Below are positions 1 through 55,288 of a stretch of 55,288 bases of DNA, piece after piece; position 1 is the stretch's first letter; every line of letters starts with the position of its first letter. Origin of the DNA: a virus (taxonomy: Duplodnaviria; Caudoviricetes); IMG/VR virus record IMGVR_UViG_3300038974_000721, positions 1 through 55,288 of that record; one strand, written 5' to 3'. The position numbers and the translations under genes were made by a program. The notes beneath the pieces were generated by a model. That model had not been told where the DNA came from. It did no database searches and saw nothing but the letters and a program-made list of their open reading frames with translations.

Positions 1-300
1 GATAACGATTGATCCTCATATCGAAATCAAAACCACTTCTGCAGGAATTGACCATTCTGGAAGTCGAAATAAACTATTTTTATTCACGGATCTTTTAAAA
101 TTGATTTAAGACACTTTCTTTGCTCCGGCGTACAAATCCCTATCCGAGCCGGCGATATTGCCAGGGATGCAACGTAGCAAATGCGTTGTGGCATGGAGGA
201 AGAGGGCGATTGAAACAATCTGAAACGTTGAAACATGCGAAAGTAATTGTTCTATTACATTATCAAAAGCTTTAAGTAAAATGTCATAGAACTATTTACT

Positions 301-684
301 ATGCACAAGACCACCGCCGGAGAGAAGAGGAAGGCCTTGAAGTCCGAGGCTCAAGTGCTGGCCAGGGACGCCCGCACCCTGCAGAAGGCCACCCGTGCTC
401 CCGCAATCATCCATGAAGCCCAGAGACTGCAAGAAGAAGCCAATACAGCCCTGGCAGAGGCCGAGGACCTCAAGCTCCGGGCCCGGCTGGAGGATCTGAA
501 CATCTGGCAGATGAAGAAGGCCAAGAAAGGCAAAAAGGGCACCCAGATCTACACCTACTGGATGGCCTCCTGGCGTGAGGGCGATAAGACTCGCAATGTT
601 CACCTAGGAAGCTGCAAGAAGATGGACCACGAGACCGCACTGCAGAAGGCAAAGGCGATGAAGGCGGCGGCGCTGGGGATATAA
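301..684 (+). CDS. Hypothetical basic protein, possibly DNA-binding (family recalled from Methanothrix mobile elements)
   Basis: 127-aa ORF with TATA-like TTTAAGTA ~25 nt upstream; helical N-terminus and C-terminal YTYWMASWREGDKTRNVHLG motif. Confidence 0.7.
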   Translation: MHKTTAGEKRKALKSEAQVLARDARTLQKATRAPAIIHEAQRLQEEANTALAEAEDLKLRARLEDLNIWQMKKAKKGKKGTQIYTYWMASWREGDKTRNVHLGSCKKMDHETALQKAKAMKAAALGI

Positions 685-715
685 TGTATATATGATGTAT
701 GATGCATAAAACGTA

Positions 716-735
716 TATACATGCGCGCATGTATA
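716..735. promoter_or_regulatory. Perfect 20-bp palindrome, candidate operator of the TA module
   Basis: TATACATGCGCGCATGTATA is its own reverse complement and lies just upstream of the 774..1489 gene pair. Confidence 0.5.
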
Positions 736-773
736 CATCATTTGCAGCGAACTTAAAAGGAAGTGAAGTGAGC

Positions 774-926
774 ATGGCAAGGCAAGTTGAATTAGGGCTA
801 ACCCTTAAGGGAGAAGAGGCCAAGGAGTTCCTAAAGAACGAAAAGAGCCCTGCCTTTACTTCTGAGCAATTGGCGTTTTTCCGCCGGGCGAAAAAGATCT
901 ACAAAGCTAATTGCAGCAAGTTTTGA
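774..926 (+). CDS. Putative antitoxin partner of the GNAT toxin (50 aa)
   Basis: ATG at 774 after a purine-rich RBS-like tract; LTLKGEEAKEFL resembles the TacA/DUF1778 C-terminus; stop overlaps the next start (TGATG). Confidence 0.6.
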   Translation: MARQVELGLTLKGEEAKEFLKNEKSPAFTSEQLAFFRRAKKIYKANCSKF

Positions 927-1489
927 TGGGACCCATACCAGAAAGGGCACTTAGCATTGAATTACTCAACTCCAGGAATGCTAAATATACCCTTACTCCT
1001 TTTGATTCTGGTGACGAAGAGTTAGACGATTTCTTAAAAAATGATGCACTAAAAGAGCAGAAGCTTCTTCTTAGCAGAACACACCTATGCTTTTATAAAG
1101 ACCATCTTGCCGGATTCATCACATTGGCTGCAGACTCTATCCGGCTGGATAAAGATAAGCTGGATGCTAGTCAACATATTGATGGCTGTGATTATCCTGC
1201 ATATCCATGTATTTTGATTGCCAGGCTTGCGGTTGATAAACGACTTCAGGAACGTGGTATTGGACACTATTTACTTTCTCTCGCTGTAGGTTTTGCCTTA
1301 GAAGGGCCATTAGGATGTAGATACATATCTGTTGACCCAAAGGAGACAGCTTTAAAATTTTATGAAAAGATTGGGTTTAGATATTGGACGAAGAGTAAGC
1401 GCAGAATGTATCTGAACATGATGGACGTGGCACAACAACTAGAGCCCGACGAATCGCTAGATCCATGGTCCGAAGATTTGAGCCAATAA
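926..1489 (+). CDS. GNAT N-acetyltransferase, probable TacT/AtaT-like toxin
   Basis: FDSGDEELDDFLK, YPCILIARLAVDKRLQERGIG (acetyl-CoA motif) and ALKFYEKIGF; translationally coupled to a small upstream ORF. Confidence 0.85.
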   Translation: MGPIPERALSIELLNSRNAKYTLTPFDSGDEELDDFLKNDALKEQKLLLSRTHLCFYKDHLAGFITLAADSIRLDKDKLDASQHIDGCDYPAYPCILIARLAVDKRLQERGIGHYLLSLAVGFALEGPLGCRYISVDPKETALKFYEKIGFRYWTKSKRRMYLNMMDVAQQLEPDESLDPWSEDLSQ

Positions 1490-1800
1490 ATCCCTAGCTT
1501 CTCGATCCTTCAGCCCGTGGTGGACGGCGAAGGCCCGAGCCTTAAAGGCTGAGGCCCAGGGATATCTGAGAATTAACCCTATTTTTATAATTTCTGTAAT
1601 AAGTCCTTGCTTCTGTGGTGCGAAAGATCATAACCCTGATAGTAGACGTATAGTTAACCGTCCCTCTACTTACCGCAAAGAGAGAGACATATGTAGAAGG
1701 TCAGGCTATGAGACCCTGCTCTTCCTTTTAATATTTCTTCCCCTAAGATAGCCTTATATTCCTTCTCTGAGACTTTCGTTAACATCTGAAGGGATGCTCT

Positions 1801-4800
1801 TTGCCATCAAACTCACCAGCAATCACAGAAGCCCAGGTCAAACCCCAGACACTTACAGGAGTTAATAACCATGGTCTATTTTCAAATCACTACTTAGAGA
1901 CCCAGACACCAAAGACACCTGAGTGGAATGAGGATGAGAAGGCTCAGATAGTCTTCAATGAAATAAGCAAACACTATCACCAGAATCATAGGGCTGTAGC
2001 TGCCTACAAGGAGTCACAGCTGGAAGATAACTTCATTAAACCAGTCCTAAAAGCACTAGGTCATTTTTTCGGGATTCAAGGAAAGGTGGCTGATACTGCC
2101 CGTGTGCCTGATTATGCCTTCTTCTCTAATGATGATAGTCGTGATGAGGCTTATCAGCTCCAGGGCACTCAGGACTTCTATCTGAAGGCCATAGCAGTAG
2201 GTGATGCCAAAGCCTGGAATATATCCCTTGATAAGAGCCAGACCTCTGGGAAAGGGTTTTGGGATAAGCAAAACCCCAGCTACCAAATTGACACATATCT
2301 TAGAGACACTCCACCTGTATGGGGATTACTTACTAATGGCAGACTGTGGAGGCTATACCATGAGAGCACCAGTTATAAGCTGGATGTCTATTATGAGGTT
2401 GACTTGGAGAGACTTTTAAAATCAGAAGATTTGGAAGCTTTCAAATACTTTTACCTATTTTTCAGGCTTGAAGCATTCCCCAAATTCCCTGGAGATTCTT
2501 TCCTGGATAGAACTAGAGAAGGAAGTCAAGCCTATGCCAAAGAGATAGGTGAAGAGCTTCAGGATAATGTCTATAAGGCCATGCAGAAGCTGGCAGAAGG
2601 CTTCTTTGCAGACCCCTCCAATGGTTTAACCAGATCAGAAGGGGATCTGAAGGCAGTCCAAGATAACTCTATGCTCCTTCTTTACAGGCTGCTATTCATT
2701 TCTTATGCTGAAAGCAGAGGACTGCTGGATACCAGCAATAGATACTATCATGACATGAGCCTTCAGGAGATGAAGAAGGAAATTGCCACCAGGATAGATA
2801 CAGGTGGCTTCTTAGCTCCATTCTCCTATGCCTACTGGGGCAAACTGAATAATCTCTTTAACCTCATTAATGAAGGAAGTGAATCCGATAGGTGGAGAAT
2901 TGATAGGAATGTCTTTTACATACCAGCCTACAATGGTGGCCTGTTTGACCCAGCTAAAAACACCTTCCTGAGTACCAAACATGTTAGTGATCCATATCTA
3001 GCAGAGGCTCTGGACCTTCTGGCCAGGTCTGAAAAAGCTATGGTGGACTACTCTTCCCTTGACATAAAGCACCTTGGGTCTATCTATGAAGGCTTACTGG
3101 AGTATAAACTGACACCAGACCTAAACCTACTCACAGATAAGGGAGAGAGAAGGGCAACTGGCTCTTATTATACCCCTGATTATGTAGTCAAATACATAGT
3201 ACAGAATACTATCGGCATGATCCTATCTCAAAAGAAGGAGGAATGGGCTGACTCGCTGGATAGAAAAAAGTTTGCTGATCACATCTTATCCATCAAAATC
3301 CTTGATCCTGCCATGGGCAGTGGCCATTTCCTGGTGGAGGCAGTGGATTACCTAGCCAGAGCCCTGGTGGAGGCTTGGGCTACTGCTAAGAAGGAAGAAG
3401 CTAAGACCAAAGAGGTTGCAGAGCATGATATTCAGTGGGCCAGAAGAGAGGTAGTCAGAAAGTGCATCTACGGGGTAGATCTTAACCCCATGGCAGTGGA
3501 GCTGGCAAAGCTGGCCCTGTGGCTCACCACAGCAGCTGCAAATAAGCCCCTGTCATTCCTGGACCATCACCTCAGATGTGGTAATAGCCTGGTAGGAATA
3601 GATCTTGACTCCCTGGTCGTATTACCCTCCACAGGGACAGACAAAGGGTCCCTATCAGCATTCTTCACAGCCCAAAGGAAGAAGGTCATAGATGATCTTC
3701 TCAGGAAATATGGTGAAATAGATTCCAAACCGGATGATAGCTTGAAGGCTGTAAAAGAGAAGGAGAGGCAATTCAAGGCTCTTATGGAAGATGAGAGAAG
3801 CCAAAGAATTAGGGAGATAGCAAATGTCAAACTATCTGCTTACTTTGGAATTATTGTGAATGATGAGGATTATGAGTGGATGTGTAATGGCATCGACCCT
3901 GGATTATCGCCTGGATGGGGTGGTGTCAGAGATCTGGAGTGGTTTAGGAAAGCACAGCAAATAGCTCAGGAGCAGAGATTCTTCCATTGGGAGCTGGAGT
4001 TTCCTGAAGTGTTTATGCAGGGTGGTTTCAATGTCGTATTGGGCAATCCACCTTATGTTAGACAGGAGAGCCTAAGTGAGATTAAAGACTACTTGGAGAA
4101 TTATAAGGTCTACCAAGGGACTGCTGATCTATACACATACTTCATCGAAAGAGGCCTGCAGCTTTTGAAGGACGATGGCTTAATCTCCTACATAGTCTCA
4201 AATAAGTGGATGAGAGCTGGCTATGGTAAGCCATTGAGGCAACTGCTAAAAGAGCAATATGTAGAAGAAATTATAGATTTCTGTAAACTCCTTGTATTTA
4301 AGGGTGTCATGGTACATACATGTATATTAAAGGTATCGAAAAGATTGCCTGCAGCCTACATATTAGTAACAAAAGTCAAGGTCCCTCAAAAGGCATTAGA
4401 TTCTATCTCCTTATGTCATTACACAAAAGAAAATGCCTATAGTGTAAGCTATACTGGGCTGCAAGATAATAGCTGGTCACTGGCAGATGATAGAGCCCAA
4501 GATTTGCTGGATAAATTAGAAAGCAAAGGCAAGACTCTGAAGGATTACCTGGGAAGAGGTGTCTATAGAGGTGTGGTGACTGGTTTAGGCAAAGCCTTTG
4601 TTATCGATTATGAGACTAAGGAAAAGCTAATAGCTGAAGACTCAAGAAGTGCTGAAATCATAAAGCCCTATATAGGTGGCAGGGAGCTATATAGATACCA
4701 CCCTGTAGAGAGCAGAGATTATCTTATTTTTGCAAGAAGGGGCATAGATATAGAGAATTATCCTGCTATAAAGAAGCATTTGCTTCAATTTAAAGACCAA

Positions 4801-5571
4801 TTGATGCCTAAACCAAAGGATTGGCCTGAACATGAAGAGTGGAAGGGTCGTAAACCAGGCCCATACGAATGGTATGAAATTCAAGATGCTACAAGCTATT
4901 ATGCTGAATTTGAAAAACCAAAGATTATGTACCAAGTATTCCAAGGTGAGCCAACTTTTGCATTTGATACATCAGGGATGTATGCTAACAATGCTATCTG
5001 GATAATTCCAACTGCCAATAAGGTGCTTCTAGCTATACTTAACTCAAAGCTTGGTTGGTTTTTCATCTCACATTACTGCACCAAGATACAAATTGGCTAT
5101 CAGCTTATCTTCAAGTATCTAGGCAAAATTCCCCTACCTGATATGGAAAGCTTAGATCCTCGGTGTAAGATTCATCATGATCGGATAATACTCCTTGTAG
5201 AACAGATGCTCGATCTCAACAAGCAAAAGCAATCTGAGGCACATGGTTTCCTTAAATGGCTTGAAGGTGAGATAAGTGTCAAAGTCCAGGATCTCAGTGG
5301 AGCCTCTAAGCTACAGGAATACTACGGCATGGACTTCTCTGGATTCCATAACCTCCTGATCAAAAACAAAAGGAAGCTGAAGGCAGGCTATAACCCCAGA
5401 GGCAGAGGGAATAAAGAGCTTTTAGAGGAAGAATTCAATAAATCTGCAGATAAGATTAGGCAGATTAATTCCATGATAGATAAGACTGACAGGCAGATTG
5501 ATGCTCTTGTCTACGAGCTTTATGGCTTGACTGAAGAGGAAATTAAAATAGTTAAATCAGATAGCGGATAA
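1801..5571 (+). CDS. Type IIG (Eco57I-like) fused restriction endonuclease / N6-adenine methyltransferase
   Basis: N-terminal PD...DAK nuclease and LLTNGRLWRLY; YNGGLF, GSYYTP, DPAMGSGHF (motif I), GNPPY (motif IV); TaqI_C-like TRD. Confidence 0.93.
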   Translation: MPSNSPAITEAQVKPQTLTGVNNHGLFSNHYLETQTPKTPEWNEDEKAQIVFNEISKHYHQNHRAVAAYKESQLEDNFIKPVLKALGHFFGIQGKVADTARVPDYAFFSNDDSRDEAYQLQGTQDFYLKAIAVGDAKAWNISLDKSQTSGKGFWDKQNPSYQIDTYLRDTPPVWGLLTNGRLWRLYHESTSYKLDVYYEVDLERLLKSEDLEAFKYFYLFFRLEAFPKFPGDSFLDRTREGSQAYAKEIGEELQDNVYKAMQKLAEGFFADPSNGLTRSEGDLKAVQDNSMLLLYRLLFISYAESRGLLDTSNRYYHDMSLQEMKKEIATRIDTGGFLAPFSYAYWGKLNNLFNLINEGSESDRWRIDRNVFYIPAYNGGLFDPAKNTFLSTKHVSDPYLAEALDLLARSEKAMVDYSSLDIKHLGSIYEGLLEYKLTPDLNLLTDKGERRATGSYYTPDYVVKYIVQNTIGMILSQKKEEWADSLDRKKFADHILSIKILDPAMGSGHFLVEAVDYLARALVEAWATAKKEEAKTKEVAEHDIQWARREVVRKCIYGVDLNPMAVELAKLALWLTTAAANKPLSFLDHHLRCGNSLVGIDLDSLVVLPSTGTDKGSLSAFFTAQRKKVIDDLLRKYGEIDSKPDDSLKAVKEKERQFKALMEDERSQRIREIANVKLSAYFGIIVNDEDYEWMCNGIDPGLSPGWGGVRDLEWFRKAQQIAQEQRFFHWELEFPEVFMQGGFNVVLGNPPYVRQESLSEIKDYLENYKVYQGTADLYTYFIERGLQLLKDDGLISYIVSNKWMRAGYGKPLRQLLKEQYVEEIIDFCKLLVFKGVMVHTCILKVSKRLPAAYILVTKVKVPQKALDSISLCHYTKENAYSVSYTGLQDNSWSLADDRAQDLLDKLESKGKTLKDYLGRGVYRGVVTGLGKAFVIDYETKEKLIAEDSRSAEIIKPYIGGRELYRYHPVESRDYLIFARRGIDIENYPAIKKHLLQFKDQLMPKPKDWPEHEEWKGRKPGPYEWYEIQDATSYYAEFEKPKIMYQVFQGEPTFAFDTSGMYANNAIWIIPTANKVLLAILNSKLGWFFISHYCTKIQIGYQLIFKYLGKIPLPDMESLDPRCKIHHDRIILLVEQMLDLNKQKQSEAHGFLKWLEGEISVKVQDLSGASKLQEYYGMDFSGFHNLLIKNKRKLKAGYNPRGRGNKELLEEEFNKSADKIRQINSMIDKTDRQIDALVYELYGLTEEEIKIVKSDSG

Positions 5572-5581
5572 ACGGATCTAT

Positions 5582-5693
5582 CCTAATGCCTTAGACCTAA
5601 AGGCTTTAGCCCAAACGCTTAAACCTAAAGGTCATAGCCTTTAGCCCTTATCCTTTAGCAAAAATGTTAAAGCCTTAAACCTTAATCTTTTAG
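5582..5693. repeat. Phased array of 16 degenerate heptamers (consensus ~SCTWWAR) upstream of parA; candidate parS/operator
   Basis: CCTAATG CCTTAGA CCTAAAG GCTTTAG CCCAAAC GCTTAAA CCTAAAG GTCATAG CCTTTAG CCCTTAT CCTTTAG CAAAAAT GTTAAAG CCTTAAA CCTTAAT CTTTTAG, ending 3 nt before the ATG. Confidence 0.8.
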
Positions 5694-5696
5694 GCC

Positions 5697-6443
5697 ATGC
5701 AGATAATAGCCATTGCTAACCAGAAAGGAGGCTGTGGCAAAACCACCACTACAGTTAATCTGGCTGCTTATCTAGCTCTTAATGGGAATAGAGCTCTTTT
5801 AGTTGATCTGGATCCTCAGGGCTCTTCTACAAGGCATTTGGGCCTTAACGAGCTGGATAAGACCATGTATGATGTTCTGATGAAGGGCTTAGACATCAGG
5901 GCCTTAATCAAGAACACAATGGTCTCAGGCCTGGATATAGCCCCTACCAATAATTTCCTAGGCAAAGCAGAGCTGGAGCTGGCTTCCAAGCTCACTGCCA
6001 GGGAGTCAGTACTCAGGCCGAAGCTAAGGAGCCTAGAGGGCTATGATTACGTGCTAATAGATACCCCACCCACTCTGGGATTCTTAACCCTTAATGCTCT
6101 GGTAGCCTCTGATATGGTGCTGATCCCTATCCAAACTCAGTTCTTTGCTCTAATGGGCCTCTCCATGATTCTTGATCTACTGGAGCTGATTAAGAATGAT
6201 TTAGGCTACGATATCCAGAAAAAGTATCTCCTCACCTTATTCGATCCTAGAACAAAGATGGCCAAAGAAATAGTAACTCAGGTTAGGGAGTCCCTAGGAG
6301 AGGATGTATTCAAAACTGTGATTCCCAACAATATCAGGTTAGCTGAGGCTCCTAGCTATGGGGTTCCTATCTCAATACATGCTCCAGAGTCTCCTGGAGC
6401 TTTGGCTTACTTAAATTTAGCAAAAGAGGTGATAGCATTATGA
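5697..6443 (+). CDS. parA: ParA/Soj family partition ATPase (short type Ib-like)
   Basis: Deviant Walker A NQKGGCGKTTT, VDLDPQG, IDTPP, LAEAPSYG. Confidence 0.95.
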   Translation: MQIIAIANQKGGCGKTTTTVNLAAYLALNGNRALLVDLDPQGSSTRHLGLNELDKTMYDVLMKGLDIRALIKNTMVSGLDIAPTNNFLGKAELELASKLTARESVLRPKLRSLEGYDYVLIDTPPTLGFLTLNALVASDMVLIPIQTQFFALMGLSMILDLLELIKNDLGYDIQKKYLLTLFDPRTKMAKEIVTQVRESLGEDVFKTVIPNNIRLAEAPSYGVPISIHAPESPGALAYLNLAKEVIAL

Positions 6444-6874
6444 GCCCTGGAGCTGGAGAAGAGCTTAAGCACCTAATGGCCGGCGTGAAATCCAAGACAT
6501 CCAAACCTGGAGGCTTAGACTCTAAAGATGAAGGCTTAAACCTAAATGATAAAGCCTTAAACTCTAAGGATAAAACCTTAGACCTTAAGCCTAAAGGTAA
6601 TGAGCCTAAATCCTTAGACTTAAAGGATAAAGGATTAGGCTCTAAGGCTAAAGGCTTAAACCTAAAGGCTTTAGGCGAAGCTGTGGAAGGAGCTAACAGC
6701 AATAGGCAATCTATAGCGATCTGGAGCCCTAAGATCTCTGCTGTAATGTGGTACCTGAAGAAGACAACTCCAGAGTTCTCTATCTCAGAAGAAGCCAGGG
6801 CGATCTTAGAGGAAGGCCTGGAGAAAAAGTATCCTGAGCTTTTCCAGAAGGTAAAGGAAGGACTGAAGAAATGA
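6440..6874 (+). CDS. Putative ParA adaptor / centromere-binding protein with repeat linker and C-terminal RHH-like domain
   Basis: ATGA overlap with parA; 7-aa K/L repeats followed by a strand-helix-helix pattern (SIAIWSPKISAVMWYLKK...SISEEARAILEEGL). Confidence 0.65.
   Translation: MSPGAGEELKHLMAGVKSKTSKPGGLDSKDEGLNLNDKALNSKDKTLDLKPKGNEPKSLDLKDKGLGSKAKGLNLKALGEAVEGANSNRQSIAIWSPKISAVMWYLKKTTPEFSISEEARAILEEGLEKKYPELFQKVKEGLKK
6506..6674. repeat. Second heptamer array (~23 units) inside the adaptor ORF
   Basis: GCTTAGA CTCTAAA GATGAAG GCTTAAA CCTAAAT GATAAAG CCTTAAA ... GCTTAAA CCTAAAG GCTTTAG; shares exact GCTTAAACCTAAAGG and CCTAAAGGCTTTAG with the upstream array. Confidence 0.8.
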
Positions 6875-6948
6875 TTCTTTGCCAACTATTTATTAAGCCC
6901 TATGAGAAGAGATCAAGAAAAAGGACTCTGGAAATGAGGTAAAATGAT

Positions 6949-7389
6949 ATGGTTCAAAATATAACTAATGCTGTAGCTACTAACGCAACAGAGACCACTT
7001 TGACTATTAATCATGATATAAATTCAGCTGCGATAATTGGTTCAATTGCAATTATAATTACATTATTAGGTCTTTTATACAGATATAGTCAGCAATTAGG
7101 TGAATTGAAGGGAGTTAAAGAGTTAATCGACACTAAACTTAAATTTATTGACGAAAAATATAATACATCCGAAAAGATTCAAGCCGTAGAATTAAGAGTT
7201 CAAGCCGTAGAATTAAAAGTTCAAGATAAAATCAGCAAAGATGAAGTAAATACGCATATTTACGAGATTCATAACAATTTATTCACAATGGGCGAAGAAA
7301 TAAAAGCATTGAAAAAACAAAATGATGATCTGAAAAAAGAATTAGAACGGCATAAAAAATCACATCCAAGGCAAAAGGATCTGTTTTAA
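6949..7389 (+). CDS. Single-pass membrane coiled-coil protein
   Basis: GAGGT RBS; hydrophobic AAIIGSIAIIITLLGLLY; AT-rich; 21-bp tandem duplication (QAVELRV/QAVELKV). Confidence 0.7.
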   Translation: MVQNITNAVATNATETTLTINHDINSAAIIGSIAIIITLLGLLYRYSQQLGELKGVKELIDTKLKFIDEKYNTSEKIQAVELRVQAVELKVQDKISKDEVNTHIYEIHNNLFTMGEEIKALKKQNDDLKKELERHKKSHPRQKDLF

Positions 7390-7425
7390 TATACTAACAA
7401 CGAAAGAGGCCGAAGCTAAACACTG

Positions 7426-7653
7426 ATGGCAGTTCTGGAAGTGAGAGACCCATCTCAGAGCCCATATGACAAAGTCCTATGGGCACTGGCTACACGCGGA
7501 AGGATGAAGAGGAAGGATCTTAGGCGATATACCAAACTGAAGCTATCCGAGCTGGAGCCTATCCTTGAGGAGCTGGCAAAGGAAGGCCGTATAAGGATCT
7601 CAGGCGATATGGTAAGCTTGGGTCCAGCTCATGCTTCCAGGCAGAACTCTTGA
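7426..7653 (+). CDS. Small winged-helix protein
   Basis: RKDLRRYTKLKLSELEPILEELAKEGRIRI fits a wHTH pattern. Confidence 0.55.
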   Translation: MAVLEVRDPSQSPYDKVLWALATRGRMKRKDLRRYTKLKLSELEPILEELAKEGRIRISGDMVSLGPAHASRQNS

Positions 7654-7907
7654 GGCCATAGGCCATCTTCAGAGCCTATAGAGCCAATATCCTCAGCTTC
7701 AAAGCGGCACCGGATCATCTCATCGACCTCTGATAACCTGATCCTGAAGACCTCAGCCAGGATCTCTTTGGCGGCTTCCAGCTCCATAGCCTTCATACCC
7801 TGGTATACGGTTCTCTGCTGTGGCCTGATTAGCTGCTCAAGGACTCCTGCCATGATGAGCAAATAGGCCGGATGAGAATAAGTACTTTGGCCCGAAATCA
7901 ATATCAA
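7629..7907 (-). CDS. Small hypothetical protein (start uncertain)
   Basis: MELEAAKEILAEVF...EVDEMIR motif recalled from Methanothrix hypotheticals; converges on the wHTH gene. Confidence 0.5.
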   Translation of the reverse strand: MILISGQSTYSHPAYLLIMAGVLEQLIRPQQRTVYQGMKAMELEAAKEILAEVFRIRLSEVDEMIRCRFEAEDIGSIGSEDGLWPQEFCLEA

Positions 7908-8090
7908 TCGACCATTTTTTCATGAGAGGAATAAGCGATTAAGATACAAAGGGTGGATGAAGACATGAAATTGAATAAATTCTTCTTTGCCTTCTTTGGG
8001 AGCTGCTCTACCCCACTACCAAAAAGATTTTCTTCAGATAGTCTAATCTTAGAAAAGGAGGAGATTAAGACGAAGCTAGTGCGTTTAGCG

Positions 8091-8447
8091 ATGCCTTTTA
8101 TTTTTCTTATTGCATTGAGCCCATTAGGAATAAGTGAAGATACAACTCTGCATGAAAAAGTCGGTTCATATAACGTTTCATTTACGGTCCCCGGCGAGCG
8201 TAATTTCAATCGGGAGATATCTGATCCATCATCCTTTTCCGGTGAAGGGGATTTTACTGGAATGAATGGAATGGGCTGCAGTCTGAAGGCTACAGACGAG
8301 GATAATGGCGAATATTTATGGGTAATAATTTAGGAAGATTATGTCAAAAATCCTGGTACATTGCTCTTCAGACCTCTCAAATCATTGCCTATCTTATTAC
8401 AGTATGATCTTGTATTTAAGGGACTCCGCCGATCACATTCGACTTGA
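8091..8447 (+). pseudogene. Possible decayed secreted-protein gene
   Basis: Signal-like FIFLIALSPLG and VGSYNVSF, then an in-frame TAG at 8331-8333, a short continuation and loss of frame. Confidence 0.3.
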
Positions 8448-8572
8448 ATATCACCTCCCTGCATATCTGTCCTAATATAGTGATCATCGAGATGATGTCG
8501 TAGCCCCCATCTCTGGGATTGCATGGGGACAATGACATCACCCCGCAAGTGGGCACGAGGACTACGTGGGGA

Positions 8573-10270
8573 TTATGGCGTATCGTGGATGACGGAGGTA
8601 TCGATTCTCCTGCCAGTATAACTTTGCGAACAGGACTCGTCACGATATATAGGTCTCTCACCCTGCTGCGGCCAGTGATCTTCAAAATGGAAAATGCTTG
8701 TTACTGTACCGCTCATAGAATCTCCATCTATAATTAGTTCACCAGTCGCTCTTTCCGATTGCCATATTTTACAGTAACCCCCACCATCGTATTCGTTTGT
8801 TCTTTCTTCAAACGGGTAATATTGAAGACGAACGGTATCCTCATATTGAGTCCATTCTCCATCCACCATCCTCGGCTCTTCTTGTAGCTCTATCTCTGCC
8901 TCTACCCACACACCATTTTCATCTAGGTTTTCGTGTTCCGTAGAATCCTCGCTAAAAGTACCATCGTTATAGAACTCGATAATAGAATGTCTACGACTAA
9001 GTCCCAAAGAACCATGATAAGTGTCTACACACTCATTTTCAACCTGCATATCCCATTTGCCAATCACACTATTCTGAGAATATTGTTGCTCTTCTTGAAG
9101 AAAAGCATCCTTGGTATCTGTCTCAGTAATCTCCTGGCTCCAGCTATTGGTCTCATATCCATCTGCCGAAACCGAGAACGACCAAATACCTGGATATCCT
9201 GTAATTGCAACATAACCACTGCTGCTGCTGGTCTGCTCAAAGCTATTGCTCAATCCGTCCCAGCCAGTAACCTGGGCATCAGGAATGATGGGTCCGCTTG
9301 CACTTTCATCGTGGATGTAGAGGGTTAAAGTGATATCCTGGTCTTGCTCCTGCTGCAAAAATGCATCCTTAATATCGTCCTCGTTTATGTCTTGGTCCCA
9401 ATTGTTCGTCTCATAGCCCGCTGCCGATACAGAAAATGACCAAGTTCCTGGGTATCCCTCAATAATGACGTAACCGCTGTTATCTGTGGTCTGCTGGAAG
9501 CTGTTACCTGATCCGTCCCAGCCAGTAACCTGGGCATCAGGAATGATAGGTCCGCTTGCACTTCCATCATGGACATAAAGAGTCAGAGTGACCGGTACGG
9601 ACTCATCTTGCTCTTGCTCCGATTGGGCCTGCTGCGAAATATCCAATGTGCTCTTTGCTAATGCCATAGTCTCTTTAATTTGAGCGTCTGTAGTACCTAC
9701 AGGTTGTTCATGGTATGACTCGCCTGTATCAGGATCTGCAACAGAAGCCCATTCTTGAGCCATATTTTTTTGAAATTGATAGTCTGAGATCCTACCTTCC
9801 GTCCATGCTTCATAACCTCTTTTTTCCAATAAGCATAGGCCAAACAACTCTTGTGTTGCCGCATCAAATGGGGTATCGTCAGAAAGGCCAAGTTTCTTCT
9901 GCTGCTCAACTAAAGTGCCACTTAGTATTTGATATTTTCCTACTGCCGATGATGGTAATTTGCTATTTGCTTGCTTGGCAAGCATTTGCTTCTGCAATTG
10001 TTTGACCTCCCCAATAGTCATTTCACTTAGTGGCTTAGAACCACTGGGATTATACCTACCATAAGCGTAGGTAATATCATAAGCACTAGCTAAACCATGT
10101 TCTTGTGCTGCAGCGTCAGTAGTACCTTCACCAATGGCTATTCGATCCAACAAAATAGCCGCCGCACTATCGTACTGCTGTACATCAATGCCACCTGCGA
10201 CGTATGGAAATAGCATCGTCAGGAGTAGCATAAATGCCAAAGACCGTATTCTTAATGCAGAAATTATCAT
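8573..10270 (-). CDS. Secreted protein: lambda-lysozyme/GH104-like muramidase domain, two Ig/Cna-B-like repeats and a C-terminal beta domain
   Basis: Signal peptide; LLDRIAIGEGT (catalytic Glu position), SSAVGKYQIL, FDAATQE, MAQEWAS; duplicated ~86-aa TLTLYxHD...GPIIPDAQVTGWDG...GYETN units (37-bp identical DNA at 9253 and 9511). Confidence 0.8.
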   Translation of the reverse strand: MIISALRIRSLAFMLLLTMLFPYVAGGIDVQQYDSAAAILLDRIAIGEGTTDAAAQEHGLASAYDITYAYGRYNPSGSKPLSEMTIGEVKQLQKQMLAKQANSKLPSSAVGKYQILSGTLVEQQKKLGLSDDTPFDAATQELFGLCLLEKRGYEAWTEGRISDYQFQKNMAQEWASVADPDTGESYHEQPVGTTDAQIKETMALAKSTLDISQQAQSEQEQDESVPVTLTLYVHDGSASGPIIPDAQVTGWDGSGNSFQQTTDNSGYVIIEGYPGTWSFSVSAAGYETNNWDQDINEDDIKDAFLQQEQDQDITLTLYIHDESASGPIIPDAQVTGWDGLSNSFEQTSSSSGYVAITGYPGIWSFSVSADGYETNSWSQEITETDTKDAFLQEEQQYSQNSVIGKWDMQVENECVDTYHGSLGLSRRHSIIEFYNDGTFSEDSTEHENLDENGVWVEAEIELQEEPRMVDGEWTQYEDTVRLQYYPFEERTNEYDGGGYCKIWQSERATGELIIDGDSMSGTVTSIFHFEDHWPQQGERPIYRDESCSQSYTGRRIDTSVIHDTP

Positions 10271-10532
10271 CCCTCCTAGGTTTAAAACTAATCTTACTTG
10301 GATTATAATAAACTTGTCTCATGGAGTGTATCCCTCTGAGTGGACAAAAAATTAAGCAATGGGAACACATGGATGTCGGATATATTCATGGCTCTGAGTC
10401 CCCTAAAGTTCGACGATTTGGGGATACAGGGCCATTATAATATCACATGAAGAAATAACTTGCTGTTACCTCGTAAAGAGCGAGTAGTTGCAGTCACTGA
10501 TATTTTCGAAATTCTACAGCAAAGCTAAAACG

Positions 10533-11126
10533 CTATCTTACAATTCGAATTGTTAAATCTGGAACACGTTCATATCCCATATACATATCGGTTTTCTCAC
10601 TGCTTGGTGTATAGTGCTTCTCTGTCGCCATGCCGTGAATCTTTAACTGTTCACCCAAATCGCCACTGGACATTCTGGTGATTACAGAATCCACTAGCCC
10701 CAAATTCTCAGCGTCTTCAGCAATCTGATCTAGGTGAGCAGAAGTTATTTTGAATGTTCCTTTATTTGGCATATATATACCAGAATATTTTATTGTGTAC
10801 TCTTTTACATTGATGTTTTGTGCAATTAACCGTTTGTCAATTATGGCAATTGCTGCTATTGCATCAACGAAATCCGATGGTTCGTCAGCCTTGGCATCAA
10901 TAACCACATCGCCTTTTTCATTCATGCTGTTGAAGAATAATACAACACCTCTCGGTCCATCGCTTTGACTAATCGATTTAATCTCGTTCTTGATTACATC
11001 TTCATCTGTTGCTCCGGGAGGTCGGATAATCTTTTCTTCTGAGATATTATCTTCGTTTCCAATACAGCCGGATAATGCTAGAACTACAACTATATATATT
11101 AGATTAATTAAACCTCGTAATTTCAT
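10533..11126 (-). CDS. Putative lipoprotein
   Basis: MKLR + hydrophobic stretch + LSGC lipobox; AT-rich. Confidence 0.75.
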   Translation of the reverse strand: MKLRGLINLIYIVVVLALSGCIGNEDNISEEKIIRPPGATDEDVIKNEIKSISQSDGPRGVVLFFNSMNEKGDVVIDAKADEPSDFVDAIAAIAIIDKRLIAQNINVKEYTIKYSGIYMPNKGTFKITSAHLDQIAEDAENLGLVDSVITRMSSGDLGEQLKIHGMATEKHYTPSSEKTDMYMGYERVPDLTIRIVR

Positions 11127-11218
11127 AATAGAGACGTCCTTTCAATAATTGAATGCGTCAGGCTTCAAGGCTTTCCAATATTGTTTTTAGCGAAGCTTCT
11201 TGATGCATAAGAGTATTA

Positions 11219-11368
11219 TTATCTCTGATCAACCTTCGCGGCTATTTTCTTATGATCTAATAGCAGCGCATTGGCGGCCTCGTCGCGGTTTCGATATCCC
11301 CCTGTTTCCTGGAAGTCCTTCAAGTATTGCCAAGCTTCGTCCGATACCATGACATTAATTCTCTGCAT
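11219..11368 (-). CDS. Small RHH/CopG-like regulator, candidate repressor (49 aa, absent from ORF track)
   Basis: MQRINVMVSDEAWQYLKDFQETGGYRNRDEAANALLLDHKKIAAKVDQR shows an alternating beta strand plus two helices; divergent from the early operon. Confidence 0.65.
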   Translation of the reverse strand: MQRINVMVSDEAWQYLKDFQETGGYRNRDEAANALLLDHKKIAAKVDQR

Positions 11369-11471
11369 GCTTAGCATTAAACGTAGTTTGTATATAAATA
11401 GTTTACGTCATAAACATTTTAGACGTTAGTTTTATATACGTATTAAACGTATAAGTACTAGGTGGTATAGC
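11369..11471. promoter_or_regulatory. Divergent promoter / operator region
   Basis: AT-rich with TATA-like boxes (TTTATATA on +, TTTATATA on -) and five ACGT-centred motifs, including ATTAAACGTA twice. Confidence 0.6.
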
Positions 11472-11864
11472 ATGTTGAGCGAACTGCTGCGTTGTGCGCC
11501 CGTTACGCGCTCTCTGGATGAGGTCCGGCAGCTATTGGCAAAGGCAAAAAATCCGCCTGTTAGTATAGCTTTGAATCAGGAAGAGATCTTGGTGCTCAAT
11601 GCGAAGAGAGATGCCTACTATACCGTGACACCTCGCGGTTGCAGCTGCCCTGCTTCAGTCTATTTCCAGGGGCCGTGCAAGCATCGAAGGAAATACTTCC
11701 CTGGTCAGAAAAAAACCAGAGAAGAGCTGGAAGCCGAAGGGGAAGCGATCCTCGATGCTCATCATAAAACCCCAAAGAGGCTAGCCAGGCCGCCAGAGGA
11801 CGGGTATAGCCTTAGACCAACAGGGAAGTGGCCGGGTGGATACAACGGGCCATGGGTGGAGTGA
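11472..11864 (+). CDS. SWIM-type zinc finger protein
   Basis: YTVT..GCSCPA......PCKH motif; GGTGGT RBS. Confidence 0.8.
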   Translation: MLSELLRCAPVTRSLDEVRQLLAKAKNPPVSIALNQEEILVLNAKRDAYYTVTPRGCSCPASVYFQGPCKHRRKYFPGQKKTREELEAEGEAILDAHHKTPKRLARPPEDGYSLRPTGKWPGGYNGPWVE

Positions 11865-12085
11865 TAAAAATCATCACTTTCAGGGTGGAATGGAAAGGTA
11901 TATCAAAGCGAACTCTAAATGAGGAGGACGAAAAATCAGGAAATACAATAAGGATGGCCGGGCTGCGATTCGGTAAGTCTCGCAAACGAACGAATCACAG
12001 CCGGTCAATGCCACTATCTTCCATTCGGTATTGAATCTTGCGGTAGGTAGCGGCATTGACATAGGCCAACTCCTAGGAGTTGGGA

Positions 12086-12403
12086 ATGTCAAAAGTAGGT
12101 GGGCAGAATTATATTAGCACTGCACCTATAGAATCAGGTGCTGCGATAAGTGGATCGACCAACGAATTTTCTATCATTTTGCCGGGCTTAGAGTTAAATA
12201 AAATTTTAGCAGACGGGGCCGCTGCATGGGGGATTCTTCAAAATATATCCCGCCATTCAGATGGGTTGATCAGGATTACTCTGAGCGGCAAAGAATGCCT
12301 GGTTGATGAGTCTCTTTATAGCGCCCTGGTGAGCCTGAAAGGCCATCGGGTAGCCGTATCGCATATAAACGGAATCTGGGGAGTAGGAAAACTGGGGGCT
12401 TGA
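12086..12403 (+). CDS. Hypothetical early protein
   Basis: ORF in the + strand early operon. Confidence 0.55.
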   Translation: MSKVGGQNYISTAPIESGAAISGSTNEFSIILPGLELNKILADGAAAWGILQNISRHSDGLIRITLSGKECLVDESLYSALVSLKGHRVAVSHINGIWGVGKLGA

Positions 12404-12406
12404 ACC

Positions 12407-12547
12407 ATGCGCGAGAGGCTGCTAGCTCAAGCTAGGGATATCTATGATATGATCAAGCCTGGTGGTATTTTATTCCTATTTATATTGCTCATTACATTAA
12501 TAACAATGGGCATACTGTTAATTCACTTTCTGGGGTGGTCCCCATGA
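12407..12547 (+). CDS. Small membrane protein (46 aa, absent from ORF track)
   Basis: MRERLLAQARDIYDMIKPGGILFLFILLITLITMGILLIHFLGWSP; fills the gap and has an ATGA overlap with the next gene. Confidence 0.55.
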   Translation: MRERLLAQARDIYDMIKPGGILFLFILLITLITMGILLIHFLGWSP

Positions 12548-12831
12548 AACCTGTTTTCGAGACCCTATTGAGGAAGGGAATCGAATCAGCGAAGCTGGAA
12601 GCCGTGTTTGATGGTGTAGACCAGCACGGCCATGTTATTCTGAGGGACGTGAGAACCAAATTCGGTGTCGAGCATCATGCCTGGCTGAATTATCGATGCA
12701 CGGCCATGCTTCCACCTGTTAAAAGGGGGGATCGCATCCAGTTTTGGGCTGACCTCCAGCCCTATAAGAAGATCAATGGTAGCCGAAGCATCAGGCTGGA
12801 ATGCGCTCGGGAAGCTAGGGTGGTGAGCTGA
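12544..12831 (+). CDS. Hypothetical protein, possible OB-fold
   Basis: Beta-rich; HAWL...VKRGDRIQFWADLQPY; coupled to both neighbours. Confidence 0.6.
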   Translation: MKPVFETLLRKGIESAKLEAVFDGVDQHGHVILRDVRTKFGVEHHAWLNYRCTAMLPPVKRGDRIQFWADLQPYKKINGSRSIRLECAREARVVS

Positions 12832-12959
12832 TGAGGCTCGATGATAGCCATTTTCAGGAGAGGCTTGAGCATATCTACAACCGAGCTGGCAGAGTTCTCC
12901 AAGCTGAACCGAGGCAAAGCCAACTGAAGGATTTTGAGGTGGATGCCCATGGGGATTAG
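12831..12959 (+). CDS. Small hypothetical protein (42 aa)
   Basis: TGATG coupling with upstream GGTGA RBS; MRLDDSHFQERLEH... Confidence 0.45.
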   Translation: MRLDDSHFQERLEHIYNRAGRVLQAEPRQSQLKDFEVDAHGD

Positions 12960-13140
12960 ACGCAGACGAAACAAGTCCAACCTCATCCAGCCGCCCAAAT
13001 CTGATCACAAAGCCCTTCCGCTGGTTCTGAAAGATGCCCAAGAGAGGCGCGCTTTTCTCCGGACGCTGGAGCTGTGGAGATTATTCGATTCGTATCTAGC
13101 CGCCCTGCTGGAGATAGGGGGAACGTCGGAACGGAACTAA
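12949..13140 (+). CDS. Small hypothetical protein
   Basis: GAGGTGG RBS before ATG at 12949. Confidence 0.5.
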   Translation: MGIRRRRNKSNLIQPPKSDHKALPLVLKDAQERRAFLRTLELWRLFDSYLAALLEIGGTSERN

Positions 13141-13152
13141 GACGGTGGCAGC

Positions 13153-16100
13153 ATGAGCTTTGATGACGTGCCCGCTATGCTTAGGGACGCTAAACAGTGG
13201 GTAGCCAGGAAAGAAAAGAAGCCTTGTGACCTGCAGGGGCGGTCAGGCGGATGGCAGAATTCAGATTTCTGGATAAGCTTCGAAGAAGCTAAGGCGGGTA
13301 TAGAATCCAACCCAGGGATGTTCTCGGGGCTGGGATTTGTCATAGCCAGGCATCCAGAGAGGGGTGATAAGCAGCTGATAGGGATTGATCTGGATGCTTG
13401 CCGTGATCCGAGGACCGGATGGGTAAGCCCTTGGGCTGCTGAGATCTTACGGAAGCTTAACAGCTATACCGAATTATCCTTATCAGGCACTGGCTTCCAT
13501 GTTTGGATTCTCGGGAAACTGCCAGAAGGCATGGACAGCGCCGAAAGCGAGGGGATGGAGCCTATCACATTACCACCTGATGTATGGGCTTTCATCAAAG
13601 CGATTAAGAAGAACGCTGCCAGGTGCAACACCATAGAGATCTATGAGGACGGGCCGCGGCATTTCGCTATGACTGGAAGCCGGGTAACTGATTATTCGGC
13701 TGACGCAGAATATCGGCCCGAAGTTCTTTCTGAGCTGCTCGGATTGTGCAGGTGCAGCGCCGGGCCTTCAGGTGATTCAGGTTTACCGGAATGGGCGGTC
13801 GAAATGGCAAAAGTGGCCGCTGGTAAGAGGCTCCCTCCCTTGAACATCTTAGATGTCATTGATACTCGGGGGTGGGAACAGTGCGGACATCAGTTGCGCG
13901 GGCCTCATCCAACCCTGGGGAGTTCCACCGGGCATAACCTGGTAGTCGATCCAGAGGCCGGATTGTGGGCCTACATGCACAACGGCATCAATAGCGGTGG
14001 AGATGCCTGGTTATGGCTGGCTTGTGAGTGCGGGGCGGTGCCCTGGGAGGAGGCCGGGGCGGGCAAACTCAAAGATAAGACAATTGTCGAAAAGACGATT
14101 GCATATGCAGTGAGCAGGCAGCTAGTTAATGCAGAGGACGTAATCCGGGAACCTGAGATAAGATTGCTCAGGCCGGACGACGAGCCGGGGGCCATAGGAA
14201 TAGCACCAGACGGCACGGTACAAACTGTGACCACTGACCCCAAAGGCAATAAAGAACTCAAGTGGGTATCCGATTGCGCTATTGGCATATACCTGGAAAC
14301 TCAGGAAGACAGACGTACTGAGTTTGTTTTCAGAGGGAAAGGCGCTAAAGATGGCCGCCCAGTCGAATTTACTGCAGATGCTGATGTTGTGTCCGAATCC
14401 CGGAAATTCCGAGCCCTGATGATCAATTACTTTGGAGCTAGGAACCGGCTAGGGAAACTCGATTTTGAGACAGCACAACGTCTCAGTCGCAACACCATCC
14501 TGAGAGAACGAGTGACTATCCCCAGGTGGCGGCAAAATATACCCTTGGTGCCGGGTGTTGGACTGGCTGGTGATGTGGTATTCAGGCTGGCTCAACAAAC
14601 ACCAGCCATGGTTTGTGATGGTGACATTGGCGCAGCCAAAGAGCTTTTCAGAGATATGCTGAAGCTACGCCGGTATTCGTCATTGCTTCTTACCACCATC
14701 CTGGGGGCTCCGGTCTTTGCCCGGTGGTTCAAGAACGATCGGATCGGGATCGCCCTATGGGGCAAGACTGGCAGCAACAAAACCACTATCGCGCAATTGT
14801 TCACGGCCATATACGGCCTTGGATACCTGGATGATCGGACCCTGCTGAAGCATGGCAAGCTTGGAGGCACCCAGGTTGGTGCTATGGAAGTTCTGTTGAA
14901 CGCCGGGATTTTGCCGCGCATATTGGATAATGTCAAAGCCACGGATGCGAAGGACGCTTTGGCCTATATAGCCATCATCCAGGCCATCATGGAGGGAGGG
15001 GAAAAGCTCCGGGGTAAAAGGGAAGGGGGCCTTCGGACAACAAACGAGTTCCTAGTCACCCCCATAGTGACAGGGGAGATCAAAGTATCTGAGGCAAGCA
15101 CATCAGCCAGGATACTCAATTTGACCTGGGAAAAAAGCCAGGATATGGCCAATCTAACGAGTATCCAATCGAGGGTAAAATATCTGCCAGTGATTGGTTA
15201 TCATTGGCTCAGATACCTTGCAGCTAATACCCATGATCTGAGGCAGGGTTTTGAACAGAAGAGATCGGAGATGGCAACCAGTTATGCTGCCAAAGGCTAT
15301 GTCAATCCAGGCAGGCTGGCTAACATCTACTGCTTGCTCAGAGGCATATGGACCTTGATTGAGAACGGGCCTTTTGGTGAAGAGGCTAAAGAATTTCATG
15401 ATGAATTCCTAAATGCCCTTAATGAGGCCATAGAGGCCCAAGGGCTAGAGGTGACATCAGAGACCGAGCTAGCTAGATTTCTAAACGCTGTGCGGAATTT
15501 ACGGGCTTCTAGGCCCGATTTGTTCATGATCGGGGGGTTGCCAAACAGCTCGGATCGGATTATAGGCAGGGAGAACGAACTCGGGCTATTTCTTCTGCCA
15601 GAAGAGACTTTGGGGCTGCTGAAGCAGATGGGCGTGTTCACCCAGGTTCCCTCGGAGAACAGCATCACCAAGGCTCTGAAGGAGGAGGGATATCTCAGAG
15701 AGATCAAAGACCGTCGTAGGCTGAACATCACCAAGATTAATGGTATCAAGGTCTCCGGTTGGTGGCTGAAACCGGATTGGGATGATGATCTTCCTGAAGT
15801 AGATGAAGCGTCCCACAAATCTCGTGGGACGGAGCCCTCCACATGGGAACCAAAATCGATATCATTAGGCGGCAGTCCCACAAAACCCACATTTTTAGAG
15901 AAAAGCAAAACTTATAGGGGGGTGGGGGGAGAAAACGAGGAAAAAACATATGATAGAAATGTGTGGGACAGTGGGTCTAATAGAATAGAATATAGTAATA
16001 ATACATCTATAGATACTGATTATAATAGTACCACTACCTGTCCCGCTTCGGTCTCATTAGTCCCAACGGAAGAAAAATCGATATCAATCGAGCCTACTGA

Positions 16101-16377
16101 AGATAACGATGAGGCTAAAGGTAGCGATTTATCGCAATCTATTAAAATGAAAATATGGGAAAACGTAGGTTATGCTCTGAAGAAGTGCCCGAGGAAGGAC
16201 AAAGAGAGCAATAGGACAGGCATAATTCTTGATGACGTTATCAGCGCAGGGCTGGACGCCCGGAGAGCAGAAGAGCTTCTGAGAGCGACTGGATGGGAAA
16301 GCAGCGAGGCGGAAGCCAGCGGCCTGAAGATCTGGTGGGCACCTGAGAAGGTTCTCCGGGCTTATGGATTGGCTTAG
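13153..16377 (+). CDS. Primase-polymerase / helicase fusion replication protein
   Basis: AEP-like DLDAC, YTELSLSGTGFH, EIYE...FAMTG; HPTLGSSTGHN accessory domain; P-loop GKTGSNKTT and ILDN (DUF927/SF3-like helicase). Confidence 0.85.
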   Translation: MSFDDVPAMLRDAKQWVARKEKKPCDLQGRSGGWQNSDFWISFEEAKAGIESNPGMFSGLGFVIARHPERGDKQLIGIDLDACRDPRTGWVSPWAAEILRKLNSYTELSLSGTGFHVWILGKLPEGMDSAESEGMEPITLPPDVWAFIKAIKKNAARCNTIEIYEDGPRHFAMTGSRVTDYSADAEYRPEVLSELLGLCRCSAGPSGDSGLPEWAVEMAKVAAGKRLPPLNILDVIDTRGWEQCGHQLRGPHPTLGSSTGHNLVVDPEAGLWAYMHNGINSGGDAWLWLACECGAVPWEEAGAGKLKDKTIVEKTIAYAVSRQLVNAEDVIREPEIRLLRPDDEPGAIGIAPDGTVQTVTTDPKGNKELKWVSDCAIGIYLETQEDRRTEFVFRGKGAKDGRPVEFTADADVVSESRKFRALMINYFGARNRLGKLDFETAQRLSRNTILRERVTIPRWRQNIPLVPGVGLAGDVVFRLAQQTPAMVCDGDIGAAKELFRDMLKLRRYSSLLLTTILGAPVFARWFKNDRIGIALWGKTGSNKTTIAQLFTAIYGLGYLDDRTLLKHGKLGGTQVGAMEVLLNAGILPRILDNVKATDAKDALAYIAIIQAIMEGGEKLRGKREGGLRTTNEFLVTPIVTGEIKVSEASTSARILNLTWEKSQDMANLTSIQSRVKYLPVIGYHWLRYLAANTHDLRQGFEQKRSEMATSYAAKGYVNPGRLANIYCLLRGIWTLIENGPFGEEAKEFHDEFLNALNEAIEAQGLEVTSETELARFLNAVRNLRASRPDLFMIGGLPNSSDRIIGRENELGLFLLPEETLGLLKQMGVFTQVPSENSITKALKEEGYLREIKDRRRLNITKINGIKVSGWWLKPDWDDDLPEVDEASHKSRGTEPSTWEPKSISLGGSPTKPTFLEKSKTYRGVGGENEEKTYDRNVWDSGSNRIEYSNNTSIDTDYNSTTTCPASVSLVPTEEKSISIEPTEDNDEAKGSDLSQSIKMKIWENVGYALKKCPRKDKESNRTGIILDDVISAGLDARRAEELLRATGWESSEAEASGLKIWWAPEKVLRAYGLA

Positions 16378-16438
16378 ATGGAGGTGAACGAAAAAGTATC
16401 CTCCGGCCCGACTGGAGGATTAAGGAAGTGAAAGAGAA

Positions 16439-16930
16439 ATGGCAGACGTATTTGTGTCAATGCTGGAAGAGATGGAAGCCGAAAGCAAGAAAGGCGGGGC
16501 CTTCTTCAAGATGGAACCGACTGACGAGAAGCGGATCGTGATTCTAACCGATCCGGAGAAAGGCATCAGCAACTTCGATCGACCAGGTGCGGATGGGATG
16601 ATCACCACGCCAGACGGCAAGAAGAGACCGCCTAGAACCATATTCAGGATGAAGGTGATGGTGGAAGGAACTAAGGATGAGCTGATTTGGGAGTTTGGTC
16701 ACAGATCGATTATGCAACAGCTGGTCGCTATAGCCAAGCAGAATCGCCTGCAAACCTTCCGGGGTGCTCATCTCCTGGTCAAGACCTCGGGGACGGATAA
16801 CAAGAACCGGGCTTGGTTCTTGATGATGACCAGCCCACCACAGGCTGCACCTGCGCAAGCACCTTCTCCGGCTTCGGTGCTGCCAGAGGGACAGAACTGG
16901 CTGGAATCTCAGAGGGTGGGGGCTCTGTAA
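16439..16930 (+). CDS. Putative ssDNA-binding protein
   Basis: Follows the primase; FFKME...RIVIL beta-rich core with a flexible P/A/Q tail. Confidence 0.45.
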   Translation: MADVFVSMLEEMEAESKKGGAFFKMEPTDEKRIVILTDPEKGISNFDRPGADGMITTPDGKKRPPRTIFRMKVMVEGTKDELIWEFGHRSIMQQLVAIAKQNRLQTFRGAHLLVKTSGTDNKNRAWFLMMTSPPQAAPAQAPSPASVLPEGQNWLESQRVGAL

Positions 16931-16987
16931 GGCCCCTCACCTTCTCTGAGCTACCTAATCCCAAAATAAGGAGGTCTAAACAAGGGA

Positions 16988-17209
16988 ATGGTGCGGAACG
17001 TTCGAAGTGGCAGGAAATGCAAAGTCAGGATTCCTGGTCATAAGAAGGGTGAACCGCGTGTTAAGGTGAGCAGAGAGGACTATCCAAAGCTGGTTGCTAT
17101 GGCCGACGCAGGACATTTTTATTCGGAAATAGCTAGAGAATTCGGGATATGCAGGGATACAGCAGCAAGGATAATCAGGACGTGGAGGCGTGAAAACGGC
17201 ATCATGTAA
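16988..17209 (+). CDS. HTH DNA-binding protein
   Basis: GHFYSEIAREFGICRDTAARII. Confidence 0.8.
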   Translation: MVRNVRSGRKCKVRIPGHKKGEPRVKVSREDYPKLVAMADAGHFYSEIAREFGICRDTAARIIRTWRRENGIM

Positions 17210-17540
17210 AGCTAAAGGCCGCCGCCTTCAGAACATGGTGGCCGCTATGATCAGGGAGAAGTTCAGTCTTCCTGAGGAGGATGTACGACCAGTTCCAATG
17301 AGTAGCGAGGGAGCGGATATCCAGCTCTCTAAAAGAGCTAGACTGATATTCCCCTTTGCGGTGGAGTGCAAGAATCAAGAACGTTTGAACATATGGGAAG
17401 CGATCAAGCAAGCCAAGAAGCATGGTGATAATACTTGCTTGACCCCGCTGGTAGTATTCACACGCAATAGGGAAGACGTCTATGTATCGCTACCACTGGA
17501 AGATTTTATGGATCTTTTGGTAATATGCGCGGCAGATTGA
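17190..17540 (+). CDS. PD-(D/E)XK Holliday-junction resolvase-like nuclease
   Basis: KAKGRRLQ...GADI...AVECKNQE. Confidence 0.8.
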   Translation: MKTASCKAKGRRLQNMVAAMIREKFSLPEEDVRPVPMSSEGADIQLSKRARLIFPFAVECKNQERLNIWEAIKQAKKHGDNTCLTPLVVFTRNREDVYVSLPLEDFMDLLVICAAD

Positions 17541-17764
17541 GATATACCGCCTTGGAAGCGTTGAAATTGCTCCCGGAAAAGCCCTTTCTGGCATCAGAGC
17601 TGGAAACTCCTGTTCCAGGAGCTACTCTCCGGTATCTGATGGAAAAGGGATGTATTGCTCCGGTGGGTCGGGGCGGCATTAAAAAGCGATATTGGATTTG
17701 GAGGTTAACAGATATCGGGAAATGGCATAAGAGGCGAGGAGCATGGCGAGCACAAAATTGTTGA
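17525..17764 (+). CDS. Small wHTH-like protein
   Basis: FLASEL...GATLRYLMEKGCI...WRLT; overlaps neighbours. Confidence 0.5.
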   Translation: MRGRLRYTALEALKLLPEKPFLASELETPVPGATLRYLMEKGCIAPVGRGGIKKRYWIWRLTDIGKWHKRRGAWRAQNC

Positions 17765-17961
17765 TGGATACGCTGAAGTACATGCCAGTGGGTAGAACCA
17801 TTACAGTGCCTGAACTGGAATATAGAACAGGTCGATACGGCTCTAATCTGAGACGGGTTCTTGATGACCTTCTGGAGCTGAAGATTATCAAGAAGATAAA
17901 CATAGACGAGACAGGCAAAAAAGGCAGTCGTCTCCGGGTGGCCTATATCCGTCAAATATAA
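17743..17961 (+). CDS. Small wHTH-like protein
   Basis: ITVPELEYRTG..GSNLRRVLDDLLELKII; GAGGAG RBS. Confidence 0.6.
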   Translation: MASTKLLMDTLKYMPVGRTITVPELEYRTGRYGSNLRRVLDDLLELKIIKKINIDETGKKGSRLRVAYIRQI

Positions 17962-18019
17962 TGGATCAAATACAGACCAAAAGGTGTTTAATAGTATAAT
18001 ATAATTGTGGGTATGAAGG

Positions 18020-18373
18020 ATGGCCGGGTTGGATAAAAGTCTCGCAAAGCTTAGTCCGACGAGGTTTGTCCTGGCGTCTGAGCAAGCATCCGAAAAGGAT
18101 GAACTCGCAGACCAGATGCCAGGGGTATCGACCTATCCGGGCACGCCAACCAGAGGGGGTTGGGTGCCCGTTCTTCTAAAAGCTCAATCGCATAGCAGAC
18201 CTATCGTCATTGATTGGATCTGTCCTATGTGCAAGAGGCTTACAGGGCATTCTCGGGTATGTCCAAAATGCGGACTGAGCATCAAGGAAACGCCACATAG
18301 AAAAATGCGACCGATACCAAGATCCATGAAGATTGATCGTTATCGTAAGTGGGCGAATGAAATCTTTGGTTAA
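18020..18373 (+). CDS. Zinc-ribbon protein
   Basis: CPMC...CPKC; TATA-like TTTAATA upstream. Confidence 0.65.
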   Translation: MAGLDKSLAKLSPTRFVLASEQASEKDELADQMPGVSTYPGTPTRGGWVPVLLKAQSHSRPIVIDWICPMCKRLTGHSRVCPKCGLSIKETPHRKMRPIPRSMKIDRYRKWANEIFG

Positions 18374-18378
18374 GGAGC

Positions 18379-18561
18379 ATGCTATTCAAAGGGTATCCAC
18401 CGGAGAGGAGGGCGGATACAGAACCGCCCATTCTGGCAGGGCCTGCTCGCCCTCCGATCGATGATTGGTATGCTCCTTTGCCGAATCTTTACCTTATGCT
18501 TGCTGAAGAGCAAGGCTGTATAGAAGTCGAATATGGAAAAATTCGACGATCGATCCCATGA
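18379..18561 (+). CDS. Small hypothetical protein
   Basis: AAGGAG RBS; 60 aa. Confidence 0.45.
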   Translation: MLFKGYPPERRADTEPPILAGPARPPIDDWYAPLPNLYLMLAEEQGCIEVEYGKIRRSIP

Positions 18562-18652
18562 TCGGGCGGGGAAACCTTCTCGATCATGATTATAATATTT
18601 TTATTAAAAATGTCTATTTGATGTCCATTTGTCCATAATAAAGGTAATTGAA

Positions 18653-19159
18653 ATGTCCAAAGTTCCTTTCAAGTCAATAGCAGATTATATCGATGAGATC
18701 GAGCGGGGATTTGTTGCCAAAGAGAGCCCTGAGGCCATAGCTTCACGGTTGGGCATCCCTGAAAAAGCTAAGACCATTCGACGATATAAGGCAGCGGTTT
18801 GGGATCTTAGAGAGCTGGTTGCTGAGACCAAAGAAGAACGGATGGTGAATCACGAGGCCCGCCGAGAAGAAGCGAAAATAGAGATCATTCGGTCATTGGA
18901 TCTGATCGAGAAGATCAAGATGAGAGCCTGGCAGCATTTGGATTGGGAGCCAGGGATGACTTATCAAACCAGCGACGGTCCAAGAATTGTGACACCTGGT
19001 CAGGTGATCGCCTGGCATCATCAGGCATCAGAGATGGCTGCTAAGGCCCTTAAAGCTGAATTGGAGTTGTCCGGTGATGATCCCAGATCCAAGGTAGTTG
19101 GAAGCTTCTTGGAGCTGATAGAGCTTGCTGACAAGAGAGCAGGCAACGAGGATAGCTGA
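18653..19159 (+). CDS. Putative terminase small subunit
   Basis: N-terminal HTH (SPEAIASRLG...TIRRY), helical body, overlaps the large terminase. Confidence 0.6.
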   Translation: MSKVPFKSIADYIDEIERGFVAKESPEAIASRLGIPEKAKTIRRYKAAVWDLRELVAETKEERMVNHEARREEAKIEIIRSLDLIEKIKMRAWQHLDWEPGMTYQTSDGPRIVTPGQVIAWHHQASEMAAKALKAELELSGDDPRSKVVGSFLELIELADKRAGNEDS

Positions 19160-20588
19160 TCGGTGCCGCGAAGATCCAGTATTTTTTGTTGAGCATATCC
19201 TCGGGAATTCGCCCTGGGAAAAACAAAAAGAAATCCTGAGGGCGATAAAGAAAGGAAAAGACGTTGCTGTTGCTTCTTGCCACGCAGCGGGTAAGAGCTG
19301 GATTTCTGCCAGGGCGGTCTTGTGGTTCCTATATTGCTTCCAATATTCCAGGGTGGTAACAACTGCCCCAACCTTCCCTCAGGTGAAAGACATCATCTGG
19401 CAGGAGATTAAGCAAGCTCATGCTTCATCCAGGCAACCATTGGGCGGCAAGCCCTTGGATGTACGCTTGGAGCTTCGGCCTAACTGGTTTGCCACAGGTC
19501 GGAGCACAAACGATGCTAACCGCTTCCAGGGGGCGCATTCATCGAGCGGCCATGTACTGGTTGTGGCCGACGAAGCGGCGGGAATAGATCCTGAGATTTG
19601 GGTGGGAATCGATGGCATAACCACCTCTGAGAATTCGCATAGGCTGGCTATTGGTAATCCCACCGAAAGCAGCGGCGAATTCTATGAGATGTTTAGAAGG
19701 CCGGGCGTTATCAAGATCCATATATCCGCTTTCGACACTCCGAACTTCACCCATTTCGGCATAACCCTGGATGACATCCGCTCAGGTGAATGGAAAGAGA
19801 AGATCACCGGGCCTTTACCGGCACCTTACCTAGTTGATCCGGGGTGGGTTGCCGAGCGGTGGGAGAAATGGGGCGAAGACTCTCCCCTCTGGATATCGAG
19901 AGTATTGGGCCAATTCCCGGCGAACTCCACCGACTCATTGATACCATTATCTTGGATCGAACGGGCACAACGGCTTCAACTGGAGCCCGGAGAGCCCAAC
20001 ATCCTGGCTGCAGATATTGCCAGGTATGGATCAGATGACACGGTGATCGGCCAACGTCGTGGATCTGTGGCTAGAATCCTGAAAGTGACTTCTCAGGAAG
20101 ATACGATGACCACAACGGGCCGGATAGTCCAAACTCTGCAAGACACAGGCTCCTCGGAAGTTAGGATAGATGGTGTTGGAGTTGGCGCGGGCGTCTATGA
20201 TCGCCTGATAGAGCTGGAAAAGCCAGCAGTTGATATGCAGGCCGGGCGGGCAGCTCAGAATACTGAGCGTTTCGCCAATGCCAGAGCAGAATGGTATTGG
20301 GGGCTCAGGGAACGGTTTGAGGCTAATGATATTGACCTGGATGATGATGAAGAGCTGGCTTTCCAGTTATCGAATATTAAATACAAACCCAATAGCCGTG
20401 GTCAGATCATAATCGAGTCTAAGGAGGATATGAGGAAGCGGGGCCTGAAGAGCCCGGATAAAGCCGATATGATCATGATGCTTTTCGCGGTAGTCGATTC
20501 CGGGACGGTTGATGTTGGGTGGGGGACATCCCGATTAACAGGTAAGAGAAAATGCAGGAGCAACGAATCGCTACGGAGCTATGCCTGA
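19125..20588 (+). CDS. terL: Terminase large subunit
   Basis: Q-motif, Walker A SCHAAGKS, Walker B VVADEA, IGNPT; RNase H-like nuclease ADIARYGSD, IDGVGVGAGV, SPDKAD. Confidence 0.93.
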   Translation: MLTREQATRIADRCREDPVFFVEHILGNSPWEKQKEILRAIKKGKDVAVASCHAAGKSWISARAVLWFLYCFQYSRVVTTAPTFPQVKDIIWQEIKQAHASSRQPLGGKPLDVRLELRPNWFATGRSTNDANRFQGAHSSSGHVLVVADEAAGIDPEIWVGIDGITTSENSHRLAIGNPTESSGEFYEMFRRPGVIKIHISAFDTPNFTHFGITLDDIRSGEWKEKITGPLPAPYLVDPGWVAERWEKWGEDSPLWISRVLGQFPANSTDSLIPLSWIERAQRLQLEPGEPNILAADIARYGSDDTVIGQRRGSVARILKVTSQEDTMTTTGRIVQTLQDTGSSEVRIDGVGVGAGVYDRLIELEKPAVDMQAGRAAQNTERFANARAEWYWGLRERFEANDIDLDDDEELAFQLSNIKYKPNSRGQIIIESKEDMRKRGLKSPDKADMIMMLFAVVDSGTVDVGWGTSRLTGKRKCRSNESLRSYA

Positions 20589-20684
20589 TCAGGCTATTGC
20601 TTGAACGTTTCTTGGAATCTACAGATCCGATAGAGTATGCCAGGTACGTAGTACAGAAGCAAAAATTCTCATAGAGTGGATTGG

Positions 20685-22034
20685 ATGAAATTCTTGGAAC
20701 GGCTTTTCCCTAAAAAGCAAGCAGCAGCACCCATCATGTCAGGCTCTCCGGTGATGCGTCAGAGGTTTTCGCTTGGCTATGTGGACCGGAGCGTTGTTGT
20801 CTCTCCAGATCGCATAGCGGCCAACCGTTCTATCCCGGTGGTGCTGGAATCCCTATCAGGTCTATCAAGGTTGTGTTTCACAGGGTTTGATCATGTCCTA
20901 AAGCCTCTCGATCCATCCGATGACACCCAGGAAGCCAATATCAAGAAGGCCCTGCAACAGATCCGTATCCAGGAGAAGAGAATAGGAAGAATCGGGAAAT
21001 CCCGACGCAACGGAACCCTGGGGCTGGTCCGGGCCACAGCGCTGGATGGCTGGAGCTTCAGGCAGGCGGTAGCCGAATACTCCACCATCCAGGAGGGCAA
21101 CTGGCAGAATTTTGCCGAAATCCAGCTGCTGCCTGCTCAGAGCTTCGGAACCGCTCCGGGCAACTTGCCTTATAGCTCTTGCATCGCGGACAAAATTCTG
21201 CCTGGCATTGTATATGATATCAACCAAGACATTACTCGATTCTTCCAGGCGGGGGATAACGCCCTGCCACGAGAGCTAGATCCTGACAATATTATATATA
21301 TCGAGGACATGACGATCCCGGACGACCTGAGCTTCATGAAGGTCTTGAATCCAACCATTGAGGCTTGGAAAGAGGTTAGGCGTTGTGGCATGCTGGCTGA
21401 GCACCGGGTAGGCGTGCCTGATGAAGTAGCCTCGATCAATGCCAGGGACGTTGTGGCTATGATCGAGGCCAAAATCCCGGTTAAAATGCAAGATCTGATT
21501 GACCATTGCGACGACCTGGCAGAAAGGCAGTCTCATGAAAGCAAGAAAGTCGCTCTGGCAGGAACCAAGATCGAATATCCCAAGATCGACATGCCGCTTA
21601 ACCCTTGGGATGCTGATCAATACCTTAAGGAAGAAATCTGTGATTTCTTTTTTAAGAGGAATGTGATAAAGCGGGTTGAGCAGGCGGTCAGTTCTTCGGA
21701 CTCCGGCGCTAAGGCCCTGATTGATATCCACGTATCCAGCGAGAGAGAGCTTTGGGGCAAACCCTTTGAGAGCTTGTGGAATACCTGGCTGAAATGGAAC
21801 GGTTTTGAGCTGGTGGATGAGTTTGCCTGGTGGGATTGGTCTCCGGAAGACCAGGATAAGCAGCATAAGAGGAACCTGGAGAACTTCCGATCCCATGCTA
21901 TGACCATCCAGACCTTCTGCGAACTGGAAGGACTGCCTATTCCGAACGATGAGGAGCTGCAAGAAATCGCGGCTCAGCATGCCCTACTTTTTGGCAAAGA
22001 CAACGTCTTGAGCCGTTCCAACCTGACGGTGTAG
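20685..22034 (+). CDS. Portal protein (putative)
   Basis: ~450 aa directly after terL and before the head-morphogenesis gene; helical; assigned mainly by synteny and size. Confidence 0.7.
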   Translation: MKFLERLFPKKQAAAPIMSGSPVMRQRFSLGYVDRSVVVSPDRIAANRSIPVVLESLSGLSRLCFTGFDHVLKPLDPSDDTQEANIKKALQQIRIQEKRIGRIGKSRRNGTLGLVRATALDGWSFRQAVAEYSTIQEGNWQNFAEIQLLPAQSFGTAPGNLPYSSCIADKILPGIVYDINQDITRFFQAGDNALPRELDPDNIIYIEDMTIPDDLSFMKVLNPTIEAWKEVRRCGMLAEHRVGVPDEVASINARDVVAMIEAKIPVKMQDLIDHCDDLAERQSHESKKVALAGTKIEYPKIDMPLNPWDADQYLKEEICDFFFKRNVIKRVEQAVSSSDSGAKALIDIHVSSERELWGKPFESLWNTWLKWNGFELVDEFAWWDWSPEDQDKQHKRNLENFRSHAMTIQTFCELEGLPIPNDEELQEIAAQHALLFGKDNVLSRSNLTV

Positions 22035-22038
22035 GCCG

Positions 22039-23883
22039 ATGGATCATATTAAGGCGCTACGTAGCGCAGAGGACTCCAGGATCAGAGAGCTGGAAGCCAG
22101 GTTCTTGGACTCAGTAAAGAACACGATCCAGAGCACCGACTGGAGCGACGTAGAACGGCGACTAATGGCCGGGAATGCGCCGGATATGGTGGTAGGTGCC
22201 CTATCATGGGGCAATTACGATCCTTCGGACTTGCTGGAGGGCGGGTTTTGGGCAGCCTCGGGCATAACGGCTGAGTACCTGGCTGAGGTCATCACCACCA
22301 GCATCGAAGTTAGCTTTGTGCTCACCGATCCCAACGCTCTGAAATGGATTGAACAGTACGCGGCTGATGAAATCGTTGCCATTACCGACAGCCAGAGAGA
22401 AGCGGTGAAAGAGATCGTACTGGCTGGTTATCGGGATGGGATCACATATCAGAAGCAGGCCCGGATGATCAAGCAGATCGTAGGGCTAGATCCCAGACGG
22501 GCGATAGCAGTAACGAACCTGGAGAATAGGCTGAGGAAGAAAGGCAAGTTCTCCGAGGACCAGATAGCGAAGAAATCTGCAAAGTATGCTAAGCGTCTTT
22601 TGAACCAGAGGGCTCGGACGATAGCCATCCAGGAAGCCGTGACGGCTGCTGCTCAGGGATTCTATGAGACTACCAAAGGCGCAGTAGGCCGGGGCATCTT
22701 AGATCCTCAGAAATACGCTGGCTATAGGATAGTGACCGGGGACGAACGGTTGTGTCCCCAATGCTCGGTATTGGCGGGTGAGACTCGGGAACTACCTGAT
22801 GGTGTTTACCCTTCAACCGGGTCACATACTCCCAAAGTTCACGTTTTGTGTCGTTGTGTTGAAGGAATCCAGGAAACAGGAGCAGGAAAGGGGGTGCAAG
22901 GAATAGGAACGAAGCAGACTAAACGGGCCTCTGGCATGGGAAGCGCTACTATCATTTTCGACTGCCAGAAGGTCAAGAGAAAAGACGGGATTCTATACAT
23001 CCCCACTGTTCCGCTGATCGAAGGTGTTTATGAACAGTGGGGTTTGCGAGTTCTTCGGGATTATAAAGAGTTCTCACCGTACAGCCACTGGCTGCACGGC
23101 CTGCCCGTCGTTGTGAACCACGAAGATGTCACGCCGGAGGCACGGAGGGTAGGACAGCTGTTTGATATCGTAAACAAGCCAGAAGGTAGGAAAACCGCTG
23201 CCACAACCCGATTCTTTGAGATCGATCTCACCCAGAGAGAGCTAGAAGCTCTTCTTTCCAGCGAACCTCATGACGGCTCTCTCAGATGGGAATGCTACCT
23301 GGTCGATGAGCCGGGCACTTGGACAGATCCCAGGACCGGGGAGGTCAAGGAGTATGATGTGAAGGAAGTCGGGCCTTACGTCTTCCATGAGTACTCATTT
23401 GTGAAACAAGGCGTAGTCAGCACCAAAGACGGTGCCGGGTTCAACGTGCAGTGTAAGGACTGCAAATCATTGTCATATGCTCCAGGAGGAGGAGCTACTA
23501 TGGAGATAGAAGAAATCCAGACAGCGATTAACGAGGCCATTGAGCCTTTGATAAACAGAATCGATGCCCTGGAGCAGAAGAACGCCGCTCTGGAGGGCGA
23601 ACAGAAGAATATCCAGGCCGCCCTGGAAGCCAGGATCGAGGCCGAACAGAAGGAGAGGTTCCTGTCCAAGCTCAAGCCCGCATTCTTGGAACAGGAGGAT
23701 GAACTCTGGCAGGAGTGCAAACAGACGGGATACCTCGTTTTTGAAGCTAACCATCCTGAGATGATCGCTTCCTTCCAGTCTCGGGTTCTAAAAGGACAGT
23801 CCACGACAGAAGAGCCTGAGACCTTCAACCTGGCTGCCAAGCAGGCGGAAAGGAACAAGAAATTCAATATGAGGAGGAGATAG
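22039..23883 (+). CDS. Fusion of MuF/SPP1-gp7 minor head protein, DUF2213-like prohead protease and scaffold
   Basis: RARTIAIQE...GDERLCPQC...HVLCRC (MuF); GLPVVVNH...VG...GS...FHEYSFV (protease-like); coiled-coil C-terminus. Confidence 0.75.
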   Translation: MDHIKALRSAEDSRIRELEARFLDSVKNTIQSTDWSDVERRLMAGNAPDMVVGALSWGNYDPSDLLEGGFWAASGITAEYLAEVITTSIEVSFVLTDPNALKWIEQYAADEIVAITDSQREAVKEIVLAGYRDGITYQKQARMIKQIVGLDPRRAIAVTNLENRLRKKGKFSEDQIAKKSAKYAKRLLNQRARTIAIQEAVTAAAQGFYETTKGAVGRGILDPQKYAGYRIVTGDERLCPQCSVLAGETRELPDGVYPSTGSHTPKVHVLCRCVEGIQETGAGKGVQGIGTKQTKRASGMGSATIIFDCQKVKRKDGILYIPTVPLIEGVYEQWGLRVLRDYKEFSPYSHWLHGLPVVVNHEDVTPEARRVGQLFDIVNKPEGRKTAATTRFFEIDLTQRELEALLSSEPHDGSLRWECYLVDEPGTWTDPRTGEVKEYDVKEVGPYVFHEYSFVKQGVVSTKDGAGFNVQCKDCKSLSYAPGGGATMEIEEIQTAINEAIEPLINRIDALEQKNAALEGEQKNIQAALEARIEAEQKERFLSKLKPAFLEQEDELWQECKQTGYLVFEANHPEMIASFQSRVLKGQSTTEEPETFNLAAKQAERNKKFNMRRR

Positions 23884-23885
23884 AG

Positions 23886-24572
23886 ATGGTTCTGAGAAAA
23901 GTGACCACGCCCAAGACCGGGCCGCTCAGTTCTATCCCTGCAGCTGGCAGGATAGCTTTTGGTGCTGCGATTATCAACAATGGAACGGATCAGGCCGTAT
24001 ATGCCTCTGCAGCTGACACGGATGAGATTCTAGGGTTCGCAGTACAGCCAGCCAATAACGTGGTCCTGAGAAGCGACGGATTCTATCAGCAGTACGATGA
24101 TGTGCCTTACGCCAACAGCGGTGAGATCAATGCTCTGGCGATCGCACTCGGTGCCACAAATATCATCAAGGGCGACTTCCTTGAAGTGGCCGCTTTGGGT
24201 GGTGCGGGTGGTTCGGGTGCCTGGGGAGTACTGGCTGAGGCTGGCAACCAGGCAGGAGCTACCAAGACTATAACGTCCGTTGCTCAGGCCGCAGAGAGCG
24301 TTACCCTGGCGGCTTCCATGGCAACTCCCGCGGCTGGCGTAGCAATCGGCGATGCTCAGATCACAATGGCTGCTGGTGCTATCGCCACTATGGGGCTGGT
24401 CGAAGGGGATTATGTCATGCTCAGGGACGTGGACGGCGACACCCAGCTCAATAGGGTCAAGTCTCTGACAGCAACGGTGATCACCTTACAGGAACCTTCC
24501 ACGGTAGCTCTGACTGTGGCAGATAACGATCTTGTGCACCGGGTTGCTCAGATCAAAGCTAAGATTCTCTGA
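23886..24572 (+). CDS. Head decoration/cement protein (putative)
   Basis: A/G-rich, IAFGAAI...ILGFAV pattern; immediately upstream of the capsid gene. Confidence 0.6.
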   Translation: MVLRKVTTPKTGPLSSIPAAGRIAFGAAIINNGTDQAVYASAADTDEILGFAVQPANNVVLRSDGFYQQYDDVPYANSGEINALAIALGATNIIKGDFLEVAALGGAGGSGAWGVLAEAGNQAGATKTITSVAQAAESVTLAASMATPAAGVAIGDAQITMAAGAIATMGLVEGDYVMLRDVDGDTQLNRVKSLTATVITLQEPSTVALTVADNDLVHRVAQIKAKIL

Positions 24573-24583
24573 GGTGTTTTATC

Positions 24584-25519
24584 ATGGTAGGGGAGTTAAA
24601 TTGGGGTGCAGGTCTCCCTATGGAGATCATTACCAACATGAGGAAGTCCATTGAGGAATTCCAGAATGTGAACATCGACGGCTACATAGCCAGGAACGCT
24701 CTATACGTCCGGACTCTGAACAATCCAAACATCCGCCGGGATGTGGTCCGGAGGGTGGATATGGCCGCCGCTCCAGATGGCATATCTCGGGCTCAGATCT
24801 CTGCTGGAGGCACTATCCCGGATGAGATCACGACCGGCGCTAAGGAAGACATCCATCCTATCTGGTGGATCGCCGATGCCGTCATAATGAATGAAGCGGA
24901 GATCAGCATTGATCCAACCAGATGGGATCTGGATGTCAGAGTGGCTATGCTGGAATGCCAGAGAAGAGAGAATTATACGGCCATCAATGGCGATGCCAAT
25001 CACAACATCACTGGCATCGTCGGAGCTGCTCAGGCCAATCCCAGGGGTAGCATAGTGGCCTCTGGTGCCTCGGGCAACCAGGAGAATAATTCTGGAGCCT
25101 GGGATGGCTCTGAACAAGACGGAAAGATGGACCCCTATGAGGATCTGAGGCTGGCAACCGGCATGGTCAATCCCGAGTTCCCGAGATCCTCGCTCAACCT
25201 TCTGGGTCGGCCCGAATCTCTGAACTACCTCTGGTCCAAGAACGAGTTCAGAGAGACGTATGTCTCTGAGATCGCGGGATTATTTGGCCGGGCCGATGGG
25301 TCCACCGACTTTCTCATTCCCTGCGACTATATGCCCGCCAATACGGTTTACGTAGTAGCAAAGCACATGAACGCCGGTGAGATTGTAATCGCCCAAGATT
25401 ACGATGTGGACGCGGACTATCCCAGACAGAAGGGCAAGAACCGCTACGCTGAGATCGGCGGCTGGGTTGGTTTTGAGATCCACGATCCATCTGGTTTTGT
25501 GCAGGTAGCCATCAACTGA
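24584..25519 (+). CDS. Major capsid protein (HK97 fold, encapsulin/Linocin-like)
   Basis: 311 aa; RENYTAINGD...ITGIV, WDG...DPYEDL, C-terminal GFEIHDPSGFVQV; GAGGTG RBS; synteny. Confidence 0.85.
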   Translation: MVGELNWGAGLPMEIITNMRKSIEEFQNVNIDGYIARNALYVRTLNNPNIRRDVVRRVDMAAAPDGISRAQISAGGTIPDEITTGAKEDIHPIWWIADAVIMNEAEISIDPTRWDLDVRVAMLECQRRENYTAINGDANHNITGIVGAAQANPRGSIVASGASGNQENNSGAWDGSEQDGKMDPYEDLRLATGMVNPEFPRSSLNLLGRPESLNYLWSKNEFRETYVSEIAGLFGRADGSTDFLIPCDYMPANTVYVVAKHMNAGEIVIAQDYDVDADYPRQKGKNRYAEIGGWVGFEIHDPSGFVQVAIN

Positions 25520-25528
25520 GGGGCGACC

Positions 25529-25861
25529 ATGGGAATGAATCCAAGAGGGTTTTTGAGGACATGGTCACGGCTAGATGGTGGCAATGTCCGAAAAAATTCC
25601 ATAACTAAGGATAAGCTGACGGGCGGCTTCCTCAAAACCACGCTGGCGGACGGTACGGCAGCTGCGACCGACGTGACCGTTACGGGCATTGCCCTGGGCG
25701 ATGAGCTGGTAGCGGTCTTGTCCCTGTCCACCAAGGCCGATATCAAGACCTTGGAGAACCGGACTTCGGAATATACCGTCGGTGCAGGAAAGCTGGTGAA
25801 GGCGGCGGGCACCGATGAGACAAACAACCAGCTTATCATCATATATCTGGATCTGACATGA
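25529..25861 (+). CDS. Hypothetical virion protein
   Basis: 110 aa, beta-rich, directly after the capsid gene. Confidence 0.6.
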   Translation: MGMNPRGFLRTWSRLDGGNVRKNSITKDKLTGGFLKTTLADGTAAATDVTVTGIALGDELVAVLSLSTKADIKTLENRTSEYTVGAGKLVKAAGTDETNNQLIIIYLDLT

Positions 25862-25908
25862 ATTCGTCCGATCTGATATAATTTCTAGAATAATACCTCG
25901 GGCTGCCA

Positions 25909-26550
25909 GTGAGGCGATTTTTCGTGATCATATTTAAGGGATCAGTGGGCGATGAGATTATCCTGAATACCGGGCACGACCTGGAAGATGCCACCAAGAT
26001 CGAGATGCGTGTGATAACACCATCCGCCTCCAATGTGGTATGGAATGCTGTGGCTCATACAACTCCTGAGCACATTGTCCATACAATCCAGGAAGGGGAG
26101 ATGGTTGATGAGGGCATCTATATTGTCCGGGCCTATGTCGAATGGGAAGAGCTTCATTCGTACTTAGGCAAGCCGGTTCTGGTTCATTGTCTAGATATCT
26201 CATACGTCGTTCCTATCAATGAAGTGCGCCGAATGATCCAGGATAAAAACCCTGACCGGCCACTACTGAGCGATGAAGAGATTTATGATTCCTTAGCAGC
26301 TTCCGGGGGCGATACCCTTGCCGCTTCCCTGGCTTGTGCCGAAGCCCTGGTTGCCAGGGGAGCACATAAGGTCTCCAAGAAGATAGGAGATCGACAGATC
26401 AACTATTCTGACCTGCTGGGGCATTATCAAGCCCTGGTCGAAGTCCTGCAAGCCAAGATACAGCAACGAGATTTCAGCCATGGAACTTACCGGGGCGGTA
26501 AAGTCGAAGACAAATATCCTATCAAATTTTTATATTCAGATGCAAATTAA
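25909..26550 (+). CDS. Head-tail adaptor with an extra N-terminal Ig/BppU-like domain (putative)
   Basis: C-terminal VRRMIQD....LLSDEEI...KIGDRQINYS resembles gp6/gp15-type adaptors. Confidence 0.6.
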   Translation: MRRFFVIIFKGSVGDEIILNTGHDLEDATKIEMRVITPSASNVVWNAVAHTTPEHIVHTIQEGEMVDEGIYIVRAYVEWEELHSYLGKPVLVHCLDISYVVPINEVRRMIQDKNPDRPLLSDEEIYDSLAASGGDTLAASLACAEALVARGAHKVSKKIGDRQINYSDLLGHYQALVEVLQAKIQQRDFSHGTYRGGKVEDKYPIKFLYSDAN

Positions 26551-26562
26551 AAAGGTGAGGCT

Positions 26563-26919
26563 ATGGGAGATATCGACTGGCTTGAATGCGTTCCTTTTGA
26601 GGGTCCGGAATCGCAGTGGCCCACGGGCATGGCCCATCTGCCACCTGGCATTAGTGTGATGGACTTGCTGAAGGAAGGCAGCGTGAAAAGGACCAGGTCC
26701 GGTGGGATTCTCAAACTGGAAATAGACGAGGAGGTCTATGAAGCCCTGGTGGAGACCTATGGTCCAAAGCAGATTTTGATCGCCACCGCCGGTGGTGGCC
26801 GGATCACTCGGGAGGAGTGGTATAGACAGTTCAACAAATCGGATGGCTTGAGGCTGGCTATCATCCGAGAACTGAACAAGGGTGAAGAGGAAACCAAATC
26901 CTTCGAGATCGGAAAATGA
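26563..26919 (+). CDS. Hypothetical protein
   Basis: GGTGAG RBS, 118 aa. Confidence 0.65.
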   Translation: MGDIDWLECVPFEGPESQWPTGMAHLPPGISVMDLLKEGSVKRTRSGGILKLEIDEEVYEALVETYGPKQILIATAGGGRITREEWYRQFNKSDGLRLAIIRELNKGEEETKSFEIGK

Positions 26920-26941
26920 AAAATTTTAGGAGGCAAACGAA

Positions 26942-27301
26942 ATGGTAGATGAGAGAATCAACACGGATGTGAAATTTGTGTCCACCGTTATTGTCGGTGG
27001 ATATGAATCGTTTGTTGAGAAGAACGCCAGGATGATGAGCTACCTCAAGGGCGAGATCGAGGAGCTTCAGACGATGATCAATAAGCTCCAGTCCACCGAC
27101 ATCCAGGCCGGGTACCTGCCAGACGACGACCACGATATCATCAAGTCCCTGGATGAAATCGTGGAGGAAGTCAATAAGAACCTGGCTGTCCTAGGAAGTG
27201 CCATAAAGGGCCTGAGCGACAGCGCAAAGGTCACGCTGGAAGCGGCTGGATACATGAGGTTATCCAAGGACCAGGCTGCCATCAAGACCTATCCGGAGTG
27301 A
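26942..27301 (+). CDS. Hypothetical coiled-coil protein
   Basis: GGAGG RBS, 119 aa, helical. Confidence 0.65.
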   Translation: MVDERINTDVKFVSTVIVGGYESFVEKNARMMSYLKGEIEELQTMINKLQSTDIQAGYLPDDDHDIIKSLDEIVEEVNKNLAVLGSAIKGLSDSAKVTLEAAGYMRLSKDQAAIKTYPE

Positions 27302-27322
27302 AATTCTCCGGACACTTTTTTA
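27294..27322 (+). terminator. Hairpin plus T-run, terminator-like
   Basis: TCCGGAG-TGAAATT-CTCCGGA followed by CACTTTTTT. Confidence 0.45.
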
Positions 27323-27387
27323 TTATGCATAATGATACGGCTTCCCGCTACGGGATAGATGAGATCGATTATAAGAGGTGAAACGCA

Positions 27388-27585
27388 ATGAGTTTGAAAG
27401 GTTGGAGAACATACATCGCTGCAACGCTGGTGTTCGTCACCGGCCTGTTAGAGTTTGTCGATGAGGTTGCAGCGGCTGATTATATAGGGGGGTATATCGG
27501 CCTGGAAGGATCTATCATCCTGATGGCATGCGGTGCCGTTTTCGGTATTCTCCGGAAGCTGACCGATACTCCTGCTAAGATCTGA
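27388..27585 (+). CDS. Holin-like 2-TM protein
   Basis: LKGWRTYI start, two hydrophobic helices, basic tail LRKLTDTP. Confidence 0.6.
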   Translation: MSLKGWRTYIAATLVFVTGLLEFVDEVAAADYIGGYIGLEGSIILMACGAVFGILRKLTDTPAKI

Positions 27586-27607
27586 GTCCATTCCAGGTGA
27601 TCTGTCA

Positions 27608-27889
27608 GTGGATCTTCATGCCAGGGTATGTGTGCTTGAATCCGATTCCAAGCGCCATGAAGAAGACATCAACCAGCTCTACGGGAAGGTATCATCGCTG
27701 GAGGTTTGTGCCTCCAGCCTTCCCGATATCAAGGAATCGTTGAAAGGCATCCAGCAAGAGATCAAGACGCTCAGTGTATTTGTTCACAGTTCCAAAGGAA
27801 AAAGTATAGCATATCTTACAGTTCGTGAGTGGGCAATCCTGGCTATAGCTGCAATAGGATTATTACTCAATAATATAATGTTTAAGTGA
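27608..27889 (+). CDS. XhlA-like coiled-coil protein with C-terminal TM helix
   Basis: RVCVLE...coiled coil...WAILAIAAIGLLL. Confidence 0.55.
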   Translation: MDLHARVCVLESDSKRHEEDINQLYGKVSSLEVCASSLPDIKESLKGIQQEIKTLSVFVHSSKGKSIAYLTVREWAILAIAAIGLLLNNIMFK

Positions 27890-27895
27890 TATTTA

Positions 27896-28216
27896 ATGTC
27901 TTTGATCGATGACTTCAAGGACGAGATGGCCCAAACCGTGACCATCTATCCCTATCAATCCAATAATGGTTGGGGGGACCAATATGGGGATGGGGCTTCT
28001 TATCCGTGCGCTGTATGCCATCGCAAAATAGAAGTTAAGAGAAAGGGCGGCGATAGCTTCGTATCTTCCTTGCAGATACATCTCGATAAATCTGTTGCAG
28101 TATCTGCCAGAGATAAAGTGGAGTTCGATGGAGAAATCCTTGTGGTCTTGGACGTTAGCACAGAATACGATATAGAAGAGCCTTCAGAGATCTATGCTAG
28201 GGTGATTTATGCCTAA
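27896..28216 (+). CDS. Head-closure (stopper) protein (putative)
   Basis: QTVTIYP....GWGDQ.G...RDKVEFDG pattern; synteny. Confidence 0.65.
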   Translation: MSLIDDFKDEMAQTVTIYPYQSNNGWGDQYGDGASYPCAVCHRKIEVKRKGGDSFVSSLQIHLDKSVAVSARDKVEFDGEILVVLDVSTEYDIEEPSEIYARVIYA

Positions 28217-28550
28217 AGTAGTCTGGCGGGCGGATGCTATTCTCAGGCAGGTTGAGGAGAACGCCTTAAACGGAGCTGAAGAATGGGCGCGGGCTGACGT
28301 CCTGCCCCTATCCCAGGAGAATTGTCCGGTCGATACGGGGACTATGAGGGGGACTGGATCAGTCGTCCGAGAAGGCAAGACTATAGAGATTGGATTCGGC
28401 GGACCGTCTGCGCCCTATACAGTCAGACAGCATGAAGATCTGACCCTGGATCATCCGACGGGTCAGGCCAAATGGCTTGAAAACGCCTTTAACTGGCGGT
28501 TGCCTATGCTGCCAGGCAGAATTGAGCAACGGGTGAGGAGCGTTTTATGA
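28209..28550 (+). CDS. HK97 gp10-like neck/tail completion protein
   Basis: CPVDTGTMRGTG, APYTVRQHE, GQAKWLE. Confidence 0.8.
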   Translation: MPKVVWRADAILRQVEENALNGAEEWARADVLPLSQENCPVDTGTMRGTGSVVREGKTIEIGFGGPSAPYTVRQHEDLTLDHPTGQAKWLENAFNWRLPMLPGRIEQRVRSVL

Positions 28551-28915
28551 CCGACGTTGTAACGGATATGATCAATGCCATTGTAGCTGCGGGGCACGCC
28601 ACAGGGGTTGGCTTGGACATATTTGCTATGTATATCAGGCCAATGCCTGTTTCACAGATAGCGGTTTTACCCACCGGGGGATTAAATCCCATAGTTAGCA
28701 CGGATTCGGTGCATGGCAGACCGGGTGTACAGATCCATATAGTAGACTCGGATCTTGCATCGGCATGGAATAAGGCAAATGGTATCTGGAGCACGTTTTC
28801 AAACACAGATGCTGTCGGTCAAGCCATTTGGGCTGCCAGGTCTGGGCCTCTTTATATGGGCCAAATGGAAGACGGACGACATAAAGTCATAGTCGAATTC
28901 CAGGTATTTGCATAA
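28547..28915 (+). CDS. Tail terminator (putative)
   Basis: PTGG...RPGVQIHI...SGPLYMGQMEDGRH; synteny. Confidence 0.7.
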   Translation: MTDVVTDMINAIVAAGHATGVGLDIFAMYIRPMPVSQIAVLPTGGLNPIVSTDSVHGRPGVQIHIVDSDLASAWNKANGIWSTFSNTDAVGQAIWAARSGPLYMGQMEDGRHKVIVEFQVFA

Positions 28916-28968
28916 TTCTATTTTATTCGTATTTTCTCAGTCTTTGAAGCTTGTTTGGAGGCATATGT

Positions 28969-29403
28969 ATGACAACAGATGCTAAGAGTGGAATGAAGGG
29001 TTCCCTCTGGGTATGCGCAACCCAGGAAGGAACGTATCAAAAAGTTGCTGAGCTGACAGATTTGCAGCTTAGGATCGACGCGGAAGAAATCGAGGCCACG
29101 CACACTGATTCTGGTGGTTGGGGTGACAAGATCGCCGGAAAGAAGCAGTGGGAGATAACACCAAAGAACAACCTCATCACCACAGATACGAACGGTTATG
29201 GGGTTTTAATGAACGCCTTGCTGGGAGATGATACCACGCTCTATTTCAAGATCCTGAGCGAGGGGACACCCACAACCAATCCCGTTGGTTGGCAGGGAGC
29301 TGGCAGAGTTCTGGGTGGTCTACTCACATTGGCCGGTCAGTCCACAGCTCAGAAAGTTGATTGGACAATAAAAGGCAACGGTCCCTTGTCTGTAATTAGC
29401 TGA
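28969..29403 (+). CDS. Tail tube protein (TP901-1/Phage_tail_2-like)
   Basis: IDAEEIEATHTDSGGW.DKIAGKKQWEI; ends WTIKGNGPL. Confidence 0.85.
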   Translation: MTTDAKSGMKGSLWVCATQEGTYQKVAELTDLQLRIDAEEIEATHTDSGGWGDKIAGKKQWEITPKNNLITTDTNGYGVLMNALLGDDTTLYFKILSEGTPTTNPVGWQGAGRVLGGLLTLAGQSTAQKVDWTIKGNGPLSVIS

Positions 29404-29411
29404 GGTGGTTC

Positions 29412-30407
29412 ATGACTACCTCAGCCATATCTGGATTAAGTGCTTCCTTATATAGGGACGATCCGGAAAATCCTTCAGTCACATTCACCAATGTACCCCT
29501 GGTGGACTCCGGGGACCAAATTCACTGGCAGGCACCACGGGGACACCGCTATTGGGATGATGCCTATTCTATCACAATTGAAAAACAGGTAGGTGGATCG
29601 GGCGACTGGATAGACATAACCGATCAATGTCAAATCAACTACCTAAGAGGCCGCGTAACGGTTGATACCGCCCTGGGTGCTACTGATTTAGTGAGGGCTT
29701 CGGGTAAACGCAGGGATGAAGACGATTTCATAAAAATTGCCAATCTATATGATGCCAAACTCACCATAAACGGTAGTGAGATCGATATCACAACGTGCGA
29801 AGATAAGGGGTGGGGCGCAAAGATGGCATCTTTTTTGGGCTGGGAGCTAAGCGCCGGGGCTTATTACTATGCAATAGAAGATCATGCCAATCTGTTATCC
29901 GAGGAGATGATCGCTAAGATCTACGCATTTAATAGACAAGGCTATCATACGTCGGATTTCAATCCTTCCACCGACATCAGTGGAAGCACCGATGATAGCT
30001 TCAAGATCCAGCTTGATGATGAACCTAGCCCTTCCTTAGTGACTCTGACGGTTAGTGGGAAAAATAGTGGTGCCTTGATAGCCAGCGAAATGCAATCTAG
30101 GATCAGGGCGCTTGGAGCACCTTATGATACAGTGACCGTGAAATTTTTGGGCGGTAGATATAAGATAATTTCCGGCACGAGAGGTCCAACAAGCAAGGTG
30201 AGGATTCTGAACGCCGATACGAAGAACATAGCAGACAGCCTGAAGATCGGCACTGAGAACGGCGGCATAAACACCGACGGATCGGCGTATTCCTTTGTGG
30301 GTAAAGGCGCTCTGAACAGCATTGAGAATATGGTGGCGAACCCCAACGATGCCCAGAAGGAGACTCTGACCTTCAAGGGCCGGGGCGAAATATATCCGGA
30401 GAGCTGA
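29412..30407 (+). CDS. Second tail-tube paralogue with two inserted domains
   Basis: INGSEIDITTCEDKGW.AKMASFLGWEL and terminal LTFKGRGEI match the preceding tube gene; extra segments of ~100 and ~115 aa. Confidence 0.7.
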   Translation: MTTSAISGLSASLYRDDPENPSVTFTNVPLVDSGDQIHWQAPRGHRYWDDAYSITIEKQVGGSGDWIDITDQCQINYLRGRVTVDTALGATDLVRASGKRRDEDDFIKIANLYDAKLTINGSEIDITTCEDKGWGAKMASFLGWELSAGAYYYAIEDHANLLSEEMIAKIYAFNRQGYHTSDFNPSTDISGSTDDSFKIQLDDEPSPSLVTLTVSGKNSGALIASEMQSRIRALGAPYDTVTVKFLGGRYKIISGTRGPTSKVRILNADTKNIADSLKIGTENGGINTDGSAYSFVGKGALNSIENMVANPNDAQKETLTFKGRGEIYPES

Positions 30408-30408
30408 A

Positions 30409-30930
30409 ATGAGGGACATTATAGTTGATATGGATGAGGTTCGGAAATTCAGATGGACATGGGATGCTATTCAGAAGTTTGAATCCAGGGCAAAGAGCAT
30501 CCTAAAGAGGCAGGATATTCTGCAGCCTGGTATGACCACTCATACCGGCCATGTTCTGACAGCATATATCAGAATGGCCGATATCCTGGAGGCCGCGGTA
30601 GGGGCCGTTATTGGTAATCCCGAAGGAGCCAAGGGGGCTATCGAGGCATACCTGGAGAAAGGCGGCGATCTTGAGACTCTGCAACTGAAGATCTATGAGG
30701 CATATCTGGTGGCAGCCGACCCTTCTTCCTTGGAGAATTGGGAAGCCGATATTCGCATGGAAGAGGAGACCAGGCGGATCAACCGCGAGAAGGCGAACGC
30801 GAAGCTGGAAATTGCCCGGCTGGAGCTAGCAGACGACCTGGCAAAGATCGAGAGGCTGAAGAAGCTGGCAGAGAATCAACCGGGGACGACGAACTCAGTG
30901 AAGCCGCCAGATTCGCCTACATCCAATTAG
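30409..30930 (+). CDS. Tail assembly chaperone (gpG-like)
   Basis: Between tube and tape measure; RKFRWTWDAIQKFE motif. Confidence 0.7.
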   Translation: MRDIIVDMDEVRKFRWTWDAIQKFESRAKSILKRQDILQPGMTTHTGHVLTAYIRMADILEAAVGAVIGNPEGAKGAIEAYLEKGGDLETLQLKIYEAYLVAADPSSLENWEADIRMEEETRRINREKANAKLEIARLELADDLAKIERLKKLAENQPGTTNSVKPPDSPTSN

Positions 30931-31211
30931 GGCTACTCCCTAATCAATTTCTTGACCTTACGCCCAACGAACTGCGTGCTCTCCAGGAACATCATAGGCT
31001 AGAAGTAAACAGGGAACGCGAGCTTTCTGCTTTTGCTGGTTACTGTTCTGGTGCAGCGTTCGCTATGGCTTGGGCAGGCGAACTTACAGAATTTAAAGAT
31101 TTTTATCGCATAGACGAGCCCGTGGTAAATACATCCTCTGAGTTGGATTTAGAGTACCACATTCGCATGATGCGGCTCTGTGGTGAAGGCGGGCCACCGC
31201 TTGACCACTGA
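30880..31211 (+). CDS. Tail chaperone extension (gpT-like), probably reached by -1 frameshift; start approximate
   Basis: The -1 frame, open from 30699, encodes LGLLPNQFLDLTPNEL and has no ATG before that motif. Confidence 0.6.
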
Positions 31212-31262
31212 ATAAAATCACACAATTTTCTCTATTGTTAGTTAGATCTAGCGGAGCGAATA

Positions 31263-34200
31263 ATGGCAGTAGAAGTCGGAAGGGTAACAGCAGTTATCGA
31301 TGGAGATATCTCTCCGCTTCAAGGCAAACTGGCTCAGGCCAAAACCCAGGCCACAACCGCTGTAGCTGGGATAGAGACCAGCGTTAGCTCCCAGGTCCGG
31401 ACAGGATTGTCCGGTGCCATTTCTAAGAGCAATTGGAAGGACGTTGGGCGCAGCTTGGCTGACGATCTAGTATCTGGCATAGCGGCTCCGTTCGGGGCAG
31501 CTGGCAGCGCCCTATCTACAGCAGCCACAGCCCTAGGGCCTACTGGCATACTGGCAGGGGCGGCCATAGCCGGGGCGGCTGCCATTGCTGGAGCATCCAC
31601 TTCGGCGGCTATGGAGTGGGAGGCCGGGATGGCTCAGATCTCCAAGACCACCGGCATTAAAAAGGGCACCGAAGATTTCGAAAAACTGAACCAGGAGCTT
31701 AAAGACCTGTACGCCCAATCGCCCACAACGGTTGCAGGTATTCAATCGGTGGCGGCTGCTGCAGGTTCTCTTGGAATAGAAAAGACCGCCCTGGCTGGAT
31801 TCACACAAGTAGCCCTGGAAATGGGTTCTGCCTTCGATATCCCTGCTGAAGAAGCAGCGGTAGCTATCGGCAAGATAAAAGGACAGCTTAAGAGCCTGCC
31901 TGAGGGTGCTTCGGACTCTGCAGACTTTGCCCGCAAATTTGGTTCTGCAGTGGATTATGTGGGCAACAATTTCAATGCTACCGAACGGGATGTTCTCGAC
32001 TTCTCGACCAGGGTAAGCGGGTCTCTGTCCTCCCTGGGTGCCGGTGCCTATGAGATCGCCGGGTGGGGCGGGATGCTCGCGTCGGTATTTCCTTCTGCTG
32101 AACGTGCTGCAGGTTCATTCGATGCGCTGCTGAACCAGCTGACGGCCAATGAGGATTCTGCTGCAGTAGCAGCCAGGCTCCTGGGGGTTAATGTCGATGA
32201 GTTCATGGCTTCGATGACCACGGACCCAACCGACACTATTCTCAGAATCGGCGCTGCCCTGGAAGATTTACCTTCAGATAAGCTCATGAGCACCGCCAAA
32301 GCCCTGGGTGGTGCCTATGGCATGGACGTCCTGGTCAAGATGATCGGCCACACCCAGGAGTGGAAGCAGGCCATAGAGGATACGGTGGAAGCCGGTAAGA
32401 AGGGCGAATCCATAGGCGAAAGCTTCGCCTCCGGAGCGGACAATGCAAGAGCACAACTAAAGATCCTTCGGAATTCGGTAGGTGCCATATTACAGGATAT
32501 AGGCGGCCCGATACTGGACGCCTTCACGCCGGTTATATCCGGCCTGGCTGCGGGGCTCAATAAGATCCGCACCATAGGAGAGAACCTTTGGGAGCCGCTT
32601 CTCACGGTTACCGGACCAGTTCGAGATGCTGTGGGCGAGGTGGTGGACAGATTTGGAGATCTGGCAAACATCTCCCTGGATACCCTGGTGGCCGGGGCGA
32701 AAGGTGTTAATGAGGCGTTCCGTATCGGCGGGGCATTTGTCGGAGCCTTCAAGAAAGAGCTACGTGATGTAGTCACCAGCTCATCGCTTTTCAAGACTGC
32801 TGAGGGGTATGTCAATAGCTTCAAGGAGAAGCTATCTGGTATCGGCACGACATTCAGCGAAGCGAAAAACAAGATCGTAGATGGCCTGTCAAATGCCATC
32901 CCAACGGCCATATCTGGAGCTATAAGCGCCTTTGGAAGGCTCGGAGATAAAGCTGCTTCAGCCCTTGGAATAGGTGACCTGATCGATAAAGCAGAAAGTT
33001 CCATTGGGCAGGTTACAGGCTTCTTCAGCCGGGTATATGATACGGCGGCAGAAGAACTCGGATGGAAGACCGAGAACGCCATGAAAGACGGTCTAGTCGA
33101 TGGGGCCAATAGCGCACAAGCCAGCGTAGCCAGCACTGTTGAATCCGCTGTATCTAAGGGGGCAACGGCGGGATTCGACGCTATCAAGAAAGGTCTGGTG
33201 GATGCAGGATACGATCCTACCCTGGCTGGTTATATGACGGCCTTTGGCTTGTCTCCCGAAGGGGCATTGGCGGTCATAAATAAACAGACCTCTTCGAAGC
33301 ATGAATATGGAGGCATATTTGGAAGGGGGTCCGGTGAATATGTCACCACTATAGACGGAACCAGCGTTGGTCTGAGATATCAATCATCAAAGCATTATGG
33401 TCAAGATCAAGCATCGCTCTGGATTGGTGGACAGCGGGTAGCCGGTCCTATCACGGGTTCTGATGCTAGAGCGGTTATCAAAGCTCTTCTCGATGAGATC
33501 AATATCGCCTCCCTAGCGAACGAAGCTACCTATCTGGATCTGATGGGCAAATCCGGACAGGCCGAAGTCTGGAGGCTCCAGCAGAGACAGGCAGAGGAGA
33601 CAGGCAAAAAGCTTTCTCAGCCAGTATTAGACACCGGCATGAAGTTCAAACGCTATGGAGAAGACACTTCTGTGCGATTGAACACGGCGGGCATCAACAC
33701 GTCGCGGGAAATAGTATCGGCTGGCTACAAGATAGGTTTGGATGGCCATTTAGCAGCTTCTTCAATATTGACGGGTGGACAGATAGGCGGGAAAGCCACA
33801 GAAGAGGGTGGATTGGTGGCTGGCAGTGCCCTGACCAGCGCGGCCAATGCCATACGTTCGGCCATACCTAGCATCTACGCTCTAGGGCGGATCGGATATT
33901 CATCTGGAGAGACTGGCAACGCCCTGATCAGCGCTGCCAATGCTATACGTTCGGCGATACCCAGCATCTATGCTCTCGGGCGGGTCGGTTATTCTAGCGG
34001 AACGGGCGTTGGCAGCACTACGGCTGCTACTAGTGGTAGCAAGAGTTCGGCTATAATCGAGACGCGCAGTGCTATGGATATATACAAATCGCTCTTAAAC
34101 GTCTCGGATTTATCCGCTTGGGGCGGTTCACCTAAATATTACACTAAGGTGGCAGATGTTACTAGCGCCACAGCCGACGAACTTGATTATTTAGGTGATG

Positions 34201-35111
34201 CAGCAAATACTTGTGGTATCGCTGCATACGACTTATCCCAGGCCCAAACCCGTGCTGTGTCCGCAACAAACTTCTATGCAGACACAACCTTCCAGGCATC
34301 CCGAGGCATTCAATACACGCAGGAAACTTTAGACTATATGTCGGGCTGCGTCCTGTCTGATTTTGCTCGTTGGCAGGAATCCATGCCGGGGCTTTTTAAA
34401 GAATCATATATCGGTCCAACCGCTGCCAGGGGTTATCAGCTTCCAGCTGTCTTCAGGGATGCAGCCGCGAATACTGAAGAAATGTCAGGCACCACACTAG
34501 CCACTACTGGCAGTCTAGGCACATATAATGGTGCTCTGAAGCTGGGTCGAAATGCCATAACAAATTTCATCAGCGCGCAAAATACAGCCGCTAATTCAGC
34601 TAATGCCTACGCTACTGCAACGGCATACGCCTCCACCCAGGTATATGCTGCATCAAACGGCGTGAGATATACGGCTGAAGCGATGACCGACATGGCCGGT
34701 TGCGTCCTGTCCGATTTTGCCCGCTGGCAAGAATCCACACCGGGGCTTTTCTATGAGTCCTACATCGGCCCGACATCTGGATGGGCCGGGCCTGGAAAGG
34801 GCGCAATATCGTCCCCATCGAACTATCAGTTACCACCCATTTTCCAGTCTTTCGCCAACGAGGGTTACATAGCATCTCCCACCCTGGCTATTGTCGGCGA
34901 CCGGCCTGGTGGTGAGTATGTCGTAGGGGCTGCCAGGTTTGAGGCGGCGCTTGAGAAGATGAGAGGGGGCACAAATATCACCATCAACAGCCCTATAACC
35001 GTTTACGGCGGCGGGGATACCGCCTCACTGGATGCAGTATTAGCCAAAAGAAATAGGGAGCTGATGCAGGAGATAACATCCAAGATATCGGCAGCTGCTA
35101 AGCACCTTTAG
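31263..35111 (+). CDS. Tail tape measure protein (TP901 family core)
   Basis: 1282 aa, A/G/S-rich; WEAGMAQISKTT...AAAAGSLGI core; C-terminal FANEGYIASPTLAIVGD..GGEYV. Confidence 0.93.
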   Translation: MAVEVGRVTAVIDGDISPLQGKLAQAKTQATTAVAGIETSVSSQVRTGLSGAISKSNWKDVGRSLADDLVSGIAAPFGAAGSALSTAATALGPTGILAGAAIAGAAAIAGASTSAAMEWEAGMAQISKTTGIKKGTEDFEKLNQELKDLYAQSPTTVAGIQSVAAAAGSLGIEKTALAGFTQVALEMGSAFDIPAEEAAVAIGKIKGQLKSLPEGASDSADFARKFGSAVDYVGNNFNATERDVLDFSTRVSGSLSSLGAGAYEIAGWGGMLASVFPSAERAAGSFDALLNQLTANEDSAAVAARLLGVNVDEFMASMTTDPTDTILRIGAALEDLPSDKLMSTAKALGGAYGMDVLVKMIGHTQEWKQAIEDTVEAGKKGESIGESFASGADNARAQLKILRNSVGAILQDIGGPILDAFTPVISGLAAGLNKIRTIGENLWEPLLTVTGPVRDAVGEVVDRFGDLANISLDTLVAGAKGVNEAFRIGGAFVGAFKKELRDVVTSSSLFKTAEGYVNSFKEKLSGIGTTFSEAKNKIVDGLSNAIPTAISGAISAFGRLGDKAASALGIGDLIDKAESSIGQVTGFFSRVYDTAAEELGWKTENAMKDGLVDGANSAQASVASTVESAVSKGATAGFDAIKKGLVDAGYDPTLAGYMTAFGLSPEGALAVINKQTSSKHEYGGIFGRGSGEYVTTIDGTSVGLRYQSSKHYGQDQASLWIGGQRVAGPITGSDARAVIKALLDEINIASLANEATYLDLMGKSGQAEVWRLQQRQAEETGKKLSQPVLDTGMKFKRYGEDTSVRLNTAGINTSREIVSAGYKIGLDGHLAASSILTGGQIGGKATEEGGLVAGSALTSAANAIRSAIPSIYALGRIGYSSGETGNALISAANAIRSAIPSIYALGRVGYSSGTGVGSTTAATSGSKSSAIIETRSAMDIYKSLLNVSDLSAWGGSPKYYTKVADVTSATADELDYLGDAANTCGIAAYDLSQAQTRAVSATNFYADTTFQASRGIQYTQETLDYMSGCVLSDFARWQESMPGLFKESYIGPTAARGYQLPAVFRDAAANTEEMSGTTLATTGSLGTYNGALKLGRNAITNFISAQNTAANSANAYATATAYASTQVYAASNGVRYTAEAMTDMAGCVLSDFARWQESTPGLFYESYIGPTSGWAGPGKGAISSPSNYQLPPIFQSFANEGYIASPTLAIVGDRPGGEYVVGAARFEAALEKMRGGTNITINSPITVYGGGDTASLDAVLAKRNRELMQEITSKISAAAKHL

Positions 35112-35574
35112 GCTGGATGGCATCCTCGCCGCTGATCACTGGCGGACCGCGGCGATCCATAGCGAAGACTTCTTCAGGTGTATCGCAGAGCTTCCACATC
35201 TCCAGCTCAGTGATCACCTTACCTATTCTTTCGGTGAGGTTCACACCCTGGGTGTCCAAACCGATCCAACCATCCTCCACCGGCACCACTACATAACAAT
35301 GGCTATACCGATATCCATCAACATAGGCATAAAAACGTATAGCAATCTTTGGATCATAACCGCGAGCTTTCAGGAATCGCCAATTAGCGGCACTAAGATC
35401 TACACAATCGAAAACATCCTCTTTCCATTTATACTTGAAATAGTACATATCCGCCAACTCCTGCAACAATATAATTTGGCTGGTGTTGTTACACGGTGGC
35501 AAATTCCAAGTTTCACTATGTACTGATGCTGCTAATATAAAACCTAGTATTATAATTTTAATAATTATATGCAT
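35098..35574 (-). CDS. Secreted transglutaminase/papain-like Cys-His-Asp protein (moron)
   Basis: ATG at 35574, signal peptide, FDCVD...SHCYV...GLDT triad pattern; antisense to the tail operon. Confidence 0.65.
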   Translation of the reverse strand: MHIIIKIIILGFILAASVHSETWNLPPCNNTSQIILLQELADMYYFKYKWKEDVFDCVDLSAANWRFLKARGYDPKIAIRFYAYVDGYRYSHCYVVVPVEDGWIGLDTQGVNLTERIGKVITELEMWKLCDTPEEVFAMDRRGPPVISGEDAIQPKGA

Positions 35575-35623
35575 ATACAAGAATAGTTCATATTTTCGAA
35601 TATATGGATTACGGGGCCTGATA

Positions 35624-37396
35624 ATGGAAATTTTAATAACAAACGTGGGAAGCGAACCTATCGAAATTGATGCAGATAGCTGGGAGTTGAAAGAGTATAG
35701 GGATGCGCATCGAGCAGCAGAGCTTACTATAAAATGCAGTCGGAAAGTTCCCATCACCAGGTACGCTCATGTTATCGCTTCAGAGGGACGCAGAGTTCTA
35801 TTTCGCGGTTATATCCAGCAGCCACGGATAAAGAATATAAAAACCAGAGAACTGCTATGCAAAGGTGAAGAAGATCTTCTTCTCAGAAGATTTACCGGAC
35901 GATATTCTTATGTGCCGTCCCAGAGGCGTTTAATACATGCTTTAAAAAGCGATGTGCCGAACCAGACCGTCGATGCTTATGGGGTCACTAGAAATGTCGG
36001 GTTGCTTTTCATGGCTAACTCCCTTATACATTATTATGGCAATGTTATAACGTCAGGCACGCCTCATTATGATTGGGTAGCCCTAGGTAGTTGGATATAT
36101 AAGTTGCCCGGACTCGGCCTAAATAGTCGAATTGGCTCTGCAAATATCTATTCTCTTGGACTGCTTCTCCCTAGAGTATATAACTGGGATGAATTTGTAA
36201 ACACTACAACCATAGGCAGGTATTCGGACGCTACGGATTTATATGTCAAAATAAACGATTCTGATCATAATATCGGTTTCGGTCCGTCTTTGCCATTATT
36301 CGCAGAAAATGCATATGATACCGGGGTAAGATTAGGACAATTAGACCAACCCGATACGATTCTTACAGGCAATTTCCAGACATCTTATGACAGGATTTTG
36401 GATATACTGATAGATCTGGCTGAGTATCACCAGCTACAGCCAAGATACAGAAGAGATCGGGAACACACATACCTGGATGTACTGAAAGATCCTGTTGATA
36501 GTGAGTTCTTGCTCCCTGAAGACTTGATTGAAGAAATTAGCCAATCCGTAAATAATGATCCCATCCCGTCGGTATTGATTGGCCGGGGCGTTGGCAGCAG
36601 GGACGTGCGCCATATGTATGCACCATCCGATCACAGTTGGAAAGGTATTTGGTATGAAGATGTTATGGACATCGAGAACGGATTCATAGACACTATGGGC
36701 ATTTTGAAGCCGACGGTGGATGCTGAATACACGAAAATACAATCTAATGAAGTTTTCACTTTAATACCAACCAGCGAATGGATGTATAGGCCCAAAGTCA
36801 ATGATATGATAAATCTGAGATTGGTTGGAGAACCTACTAGAATTCTGCAGGTCTCCAGCATTTTGCTGGACTCAGATGGTCGAATGGAGCTGGAGATTGG
36901 CAACCGAAAGGACGACATCGTGGATGCGTTTCATTCCAAGTCTTCGCTTGGACAAGTTTACCTCGATGAATACATTGTTGAATATGGGAAAGCTATAACA
37001 ATTACGGGTAGCATTCAGTTGGGGGACTCCGGCCATGATTGGTGCACTGGAGGTCTGGCGAGATTTACCATACCAGAAGCTGTTTATGTCGCCGATTGGA
37101 GTCACAGGGTGACCGCAGATATAACAATAACAGCAGACGTTCCGCCCGAACCGATGTATGTAAAGATTTTTGTGAATGGTTTGGCTAATATATTCTGCCA
37201 GCCCACTAACTATTTGCTTGGCGATACTATTCAGAACCTCGATATCACTCGATATGTGTACTATGGCTCGCAATCCGAATTGACTCTCTTTTTGAAAAAG
37301 AAGGGAGATTGGGAGGGGGCGGATTGCTCTGCACATCCGACGGCTGATGTGACGGTTACTATCCGAAGCTGGAAGAGAACTCTGCCACCTGCTTGA
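35624..37396 (+). CDS. Tail tip / hub protein (putative)
   Basis: Likely start ATG 35624; beta-rich, LFRGYI and ELEIGN motifs; follows the tape measure gene. Confidence 0.65.
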   Translation: MEILITNVGSEPIEIDADSWELKEYRDAHRAAELTIKCSRKVPITRYAHVIASEGRRVLFRGYIQQPRIKNIKTRELLCKGEEDLLLRRFTGRYSYVPSQRRLIHALKSDVPNQTVDAYGVTRNVGLLFMANSLIHYYGNVITSGTPHYDWVALGSWIYKLPGLGLNSRIGSANIYSLGLLLPRVYNWDEFVNTTTIGRYSDATDLYVKINDSDHNIGFGPSLPLFAENAYDTGVRLGQLDQPDTILTGNFQTSYDRILDILIDLAEYHQLQPRYRRDREHTYLDVLKDPVDSEFLLPEDLIEEISQSVNNDPIPSVLIGRGVGSRDVRHMYAPSDHSWKGIWYEDVMDIENGFIDTMGILKPTVDAEYTKIQSNEVFTLIPTSEWMYRPKVNDMINLRLVGEPTRILQVSSILLDSDGRMELEIGNRKDDIVDAFHSKSSLGQVYLDEYIVEYGKAITITGSIQLGDSGHDWCTGGLARFTIPEAVYVADWSHRVTADITITADVPPEPMYVKIFVNGLANIFCQPTNYLLGDTIQNLDITRYVYYGSQSELTLFLKKKGDWEGADCSAHPTADVTVTIRSWKRTLPPA

Positions 37397-37409
37397 GGGG
37401 TTGATTTTT

Positions 37410-37718
37410 ATGTATCTTGAAGGCATAATTAATGATCTCACGCCAGCTGCCAAGTTGGCTGACATAATCATGAGTCGGCGAAATAAAATTACAGAAGAAT
37501 ACAAAACGAGAAGCTTGGCTGAAATAGTTCAGGGCGGCGGCGGGAAACTCCGGGATGAGAAGGATATTCGGGCGCGTGTGACCGGGGATCGAATCTTGCT
37601 CTCTGATGTCTTTGATATCGATGAAGAACTGGAGAAGGATAAAGAGAAGACAGCACGACTTGAGTCAAGGCTCGCTGAATTCGACCAGAATATTATTCGG
37701 AGTATTGAGCGATCATGA
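37410..37718 (+). CDS. Hypothetical protein
   Basis: ORF coupled (ATGA) to the next tail gene. Confidence 0.55.
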   Translation: MYLEGIINDLTPAAKLADIIMSRRNKITEEYKTRSLAEIVQGGGGKLRDEKDIRARVTGDRILLSDVFDIDEELEKDKEKTARLESRLAEFDQNIIRSIERS

Positions 37719-38899
37719 CAACACATGTAAAACCATACTGTGCTATCCATGGTTTTGATATTACGGATCTGGTTTATGCATCCAATGGCATCGAGCCATC
37801 GGGGGGCGGCGTGGGAGTTGAAGAAATCCTAGTCCCTGGTCGCAACTATGCCGATATCAGACACAAGGGACGAGAGCCCAAGAAGTACAGGCTCCGGGTG
37901 CGTTCCACCGATAGAGAAGAGATAGAAGCTTTTCTAAACGAAGTAAACACCGCGCCCGAGGATTCGGAATTCTATCCTTTCGATGCTCAAAGGTTCGGGC
38001 TGATCGCTGCAGCTAAGGCCATGATGACCTCACCAAGATTGTGGGGCAGCGGAAAACTGTTTTATGAGGCCGAAGCTGAGATCTTGTGCAGGGAATCTTG
38101 GCTTTGCGGGCCTGATAAGGGCATACCCTACTCAACTAATGTCAGCTTGCCCGCCGTCTCAGAGCTGATCAGCAACAACGGCCACGAACGCGCCCCAATG
38201 ACTTACATGCAGGCATCCGGCGATATCTCAGCAGGCAGTTATGTAGAGAATTTATCCTGCAGGATCACGCCAAACACCAGCACCGCAGAGCATGACAGAG
38301 AAATAAAGCTTTGTGACAAGATGCTCCGGGGCGACATCTTTGAGGTAGGGTGGAGGAAAAGAGATGTAGTCCACCGCTATCATACGACCTTTGACCGGCT
38401 GTGGTCTGATATCGTACTGGATTTTCATAGCAAATATTCAGGCGGTGTCATATACACGTCGGGGCTTCTGACGCTCTGGAATAACGAATACATAATGATA
38501 CCCTTTTACGGCCCACTACCCATTTCAGGGGAACCTGGAAGCGCGGTCATAGAGTTTTACGTGAACAGTCTGACCGGCGATCAGCCAGCAGTGTGGGTTG
38601 CCAGGGAGACCTCCCTATCCGACATGCAGCCAGTCGATCATGATGATATTGTGATCGGATTCAATCGAATCGAAATCCCCGGCCTAGAGGGTGAGGGGCA
38701 CGTTGCATTGGGTCTGAAGGCCGGGAATAGTTGCACCGTCGTTTTATCAGAATTAACTGCAAAAGTGAAACGATATCTAGCAACTAAGATGCTGCCGTGG
38801 TTAGATCCTGGCGAAAGCGGGAAGATCCGGGTAGAGTGCACGGCTGGTTATAAGCTCAAATTTCTTGAAGTCGATTTTAACGACCGCTACTGGTATTGA
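37715..38899 (+). CDS. Distal tail (Dit-like) protein (putative)
   Basis: EEILVPGR, ISNNG, LDPGES, terminal FNDRYWY typical of Dit-like proteins. Confidence 0.65.
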   Translation: MTTHVKPYCAIHGFDITDLVYASNGIEPSGGGVGVEEILVPGRNYADIRHKGREPKKYRLRVRSTDREEIEAFLNEVNTAPEDSEFYPFDAQRFGLIAAAKAMMTSPRLWGSGKLFYEAEAEILCRESWLCGPDKGIPYSTNVSLPAVSELISNNGHERAPMTYMQASGDISAGSYVENLSCRITPNTSTAEHDREIKLCDKMLRGDIFEVGWRKRDVVHRYHTTFDRLWSDIVLDFHSKYSGGVIYTSGLLTLWNNEYIMIPFYGPLPISGEPGSAVIEFYVNSLTGDQPAVWVARETSLSDMQPVDHDDIVIGFNRIEIPGLEGEGHVALGLKAGNSCTVVLSELTAKVKRYLATKMLPWLDPGESGKIRVECTAGYKLKFLEVDFNDRYWY

Positions 38900-38908
38900 G
38901 AGGTTATT

Positions 38909-41293
38909 ATGCGTCAGAAGTATTATCTGCGAAACGAAGGGCTCCTTCTGAGCAAGCACGAACCCTATCAGTGGGCAGCAGGGCAGATTTTCGCACCAGG
39001 TGAATTGTCATATCATAACGGGGTGACATATCTATGCAAATTAGCTCACGTTGCGGATAGTGCGCATGAACCGGGTATAGGAGCCAGCTGGCAATCCGCT
39101 TTTGATCTATTGGCCGTAGGCACGCCGGGCGCACCAGGCGAACCGGGCACTCCTGGGGCACCTGGGGGCACAATGTCCTGGAGAGGAGCCTATAGCGCCG
39201 CCACTCAATACAGTGCAAATGACGGCGTGATTTATGAGGGCCGTGCTTTCTATTGCCTTCAGGCGACTGTGGGGAATCCTCCTCCTGCCTATCCAGTCAC
39301 CTCTAATTCATACTGGAGTCTTTTCGCCGAAAGAGGGGCAGCTGGGAGCGGTGGAGCGCCCGCTATTTATAATGTGCTAATATATCTCGATAGTGGAACA
39401 ATAAAAGCCGTAACTCCGAACGGCACCGTTATCGATAATGGTGTGGCGGGCACTGATGATACTGACATATTCGATGCAGCGGTTCAGGCATGCCCGAATA
39501 ATGGAAGCATAGGCATAGGTCCAGGAACCTACATCCTTAAAGCTAACAAGCTCTTCTACCTATCAAATAATAGCACGACCAACCCCATTTACTATGCTTT
39601 TGGCCCGGCCATGGAGGGCAAGAACTGCTATGTGGTCGGGGCCGGTCCTGGTGTAACAGTCCTGAAAATGGCTAATAACCAGCACTATTCCGGCCACCTG
39701 GCAGTTCTGATCCTGAATCGAACTACCGGCGATATGAATAATGGATTTACGTCCTTCACTCTGGCGAATTTGACGTTGGATGGGAATCGAGCTAATCAGG
39801 AGATAGTCTCAGCTATAGATGGGCCGGGCCTATACCTCTCTGGAAGCGTTCGAACCAACGAGAAAATATTGAATGTCGAGCTGAAAGATTCCTTCGGGTT
39901 TGGGGCTTATCTTGGAAATAATGGCAGCGGACCAGCGAAAGGAATTATAATCTCTGGAATATATGCGAAGAATTGCTATAAATCTGCAATATGCTTGGAT
40001 ACTACGGCTGATGTTTCCATATCTAATTCTGTCATCTACGATGGCAGCATAGGATTGGAGGTACTGGGTAACACTGATTACGCTACGCGCGAATATGATA
40101 ATATATCCATTACCGGAGTAACCTGCAAACGCGCTGGAATCACTATCTGGTGCATCAATGGATGCGTCGTTTCCGGTTGCACCATGGACATAACTGGAGC
40201 TGTCGTCCATTCCTACGGACTACAGGTACATTGCAGTCGAAACATCGATATCGTGGGGTGCAGGTTCACTGCAAATAAGACCTCACAGTATGTGACCTAC
40301 ATCGATGGCGGTGGGTATATACAAGATGGAAGCTATGATCAGGTCAAATTTAGAGATTGCACCTTCGATGGTTTCCAGGCTCTGAAAGTGTTTGGCTCCG
40401 CGGTAGTCGAGGCACATAATTGTACGTTCCATGCATATACTCACTCTGGAACGCCTGGTGCCGCTATTCTCCTGAAAGAGTTCGATGAGACTATTTCCGC
40501 TGTTGTGTATCTATATAACTGCGAACTGATCGCAGGAAGTCCGGACACATATTTGATTTCGGGTACGAATGGCGGGACAGTTGTTTTGATCGGGTGTTAT
40601 GCCCTGACCCCAGGTGCATTCGATGTGAACATCCCTGTTTACGCTTGGGAATGCACTGGAGCTGGACTTGAGAAATGGAAATCTAGATGGATTGCAGAAG
40701 TAGGATACAATCCCACTCCGGCTGGTCCCAGCACCATATCAATGAACTTGGATAGAACAGAACACATAGCTGCGGGCATGCCAATCAAATATTGGACAAC
40801 CGCTGGTGGATGGGGATACGGCGTAGTCACGTCGATTACATCCAACCAGCTGGTATTTGCTGGAATGCCGATGAGCGGGAATATCAATGCGCTTTTTGTG
40901 GGCACATCGGAAATGGTTTGCAGCATAGACTACTTGATCCCAGGGTCTTATGCATCATCCGCAAACAACAGCCTGATCCAAACATTCCAGAAGTCCTTTT
41001 CAATATGGCAAGGTCCACCTGCCCGCCTCGTGCGAATCAGCCATCGGGCATTGTCAGCCGATAGCGGCACCGCTCCCAGGGTCACGGCATCCATTAACGG
41101 AAACCCAGTAGGGACGGACAATAGCAGCACTGGGTTGCCAGTTAGCACCAGTTGGACGCATACTGCATACGGAATTAATGGCAGCTATAATTCGATCAAC
41201 CTGGGCGATTCGATTGAGCTGAGGACTACCCAGGGCGGGTCCGGCGATTCAACCTTCCTGACAGTATCCCTTGTGTTTGTATTGGAGAAATGA
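38909..41293 (+). CDS. Tail fibre / receptor-binding protein with CBM5/12-like modules, collagen-like GXP and a pectin-lyase-like beta-helix
   Basis: WRGAYS...YSANDGVIYEG, GTPGAPGEPGTPGAPG, DDT......A...IGPGTY, GAGPGVTVLK, NLTLDGNRAN. Confidence 0.85.
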   Translation: MRQKYYLRNEGLLLSKHEPYQWAAGQIFAPGELSYHNGVTYLCKLAHVADSAHEPGIGASWQSAFDLLAVGTPGAPGEPGTPGAPGGTMSWRGAYSAATQYSANDGVIYEGRAFYCLQATVGNPPPAYPVTSNSYWSLFAERGAAGSGGAPAIYNVLIYLDSGTIKAVTPNGTVIDNGVAGTDDTDIFDAAVQACPNNGSIGIGPGTYILKANKLFYLSNNSTTNPIYYAFGPAMEGKNCYVVGAGPGVTVLKMANNQHYSGHLAVLILNRTTGDMNNGFTSFTLANLTLDGNRANQEIVSAIDGPGLYLSGSVRTNEKILNVELKDSFGFGAYLGNNGSGPAKGIIISGIYAKNCYKSAICLDTTADVSISNSVIYDGSIGLEVLGNTDYATREYDNISITGVTCKRAGITIWCINGCVVSGCTMDITGAVVHSYGLQVHCSRNIDIVGCRFTANKTSQYVTYIDGGGYIQDGSYDQVKFRDCTFDGFQALKVFGSAVVEAHNCTFHAYTHSGTPGAAILLKEFDETISAVVYLYNCELIAGSPDTYLISGTNGGTVVLIGCYALTPGAFDVNIPVYAWECTGAGLEKWKSRWIAEVGYNPTPAGPSTISMNLDRTEHIAAGMPIKYWTTAGGWGYGVVTSITSNQLVFAGMPMSGNINALFVGTSEMVCSIDYLIPGSYASSANNSLIQTFQKSFSIWQGPPARLVRISHRALSADSGTAPRVTASINGNPVGTDNSSTGLPVSTSWTHTAYGINGSYNSINLGDSIELRTTQGGSGDSTFLTVSLVFVLEK

Positions 41294-41856
41294 GTATGCG
41301 AATATTAAGGCGAATACCTCTAATAGCAATGAGTTATCAGGCGGTCTATCCCCCAGCATATAACAGTACTTACGTTAAGGCCACTACAAACACATTTGAA
41401 ATGGAGCCACATAAAGCTTTAGATCCAAGCCAACCGCTATCTGGAGACGCATATCCTTACTGCTGGATGAGCAATGTCGGAAATCCAACGAGCCAACGAT
41501 TTCATGTGGATTTGGGTTCTGCAAAGGTAATTGGAAAGATAGTCTATTGCAACTATCACAATGCCGGATACAATACAACACGCGGAGTAAACGGTTTTAC
41601 TCTTCAGGGCTCTAATAGCTCCAGTAGCTTTTCAAATCTCACATACGCAACAGATACCGGGTGGACGACTATCGAGAAGTCTCCTGCTTCGATGACACGA
41701 CATACCCAGGCTTATGATGGTGCTCTATTCTATGAAATAGCAGTAACATCACCAATAACACCATATCGTTATTACGCTCTAAAATGCGCAAATAATCATG
41801 GTGACACCAGCTATATGGGAATACGTAGATTAACATTCTACGAGTTAACATATTAG
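41290..41856 (+). CDS. Discoidin/F5-8 type C carbohydrate-binding protein
   Basis: KALD, W...VDLGSAK.I, FTLQGSN, YRYY.L. Confidence 0.8.
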   Translation: MSMRILRRIPLIAMSYQAVYPPAYNSTYVKATTNTFEMEPHKALDPSQPLSGDAYPYCWMSNVGNPTSQRFHVDLGSAKVIGKIVYCNYHNAGYNTTRGVNGFTLQGSNSSSSFSNLTYATDTGWTTIEKSPASMTRHTQAYDGALFYEIAVTSPITPYRYYALKCANNHGDTSYMGIRRLTFYELTY

Positions 41857-42141
41857 CTAGTACATCTTTTCTGTATTTTTTATTTGGGCTTAGGGGTTGA
41901 CGGAGGATAATTTGCACAACTTCCAAAGGCATTGTCTAGAATTAGACTGAGGTTGATGGCGCTTTTTAGGTGACGAAGGCAAAAAATTGGATACGTTATC
42001 TCCCGTCAACGACTTAGCTAATGCGACATCCTGCATCTGATTAAAATTCTGCAATATATATTATTTTTTAAAACGCCTAATTTCGGCCCTATTTTTTCTC
42101 CGAAGTATAATTCCCTATCCAAGCCTGAGATCTTGTTCCAT

Positions 42142-45100
42142 TTAGCTATCCAGTGATTCCTTTATTATCTTCTCAATGTAATCCTTATCTTCCTGAAATA
42201 CTATTCCCGGACAATTCCTCACGGATCTCGAAACAATGTCGCGACTTGATACTGAGACAATGAATGAGTCAAAAGCCAATCTCATACCTTTATTCTTTTC
42301 TGAAATATTTTTTTCTAACTCCTTGATTCGTTGGTGGAGTCCAATCTTTTCATTATAGAGATCCAAATAGCTTAAGACCAAGCCCTTTGGATCTACAAAG
42401 ATGATATTTTGTCTCTCTCCAGTCTTTACCCAAATAATGAAATCGGGATAGAAATAGGACGTCTCAAAGAATCCTATTCCTCTTCTGGGAAGATTCCTTA
42501 GCAAAAAGACCTTTTTATCCCTAAAGACATCTGAATTCAATTCAAGATATCTTTTAAGGTCCCATACGAATCGCTTTTCTCCCTCATTCAATCCCTGTGG
42601 CTGAATGCTTAATTGGCTTGAATTGATATTTTGTTTCGCCAATAGCGGCTGATATAAATGCCTGTCAAATGATACATTGGTAATGCATCCAGGAGCACCT
42701 TTCCACACTACTTCCCTTGTGCCCGACCTAGCTATGGCTTGCACCTCGGAGAGAGCAAATGAATCAGTCTCCTTAACATTTACGAGGTACCCTCCAAAAT
42801 CAAGGTTACCATGATTGCCATCTAAAGGCTTTACATCCAAATTATCCTGAATCCAATTGTTCTTATTGCGGTCATAGTAGGCTTGGATAAACTTCTTCAA
42901 TATCATCTCCACGATTTCCGCCAGACGGCCTAGGTCCTCGAACCTTTGTGGGATGATATAGGTCTCAGGGCAATGCAGCTCATAGAGCTGTCTTTCGACT
43001 ATCTCCTTCAGCCTTTCCTTATCGAATATGAGATTACTCCAGCCCTTGTGCCGCCTGTAGTCGAGCAAAGCAAAATAGATCTTCTGCCAATCCAATATCT
43101 GAAGGTACTTATCATCAATTGTCCGAGGAGGATTGTCGGATGCATCGACCTCTAAGGCTTCATGCCCGCTTGCTATGATTTCCACCTTAGGAGTAAGGTC
43201 CACCTTTGCCTTTATCCCATTATCTGCGACTAGATGGAAGAATTGCTCCTTTTTGAAACGCTCCTTATCGATATAAGTTACCAGCAATCCTTCCTTCAAA
43301 TAATCCTGGTTGACCTTGATAGGAACGGGTATTTCGATGAAAGTGTCTATGGGACCTACTTCCTCTTCGAGGTATTCCCGGAATTGATCCATGTAATTAG
43401 CCTTAATGCCGAAAATACTTAGAGTCTCAAGGATTCCGAGGTGTTTTGGCGAGGCAATCTCCAGGGCACTGCTTCGCTTTAGCGAGAAATCTTTGCCCCT
43501 CAGTCTCACTCCTCTGCCAAAAAGCTGGATAATCTGTGAGCCTTCCTTCTTTCCGATATTCAAGAGGCCCATATTGGATACTCTCCAGGAATTCCAGCCT
43601 TCAATAAACTTCTTAGCACCAATGAGGATATTTGTCTTTGATTTTGCATTATTAATGGAGTCAAAAAGAGAGTTGCTGAGTTCATCCGGCTCAGCAGGGA
43701 TGCCCGGCTCTTTATTATTTACAAGCTTGAGAAACTCAGCCTTATCTCCTATGTTTATGACTCCGAAAAATTCCGAGGCACCAGCCCGAAGAGCTATCTC
43801 TCCATCTGCCTTCTTGATGTTCACAAGATGCAATGGAGCGGAAATTGGCACATTGAAGACCTTGATGAGCAATCCTTTGTAGATCTCTTCCGGCGTAAGG
43901 CCCTTTTCTCGGATGTACTTGAGCTTGGTATCTGGATAGGTTGGGGAATAGATGTCTCTGTCCTTATCATCTATCAATCCCGATTTGCCATCTAGGATTC
44001 TCCGAATGCTGTTGATTGCCCAATTATCCTCATTCTTAAGGGCCAGGGAGAGGAAGCGAACTATAGTGAGGATATCGGATTGCTCCTTTTGGCCCTTTAC
44101 TTTACTTCCCACGAAGATCCATAAGGGCTTCTCGATATTGTATTCCTTGATTAGCTCGTTATTCTCTTCGAATACTAAAATCTGCTCATAGAAGGACACC
44201 AGGTTTGCCAGCATTAGTATGTCCTGGCTGGTATCGGTGACGTGCTCCTTGAGGTTCAGGATGCGATAATCCTTGCCGTAGCCATCTTTGTAGAAATACT
44301 TGTAGGAGTAATCGAAGAGAATCGCTTTTCCATATTCCTCTACAAGAGCCGATGAGTCCTTGGTGGCCGCTGCCACAGCCTGTCCAAAGGTGGCACTGTA
44401 TTCAAATGCGAATCCCTCATCCGCAAGCAATTTGCGGAAATCCCTCCATTTCTCTCCACCGCTCCCTTTATGGCCCTCATCTACAAAGAGAAGGTTCTTC
44501 TTTCCGAAGTATTCCACTGCTACAGTTACTCCCTGACCTTTTTTCTCCTCAGTGAACTTATGAATATCGATTACCTGCACCTGATTTGGCTCCACCATGC
44601 TTGAGAAATAACCCTGGCCAGAGTTGTCGAAAAGGGCACATGGTATCCCGCTCTGTTGCATCTCGTTGACATGCTGGCTGGATAGGCCCTGATTAGGAGT
44701 TATGAGAAGGATGTTATCGAGCTTAATCTGATTTGGCCCCTGGTTATATCGCATGAATTGCAGGTAGTTGATATGCAGCAGCAGCGTCTTTCCGCTGCCT
44801 GTGGCCATCCAGAAAGCAAGCTTCGTTAGGTCATCCCTTGCAAAGAAGATATCATTGTTATCCAAACCTATCGCATAATCATCAAGTTCATTGAGAAGGC
44901 TTATCGGATTTTCGAAGTACTTATCAAGGAATATCTCTGCATAAAGGACCGCTAAATATTGGAAATACTTGAGAACAACTGGATTCTCCCGCCCCTGGTT
45001 GATATGCTCGACATATTCCTTAATGTTATTATCGTATTGCTCCAGCTTATCGATTGATAAAGCAAGCCCCTTTTGGGCTATTAGGCTATAGAAGACATAG

Positions 45101-45270
45101 CTATGGCCTTCCTCATCAAAGCCCTCTTTGGAATCATTAAGGAGTTGCTGGAGATCTTTGAAGCCATTTCCGCCAAAGAGCCGGTTGAAAAAGGCATTAA
45201 GGATCAGCTTATCGTTTAAGGGATTCACCTTTCTTTGCTTTGAGGTCCGAGATGAGCGTCTCTTAGGCAT
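42142..45270 (-). CDS. res: Type III restriction enzyme Res subunit
   Basis: MATGSGKT, VDEGH, YSATF, EGW, Q..GRGVRL, C-terminal YPDF...FVDPKG nuclease. Confidence 0.92.
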   Translation of the reverse strand: MPKRRSSRTSKQRKVNPLNDKLILNAFFNRLFGGNGFKDLQQLLNDSKEGFDEEGHSYVFYSLIAQKGLALSIDKLEQYDNNIKEYVEHINQGRENPVVLKYFQYLAVLYAEIFLDKYFENPISLLNELDDYAIGLDNNDIFFARDDLTKLAFWMATGSGKTLLLHINYLQFMRYNQGPNQIKLDNILLITPNQGLSSQHVNEMQQSGIPCALFDNSGQGYFSSMVEPNQVQVIDIHKFTEEKKGQGVTVAVEYFGKKNLLFVDEGHKGSGGEKWRDFRKLLADEGFAFEYSATFGQAVAAATKDSSALVEEYGKAILFDYSYKYFYKDGYGKDYRILNLKEHVTDTSQDILMLANLVSFYEQILVFEENNELIKEYNIEKPLWIFVGSKVKGQKEQSDILTIVRFLSLALKNEDNWAINSIRRILDGKSGLIDDKDRDIYSPTYPDTKLKYIREKGLTPEEIYKGLLIKVFNVPISAPLHLVNIKKADGEIALRAGASEFFGVINIGDKAEFLKLVNNKEPGIPAEPDELSNSLFDSINNAKSKTNILIGAKKFIEGWNSWRVSNMGLLNIGKKEGSQIIQLFGRGVRLRGKDFSLKRSSALEIASPKHLGILETLSIFGIKANYMDQFREYLEEEVGPIDTFIEIPVPIKVNQDYLKEGLLVTYIDKERFKKEQFFHLVADNGIKAKVDLTPKVEIIASGHEALEVDASDNPPRTIDDKYLQILDWQKIYFALLDYRRHKGWSNLIFDKERLKEIVERQLYELHCPETYIIPQRFEDLGRLAEIVEMILKKFIQAYYDRNKNNWIQDNLDVKPLDGNHGNLDFGGYLVNVKETDSFALSEVQAIARSGTREVVWKGAPGCITNVSFDRHLYQPLLAKQNINSSQLSIQPQGLNEGEKRFVWDLKRYLELNSDVFRDKKVFLLRNLPRRGIGFFETSYFYPDFIIWVKTGERQNIIFVDPKGLVLSYLDLYNEKIGLHQRIKELEKNISEKNKGMRLAFDSFIVSVSSRDIVSRSVRNCPGIVFQEDKDYIEKIIKESLDS

Positions 45271-45273
45271 GAC

Positions 45274-48200
45274 CTATGCCCCCATAAGCCGTTTGAATTC
45301 GGGCTCTATTGGGATGACTCCTTCGACAAAGCAGTCACTATTGACATAGACCTTATTCGCCTTGAACTCTTTTAAGATACGGTCTTCGATGAATTCCTTA
45401 TCAGCTTTAAGATCCAAGCCATCCGTTGAACGCCAGATGATGGTTACAGTATCCTCGGCCTTCTTGCCGTTGACAACCCTATAATAGCCTCCGTTATTAT
45501 GGAAGGCTTTGATTCTAATTATATGCAGCCCGAGGAGATAATTAAAAGTTTCCACAAGATCAACTTTCTCATCACGCATCTCGTTGTTATGAGTAACTTT
45601 GAGAGTGTAATCAAATGGATGATTGAGCTTATCAACATTCAAGCGACAGGGGCTATCCCTAGTCTCAAATTCGAGCATGTAACGGAGGAAGTAGCTGTCC
45701 AGTTCTTCAAGTGTCCTCTGCACTGTACCTGAATCGAGGATCTCAATATTATTAAGGGTATCTTCGTATTGTTCTAGATACATATATTTGAAAATATGAG
45801 ATGATCCTTCTTCATCTTGCGGTGTTCCGTCTCTCCAATTCTTTGCATATATCGCTTTTTCGATACGGGTTTTAACTATTTTATCAAAATAATCTTCAAT
45901 TTCTATTAGTATATATTTTCTATTAAGTTTATCTTTGGAATTTAGATTGATAACAGCCTGACCAGTTGATCCAGAACCCGCAAAAAAGTCAATGACAAAA
46001 TCTTCTCTTACTTGATCGGTCATAGAAACAATTCTCTCTATAAGTTTGAGAGGCTTCTTGCCATTATCGAATTCTACATCTCCTTCATGCCTTAAATTAT
46101 TTGTATCTATATCATCCCATAAATTAGAAATGGGCTCTACTAATGCTTTTTCACCATTGATTACTTGGATATTGTTGCTTAAAAAGTAAATTTGTCTTCC
46201 ACGATAAAGGTAAATCGTATCTCTATTTTCTCTATTTAGAGCAATTATGCTATCAGACTGTTTAGATTGTTGAATCAATGGCCGTATCCAAGGAGATGGT
46301 TTCTGCAAGGTTTTTGTTTCAAATACCCTATCTGCATTTTCAACTGCAAATTTTTCGCAATTTCTTAAAATAATTGATTCAGCAAATTCACCATATTTTT
46401 CCTTGGCATATCTTGCACCCTCTCTTGTGTTCGATCCATTAAATCCCATATTCTGAAGAACTTGAAGCTTAATCGGTTTGAATTTCCACTCTTTGGGATC
46501 ACACGATTTATCCTCTACAAAGCGGGAAAAATGAGCTAAATCTACCTCTTTTTTTATGACATATTGTTGATTATAAGCTAACTTATTTCTATTATTGGCA
46601 AAAAGTATAATTTGGTCAGTAATATCCACTGGCCCTAAGTTAATGGTCCTAAAGCTCGATACAGTTGAACATTTTGATGTTATTGTAACCAAGTATGAAT
46701 CAGGGCCAAATACACGCTCTATTAGTCCACGAAGTCTCCAATTCTCGATATCATTTACTTGTATTGCACCGAGTCCTGATTCCGCCAACATAGACTGAGC
46801 TATGTTTAAACGATTCTCTAATAAACTAAGCCAACTTGAGTGCCTGTAATTATCTTTATAAATAAAATCATCACTGCCTGTGTTATATGGTGGATCGATA
46901 TAGATACATTTTATTTTCCCTTCATATTTGTCCTTTATAAGGTTTAGTGCCTGCCAATTTTCGCTTTTTATCATCAATCCGTTGATCTCTTGATCAAAAT
47001 TATCAAAACTGGCTAGTAATTTATCTTTAAAACTATTATCGAAAAATTTAGTATCTAGCACCAGGTATGGATGCGTTTTAAGGTACTGGATATCGATGAA
47101 TTGCATGTCGTTATTTGCCAATGTCCTATGCTCAAATCCATCTAACTTGAATAGATCTATCCACTCTTTTATCTGGAGTTTGTTTCTTGTTATCTCTTCA
47201 TATAACTTCTCTGGTATCCGGTCTAAGGTCAAGCAGTATTCGGATTTAATGACAAATTTTCTCTTTTTAAATAGTTTTAATTGAAAATCCTCAATTTGGG
47301 CCAGAAAATTAATGATTTTTAGGCCTATTTTTTTCATAACCTTGATTTGGCCGATATATTCTTCAATATTCAATTCCTTTTCAGTACCCAGTTCGTCTAT
47401 TATTATTACTTCATTTTTTATGTAAAAGTCAAACTCGCCGGAAAGAAAGCTCTTGAGATCTTTGTGAATGAAGTAGTCCGTGGTATTCCTTTTGGCATAT
47501 CTCAGCAAATGCTTTTCAAGCAATGTCTTTTCATCATCTGTCTTTTGAAGAGCATTTCTCAATCCATCTACGTCGATTTTGAATGATATCTGTTGTCCAG
47601 CTTCGTCAAGAAGTACTCTTTGTACATCCCTTGTTCCGTATTTTCCCGTTTCCTCATCTTTAAGTGCTCGATATTCAAAAAAGATGGTTAATTCTTTATA
47701 TTCATTATCGTAAGTTATGGAATCCTTCCCTCCTTTGAGCAGGAAGAACCTTTTCCCTGATTTGCCATTATTTTGGTCCGTTTCGATTTCTTTGAGCATA
47801 AAATAAACCTTGTACTCCCCGACTTTAAATGAATAATTTTTAAAATACTCTCCAGTTTTTATATAGTATTGGTCCTTATTGGCCCAATGCAGCAATACTT
47901 CTTCCCCATTATAGGGCACTGCATACTTATTTTTCCTGGAGTAACGCCTCATGGAGATGAAGTCTCCGTCATCATAATAGCGAGAGAAGAATTGGTATAT
48001 GTGGCTGAAGATCTCTGCTTTGTGCTGATCGGCCATCTCATTATTCTTAAGATCCTCTTTCTTATTGTAGAACTCTTTGGCAATAGGAGAGCTTCGGTAC
48101 ATCTCCTTCAAATCGCCGGAAGGCAAGAGGGCATCCTCTCCCAATGTAGATGCTATTCTTTTTCTTATTTCATCTAGCTCCTCATCGATTTTTCCCTTGC

Positions 48201-48384
48201 TCTTTGCTGAATACTTCTCGAATTCAATATCTACTGCCTTGATAAGATCTTCCTCAATGAACCTCTCGATCTCATCCCGCTTGTAGTTCATTATGCGATA
48301 GATGCCAAAATCCAAATCTGCCGAATCGAATTGGAATAGCTTCCTCAAGAGCCCTTGAAGCTCACGCCGGTAATCTTTAGTCAT
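45274..48384 (-). CDS. mod: Type III RM methyltransferase Mod subunit (long form)
   Basis: IYIDPPYNTG and DFFAGSGSTG in beta-class order; LDFGIYRI N-terminus. Confidence 0.93.
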   Translation of the reverse strand: MTKDYRRELQGLLRKLFQFDSADLDFGIYRIMNYKRDEIERFIEEDLIKAVDIEFEKYSAKSKGKIDEELDEIRKRIASTLGEDALLPSGDLKEMYRSSPIAKEFYNKKEDLKNNEMADQHKAEIFSHIYQFFSRYYDDGDFISMRRYSRKNKYAVPYNGEEVLLHWANKDQYYIKTGEYFKNYSFKVGEYKVYFMLKEIETDQNNGKSGKRFFLLKGGKDSITYDNEYKELTIFFEYRALKDEETGKYGTRDVQRVLLDEAGQQISFKIDVDGLRNALQKTDDEKTLLEKHLLRYAKRNTTDYFIHKDLKSFLSGEFDFYIKNEVIIIDELGTEKELNIEEYIGQIKVMKKIGLKIINFLAQIEDFQLKLFKKRKFVIKSEYCLTLDRIPEKLYEEITRNKLQIKEWIDLFKLDGFEHRTLANNDMQFIDIQYLKTHPYLVLDTKFFDNSFKDKLLASFDNFDQEINGLMIKSENWQALNLIKDKYEGKIKCIYIDPPYNTGSDDFIYKDNYRHSSWLSLLENRLNIAQSMLAESGLGAIQVNDIENWRLRGLIERVFGPDSYLVTITSKCSTVSSFRTINLGPVDITDQIILFANNRNKLAYNQQYVIKKEVDLAHFSRFVEDKSCDPKEWKFKPIKLQVLQNMGFNGSNTREGARYAKEKYGEFAESIILRNCEKFAVENADRVFETKTLQKPSPWIRPLIQQSKQSDSIIALNRENRDTIYLYRGRQIYFLSNNIQVINGEKALVEPISNLWDDIDTNNLRHEGDVEFDNGKKPLKLIERIVSMTDQVREDFVIDFFAGSGSTGQAVINLNSKDKLNRKYILIEIEDYFDKIVKTRIEKAIYAKNWRDGTPQDEEGSSHIFKYMYLEQYEDTLNNIEILDSGTVQRTLEELDSYFLRYMLEFETRDSPCRLNVDKLNHPFDYTLKVTHNNEMRDEKVDLVETFNYLLGLHIIRIKAFHNNGGYYRVVNGKKAEDTVTIIWRSTDGLDLKADKEFIEDRILKEFKANKVYVNSDCFVEGVIPIEPEFKRLMGA

Positions 48385-48387
48385 CTC

Positions 48388-51123
48388 TTAGTTCCCCTTC
48401 CATTTGCAGATAAGCCCATAATCGCAGCCCTTGCAGTGACTTCCCGAGCATGCCTTGAAGTCTCTATTCAAGATTCCATCTACATGCCTTTCAGCGTTCC
48501 TCTGTGCCGCTTCCATATGGCCTTCCTTGACCTCAACGTCCCGAAGAGTGGCATTATCCAAGTATGCTATCGATCCTTTAGCTACGGACTCACCAATCAT
48601 GTTTAAACCCAACGCATATACTTGAACCTGCATAGAAGAGTCTTCAAAGGTCGTTGCCTGGTCCGTGGTCTTGTAATCCCGGATCTCTATGGCATTGCCT
48701 TCATGGAGTATGACATCAACCTTGCCGGCTATAGTGGCCCTCTGGAGAGGAAATTCTATCCTAGTCTCGACCTCTTTGATTCTTCTCATATCCTCTTCAC
48801 GTTTTTTCACAAATTCCATCAATTTCCTTCTCGCTGCCTGCTTTACCTGTCTGCTCCTGGCTTCATCGGCGAAGGGCATGAAAAAATTATCATCAACAGC
48901 AGTGGCAATTGCACTGATTGGGCTATATCCCTGGTTCTTGATGAGTTCGGCAGCGGTCCTGAGACAGAAATGAAGGGTATTGCCATAGCCGAGATAGTCA
49001 GATAAGCCGGGCTGATATCCCCATATTTGCCTCATCCTATAGGAATGAGGGCAGGTTTTATAGGTGATTATCTCGCCTGCTGAAAAAGTTTGAATGTCTT
49101 CGATATCTCCGCTTTTGGTAAGAGGATAATCTGGCAGAGCATCCTGCATTGATAGCTCATTAAAGTGTAAGTCAGATAGGCTAGATAGGAATTCGCTTTC
49201 AGATACCGCTTTCCTGATCCTTCTAAATGAGCTTAATACGAGAACATCTTTGGCCCGCGTGGCAGCTACATAGAATAGCCTTCTTTCGTCTTCTATGCTT
49301 CCTTCATATTTTGCGGCATCAAAGAGGGTCCTGCTTATCTGCCATGTTTTATTAGGATTTCTTGACTTGCTTGAAGGGAATCTTGTAGATATAAGCCCGG
49401 GCATGAATACAACCGGCCATTCAAGGCCTTTTGCTTGATGCATTGTCACAAGCTGGATGGCATTGATAGCCCTCACATCGTCTCCCTGTTGCTCTTCATA
49501 GGCATTAGTGGCATAGTTGTGGATATACCAGAAGAGGCCCTTCATATCTTGTTGCCAACTTCTCCTCTTCTTGCCGCCCAGGCGGATTGCCGTTTCATAG
49601 TCGGTGAGCAGGGAATTAAATCGCCCCAAGTTGGCCATCATCACAGCCTGGGTAGGTTCATCAGGATCGAGATTCAAATAACCAAAAGTCCTTAGGAGTT
49701 CCTGGTATACTTCAGTAAAATTCTCAAATTCGCCGGAAAGGGTTCTATCTTTCCATTTGATTATTTGATTTGCTATGTCGGCTGAAAGAGCATAGGGAAC
49801 AACGGACTGCCATGCTTCAAGGCCCTCAGGAAGCAACTCATTCCAGGAAAAGCTATCCCTTGAATTCCAGGGATTCTCTTGCCACCAACTTCCCTCATGG
49901 AGCCAGCAAAATAGCATACCTACTGCTTTGGCTTCTTCTCGTCTGAAGAGACCAACTTTCCCGCCTACGATAAAAGGAATGCCACGCCTCCGGAATTCAT
50001 CGATAAATGGCGGCGCAGAAGTTGTTACACTTCTCATAAGTATTCCGATATCGGAATAGCTGCAATTGCCGCTGCTAACATATCTTTCGACTTGATCGGC
50101 AATCCACCTGGCTTCATCGTTTGCGGTATCGGTTGATATGTGGGCTACTACGCCTTTATCCTTTCTGGTAGGTGCTATGTGGTCATATTTTTGAGCCTCA
50201 AAGCTATCGGAAAAGGTGTTTGCCAGATCTAAGATAGACTTGGCACTTCTCCTATTCTCAGTTATGGAAATCGTTTCAGTATCTGGATATTTCCGGGAAA
50301 AATCCTCGAAGCACTTCTCATCCGAGCCTCTCCACTTGTAAATCGTTTGGCGGGGATCTCCGACAATGAATAAGCCCGCGTTAGTACCTATTAGCTGGAT
50401 GAGCTTTTCTTGAGCCCTATTGATATCCTGATATTCATCAACCAGCAGATACTTTGCATGCTTGAGCTTATCAGGCTTCTCTTGGAGATTCGTTACCGCT
50501 AGCTTAATCATCCTATCAAAAGTAAGTCGCTTATAGGAGTCCAGGATCTCTTCATACTTTCTAAGCCGCCTATAGAATGCGGGTTCCTTCCTTTCGAGAA
50601 TGGCCTCATCAAGAAGCTCTCCATTAACCACATTTGCCGTTTCTAGGAACGACTCACAATTTCGGGAATAGCTTCCATCATTTCCAAGGCCAAGCTCCCA
50701 ACCCACTCTCATTAAGAAAGCCATCTCTTGGTTCGCATCAAAAGCATCATAGCTTCCATATCCGAAATGGTCAACGAGAATCCTGTGGCAATAGGCATGA
50801 ATGGTCCCTATAAAGAGGTCTCCGATTTGATAGCATATATCATCCCTGCCAAGGCCCCTTAGTCGATCATAGACCCTGCTTTTCATGCTTTGGGCAGCTT
50901 TATCAGTAAAAGTGAATGCCACAATGGCCGATGGATCGACTTCTTCGTGGATCAGGTTATAGACTATTCTTCGGGTAAGAGTCTCGGTTTTTCCTGCACC
51001 TGCCCCGGCAATGATTCTTATATGAGGTCTATCTGATAGAACGGCCCTTTTTTGTGTATCAGATAGTGGTTTTGGATGTTTTAGGATTTGCTCCAGCTTT
51101 TGATTCGTCTCATTAGTTTCCAT
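48388..51123 (-). CDS. UvrD/PcrA-like SF1 helicase fused to a PD-(D/E)XK nuclease
   Basis: AGAGAGKT, VDEYQD, VGDPRQTIY.WRG, TMHQAKGLE, EERRLFYVA-like motif; C-terminal GKVD...DYKT with four Cys (Fe-S staple-like). Confidence 0.92.
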   Translation of the reverse strand: METNETNQKLEQILKHPKPLSDTQKRAVLSDRPHIRIIAGAGAGKTETLTRRIVYNLIHEEVDPSAIVAFTFTDKAAQSMKSRVYDRLRGLGRDDICYQIGDLFIGTIHAYCHRILVDHFGYGSYDAFDANQEMAFLMRVGWELGLGNDGSYSRNCESFLETANVVNGELLDEAILERKEPAFYRRLRKYEEILDSYKRLTFDRMIKLAVTNLQEKPDKLKHAKYLLVDEYQDINRAQEKLIQLIGTNAGLFIVGDPRQTIYKWRGSDEKCFEDFSRKYPDTETISITENRRSAKSILDLANTFSDSFEAQKYDHIAPTRKDKGVVAHISTDTANDEARWIADQVERYVSSGNCSYSDIGILMRSVTTSAPPFIDEFRRRGIPFIVGGKVGLFRREEAKAVGMLFCWLHEGSWWQENPWNSRDSFSWNELLPEGLEAWQSVVPYALSADIANQIIKWKDRTLSGEFENFTEVYQELLRTFGYLNLDPDEPTQAVMMANLGRFNSLLTDYETAIRLGGKKRRSWQQDMKGLFWYIHNYATNAYEEQQGDDVRAINAIQLVTMHQAKGLEWPVVFMPGLISTRFPSSKSRNPNKTWQISRTLFDAAKYEGSIEDERRLFYVAATRAKDVLVLSSFRRIRKAVSESEFLSSLSDLHFNELSMQDALPDYPLTKSGDIEDIQTFSAGEIITYKTCPHSYRMRQIWGYQPGLSDYLGYGNTLHFCLRTAAELIKNQGYSPISAIATAVDDNFFMPFADEARSRQVKQAARRKLMEFVKKREEDMRRIKEVETRIEFPLQRATIAGKVDVILHEGNAIEIRDYKTTDQATTFEDSSMQVQVYALGLNMIGESVAKGSIAYLDNATLRDVEVKEGHMEAAQRNAERHVDGILNRDFKACSGSHCKGCDYGLICKWKGN

Positions 51124-51342
51124 CGGCCTCCCAGCGGGTAGAAGATCATAAGTTACTATAGAAGTACCTTTTGGAGCCTTGAAATTAAGATGAGGATATG
51201 ATTCAGATAAAGAGATGCATATGAATTACTTTGAAGTGACCTATGTTTCAATTGGGCCACTTCTTTGCAGCCATCAGACTTAATTTGCAGGAACTCAGGT
51301 TGTATCCCATTTTCGTAGGCAGGGGAGTAGTCACCGGTAAAT

Positions 51343-51721
51343 CACCAAGGAGGCCCGCCTCCTTTAGGGGGTGGGAGGAATTGGGTACACTTCCCAGTTT
51401 ACTTTCGCGGTGCTCTGCATAACTATTTAACATGTCAAACCATCTCCTGTATGTACTTGGGCATCTTAGGCACCCTCGCGGTAAACCGCTCGATGCTGAT
51501 CCTGTACGGCTCTGCCAGACTCTTGCCCGAAAGGGAACGGCTGAAACACGATTTGAGGTCGTCTCTGGCAGATCTGAGGCCAATGTTCCTGCAAGACAGG
51601 AACCTCTGCGATTCGTCGGCGCATGTAGGCTGGCCTGGAGGTCCGGGTAGATCTCTGATTCTGAAACAGATCTGCTCAGGGCTGCTGAAAGCCCCTCTCC
51701 TTAAGGGGAGGGGTAGCTTAC
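51343..51721 (+). mobile_element. Non-autonomous IS200/IS605-type element (PATE/MITE-like); ends approximate
   Basis: Subterminal hairpins CCCGCCTCC-TTTA-GGGGGTGGG (51354-51375) and GCCCCTCTCC-TTAA-GGGGAGGGGT (51691-51714) followed by AGCTTAC; no tnpA/tnpB ORF. Confidence 0.75.
51453..51721 (+). ncRNA. Predicted structured RNA, omegaRNA/reRNA-like
   Basis: TATA-like TATTTAAC at 51424; nested stems with GAAA/UUCG loops and G:U pairs that favour the + strand. Confidence 0.5.
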
Positions 51722-52635
51722 GCTATGCCTAGTTTTGGTATATGGCTCAGGTAACTTCTCCTCAGCTCTTCTCTATCAATGTGATCATAGATATCGATTG
51801 CCTCTTTGCGAACATCGCCCCTCAACTCCTGGATGAATTCACGGGGCATCCCAGATCTGCGAAGGTGGGTGGTGAACCAATGACGGCAGCAATGGGCGCT
51901 AAAATGTTCTTCCAGCTTGGAGGATTTGGGGTTATGGACACCAAGGGCAATGCCCGCCTTACTGATCATATAGATAACTGTTTTTTCCGTTGCGGGGCGG
52001 CCAATCGTTGATATCCATAATGCCTTGATTCCATTTCTGTTCCGTTCTTCACGAACTGCTAGCCAACGAGACAGTATAGTGGCTGCCTCCTGGTCGAAAA
52101 AGACTACTCTATTGGAACGTTTCGCGGTTTGCTTCAGGGTGATACTCCAATCATTCCAATTGATATCATCGACTTCCATGCTCAATAACTCATTCCTCCT
52201 TACGCCCGTCTTGAAGAGGACGGTCATCATGGCTTTGTCCCGGATATCAACCATATAGTCGATCATATTCGCTGCCTGTTTTATGCTGATCAATTGCCTG
52301 TCTCGCTTCTCGTTGTCTTTCTTGTAGCTATGCAAATACCGCGAGCGTACCTCTTTCACCGGATTCTTATCAGTCAATTCCTCGAAAATGGCCCAATCAT
52401 AGAAATTGCTTATACTAGCGAGGCTGAACGCGATTGATCCGGTATAATGCCCCTTTTTTCGGGCCTCTTCTATAAAATCTCGGATATCTATTTTATTGAC
52501 TGCAAATATGTCCTTGCCATCCAGGAACCTCATAAAATTGGCTATGCGATACCTATAATTCCGGATAGTCCTTGGGCTCATCCCGCGAATCTCTGCATCA
52601 GTGGCCCAAGCCTCCAGCAGGGTCACTTTAACCAT
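51718..52635 (-). CDS. Tyrosine recombinase / integrase (XerA-like)
   Basis: TGVRRNEL (R), K, HCCRH (HxxR), LRGD, IYDH (Y); N-terminal SAM-like domain. Confidence 0.93.
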   Translation of the reverse strand: MVKVTLLEAWATDAEIRGMSPRTIRNYRYRIANFMRFLDGKDIFAVNKIDIRDFIEEARKKGHYTGSIAFSLASISNFYDWAIFEELTDKNPVKEVRSRYLHSYKKDNEKRDRQLISIKQAANMIDYMVDIRDKAMMTVLFKTGVRRNELLSMEVDDINWNDWSITLKQTAKRSNRVVFFDQEAATILSRWLAVREERNRNGIKALWISTIGRPATEKTVIYMISKAGIALGVHNPKSSKLEEHFSAHCCRHWFTTHLRRSGMPREFIQELRGDVRKEAIDIYDHIDREELRRSYLSHIPKLGIA

Positions 52636-53117
52636 CTCCAGCCGTTCTTGGATTTAGCTATGAACCTGGTGCTTTCCAGAATCTCCAACTGCTGAGCTAG
52701 AGCCCTCATTCGCGTTGTGTCCGAGGGATTGATCTTCAAGGCTGTCAAGAGAGCATGGCTGTGGATCGGTCCGGCCTGCAGGATTGCCAGGAGATCGGGA
52801 TCAAACTGGATATTGATGCCTGCGTCCTCATTGAAAGCTGCGTATCGCTGGCGTTGCAGCTCTGCATTGATCGTTTCGATCTCTCGCGACAGTTCCGCGA
52901 TCCTCCGCCTCAGCTCCCTGTTCTCGTCCTCCAGGTGCCCATAGTCCGTTGCAGGGATAGCTGGCTGCTCATGGCCTACCGCTTCCTCCAAAATATTGAT
53001 TGCATATCGCGAGAAAGTGCAGCCCCTCGCCGCAGCCAATCCAAAAAACTTGTTTTTCTGTTCTACGGAGTCGAAATAAACCTCTCCTATTCTTCCGTGA
53101 TAATCCTTCCGGGCCAT
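52623..53117 (-). CDS. Integrase-associated regulator-like protein (RHH-like, coiled coil, wHTH)
   Basis: Overlaps the integrase start; EVYF...AAARGCTFSRYAINILEE, coiled coil, LEILE..RFI....GWRW. Confidence 0.7.
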   Translation of the reverse strand: MARKDYHGRIGEVYFDSVEQKNKFFGLAAARGCTFSRYAINILEEAVGHEQPAIPATDYGHLEDENRELRRRIAELSREIETINAELQRQRYAAFNEDAGINIQFDPDLLAILQAGPIHSHALLTALKINPSDTTRMRALAQQLEILESTRFIAKSKNGWRWLK

Positions 53118-53126
53118 GCTATATAG

Positions 53127-53648
53127 TTGATAAACCAGCTATATATTTGTACCGGTATTTACGAATCGATACAGAAATATGATACCCCAGTAGCTCAAGC
53201 TGCAACAAAGATCTTTACAGATTCACGCACCCCAGATTGGATAGAAGATAATCCTATCCACGGGATGATTCCGATCTATTACAGTATCATTAGTGGATAT
53301 TCGTCACATGCAGCCATTGACGAATATACTGAGATGCATCTTGTCTCTGATATGTCTCAGAGCGCTACCAGAAAAATAGTTCAGACATTGTATATAGAGG
53401 AGATCAGCGATAATCAAACGGAAGCTGATATCCTTCAAGCCAGAGAGAAAAAAACCCTTGATTCTGCACCTATCCAAACCCAAACAACTACCCCAAGCGG
53501 GCGCTATCCTGCTAATAAAGATACTATGGTATACCACGAACCAGGTTGCACATGGGCGGGTAAAATCAAGCCTGAAAACCTGATAGGATTCAACTCACCT
53601 CAGGAAGCTGAAACCGCAGGCTACAGACATTGTGAGAAATGCTGGTAA
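53127..53648 (+). CDS. Protein with C-terminal Ada metal-binding domain (N-terminus uncertain or decayed)
   Basis: YHEPGC.WA..I...N...F.S..EA...GYRHCEKC. Confidence 0.65.
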   Translation: MINQLYICTGIYESIQKYDTPVAQAATKIFTDSRTPDWIEDNPIHGMIPIYYSIISGYSSHAAIDEYTEMHLVSDMSQSATRKIVQTLYIEEISDNQTEADILQAREKKTLDSAPIQTQTTTPSGRYPANKDTMVYHEPGCTWAGKIKPENLIGFNSPQEAETAGYRHCEKCW

Positions 53649-53667
53649 AGGATGAAATGAGGATGAA

Positions 53668-54114
53668 ATGAGGATGGAAATACTTAATGTCCTATCCATT
53701 CTGTTTTTCATTTCCCTGGCAGCCAGCGCGCCGGATGAAGCATATGGCCGAGTGGTAAAGGTAGTGGATGGGGATACTATCGATGTCCAACTACAGGATA
53801 GCCTGCTCTCCGAGGACCTCATCAGGGTCAGGCTTGCAGACATCGATTGCCCGGAGACTCGCGGCCCTAAAGCCTCCGAAGCCGGAAAGAAGGCATCAGC
53901 ATATGCAAAGACATGGTTGCAGAGCGCCTACGTTTTCCTAGACCTGGATGATAAGACAGGCAAAGATCCGTTTGATAGGTGGGTTGCTGTGGTTTACCTG
54001 AGTGAGAATAACCAGCCAGGCAGGAACTTCAATAAGATGCTTGTGGATGCAGGCCATGCAGTGATAGAGGATTTCAAGAATAACGAGTTTGATCCAGGGA
54101 GCTGGTATAATTAG
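53668..54114 (+). CDS. Secreted thermonuclease (SNase family)
   Basis: Signal peptide, VVDGDTI, VRLADIDCPE, DPFDRWVA, N..LV..GHA. Confidence 0.92.
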   Translation: MRMEILNVLSILFFISLAASAPDEAYGRVVKVVDGDTIDVQLQDSLLSEDLIRVRLADIDCPETRGPKASEAGKKASAYAKTWLQSAYVFLDLDDKTGKDPFDRWVAVVYLSENNQPGRNFNKMLVDAGHAVIEDFKNNEFDPGSWYN

Positions 54115-54240
54115 GAATTTTGGATTTGGCAGCCTTTAATAGCATCAGGTGAGCCCGAAGGAATGAATAGCAAACCAAGGACCTTCGGGCCAATCTGGGA
54201 TATAACAGTATAAGTTTATGTAGTTTGTGGATGACCTGAT

Positions 54241-54499
54241 AACCCTAAATTTAGGATTTAGGCTTTCCACCCTGTCTTTATATACTCCAATGAAATCAAG
54301 GATTTCGCGAGAATTATTTTATTTTACAGATATTGATTTATATACATTACATATTATTCTTTCTCTTTCTCAAGCTAAGGTAATATCAGAAGTATCTGAT
54401 ATCTCAGATCTTCATTCTTTTATAGATTTTGGATAATTATTATCTAGCTTGCCGGTCCTGTTTTATCTCCCGAGAGCCCTAAACCCTAAATTTAGGCTT
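54241..54499. repeat. Two AACCCTAAATTTAGG sites flanking an AT-rich tract
   Basis: Exact 15-mer at 54241 and 54482 with a palindromic core CCTAAATTTAGG; each has an extra half-site facing inward. Confidence 0.65.
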
Positions 54500-54524
54500 T
54501 TGCCACTATAATATTTTAGTAAGT

Positions 54525-55142
54525 TCAAAGGCCAGGAGTATCCCATCGCGATAACCTGAAGATCTTGGTATTCTTCTTCCTGGGATGCCAGGAGACCACC
54601 AGTCTTTGATTTGTGGCTGCAATCCTGGAGAGCTGCCTTATTCGGTCCACAGTCAGCCCGAGCAGGCCGGCTATATCAGAAAAGGTCATTCCTTCGCTTC
54701 TATACCGTTTTAAGTATCCCGGAGGAGCCTGGCAGTCGATCAGCTTCTTTTCTTTGGCATGGAGTGCGTCGACAATGCTCTGAATGTGGTCTTCAGTCTT
54801 CTTGGTGATCTTCTTAGTATTAGCTGGAGATTCTTGGTTGACCTTTTCTTTCAGCTCATGAATAAGCCGGAGCTGGATGAGTTGGTTCTCTGAGAGAGTG
54901 TCCCTATCCTTCTCCAGGGATGCCATTTTTAGGCGCAAGGCGGCTATCTCCTGGCGGTCCTGGTCTATCTCTTCCCGGAGCTGGGCAATCTCATCCTGCA
55001 AGGGCTGGATGGTCTCTCTGATGAGATCCCGGAGCTGCCCATAGGTCAGGGTGATGAGCTGCTCTGAAGGCGATTCAAAACCGGCTTTGGGTGAAGGCCC
55101 AAAGGTATTTATGCTGGCTGAGGCTATTTCTGACATACGCAA
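54525..55142 (-). CDS. Coiled-coil plus C-terminal wHTH protein (family recalled from Methanothrix elements)
   Basis: LITLTYGQL.DLI, long coiled coil, MTFSDIAGLLGLTVDRIRQL HTH; upstream hairpin CAGGGTG...CACCCTG. Confidence 0.75.
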   Translation of the reverse strand: MRMSEIASASINTFGPSPKAGFESPSEQLITLTYGQLRDLIRETIQPLQDEIAQLREEIDQDRQEIAALRLKMASLEKDRDTLSENQLIQLRLIHELKEKVNQESPANTKKITKKTEDHIQSIVDALHAKEKKLIDCQAPPGYLKRYRSEGMTFSDIAGLLGLTVDRIRQLSRIAATNQRLVVSWHPRKKNTKIFRLSRWDTPGL

Positions 55143-55288
55143 ATCGCTTCCTAGTGCGATATCCTGTCAGGGTGGTGACACACCCTGGCGGAATCAGTTT
55201 TTTATTTCTACTATTATTACCGGGAATTATTTTGATATCTGATAAAGATAACGTATAATCGGAAAAGCTGATATGCTTTCAGCTATTA

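Follow-up and report, generated by a model that had tools for sequence, protein, structure and literature searches.

Guide RNAs that travel apart from their nuclease have already been described, both as stand-alone omegaRNAs and as omegaRNA-encoding PATEs (PMC10691335, PMC10055086). In the parts of these reports considered here, the published stand-alone cases have effector-bearing loci in the same genome, and their activity in trans was demonstrated (PMC10691335, PMC10055086). The PATEs of Haloquadratum walsbyi, in the section of the account drawn upon here (PMC3119063), lie in a cellular chromosome and consist merely of fused ends, and in this they differ from the element of the present study, which sits in virus contigs and whose interior is a conserved RNA gene. 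For the ISDra2 TnpB, the portion of the structural report used here places bases -5 to -3 of the solved omegaRNA in pairs with -103 to -105 (PMC10097598).

In this study, a stretch of 55,288 b of viral DNA was analysed (the window, with positions counted from its first base), and a protein-less mobile element of the IS200/IS605 type, a PATE of 387 bp, was delimited on its + strand at 51335-51721 from its copies, right ends and flanks. The original prediction had drawn such an element at 51343-51745; the element itself proved real, but its extent had to be corrected, and everything from 51722 onward is flank. The left end carries the hairpin CCCGCCTCC-TTTA-GGGGGTGGG, followed by AGGAATTGGG (51354-51375, + strand), which was recognized by a motif scan and by comparison with the left end of a related TnpB element, and variants of it are present in element types B and C. 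At the right end, the hairpin CCCCTCTCC-TTAA-GGGGAGGGG, with GAAAGCC directly before it (51692-51713, + strand), was found by the same scan and is supported by covariation, with five compensatory pairs among the element copies. The hairpin motif occurs at just two sites in the 55,288 b, giving four strand-matches against 0.17 expected, and none of 100 shuffles reached four. The tail TAGCTTAC (51714-51721, + strand) forms the last bases of the element, and 48 of 48 right ends stop there. Palindromes thus placed near both termini, with terminal inverted repeats absent and a palindrome set further in from the terminus on the 5' side (19 nt) than on the 3' side (8 nt), are likewise features of the Haloquadratum PATEs, as are the lack of a target duplication (no duplication or flank repeat was seen at the element copies), a length that leaves no room for a transposase, terminal sequences related to the ends of TnpB-only insertion sequences and insertion beside other elements, so far as the cited part of that account goes (PMC3119063).

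With respect to gene content, the three ORFs inside the element matched no Pfam family, and a tblastn search of three TnpBs against the element gave no TnpB remnant at the protein level (best E 0.64). Both tnpA and tnpB are absent, as had been predicted. We observed no blastn match to the element in 50,697 phage records and 72,556 plasmids, and among 185,579 species genomes an exact match was present in one, on a virus-like contig. Roughly 50 copies were found, nearly all in virus contigs and every one of them protein-less, and a near-identical version linked to tnpB was not found among them. The sequence at 51335-51721 is a non-autonomous IS200/IS605-type element.

The distribution of the copies demonstrates that this element has moved many times. 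It was present in 41 of the 84 loci examined at that stage, in copies 77-98% identical, the element types being mutually only 77-84% identical. The 48 right ends in public contigs adjoin 27 distinct right flanks that diverge at the very next base, and a comparison of these 27 revealed no common sequence. On the other side, TCAC terminates 20 of 22 distinct left flanks and TTAC the remaining two, with divergence upstream of this motif; in the window, the TCAC at 51331-51334 (+ strand) adjoins the left end and is the predicted TAM. In one virus contig (L017), an integrase gene is split by a copy of the element, and the reconstructed site rejoins in frame. In another (L021), sequence matching the right flank of the L016 TnpB element is preceded by TCAC and is element-free (CTTTCAC joined to ATTGTG), in a rearranged neighbourhood; this empty site shows that the L016 TnpB element uses the same target motif as the protein-less element. 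The element's own tail ends in TTAC, the target at two of the 22 sites, so that self-targeting is possible, judged by sequence alone. Three contig pairs that agree in the left flank and differ in the right (the window with L059, L042 with L065, and L054 with L063) were considered as instances of guide switching and set aside, as they may be assembly joins across the repeat.

The left flank of the window copy (51261-51334, + strand) is common to two other contigs, L055 and L059, with the similarity beginning at 51261, and it ends in the 12-mer GGGAGTAGTCAC, which occurs once in the window and is identical to right-end tails in L086, L031 and L084. Such a tail closes the right end of a TnpB insertion sequence in related viruses, which makes the flank a probable leftover of an earlier element. 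On the other side lies a tyrosine integrase gene (51718-52635, minus strand), whose stop codon TAA (51718-51720) falls inside the right-end tail, in agreement with the proposal that the right end supplies it. In the reconstructed empty site (TCAC joined to GCTATG) the minus strand would read ATA GCG TGA, leaving the integrase protein unchanged.

The interior of the element is a structured RNA of 267 nt with 14 helices (51455-51721, + strand), a TnpB omegaRNA homologue according to the 24-copy alignment and the model matches. Covariation had been proposed at the outset as the check on this structure, and the alignment of 24 distinct copies provides it: among 82 pairs, with 99.4% of cells paired, 26 show compensatory change, compared with 1-5 in slid alignments, and none of 500 shuffles reached the observed count. 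Both conservation and structure extend as far as 51721 in every copy. Folded as a single sequence, 51453-51721 is unexceptional (z = -1.56); the case for the structure rests on covariation. That G:U pairs favour the + strand, as had been suggested, is borne out by nine pairs that are mostly G:U or U:G, with few A/C cells, which are rare, and by a folding energy of -152.5 kcal/mol on the + strand against -129 kcal/mol on the minus strand. Two parts of the structure are specific to the element. The first is an inserted domain of helices 5-8 (51508-51575, + strand), with six compensatory pairs in helix 5, which is gapped in all five TnpB-linked rows of alignment A4; the second, recognized from covariation and from the TnpB-linked alignment, is an insertion of helices 10 and 11 in the loop of helix 9 (51585-51628, + strand).

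Among the individual stems that had been read from the window sequence, TCTGCCAGA/TCTGGCAGA (helix 5) and GTTCCTG/CAGGAAC (helix 10) are both supported by compensatory changes. The stem CCC-GAAA-GGG is kept in the copies but never varies. The remaining three, CTTGGGCA/TGCTCAGG, GCGG/CCGC and CGA/TCG, lack such support: none of their 15 pairs shows a compensatory change, the long-range CTTGGGCA/TGCTCAGG pairing conflicts with helices 1 and 12 (four and three compensatory pairs), and of 24 sequences, 6 fail to form GCGG/CCGC intact and 16 break the middle pair of CGA/TCG. An all-against-all scan for pseudoknot covariation gave a signal swamped by the split between element types and was set aside as evidence. 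No Rfam family reached its gathering score in the window, and at E<=10 over 51200-51800 there were three matches only, at chance level. The architecture of IscB/IsrB omegaRNAs, in which a scaffold on the opposite strand runs from the flank into the element and the guide is at the 5' end, does not describe this RNA, whose structure lies on the + strand and which had no HEARO-like match in Rfam.

The pairing might serve only the single-stranded DNA intermediate of transposition, a reading that has some basis in the movement of IS200/IS605 elements as same-strand single-stranded DNA, with end hairpins read by TnpA, as stated in the part of PMC10055086 referred to here. It would have to account for 14 helices with many G:U pairs, for homology to the omegaRNA region of tnpB and for the high depth of the interior in RNA libraries, and we regard it as highly improbable. 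To our knowledge, nothing beyond the end hairpins is required for IS200/IS605 transposition.

Even less credible is a small protein gene, the possibility that the 93-aa + strand frame at 51451-51732 is coding. The frame is open in most copies, and 15 database clusters contain it as a predicted ORF. Against this, its variable columns by codon position (35/91, 36/90 and 32/90) lack a third-position excess, and from this absence of codon-position bias it follows that the frame across the RNA is not coding; at least four of 24 copies carry a stop in the best frame, the frame ends vary with the flank, and there is no family match. A second frame is nearly open too, which attributes the openness to composition and to descent from a tnpB 3' end. 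A phmmer search of the frame against 1.84 billion proteins returned 17 matches, namely 15 ORF calls on other copies and two long repetitive proteins. The absence of TnpB from these is explained by a protein-level trace that is too short, and BLASTP of the frame against the TnpB tail of L183 gave E 0.087.

The origin of the RNA is revealed by comparison with TnpB loci. A covariance model of this RNA, R1, aligned along its entire length, in the orientation of the tnpB gene, to 7 of 79 TnpB loci (L178, 33.8 bits; L183, 28.4; L177, 27.8; L172, 18.8; L216, 15.4; L173, 13.8; L148, 12.0), with scores that are modest (12-34 bits) and rough E-values. In six of the seven, the match begins 139-231 nt upstream of the TnpB stop codon and reaches 5-34 nt beyond it. 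As a control, 43 unrelated viral loci from degenerate pattern scans for distant copies (280,528 b) had no match at E<=1. Helices 1, 9 and 12 and the right-end hairpin are common to the element and the TnpB-linked RNAs, with further compensatory pairs between them in an alignment that is fitted to the model.

Moreover, a pseudoknot, of the kind that typifies TnpB guide RNAs, is predicted between GTAGGCT (51625-51631, + strand) and the last seven bases of the tail (51715-51721, + strand). Within the last 260 nt, the tail has no 7-nt partner other than GTAGGCT, and the pairing is formed in 100% of 27 distinct copies, being invariant within the element family. The upstream block lies 12 nt before a GGAGG motif and pairs with the terminal 6-7 nt of the element. 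Between families the pairing covaries, with GUAGGCU/AGCUUAC in the element, AUAAAC/GUUUAU in L183 and GUAACG/CGUUAC in L172 and L173; it is absent in L177, and L178 forms five of six pairs, by eye. The regions common with the TnpB-linked RNAs, including this pseudoknot beside the guide position, are the most conserved. Judged from these alignments, the element RNA is a TnpB omegaRNA homologue retained without its protein and carrying two extra domains. The earlier idea of a stand-alone guide-RNA cassette is strengthened by a covarying + strand RNA homologous to TnpB 3' ends, pseudoknot included, and the alternative offered beside it, a new ncRNA class, is ruled out by the same homology. It had also been foreseen that the interior might turn out to be simply decayed tnpB coding sequence; it does derive from a tnpB 3' end, but it has been maintained as an RNA rather than merely decaying.

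Concerning expression, the TATA-like box TATTTAAC (51424-51431, + strand) was confirmed ahead of the paired region, 24 nt before conservation starts at 51455, and an A/T-rich octamer stands 21-26 nt before ACTTGG in every copy type. No sigma-70-like site was found on the + strand at the element. From its sequence and spacing, we infer that the box is an archaeal promoter of the RNA, a reading that follows from an archaeal host and so depends on a single annotated relative. A hint of expression comes from two random-primed RNA libraries, in which unitigs over 51494-51623 reach a depth of 1,329-2,268, in contigs that carry no strand or end information, whereas in the same libraries the left half of the element has a depth of 2.9-4.0 and the integrase side 3.6-4.3. 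RNA libraries X10 and X12 hold no contig spanning 51627-51684. Some RNA-library contigs cross the right end into other flanks, their strand and ends being unreadable from the contigs. By analogy with TnpB omegaRNAs (PMC10691335, in the part concerned with guides), the predicted guide would be the read-through into the flank at 51722-51741 (+ strand), antisense to the last integrase codons.

This antisense position, together with the promoter-like box, the two extra domains and the very deep unitigs over the 5' and middle part, could be taken to mean that the RNA has lost its nuclease role and performs another task, either antisense or regulatory (the integrase 3' end being one conceivable target) or of benefit to the virus. 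Repression of the integrase had indeed been envisaged earlier, but an integrase gene contains or borders only 2 of the 27 distinct right flanks, a third element copy being 1.35 kb from such a gene. The right flanks are otherwise unrelated and therefore offer no common antisense target, and the parts held in common with TnpB-linked RNAs are the best conserved of all. We consider another task very unlikely.

The supply of nuclease and transposase was also investigated. No TnpB was found in the record of the window, which is 57% complete. TnpB genes occur in 3 of 10 element-carrying virus records, both complete ones included; these three belong to other clades, and R1 run without filters matches only their end hairpins, at 8.3 bits or less. 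A cognate TnpB, of the clade with RNA-matching 3' ends, was found in none of the element-bearing contigs, and none of five element-bearing virus records had a Y1_Tnp match. Related viruses harbor TnpB-only (IS1341-type) insertion sequences, at L016 1900-3117, in L086 (G004) and in L099 (G008). All three of these TnpB elements resemble the protein-less element in a left-end hairpin followed by GGAGGA and in a right end of the form GMAAGCC-hairpin-GTAG..AC; the left end of the L016 element is 80% identical to it over 50 nt, and its target is TTCAC. They differ in having an intact TnpB and in 3' ends that match R1 no further than the hairpin. The three TnpB elements and the protein-less element probably use the same transposase.

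A cognate TnpB that is absent from the element-bearing contigs, TnpB genes that match R1 at the hairpins only and copies that are all protein-less would fit an orphan relic, in which the omegaRNA part is still transcribed, no compatible TnpB exists, the RNA is idle and TnpA alone accounts for the spread. Compensatory changes, though, maintain the structure between types that are 77-84% identical, the element-specific domains as well, and this is unexpected for a functionless RNA. We consider an idle relic an unlikely explanation of these data.

Taking the whole together, the best explanation, and one that we hold to be probable, is that the element is a PATE carrying a tnpB-derived omegaRNA that, with TnpB in trans, would act in homing, a role already known. 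It would have originated from a TnpB-only insertion sequence that lost almost the whole tnpB gene, so that only a left end, including its TATA-like promoter, and the final ~270 nt were joined, the latter being the part of the tnpB element that encodes the omegaRNA. In the window its insertion, in the form of single-stranded DNA and on the 3' side of TCAC, would have fallen precisely on the stop codon of the viral tyrosine integrase, with movement driven by a Y1 transposase (TnpA) supplied in trans. The RNA would start near 51455, its scaffold would end at 51721, and, as in TnpB omegaRNAs, some 16-20 nt of flank would follow as guide. We infer that this RNA is used in trans by a matching-clade TnpB provided by the host or by a co-resident element; the nuclease would then cut TCAC plus flank in element-free genomes, and repair would copy the element in.

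A bolder version of the homing reading, to which we give limited and tentative credit, sees a self-promoted 'guide satellite' of archaeal viruses, that is, a nuclease-less omegaRNA that has gained two domains, uses the old tnpB promoter and hijacks a TnpB. If this were true, the element, whose copies lie nearly all in virus contigs, would work as a gene drive among co-infecting viruses, and every insertion would programme cuts in element-free rivals; here the cutting would fall at the integrase 3' end, with the TnpB coming from another insertion sequence or from the host.

Apart from its mode of action, the element is a clean natural example of a guide RNA outliving its nuclease gene, in which the tnpB frame is gone and the RNA has been kept by compensatory changes; its spread has reached at least 27 sites, in what appear to be viruses of methanogenic archaea. 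Should the partner TnpB be found, the RNA would give a small guide scaffold that acts in trans and has a defined target motif (TCAC); it would also allow the parasitism of one mobile element on another through guide RNAs to be tested, and it would suggest a possible route of virus-virus competition. For annotation, it implies that intergenic 'orphan' ORFs of ~90 aa beside such hairpins are RNA genes.

In comparison with the solved ISDra2 omegaRNA, as represented in the part of the cryo-EM report cited here (PMC10097598), the scaffold likewise ends at the transposon end. A tetraloop hairpin stands ~20 nt before the guide in both (-21 to -18 in the element, -20 to -17 in ISDra2), and both have a guide-adjacent pseudoknot with its upstream block ~100 nt away (-97 to -91 and -105 to -103, respectively). 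The two differ in that there is no sequence similarity, and in that the element RNA is 267 nt long, has the extra domains and overlaps no gene. With the published stand-alone omegaRNAs, in those passages of the two reports that concern them (PMC10691335, PMC10055086), the element shares mobilisation without effector and transposase, a guide taken from the flank outside the right end and the need for a nuclease in trans, and it is set apart from them by two added domains and a promoter-like box directly in front. Our data present the element as a well-documented new example of the known stand-alone guide cassettes, and not as a new kind of system.

The two IS200/IS605-type hairpins of the original prediction are both present on the + strand and related to each other, one at the left end (CCCGCCTCC-TTTA-GGGGGTGGG, 51354-51375, read from the sequence) and one at the right end (CCCCTCTCC-TTAA-GGGGAGGGG, 51692-51713), and the motif common to them occurs nowhere else in the window, with 0.17 matches expected. 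As had been proposed, neither tnpA nor tnpB lies between them. Copies were sought by exact-word scans of public collections and then by BLAST, with more viral contigs joined afterwards; the element was present in 41 of the 84 loci examined at the first stage, and the total came to 48 right ends, among which 27 right flanks are distinct, and to 22 distinct left flanks. All copies share the end ...GGGGTAGCTTAC and their flanks diverge from the very next base, the full copies follow TCAC (20 of 22 left flanks) or TTAC (two of 22), and neither inverted ends nor a target duplication was found among the copies compared. The copy ends and target bases therefore delimit the window element as 51335-51721, that is, 387 bp. 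At least three element types are distinguished by their left-end hairpin, and GGAGGA then follows in all of them. In contig L017, a copy (7002-7387, minus strand) splits an integrase gene into an N-terminal part in the ORF 6756-7259 and a C-terminal part in 7389-8036, and joining the flanks restores the frame; the element is antisense to the integrase gene there, as in the window. The reconstructed empty site of the window, TCAC/GCTATG, reads ATA GCG TGA on the minus strand, and the sole change made by the insertion is that of the integrase stop codon from TGA to TAA (51718-51720), so that the stop does come from the last eight bases of the element, as predicted. Judged from these comparisons the element is mobile, and its features agree with the PATE definition of PMC3119063. 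A 21-mer scan of 185,579 species genomes returned one contig, virus-like and binned in a Syntrophaceae MAG, and the element appears to be limited to virus contigs.

The interior of the element is RNA, not protein. Alignment A1, covering the last 275 nt of 24 distinct copies, gave a consensus of 14 helices and 82 pairs, with 99.4% of the cells paired and two-sided changes at 26 pairs; this covariation stems largely from the split between element types, so that the alignment cells do not count as independent events. When the partners were slid by 1-3 columns, pairs with two-sided changes numbered 1-5, and none of 500 shuffles reached the observed values. Whole helices have been rebuilt (TCTGCCAGA with TCTGGCAGA becoming CTGGTTGGA with TTCAACAAG), one hairpin is exchanged for a different one in the copy L067, and G:U or U:G predominates at nine pairs, which places the structure on the + strand. 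Among the stems originally drawn, two show compensatory changes, one is kept but invariant and three found no support, among them the long-range stem of CTTGGGCA and TGCTCAGG, which is incompatible with two covarying helices. Most copies keep a 93-aa frame open, yet a protein-coding interior was rejected, since the variable columns are spread evenly over the codon positions (35/91, 36/90 and 32/90) and the database proteins matching the frame were predicted as ORFs from other copies and end differently with each flank.

Intact relatives with a nuclease gene occur in some of the same viruses. Virus contig L016 carries, 1.5 kb from its protein-less copy, an intact TnpB-only insertion sequence of 1,218 bp (1900-3117), with a left end 80% identical to that of the element over 50 nt and a right end of the same layout (GCAAGCC, hairpin, GTAGTTGAC). 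This insertion lies 3' of TTCAC with no duplication, and the related contig L021 retains a clean empty site for it at 1700-1715 (CTTTCAC/ATTGTG), hence the target motif is that of the element. The right-end layout recurs in two further TnpB elements of element-bearing viruses (G004/L086 and G008/L099), and TnpB identity was established by Pfam for all of these. TnpB was found in three of ten element-bearing virus records, including both complete ones, and is absent from the record of the window; a Y1 transposase was not found in five element-bearing virus records.

Rfam holds no family for the element RNA, and R1, the covariance model built from A1, recovered hairpins only in three TnpB genes of element-bearing viruses. 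Relatives of these TnpBs were found at 475 viral loci, of which the best 80 were taken; R1 was then run on 79 of the 80, omitting L144, the L016 record's own locus. Full-length matches on the tnpB strand were obtained in seven of the 79 (L178, 33.8 bits; L183, 28.4; L177, 27.8; L172, 18.8; L216, 15.4; L173, 13.8; L148, 12.0), and three further loci matched at the hairpin only. For six of the seven, the match runs from 139-231 nt ahead of the TnpB stop codon to 5-34 nt past it, and the stop-codon region of tnpB is where omegaRNAs are located. At E<=1, R1 matched nothing in a control set of 43 unrelated viral loci totalling 280,528 b. The element and the TnpB-linked RNAs have in common helix 1, helix 9, the GGAGG block, helix 12 and CAGGGCUNCUGAAAGCC, as well as the right-end hairpin and the tail; helices 5-8 (51508-51575) and 10-11 (51585-51628) are confined to the element in this alignment, which was fitted to R1. 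A faint co-linear protein trace also exists, as PGGPGR..SGLLKAP in one element frame lines up with PGGSEL..SGLLKTP at the C-terminus of L183 TnpB (E = 0.087 alone), and a second frame reads LGH...DAD where TnpB has CGHCG...DAD. On these alignments the element RNA is an omegaRNA homologue; the model matches and the protein trace together indicate that a tnpB gene was lost and that this RNA preserves its 3' end, a descent that also accounts for the open frames. The original observation was thus largely right, and its main interpretation as a stand-alone guide-RNA cassette holds through homology to TnpB 3' ends; a new RNA class and repression of the integrase, both also suggested, are not supported.

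The solved structure of the ISDra2 complex has positions -5 to -3, immediately ahead of the guide (counting back from the right end), paired with -103 to -105. The last seven bases of the element, AGCUUAC (51715-51721), can pair over 7 nt with exactly one block of the last 260 nt, GUAGGCU (51625-51631, -97 to -91), which falls within the family's most conserved block, and the pairing is intact in all 27 distinct copies; the single substitution, G to A in L097, strengthens it and breaks the alternative RNAalifold pair. In the TnpB loci the homologous block, 12 nt upstream of GGAGG or CGUGG, reads AUAAAC with tail GUUUAU in L183 and GUAACG with tail CGUUAC in L172 and L173, so that three positions change on both sides between families. 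By eye, five of six positions pair in L178, and no such tail partner was seen in L177. The right-end tetraloop occupies -21 to -18 in the element and -20 to -17 in ISDra2. A guide-adjacent pseudoknot seems to be general in these TnpB elements. At -71 to -66 from the right ends of the L016 and L099 TnpB elements, which share only 32% protein identity, the 6-nt blocks GUCAAU and GUCAGC can pair with the shared tail GUUGAC.

The predicted TATA-like box, TATTTAAC, is present at 51424-51431, and an A/T-rich octamer stands 21-26 nt ahead of the first conserved bases in every copy type; no sigma-70-like site was found on the + strand. Because a similar box precedes the TnpB gene of L016, just inside the left end, we infer that the element's predicted promoter is probably the old tnpB promoter, moved beside the omegaRNA by deletion. 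Four RNA libraries from three studies, compared as contigs, hint at expression, though contigs give no strand, ends or level. In two random-primed libraries the unitig depth is 1,329-2,268 over 51494-51623, against 2.9-4.0 for left-half unitigs identical to the window (51288-51490) and 3.6-4.3 on the integrase side; in the other two it lies at about 400-1,850 across much of 51441-51719, falling to 85-125 at 51596-51626, and at about 14 in the flank. Repeat copy number can account for part of this depth, but hardly covers a several-hundred-fold step within one element. One contig of library run X7 (depth 493) matches only the last ~77 nt of the element, from helix 12 onward, with a loose end before 51645 and an unrelated, A/T-rich upstream part, and may come from a shorter version of the family or from a different carrier of this 3' module.

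Several observations concern the surroundings of the copies. The 74 nt left of the window element (51261-51334) are common to L055 and L059, everything further left being different. Their last bases, GGGAGTAGTCAC, match without a difference the right-end tail of the G004/L031 TnpB element and also L084; the stretch is probably left over from an earlier element that supplied the TCAC target with its tail (tandem insertion). The related viruses L019 and L015 share the element and its left flank, and L019 has 69 extra nt straight after the right end (2613-2681), ending in TCAC, compared with L015 (reverse strand) near 8253; this looks like a transposase-type deletion from the right-end cut site to the next TCAC, which would also alter the predicted guide. 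In the pairs window/L059, L042/L065 and L054/L063 the left flanks agree exactly, over up to 1,500 nt, but the right flanks across the element are unrelated, reflecting either assembly joins through the repeat or true recombination between viruses. In L020 (5507-5639) and L018 (6872-7004, minus strand) the last 133 nt stand alone, without a left end, directly downstream of a virus gene's stop codon; this piece retains the pseudoknot partner together with helix 12 and the right-end hairpin, and comes close in size to a minimal omegaRNA scaffold. Variants in L091 (12974-13232) and L092 (5774-6032) lack the apical part of helix 12, a long hairpin, and keep the remainder, thus that part seems dispensable.

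The window record is linear (55,288 b), with an estimated completeness of 57%. Two minus-strand genes flank the element: 48388-51123 encodes a 911-aa UvrD-type helicase that also has a PD-(D/E)XK nuclease domain, and 51718-52635 encodes a tyrosine integrase. The best annotated relative of the large terminase, at 40% identity, is in BK063673.1, which also contains a 94% identical copy of a TnpB found in related contigs and whose stated host is Methanosarcinales, indirectly pointing to an archaeal host. Large restriction-modification-like and helicase genes were also noticed at 1801-5571 (Eco57I/MmeI-type methylase fusion, 1,256 aa), 42142-45270 (ResIII/SNF2 helicase, 1,042 aa), 45274-48384 (N6_N4 methylase, 1,036 aa) and 48388-51123 (the UvrD-PD-(D/E)XK protein), the last three consecutive and immediately left of the element.

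In the most likely mechanism, a Y1 transposase acting in trans would cut out the top strand after TCAC and after ...TTAC and re-insert it 3' of another TCAC. RNA from the element's own promoter would read through the right end, fold into a scaffold and carry the flank as guide; a compatible TnpB would bind it and cut TCAC plus flank in element-free genomes, and repair would copy the element in. Of this scheme, movement, the target motif, the structure of the RNA and its homology have been shown; read-through, TnpB binding and cleavage are inferred. L021 offers a candidate natural target, in which TCAC followed by 34 nt identical to the right flank of L016 occurs without the element, in a rearranged region.

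The element belongs to an already known kind, the omegaRNA-bearing PATEs or mobilised stand-alone omegaRNAs. PMC10055086 mentions, for Geobacillus, that PATEs 'often encode omegaRNAs' for use in trans, and mobilised, trans-active stand-alone omegaRNAs are summarised in PMC10691335. Compared with these, no effector-linked close copy of the element came up in exact-word scans, which reach close relatives only, of 2.9 million viral contigs, 241 million metagenome records and 185,579 genomes. It differs further in its seeming confinement to virus contigs, in a promoter-like box immediately ahead of its RNA, and in two added RNA domains.
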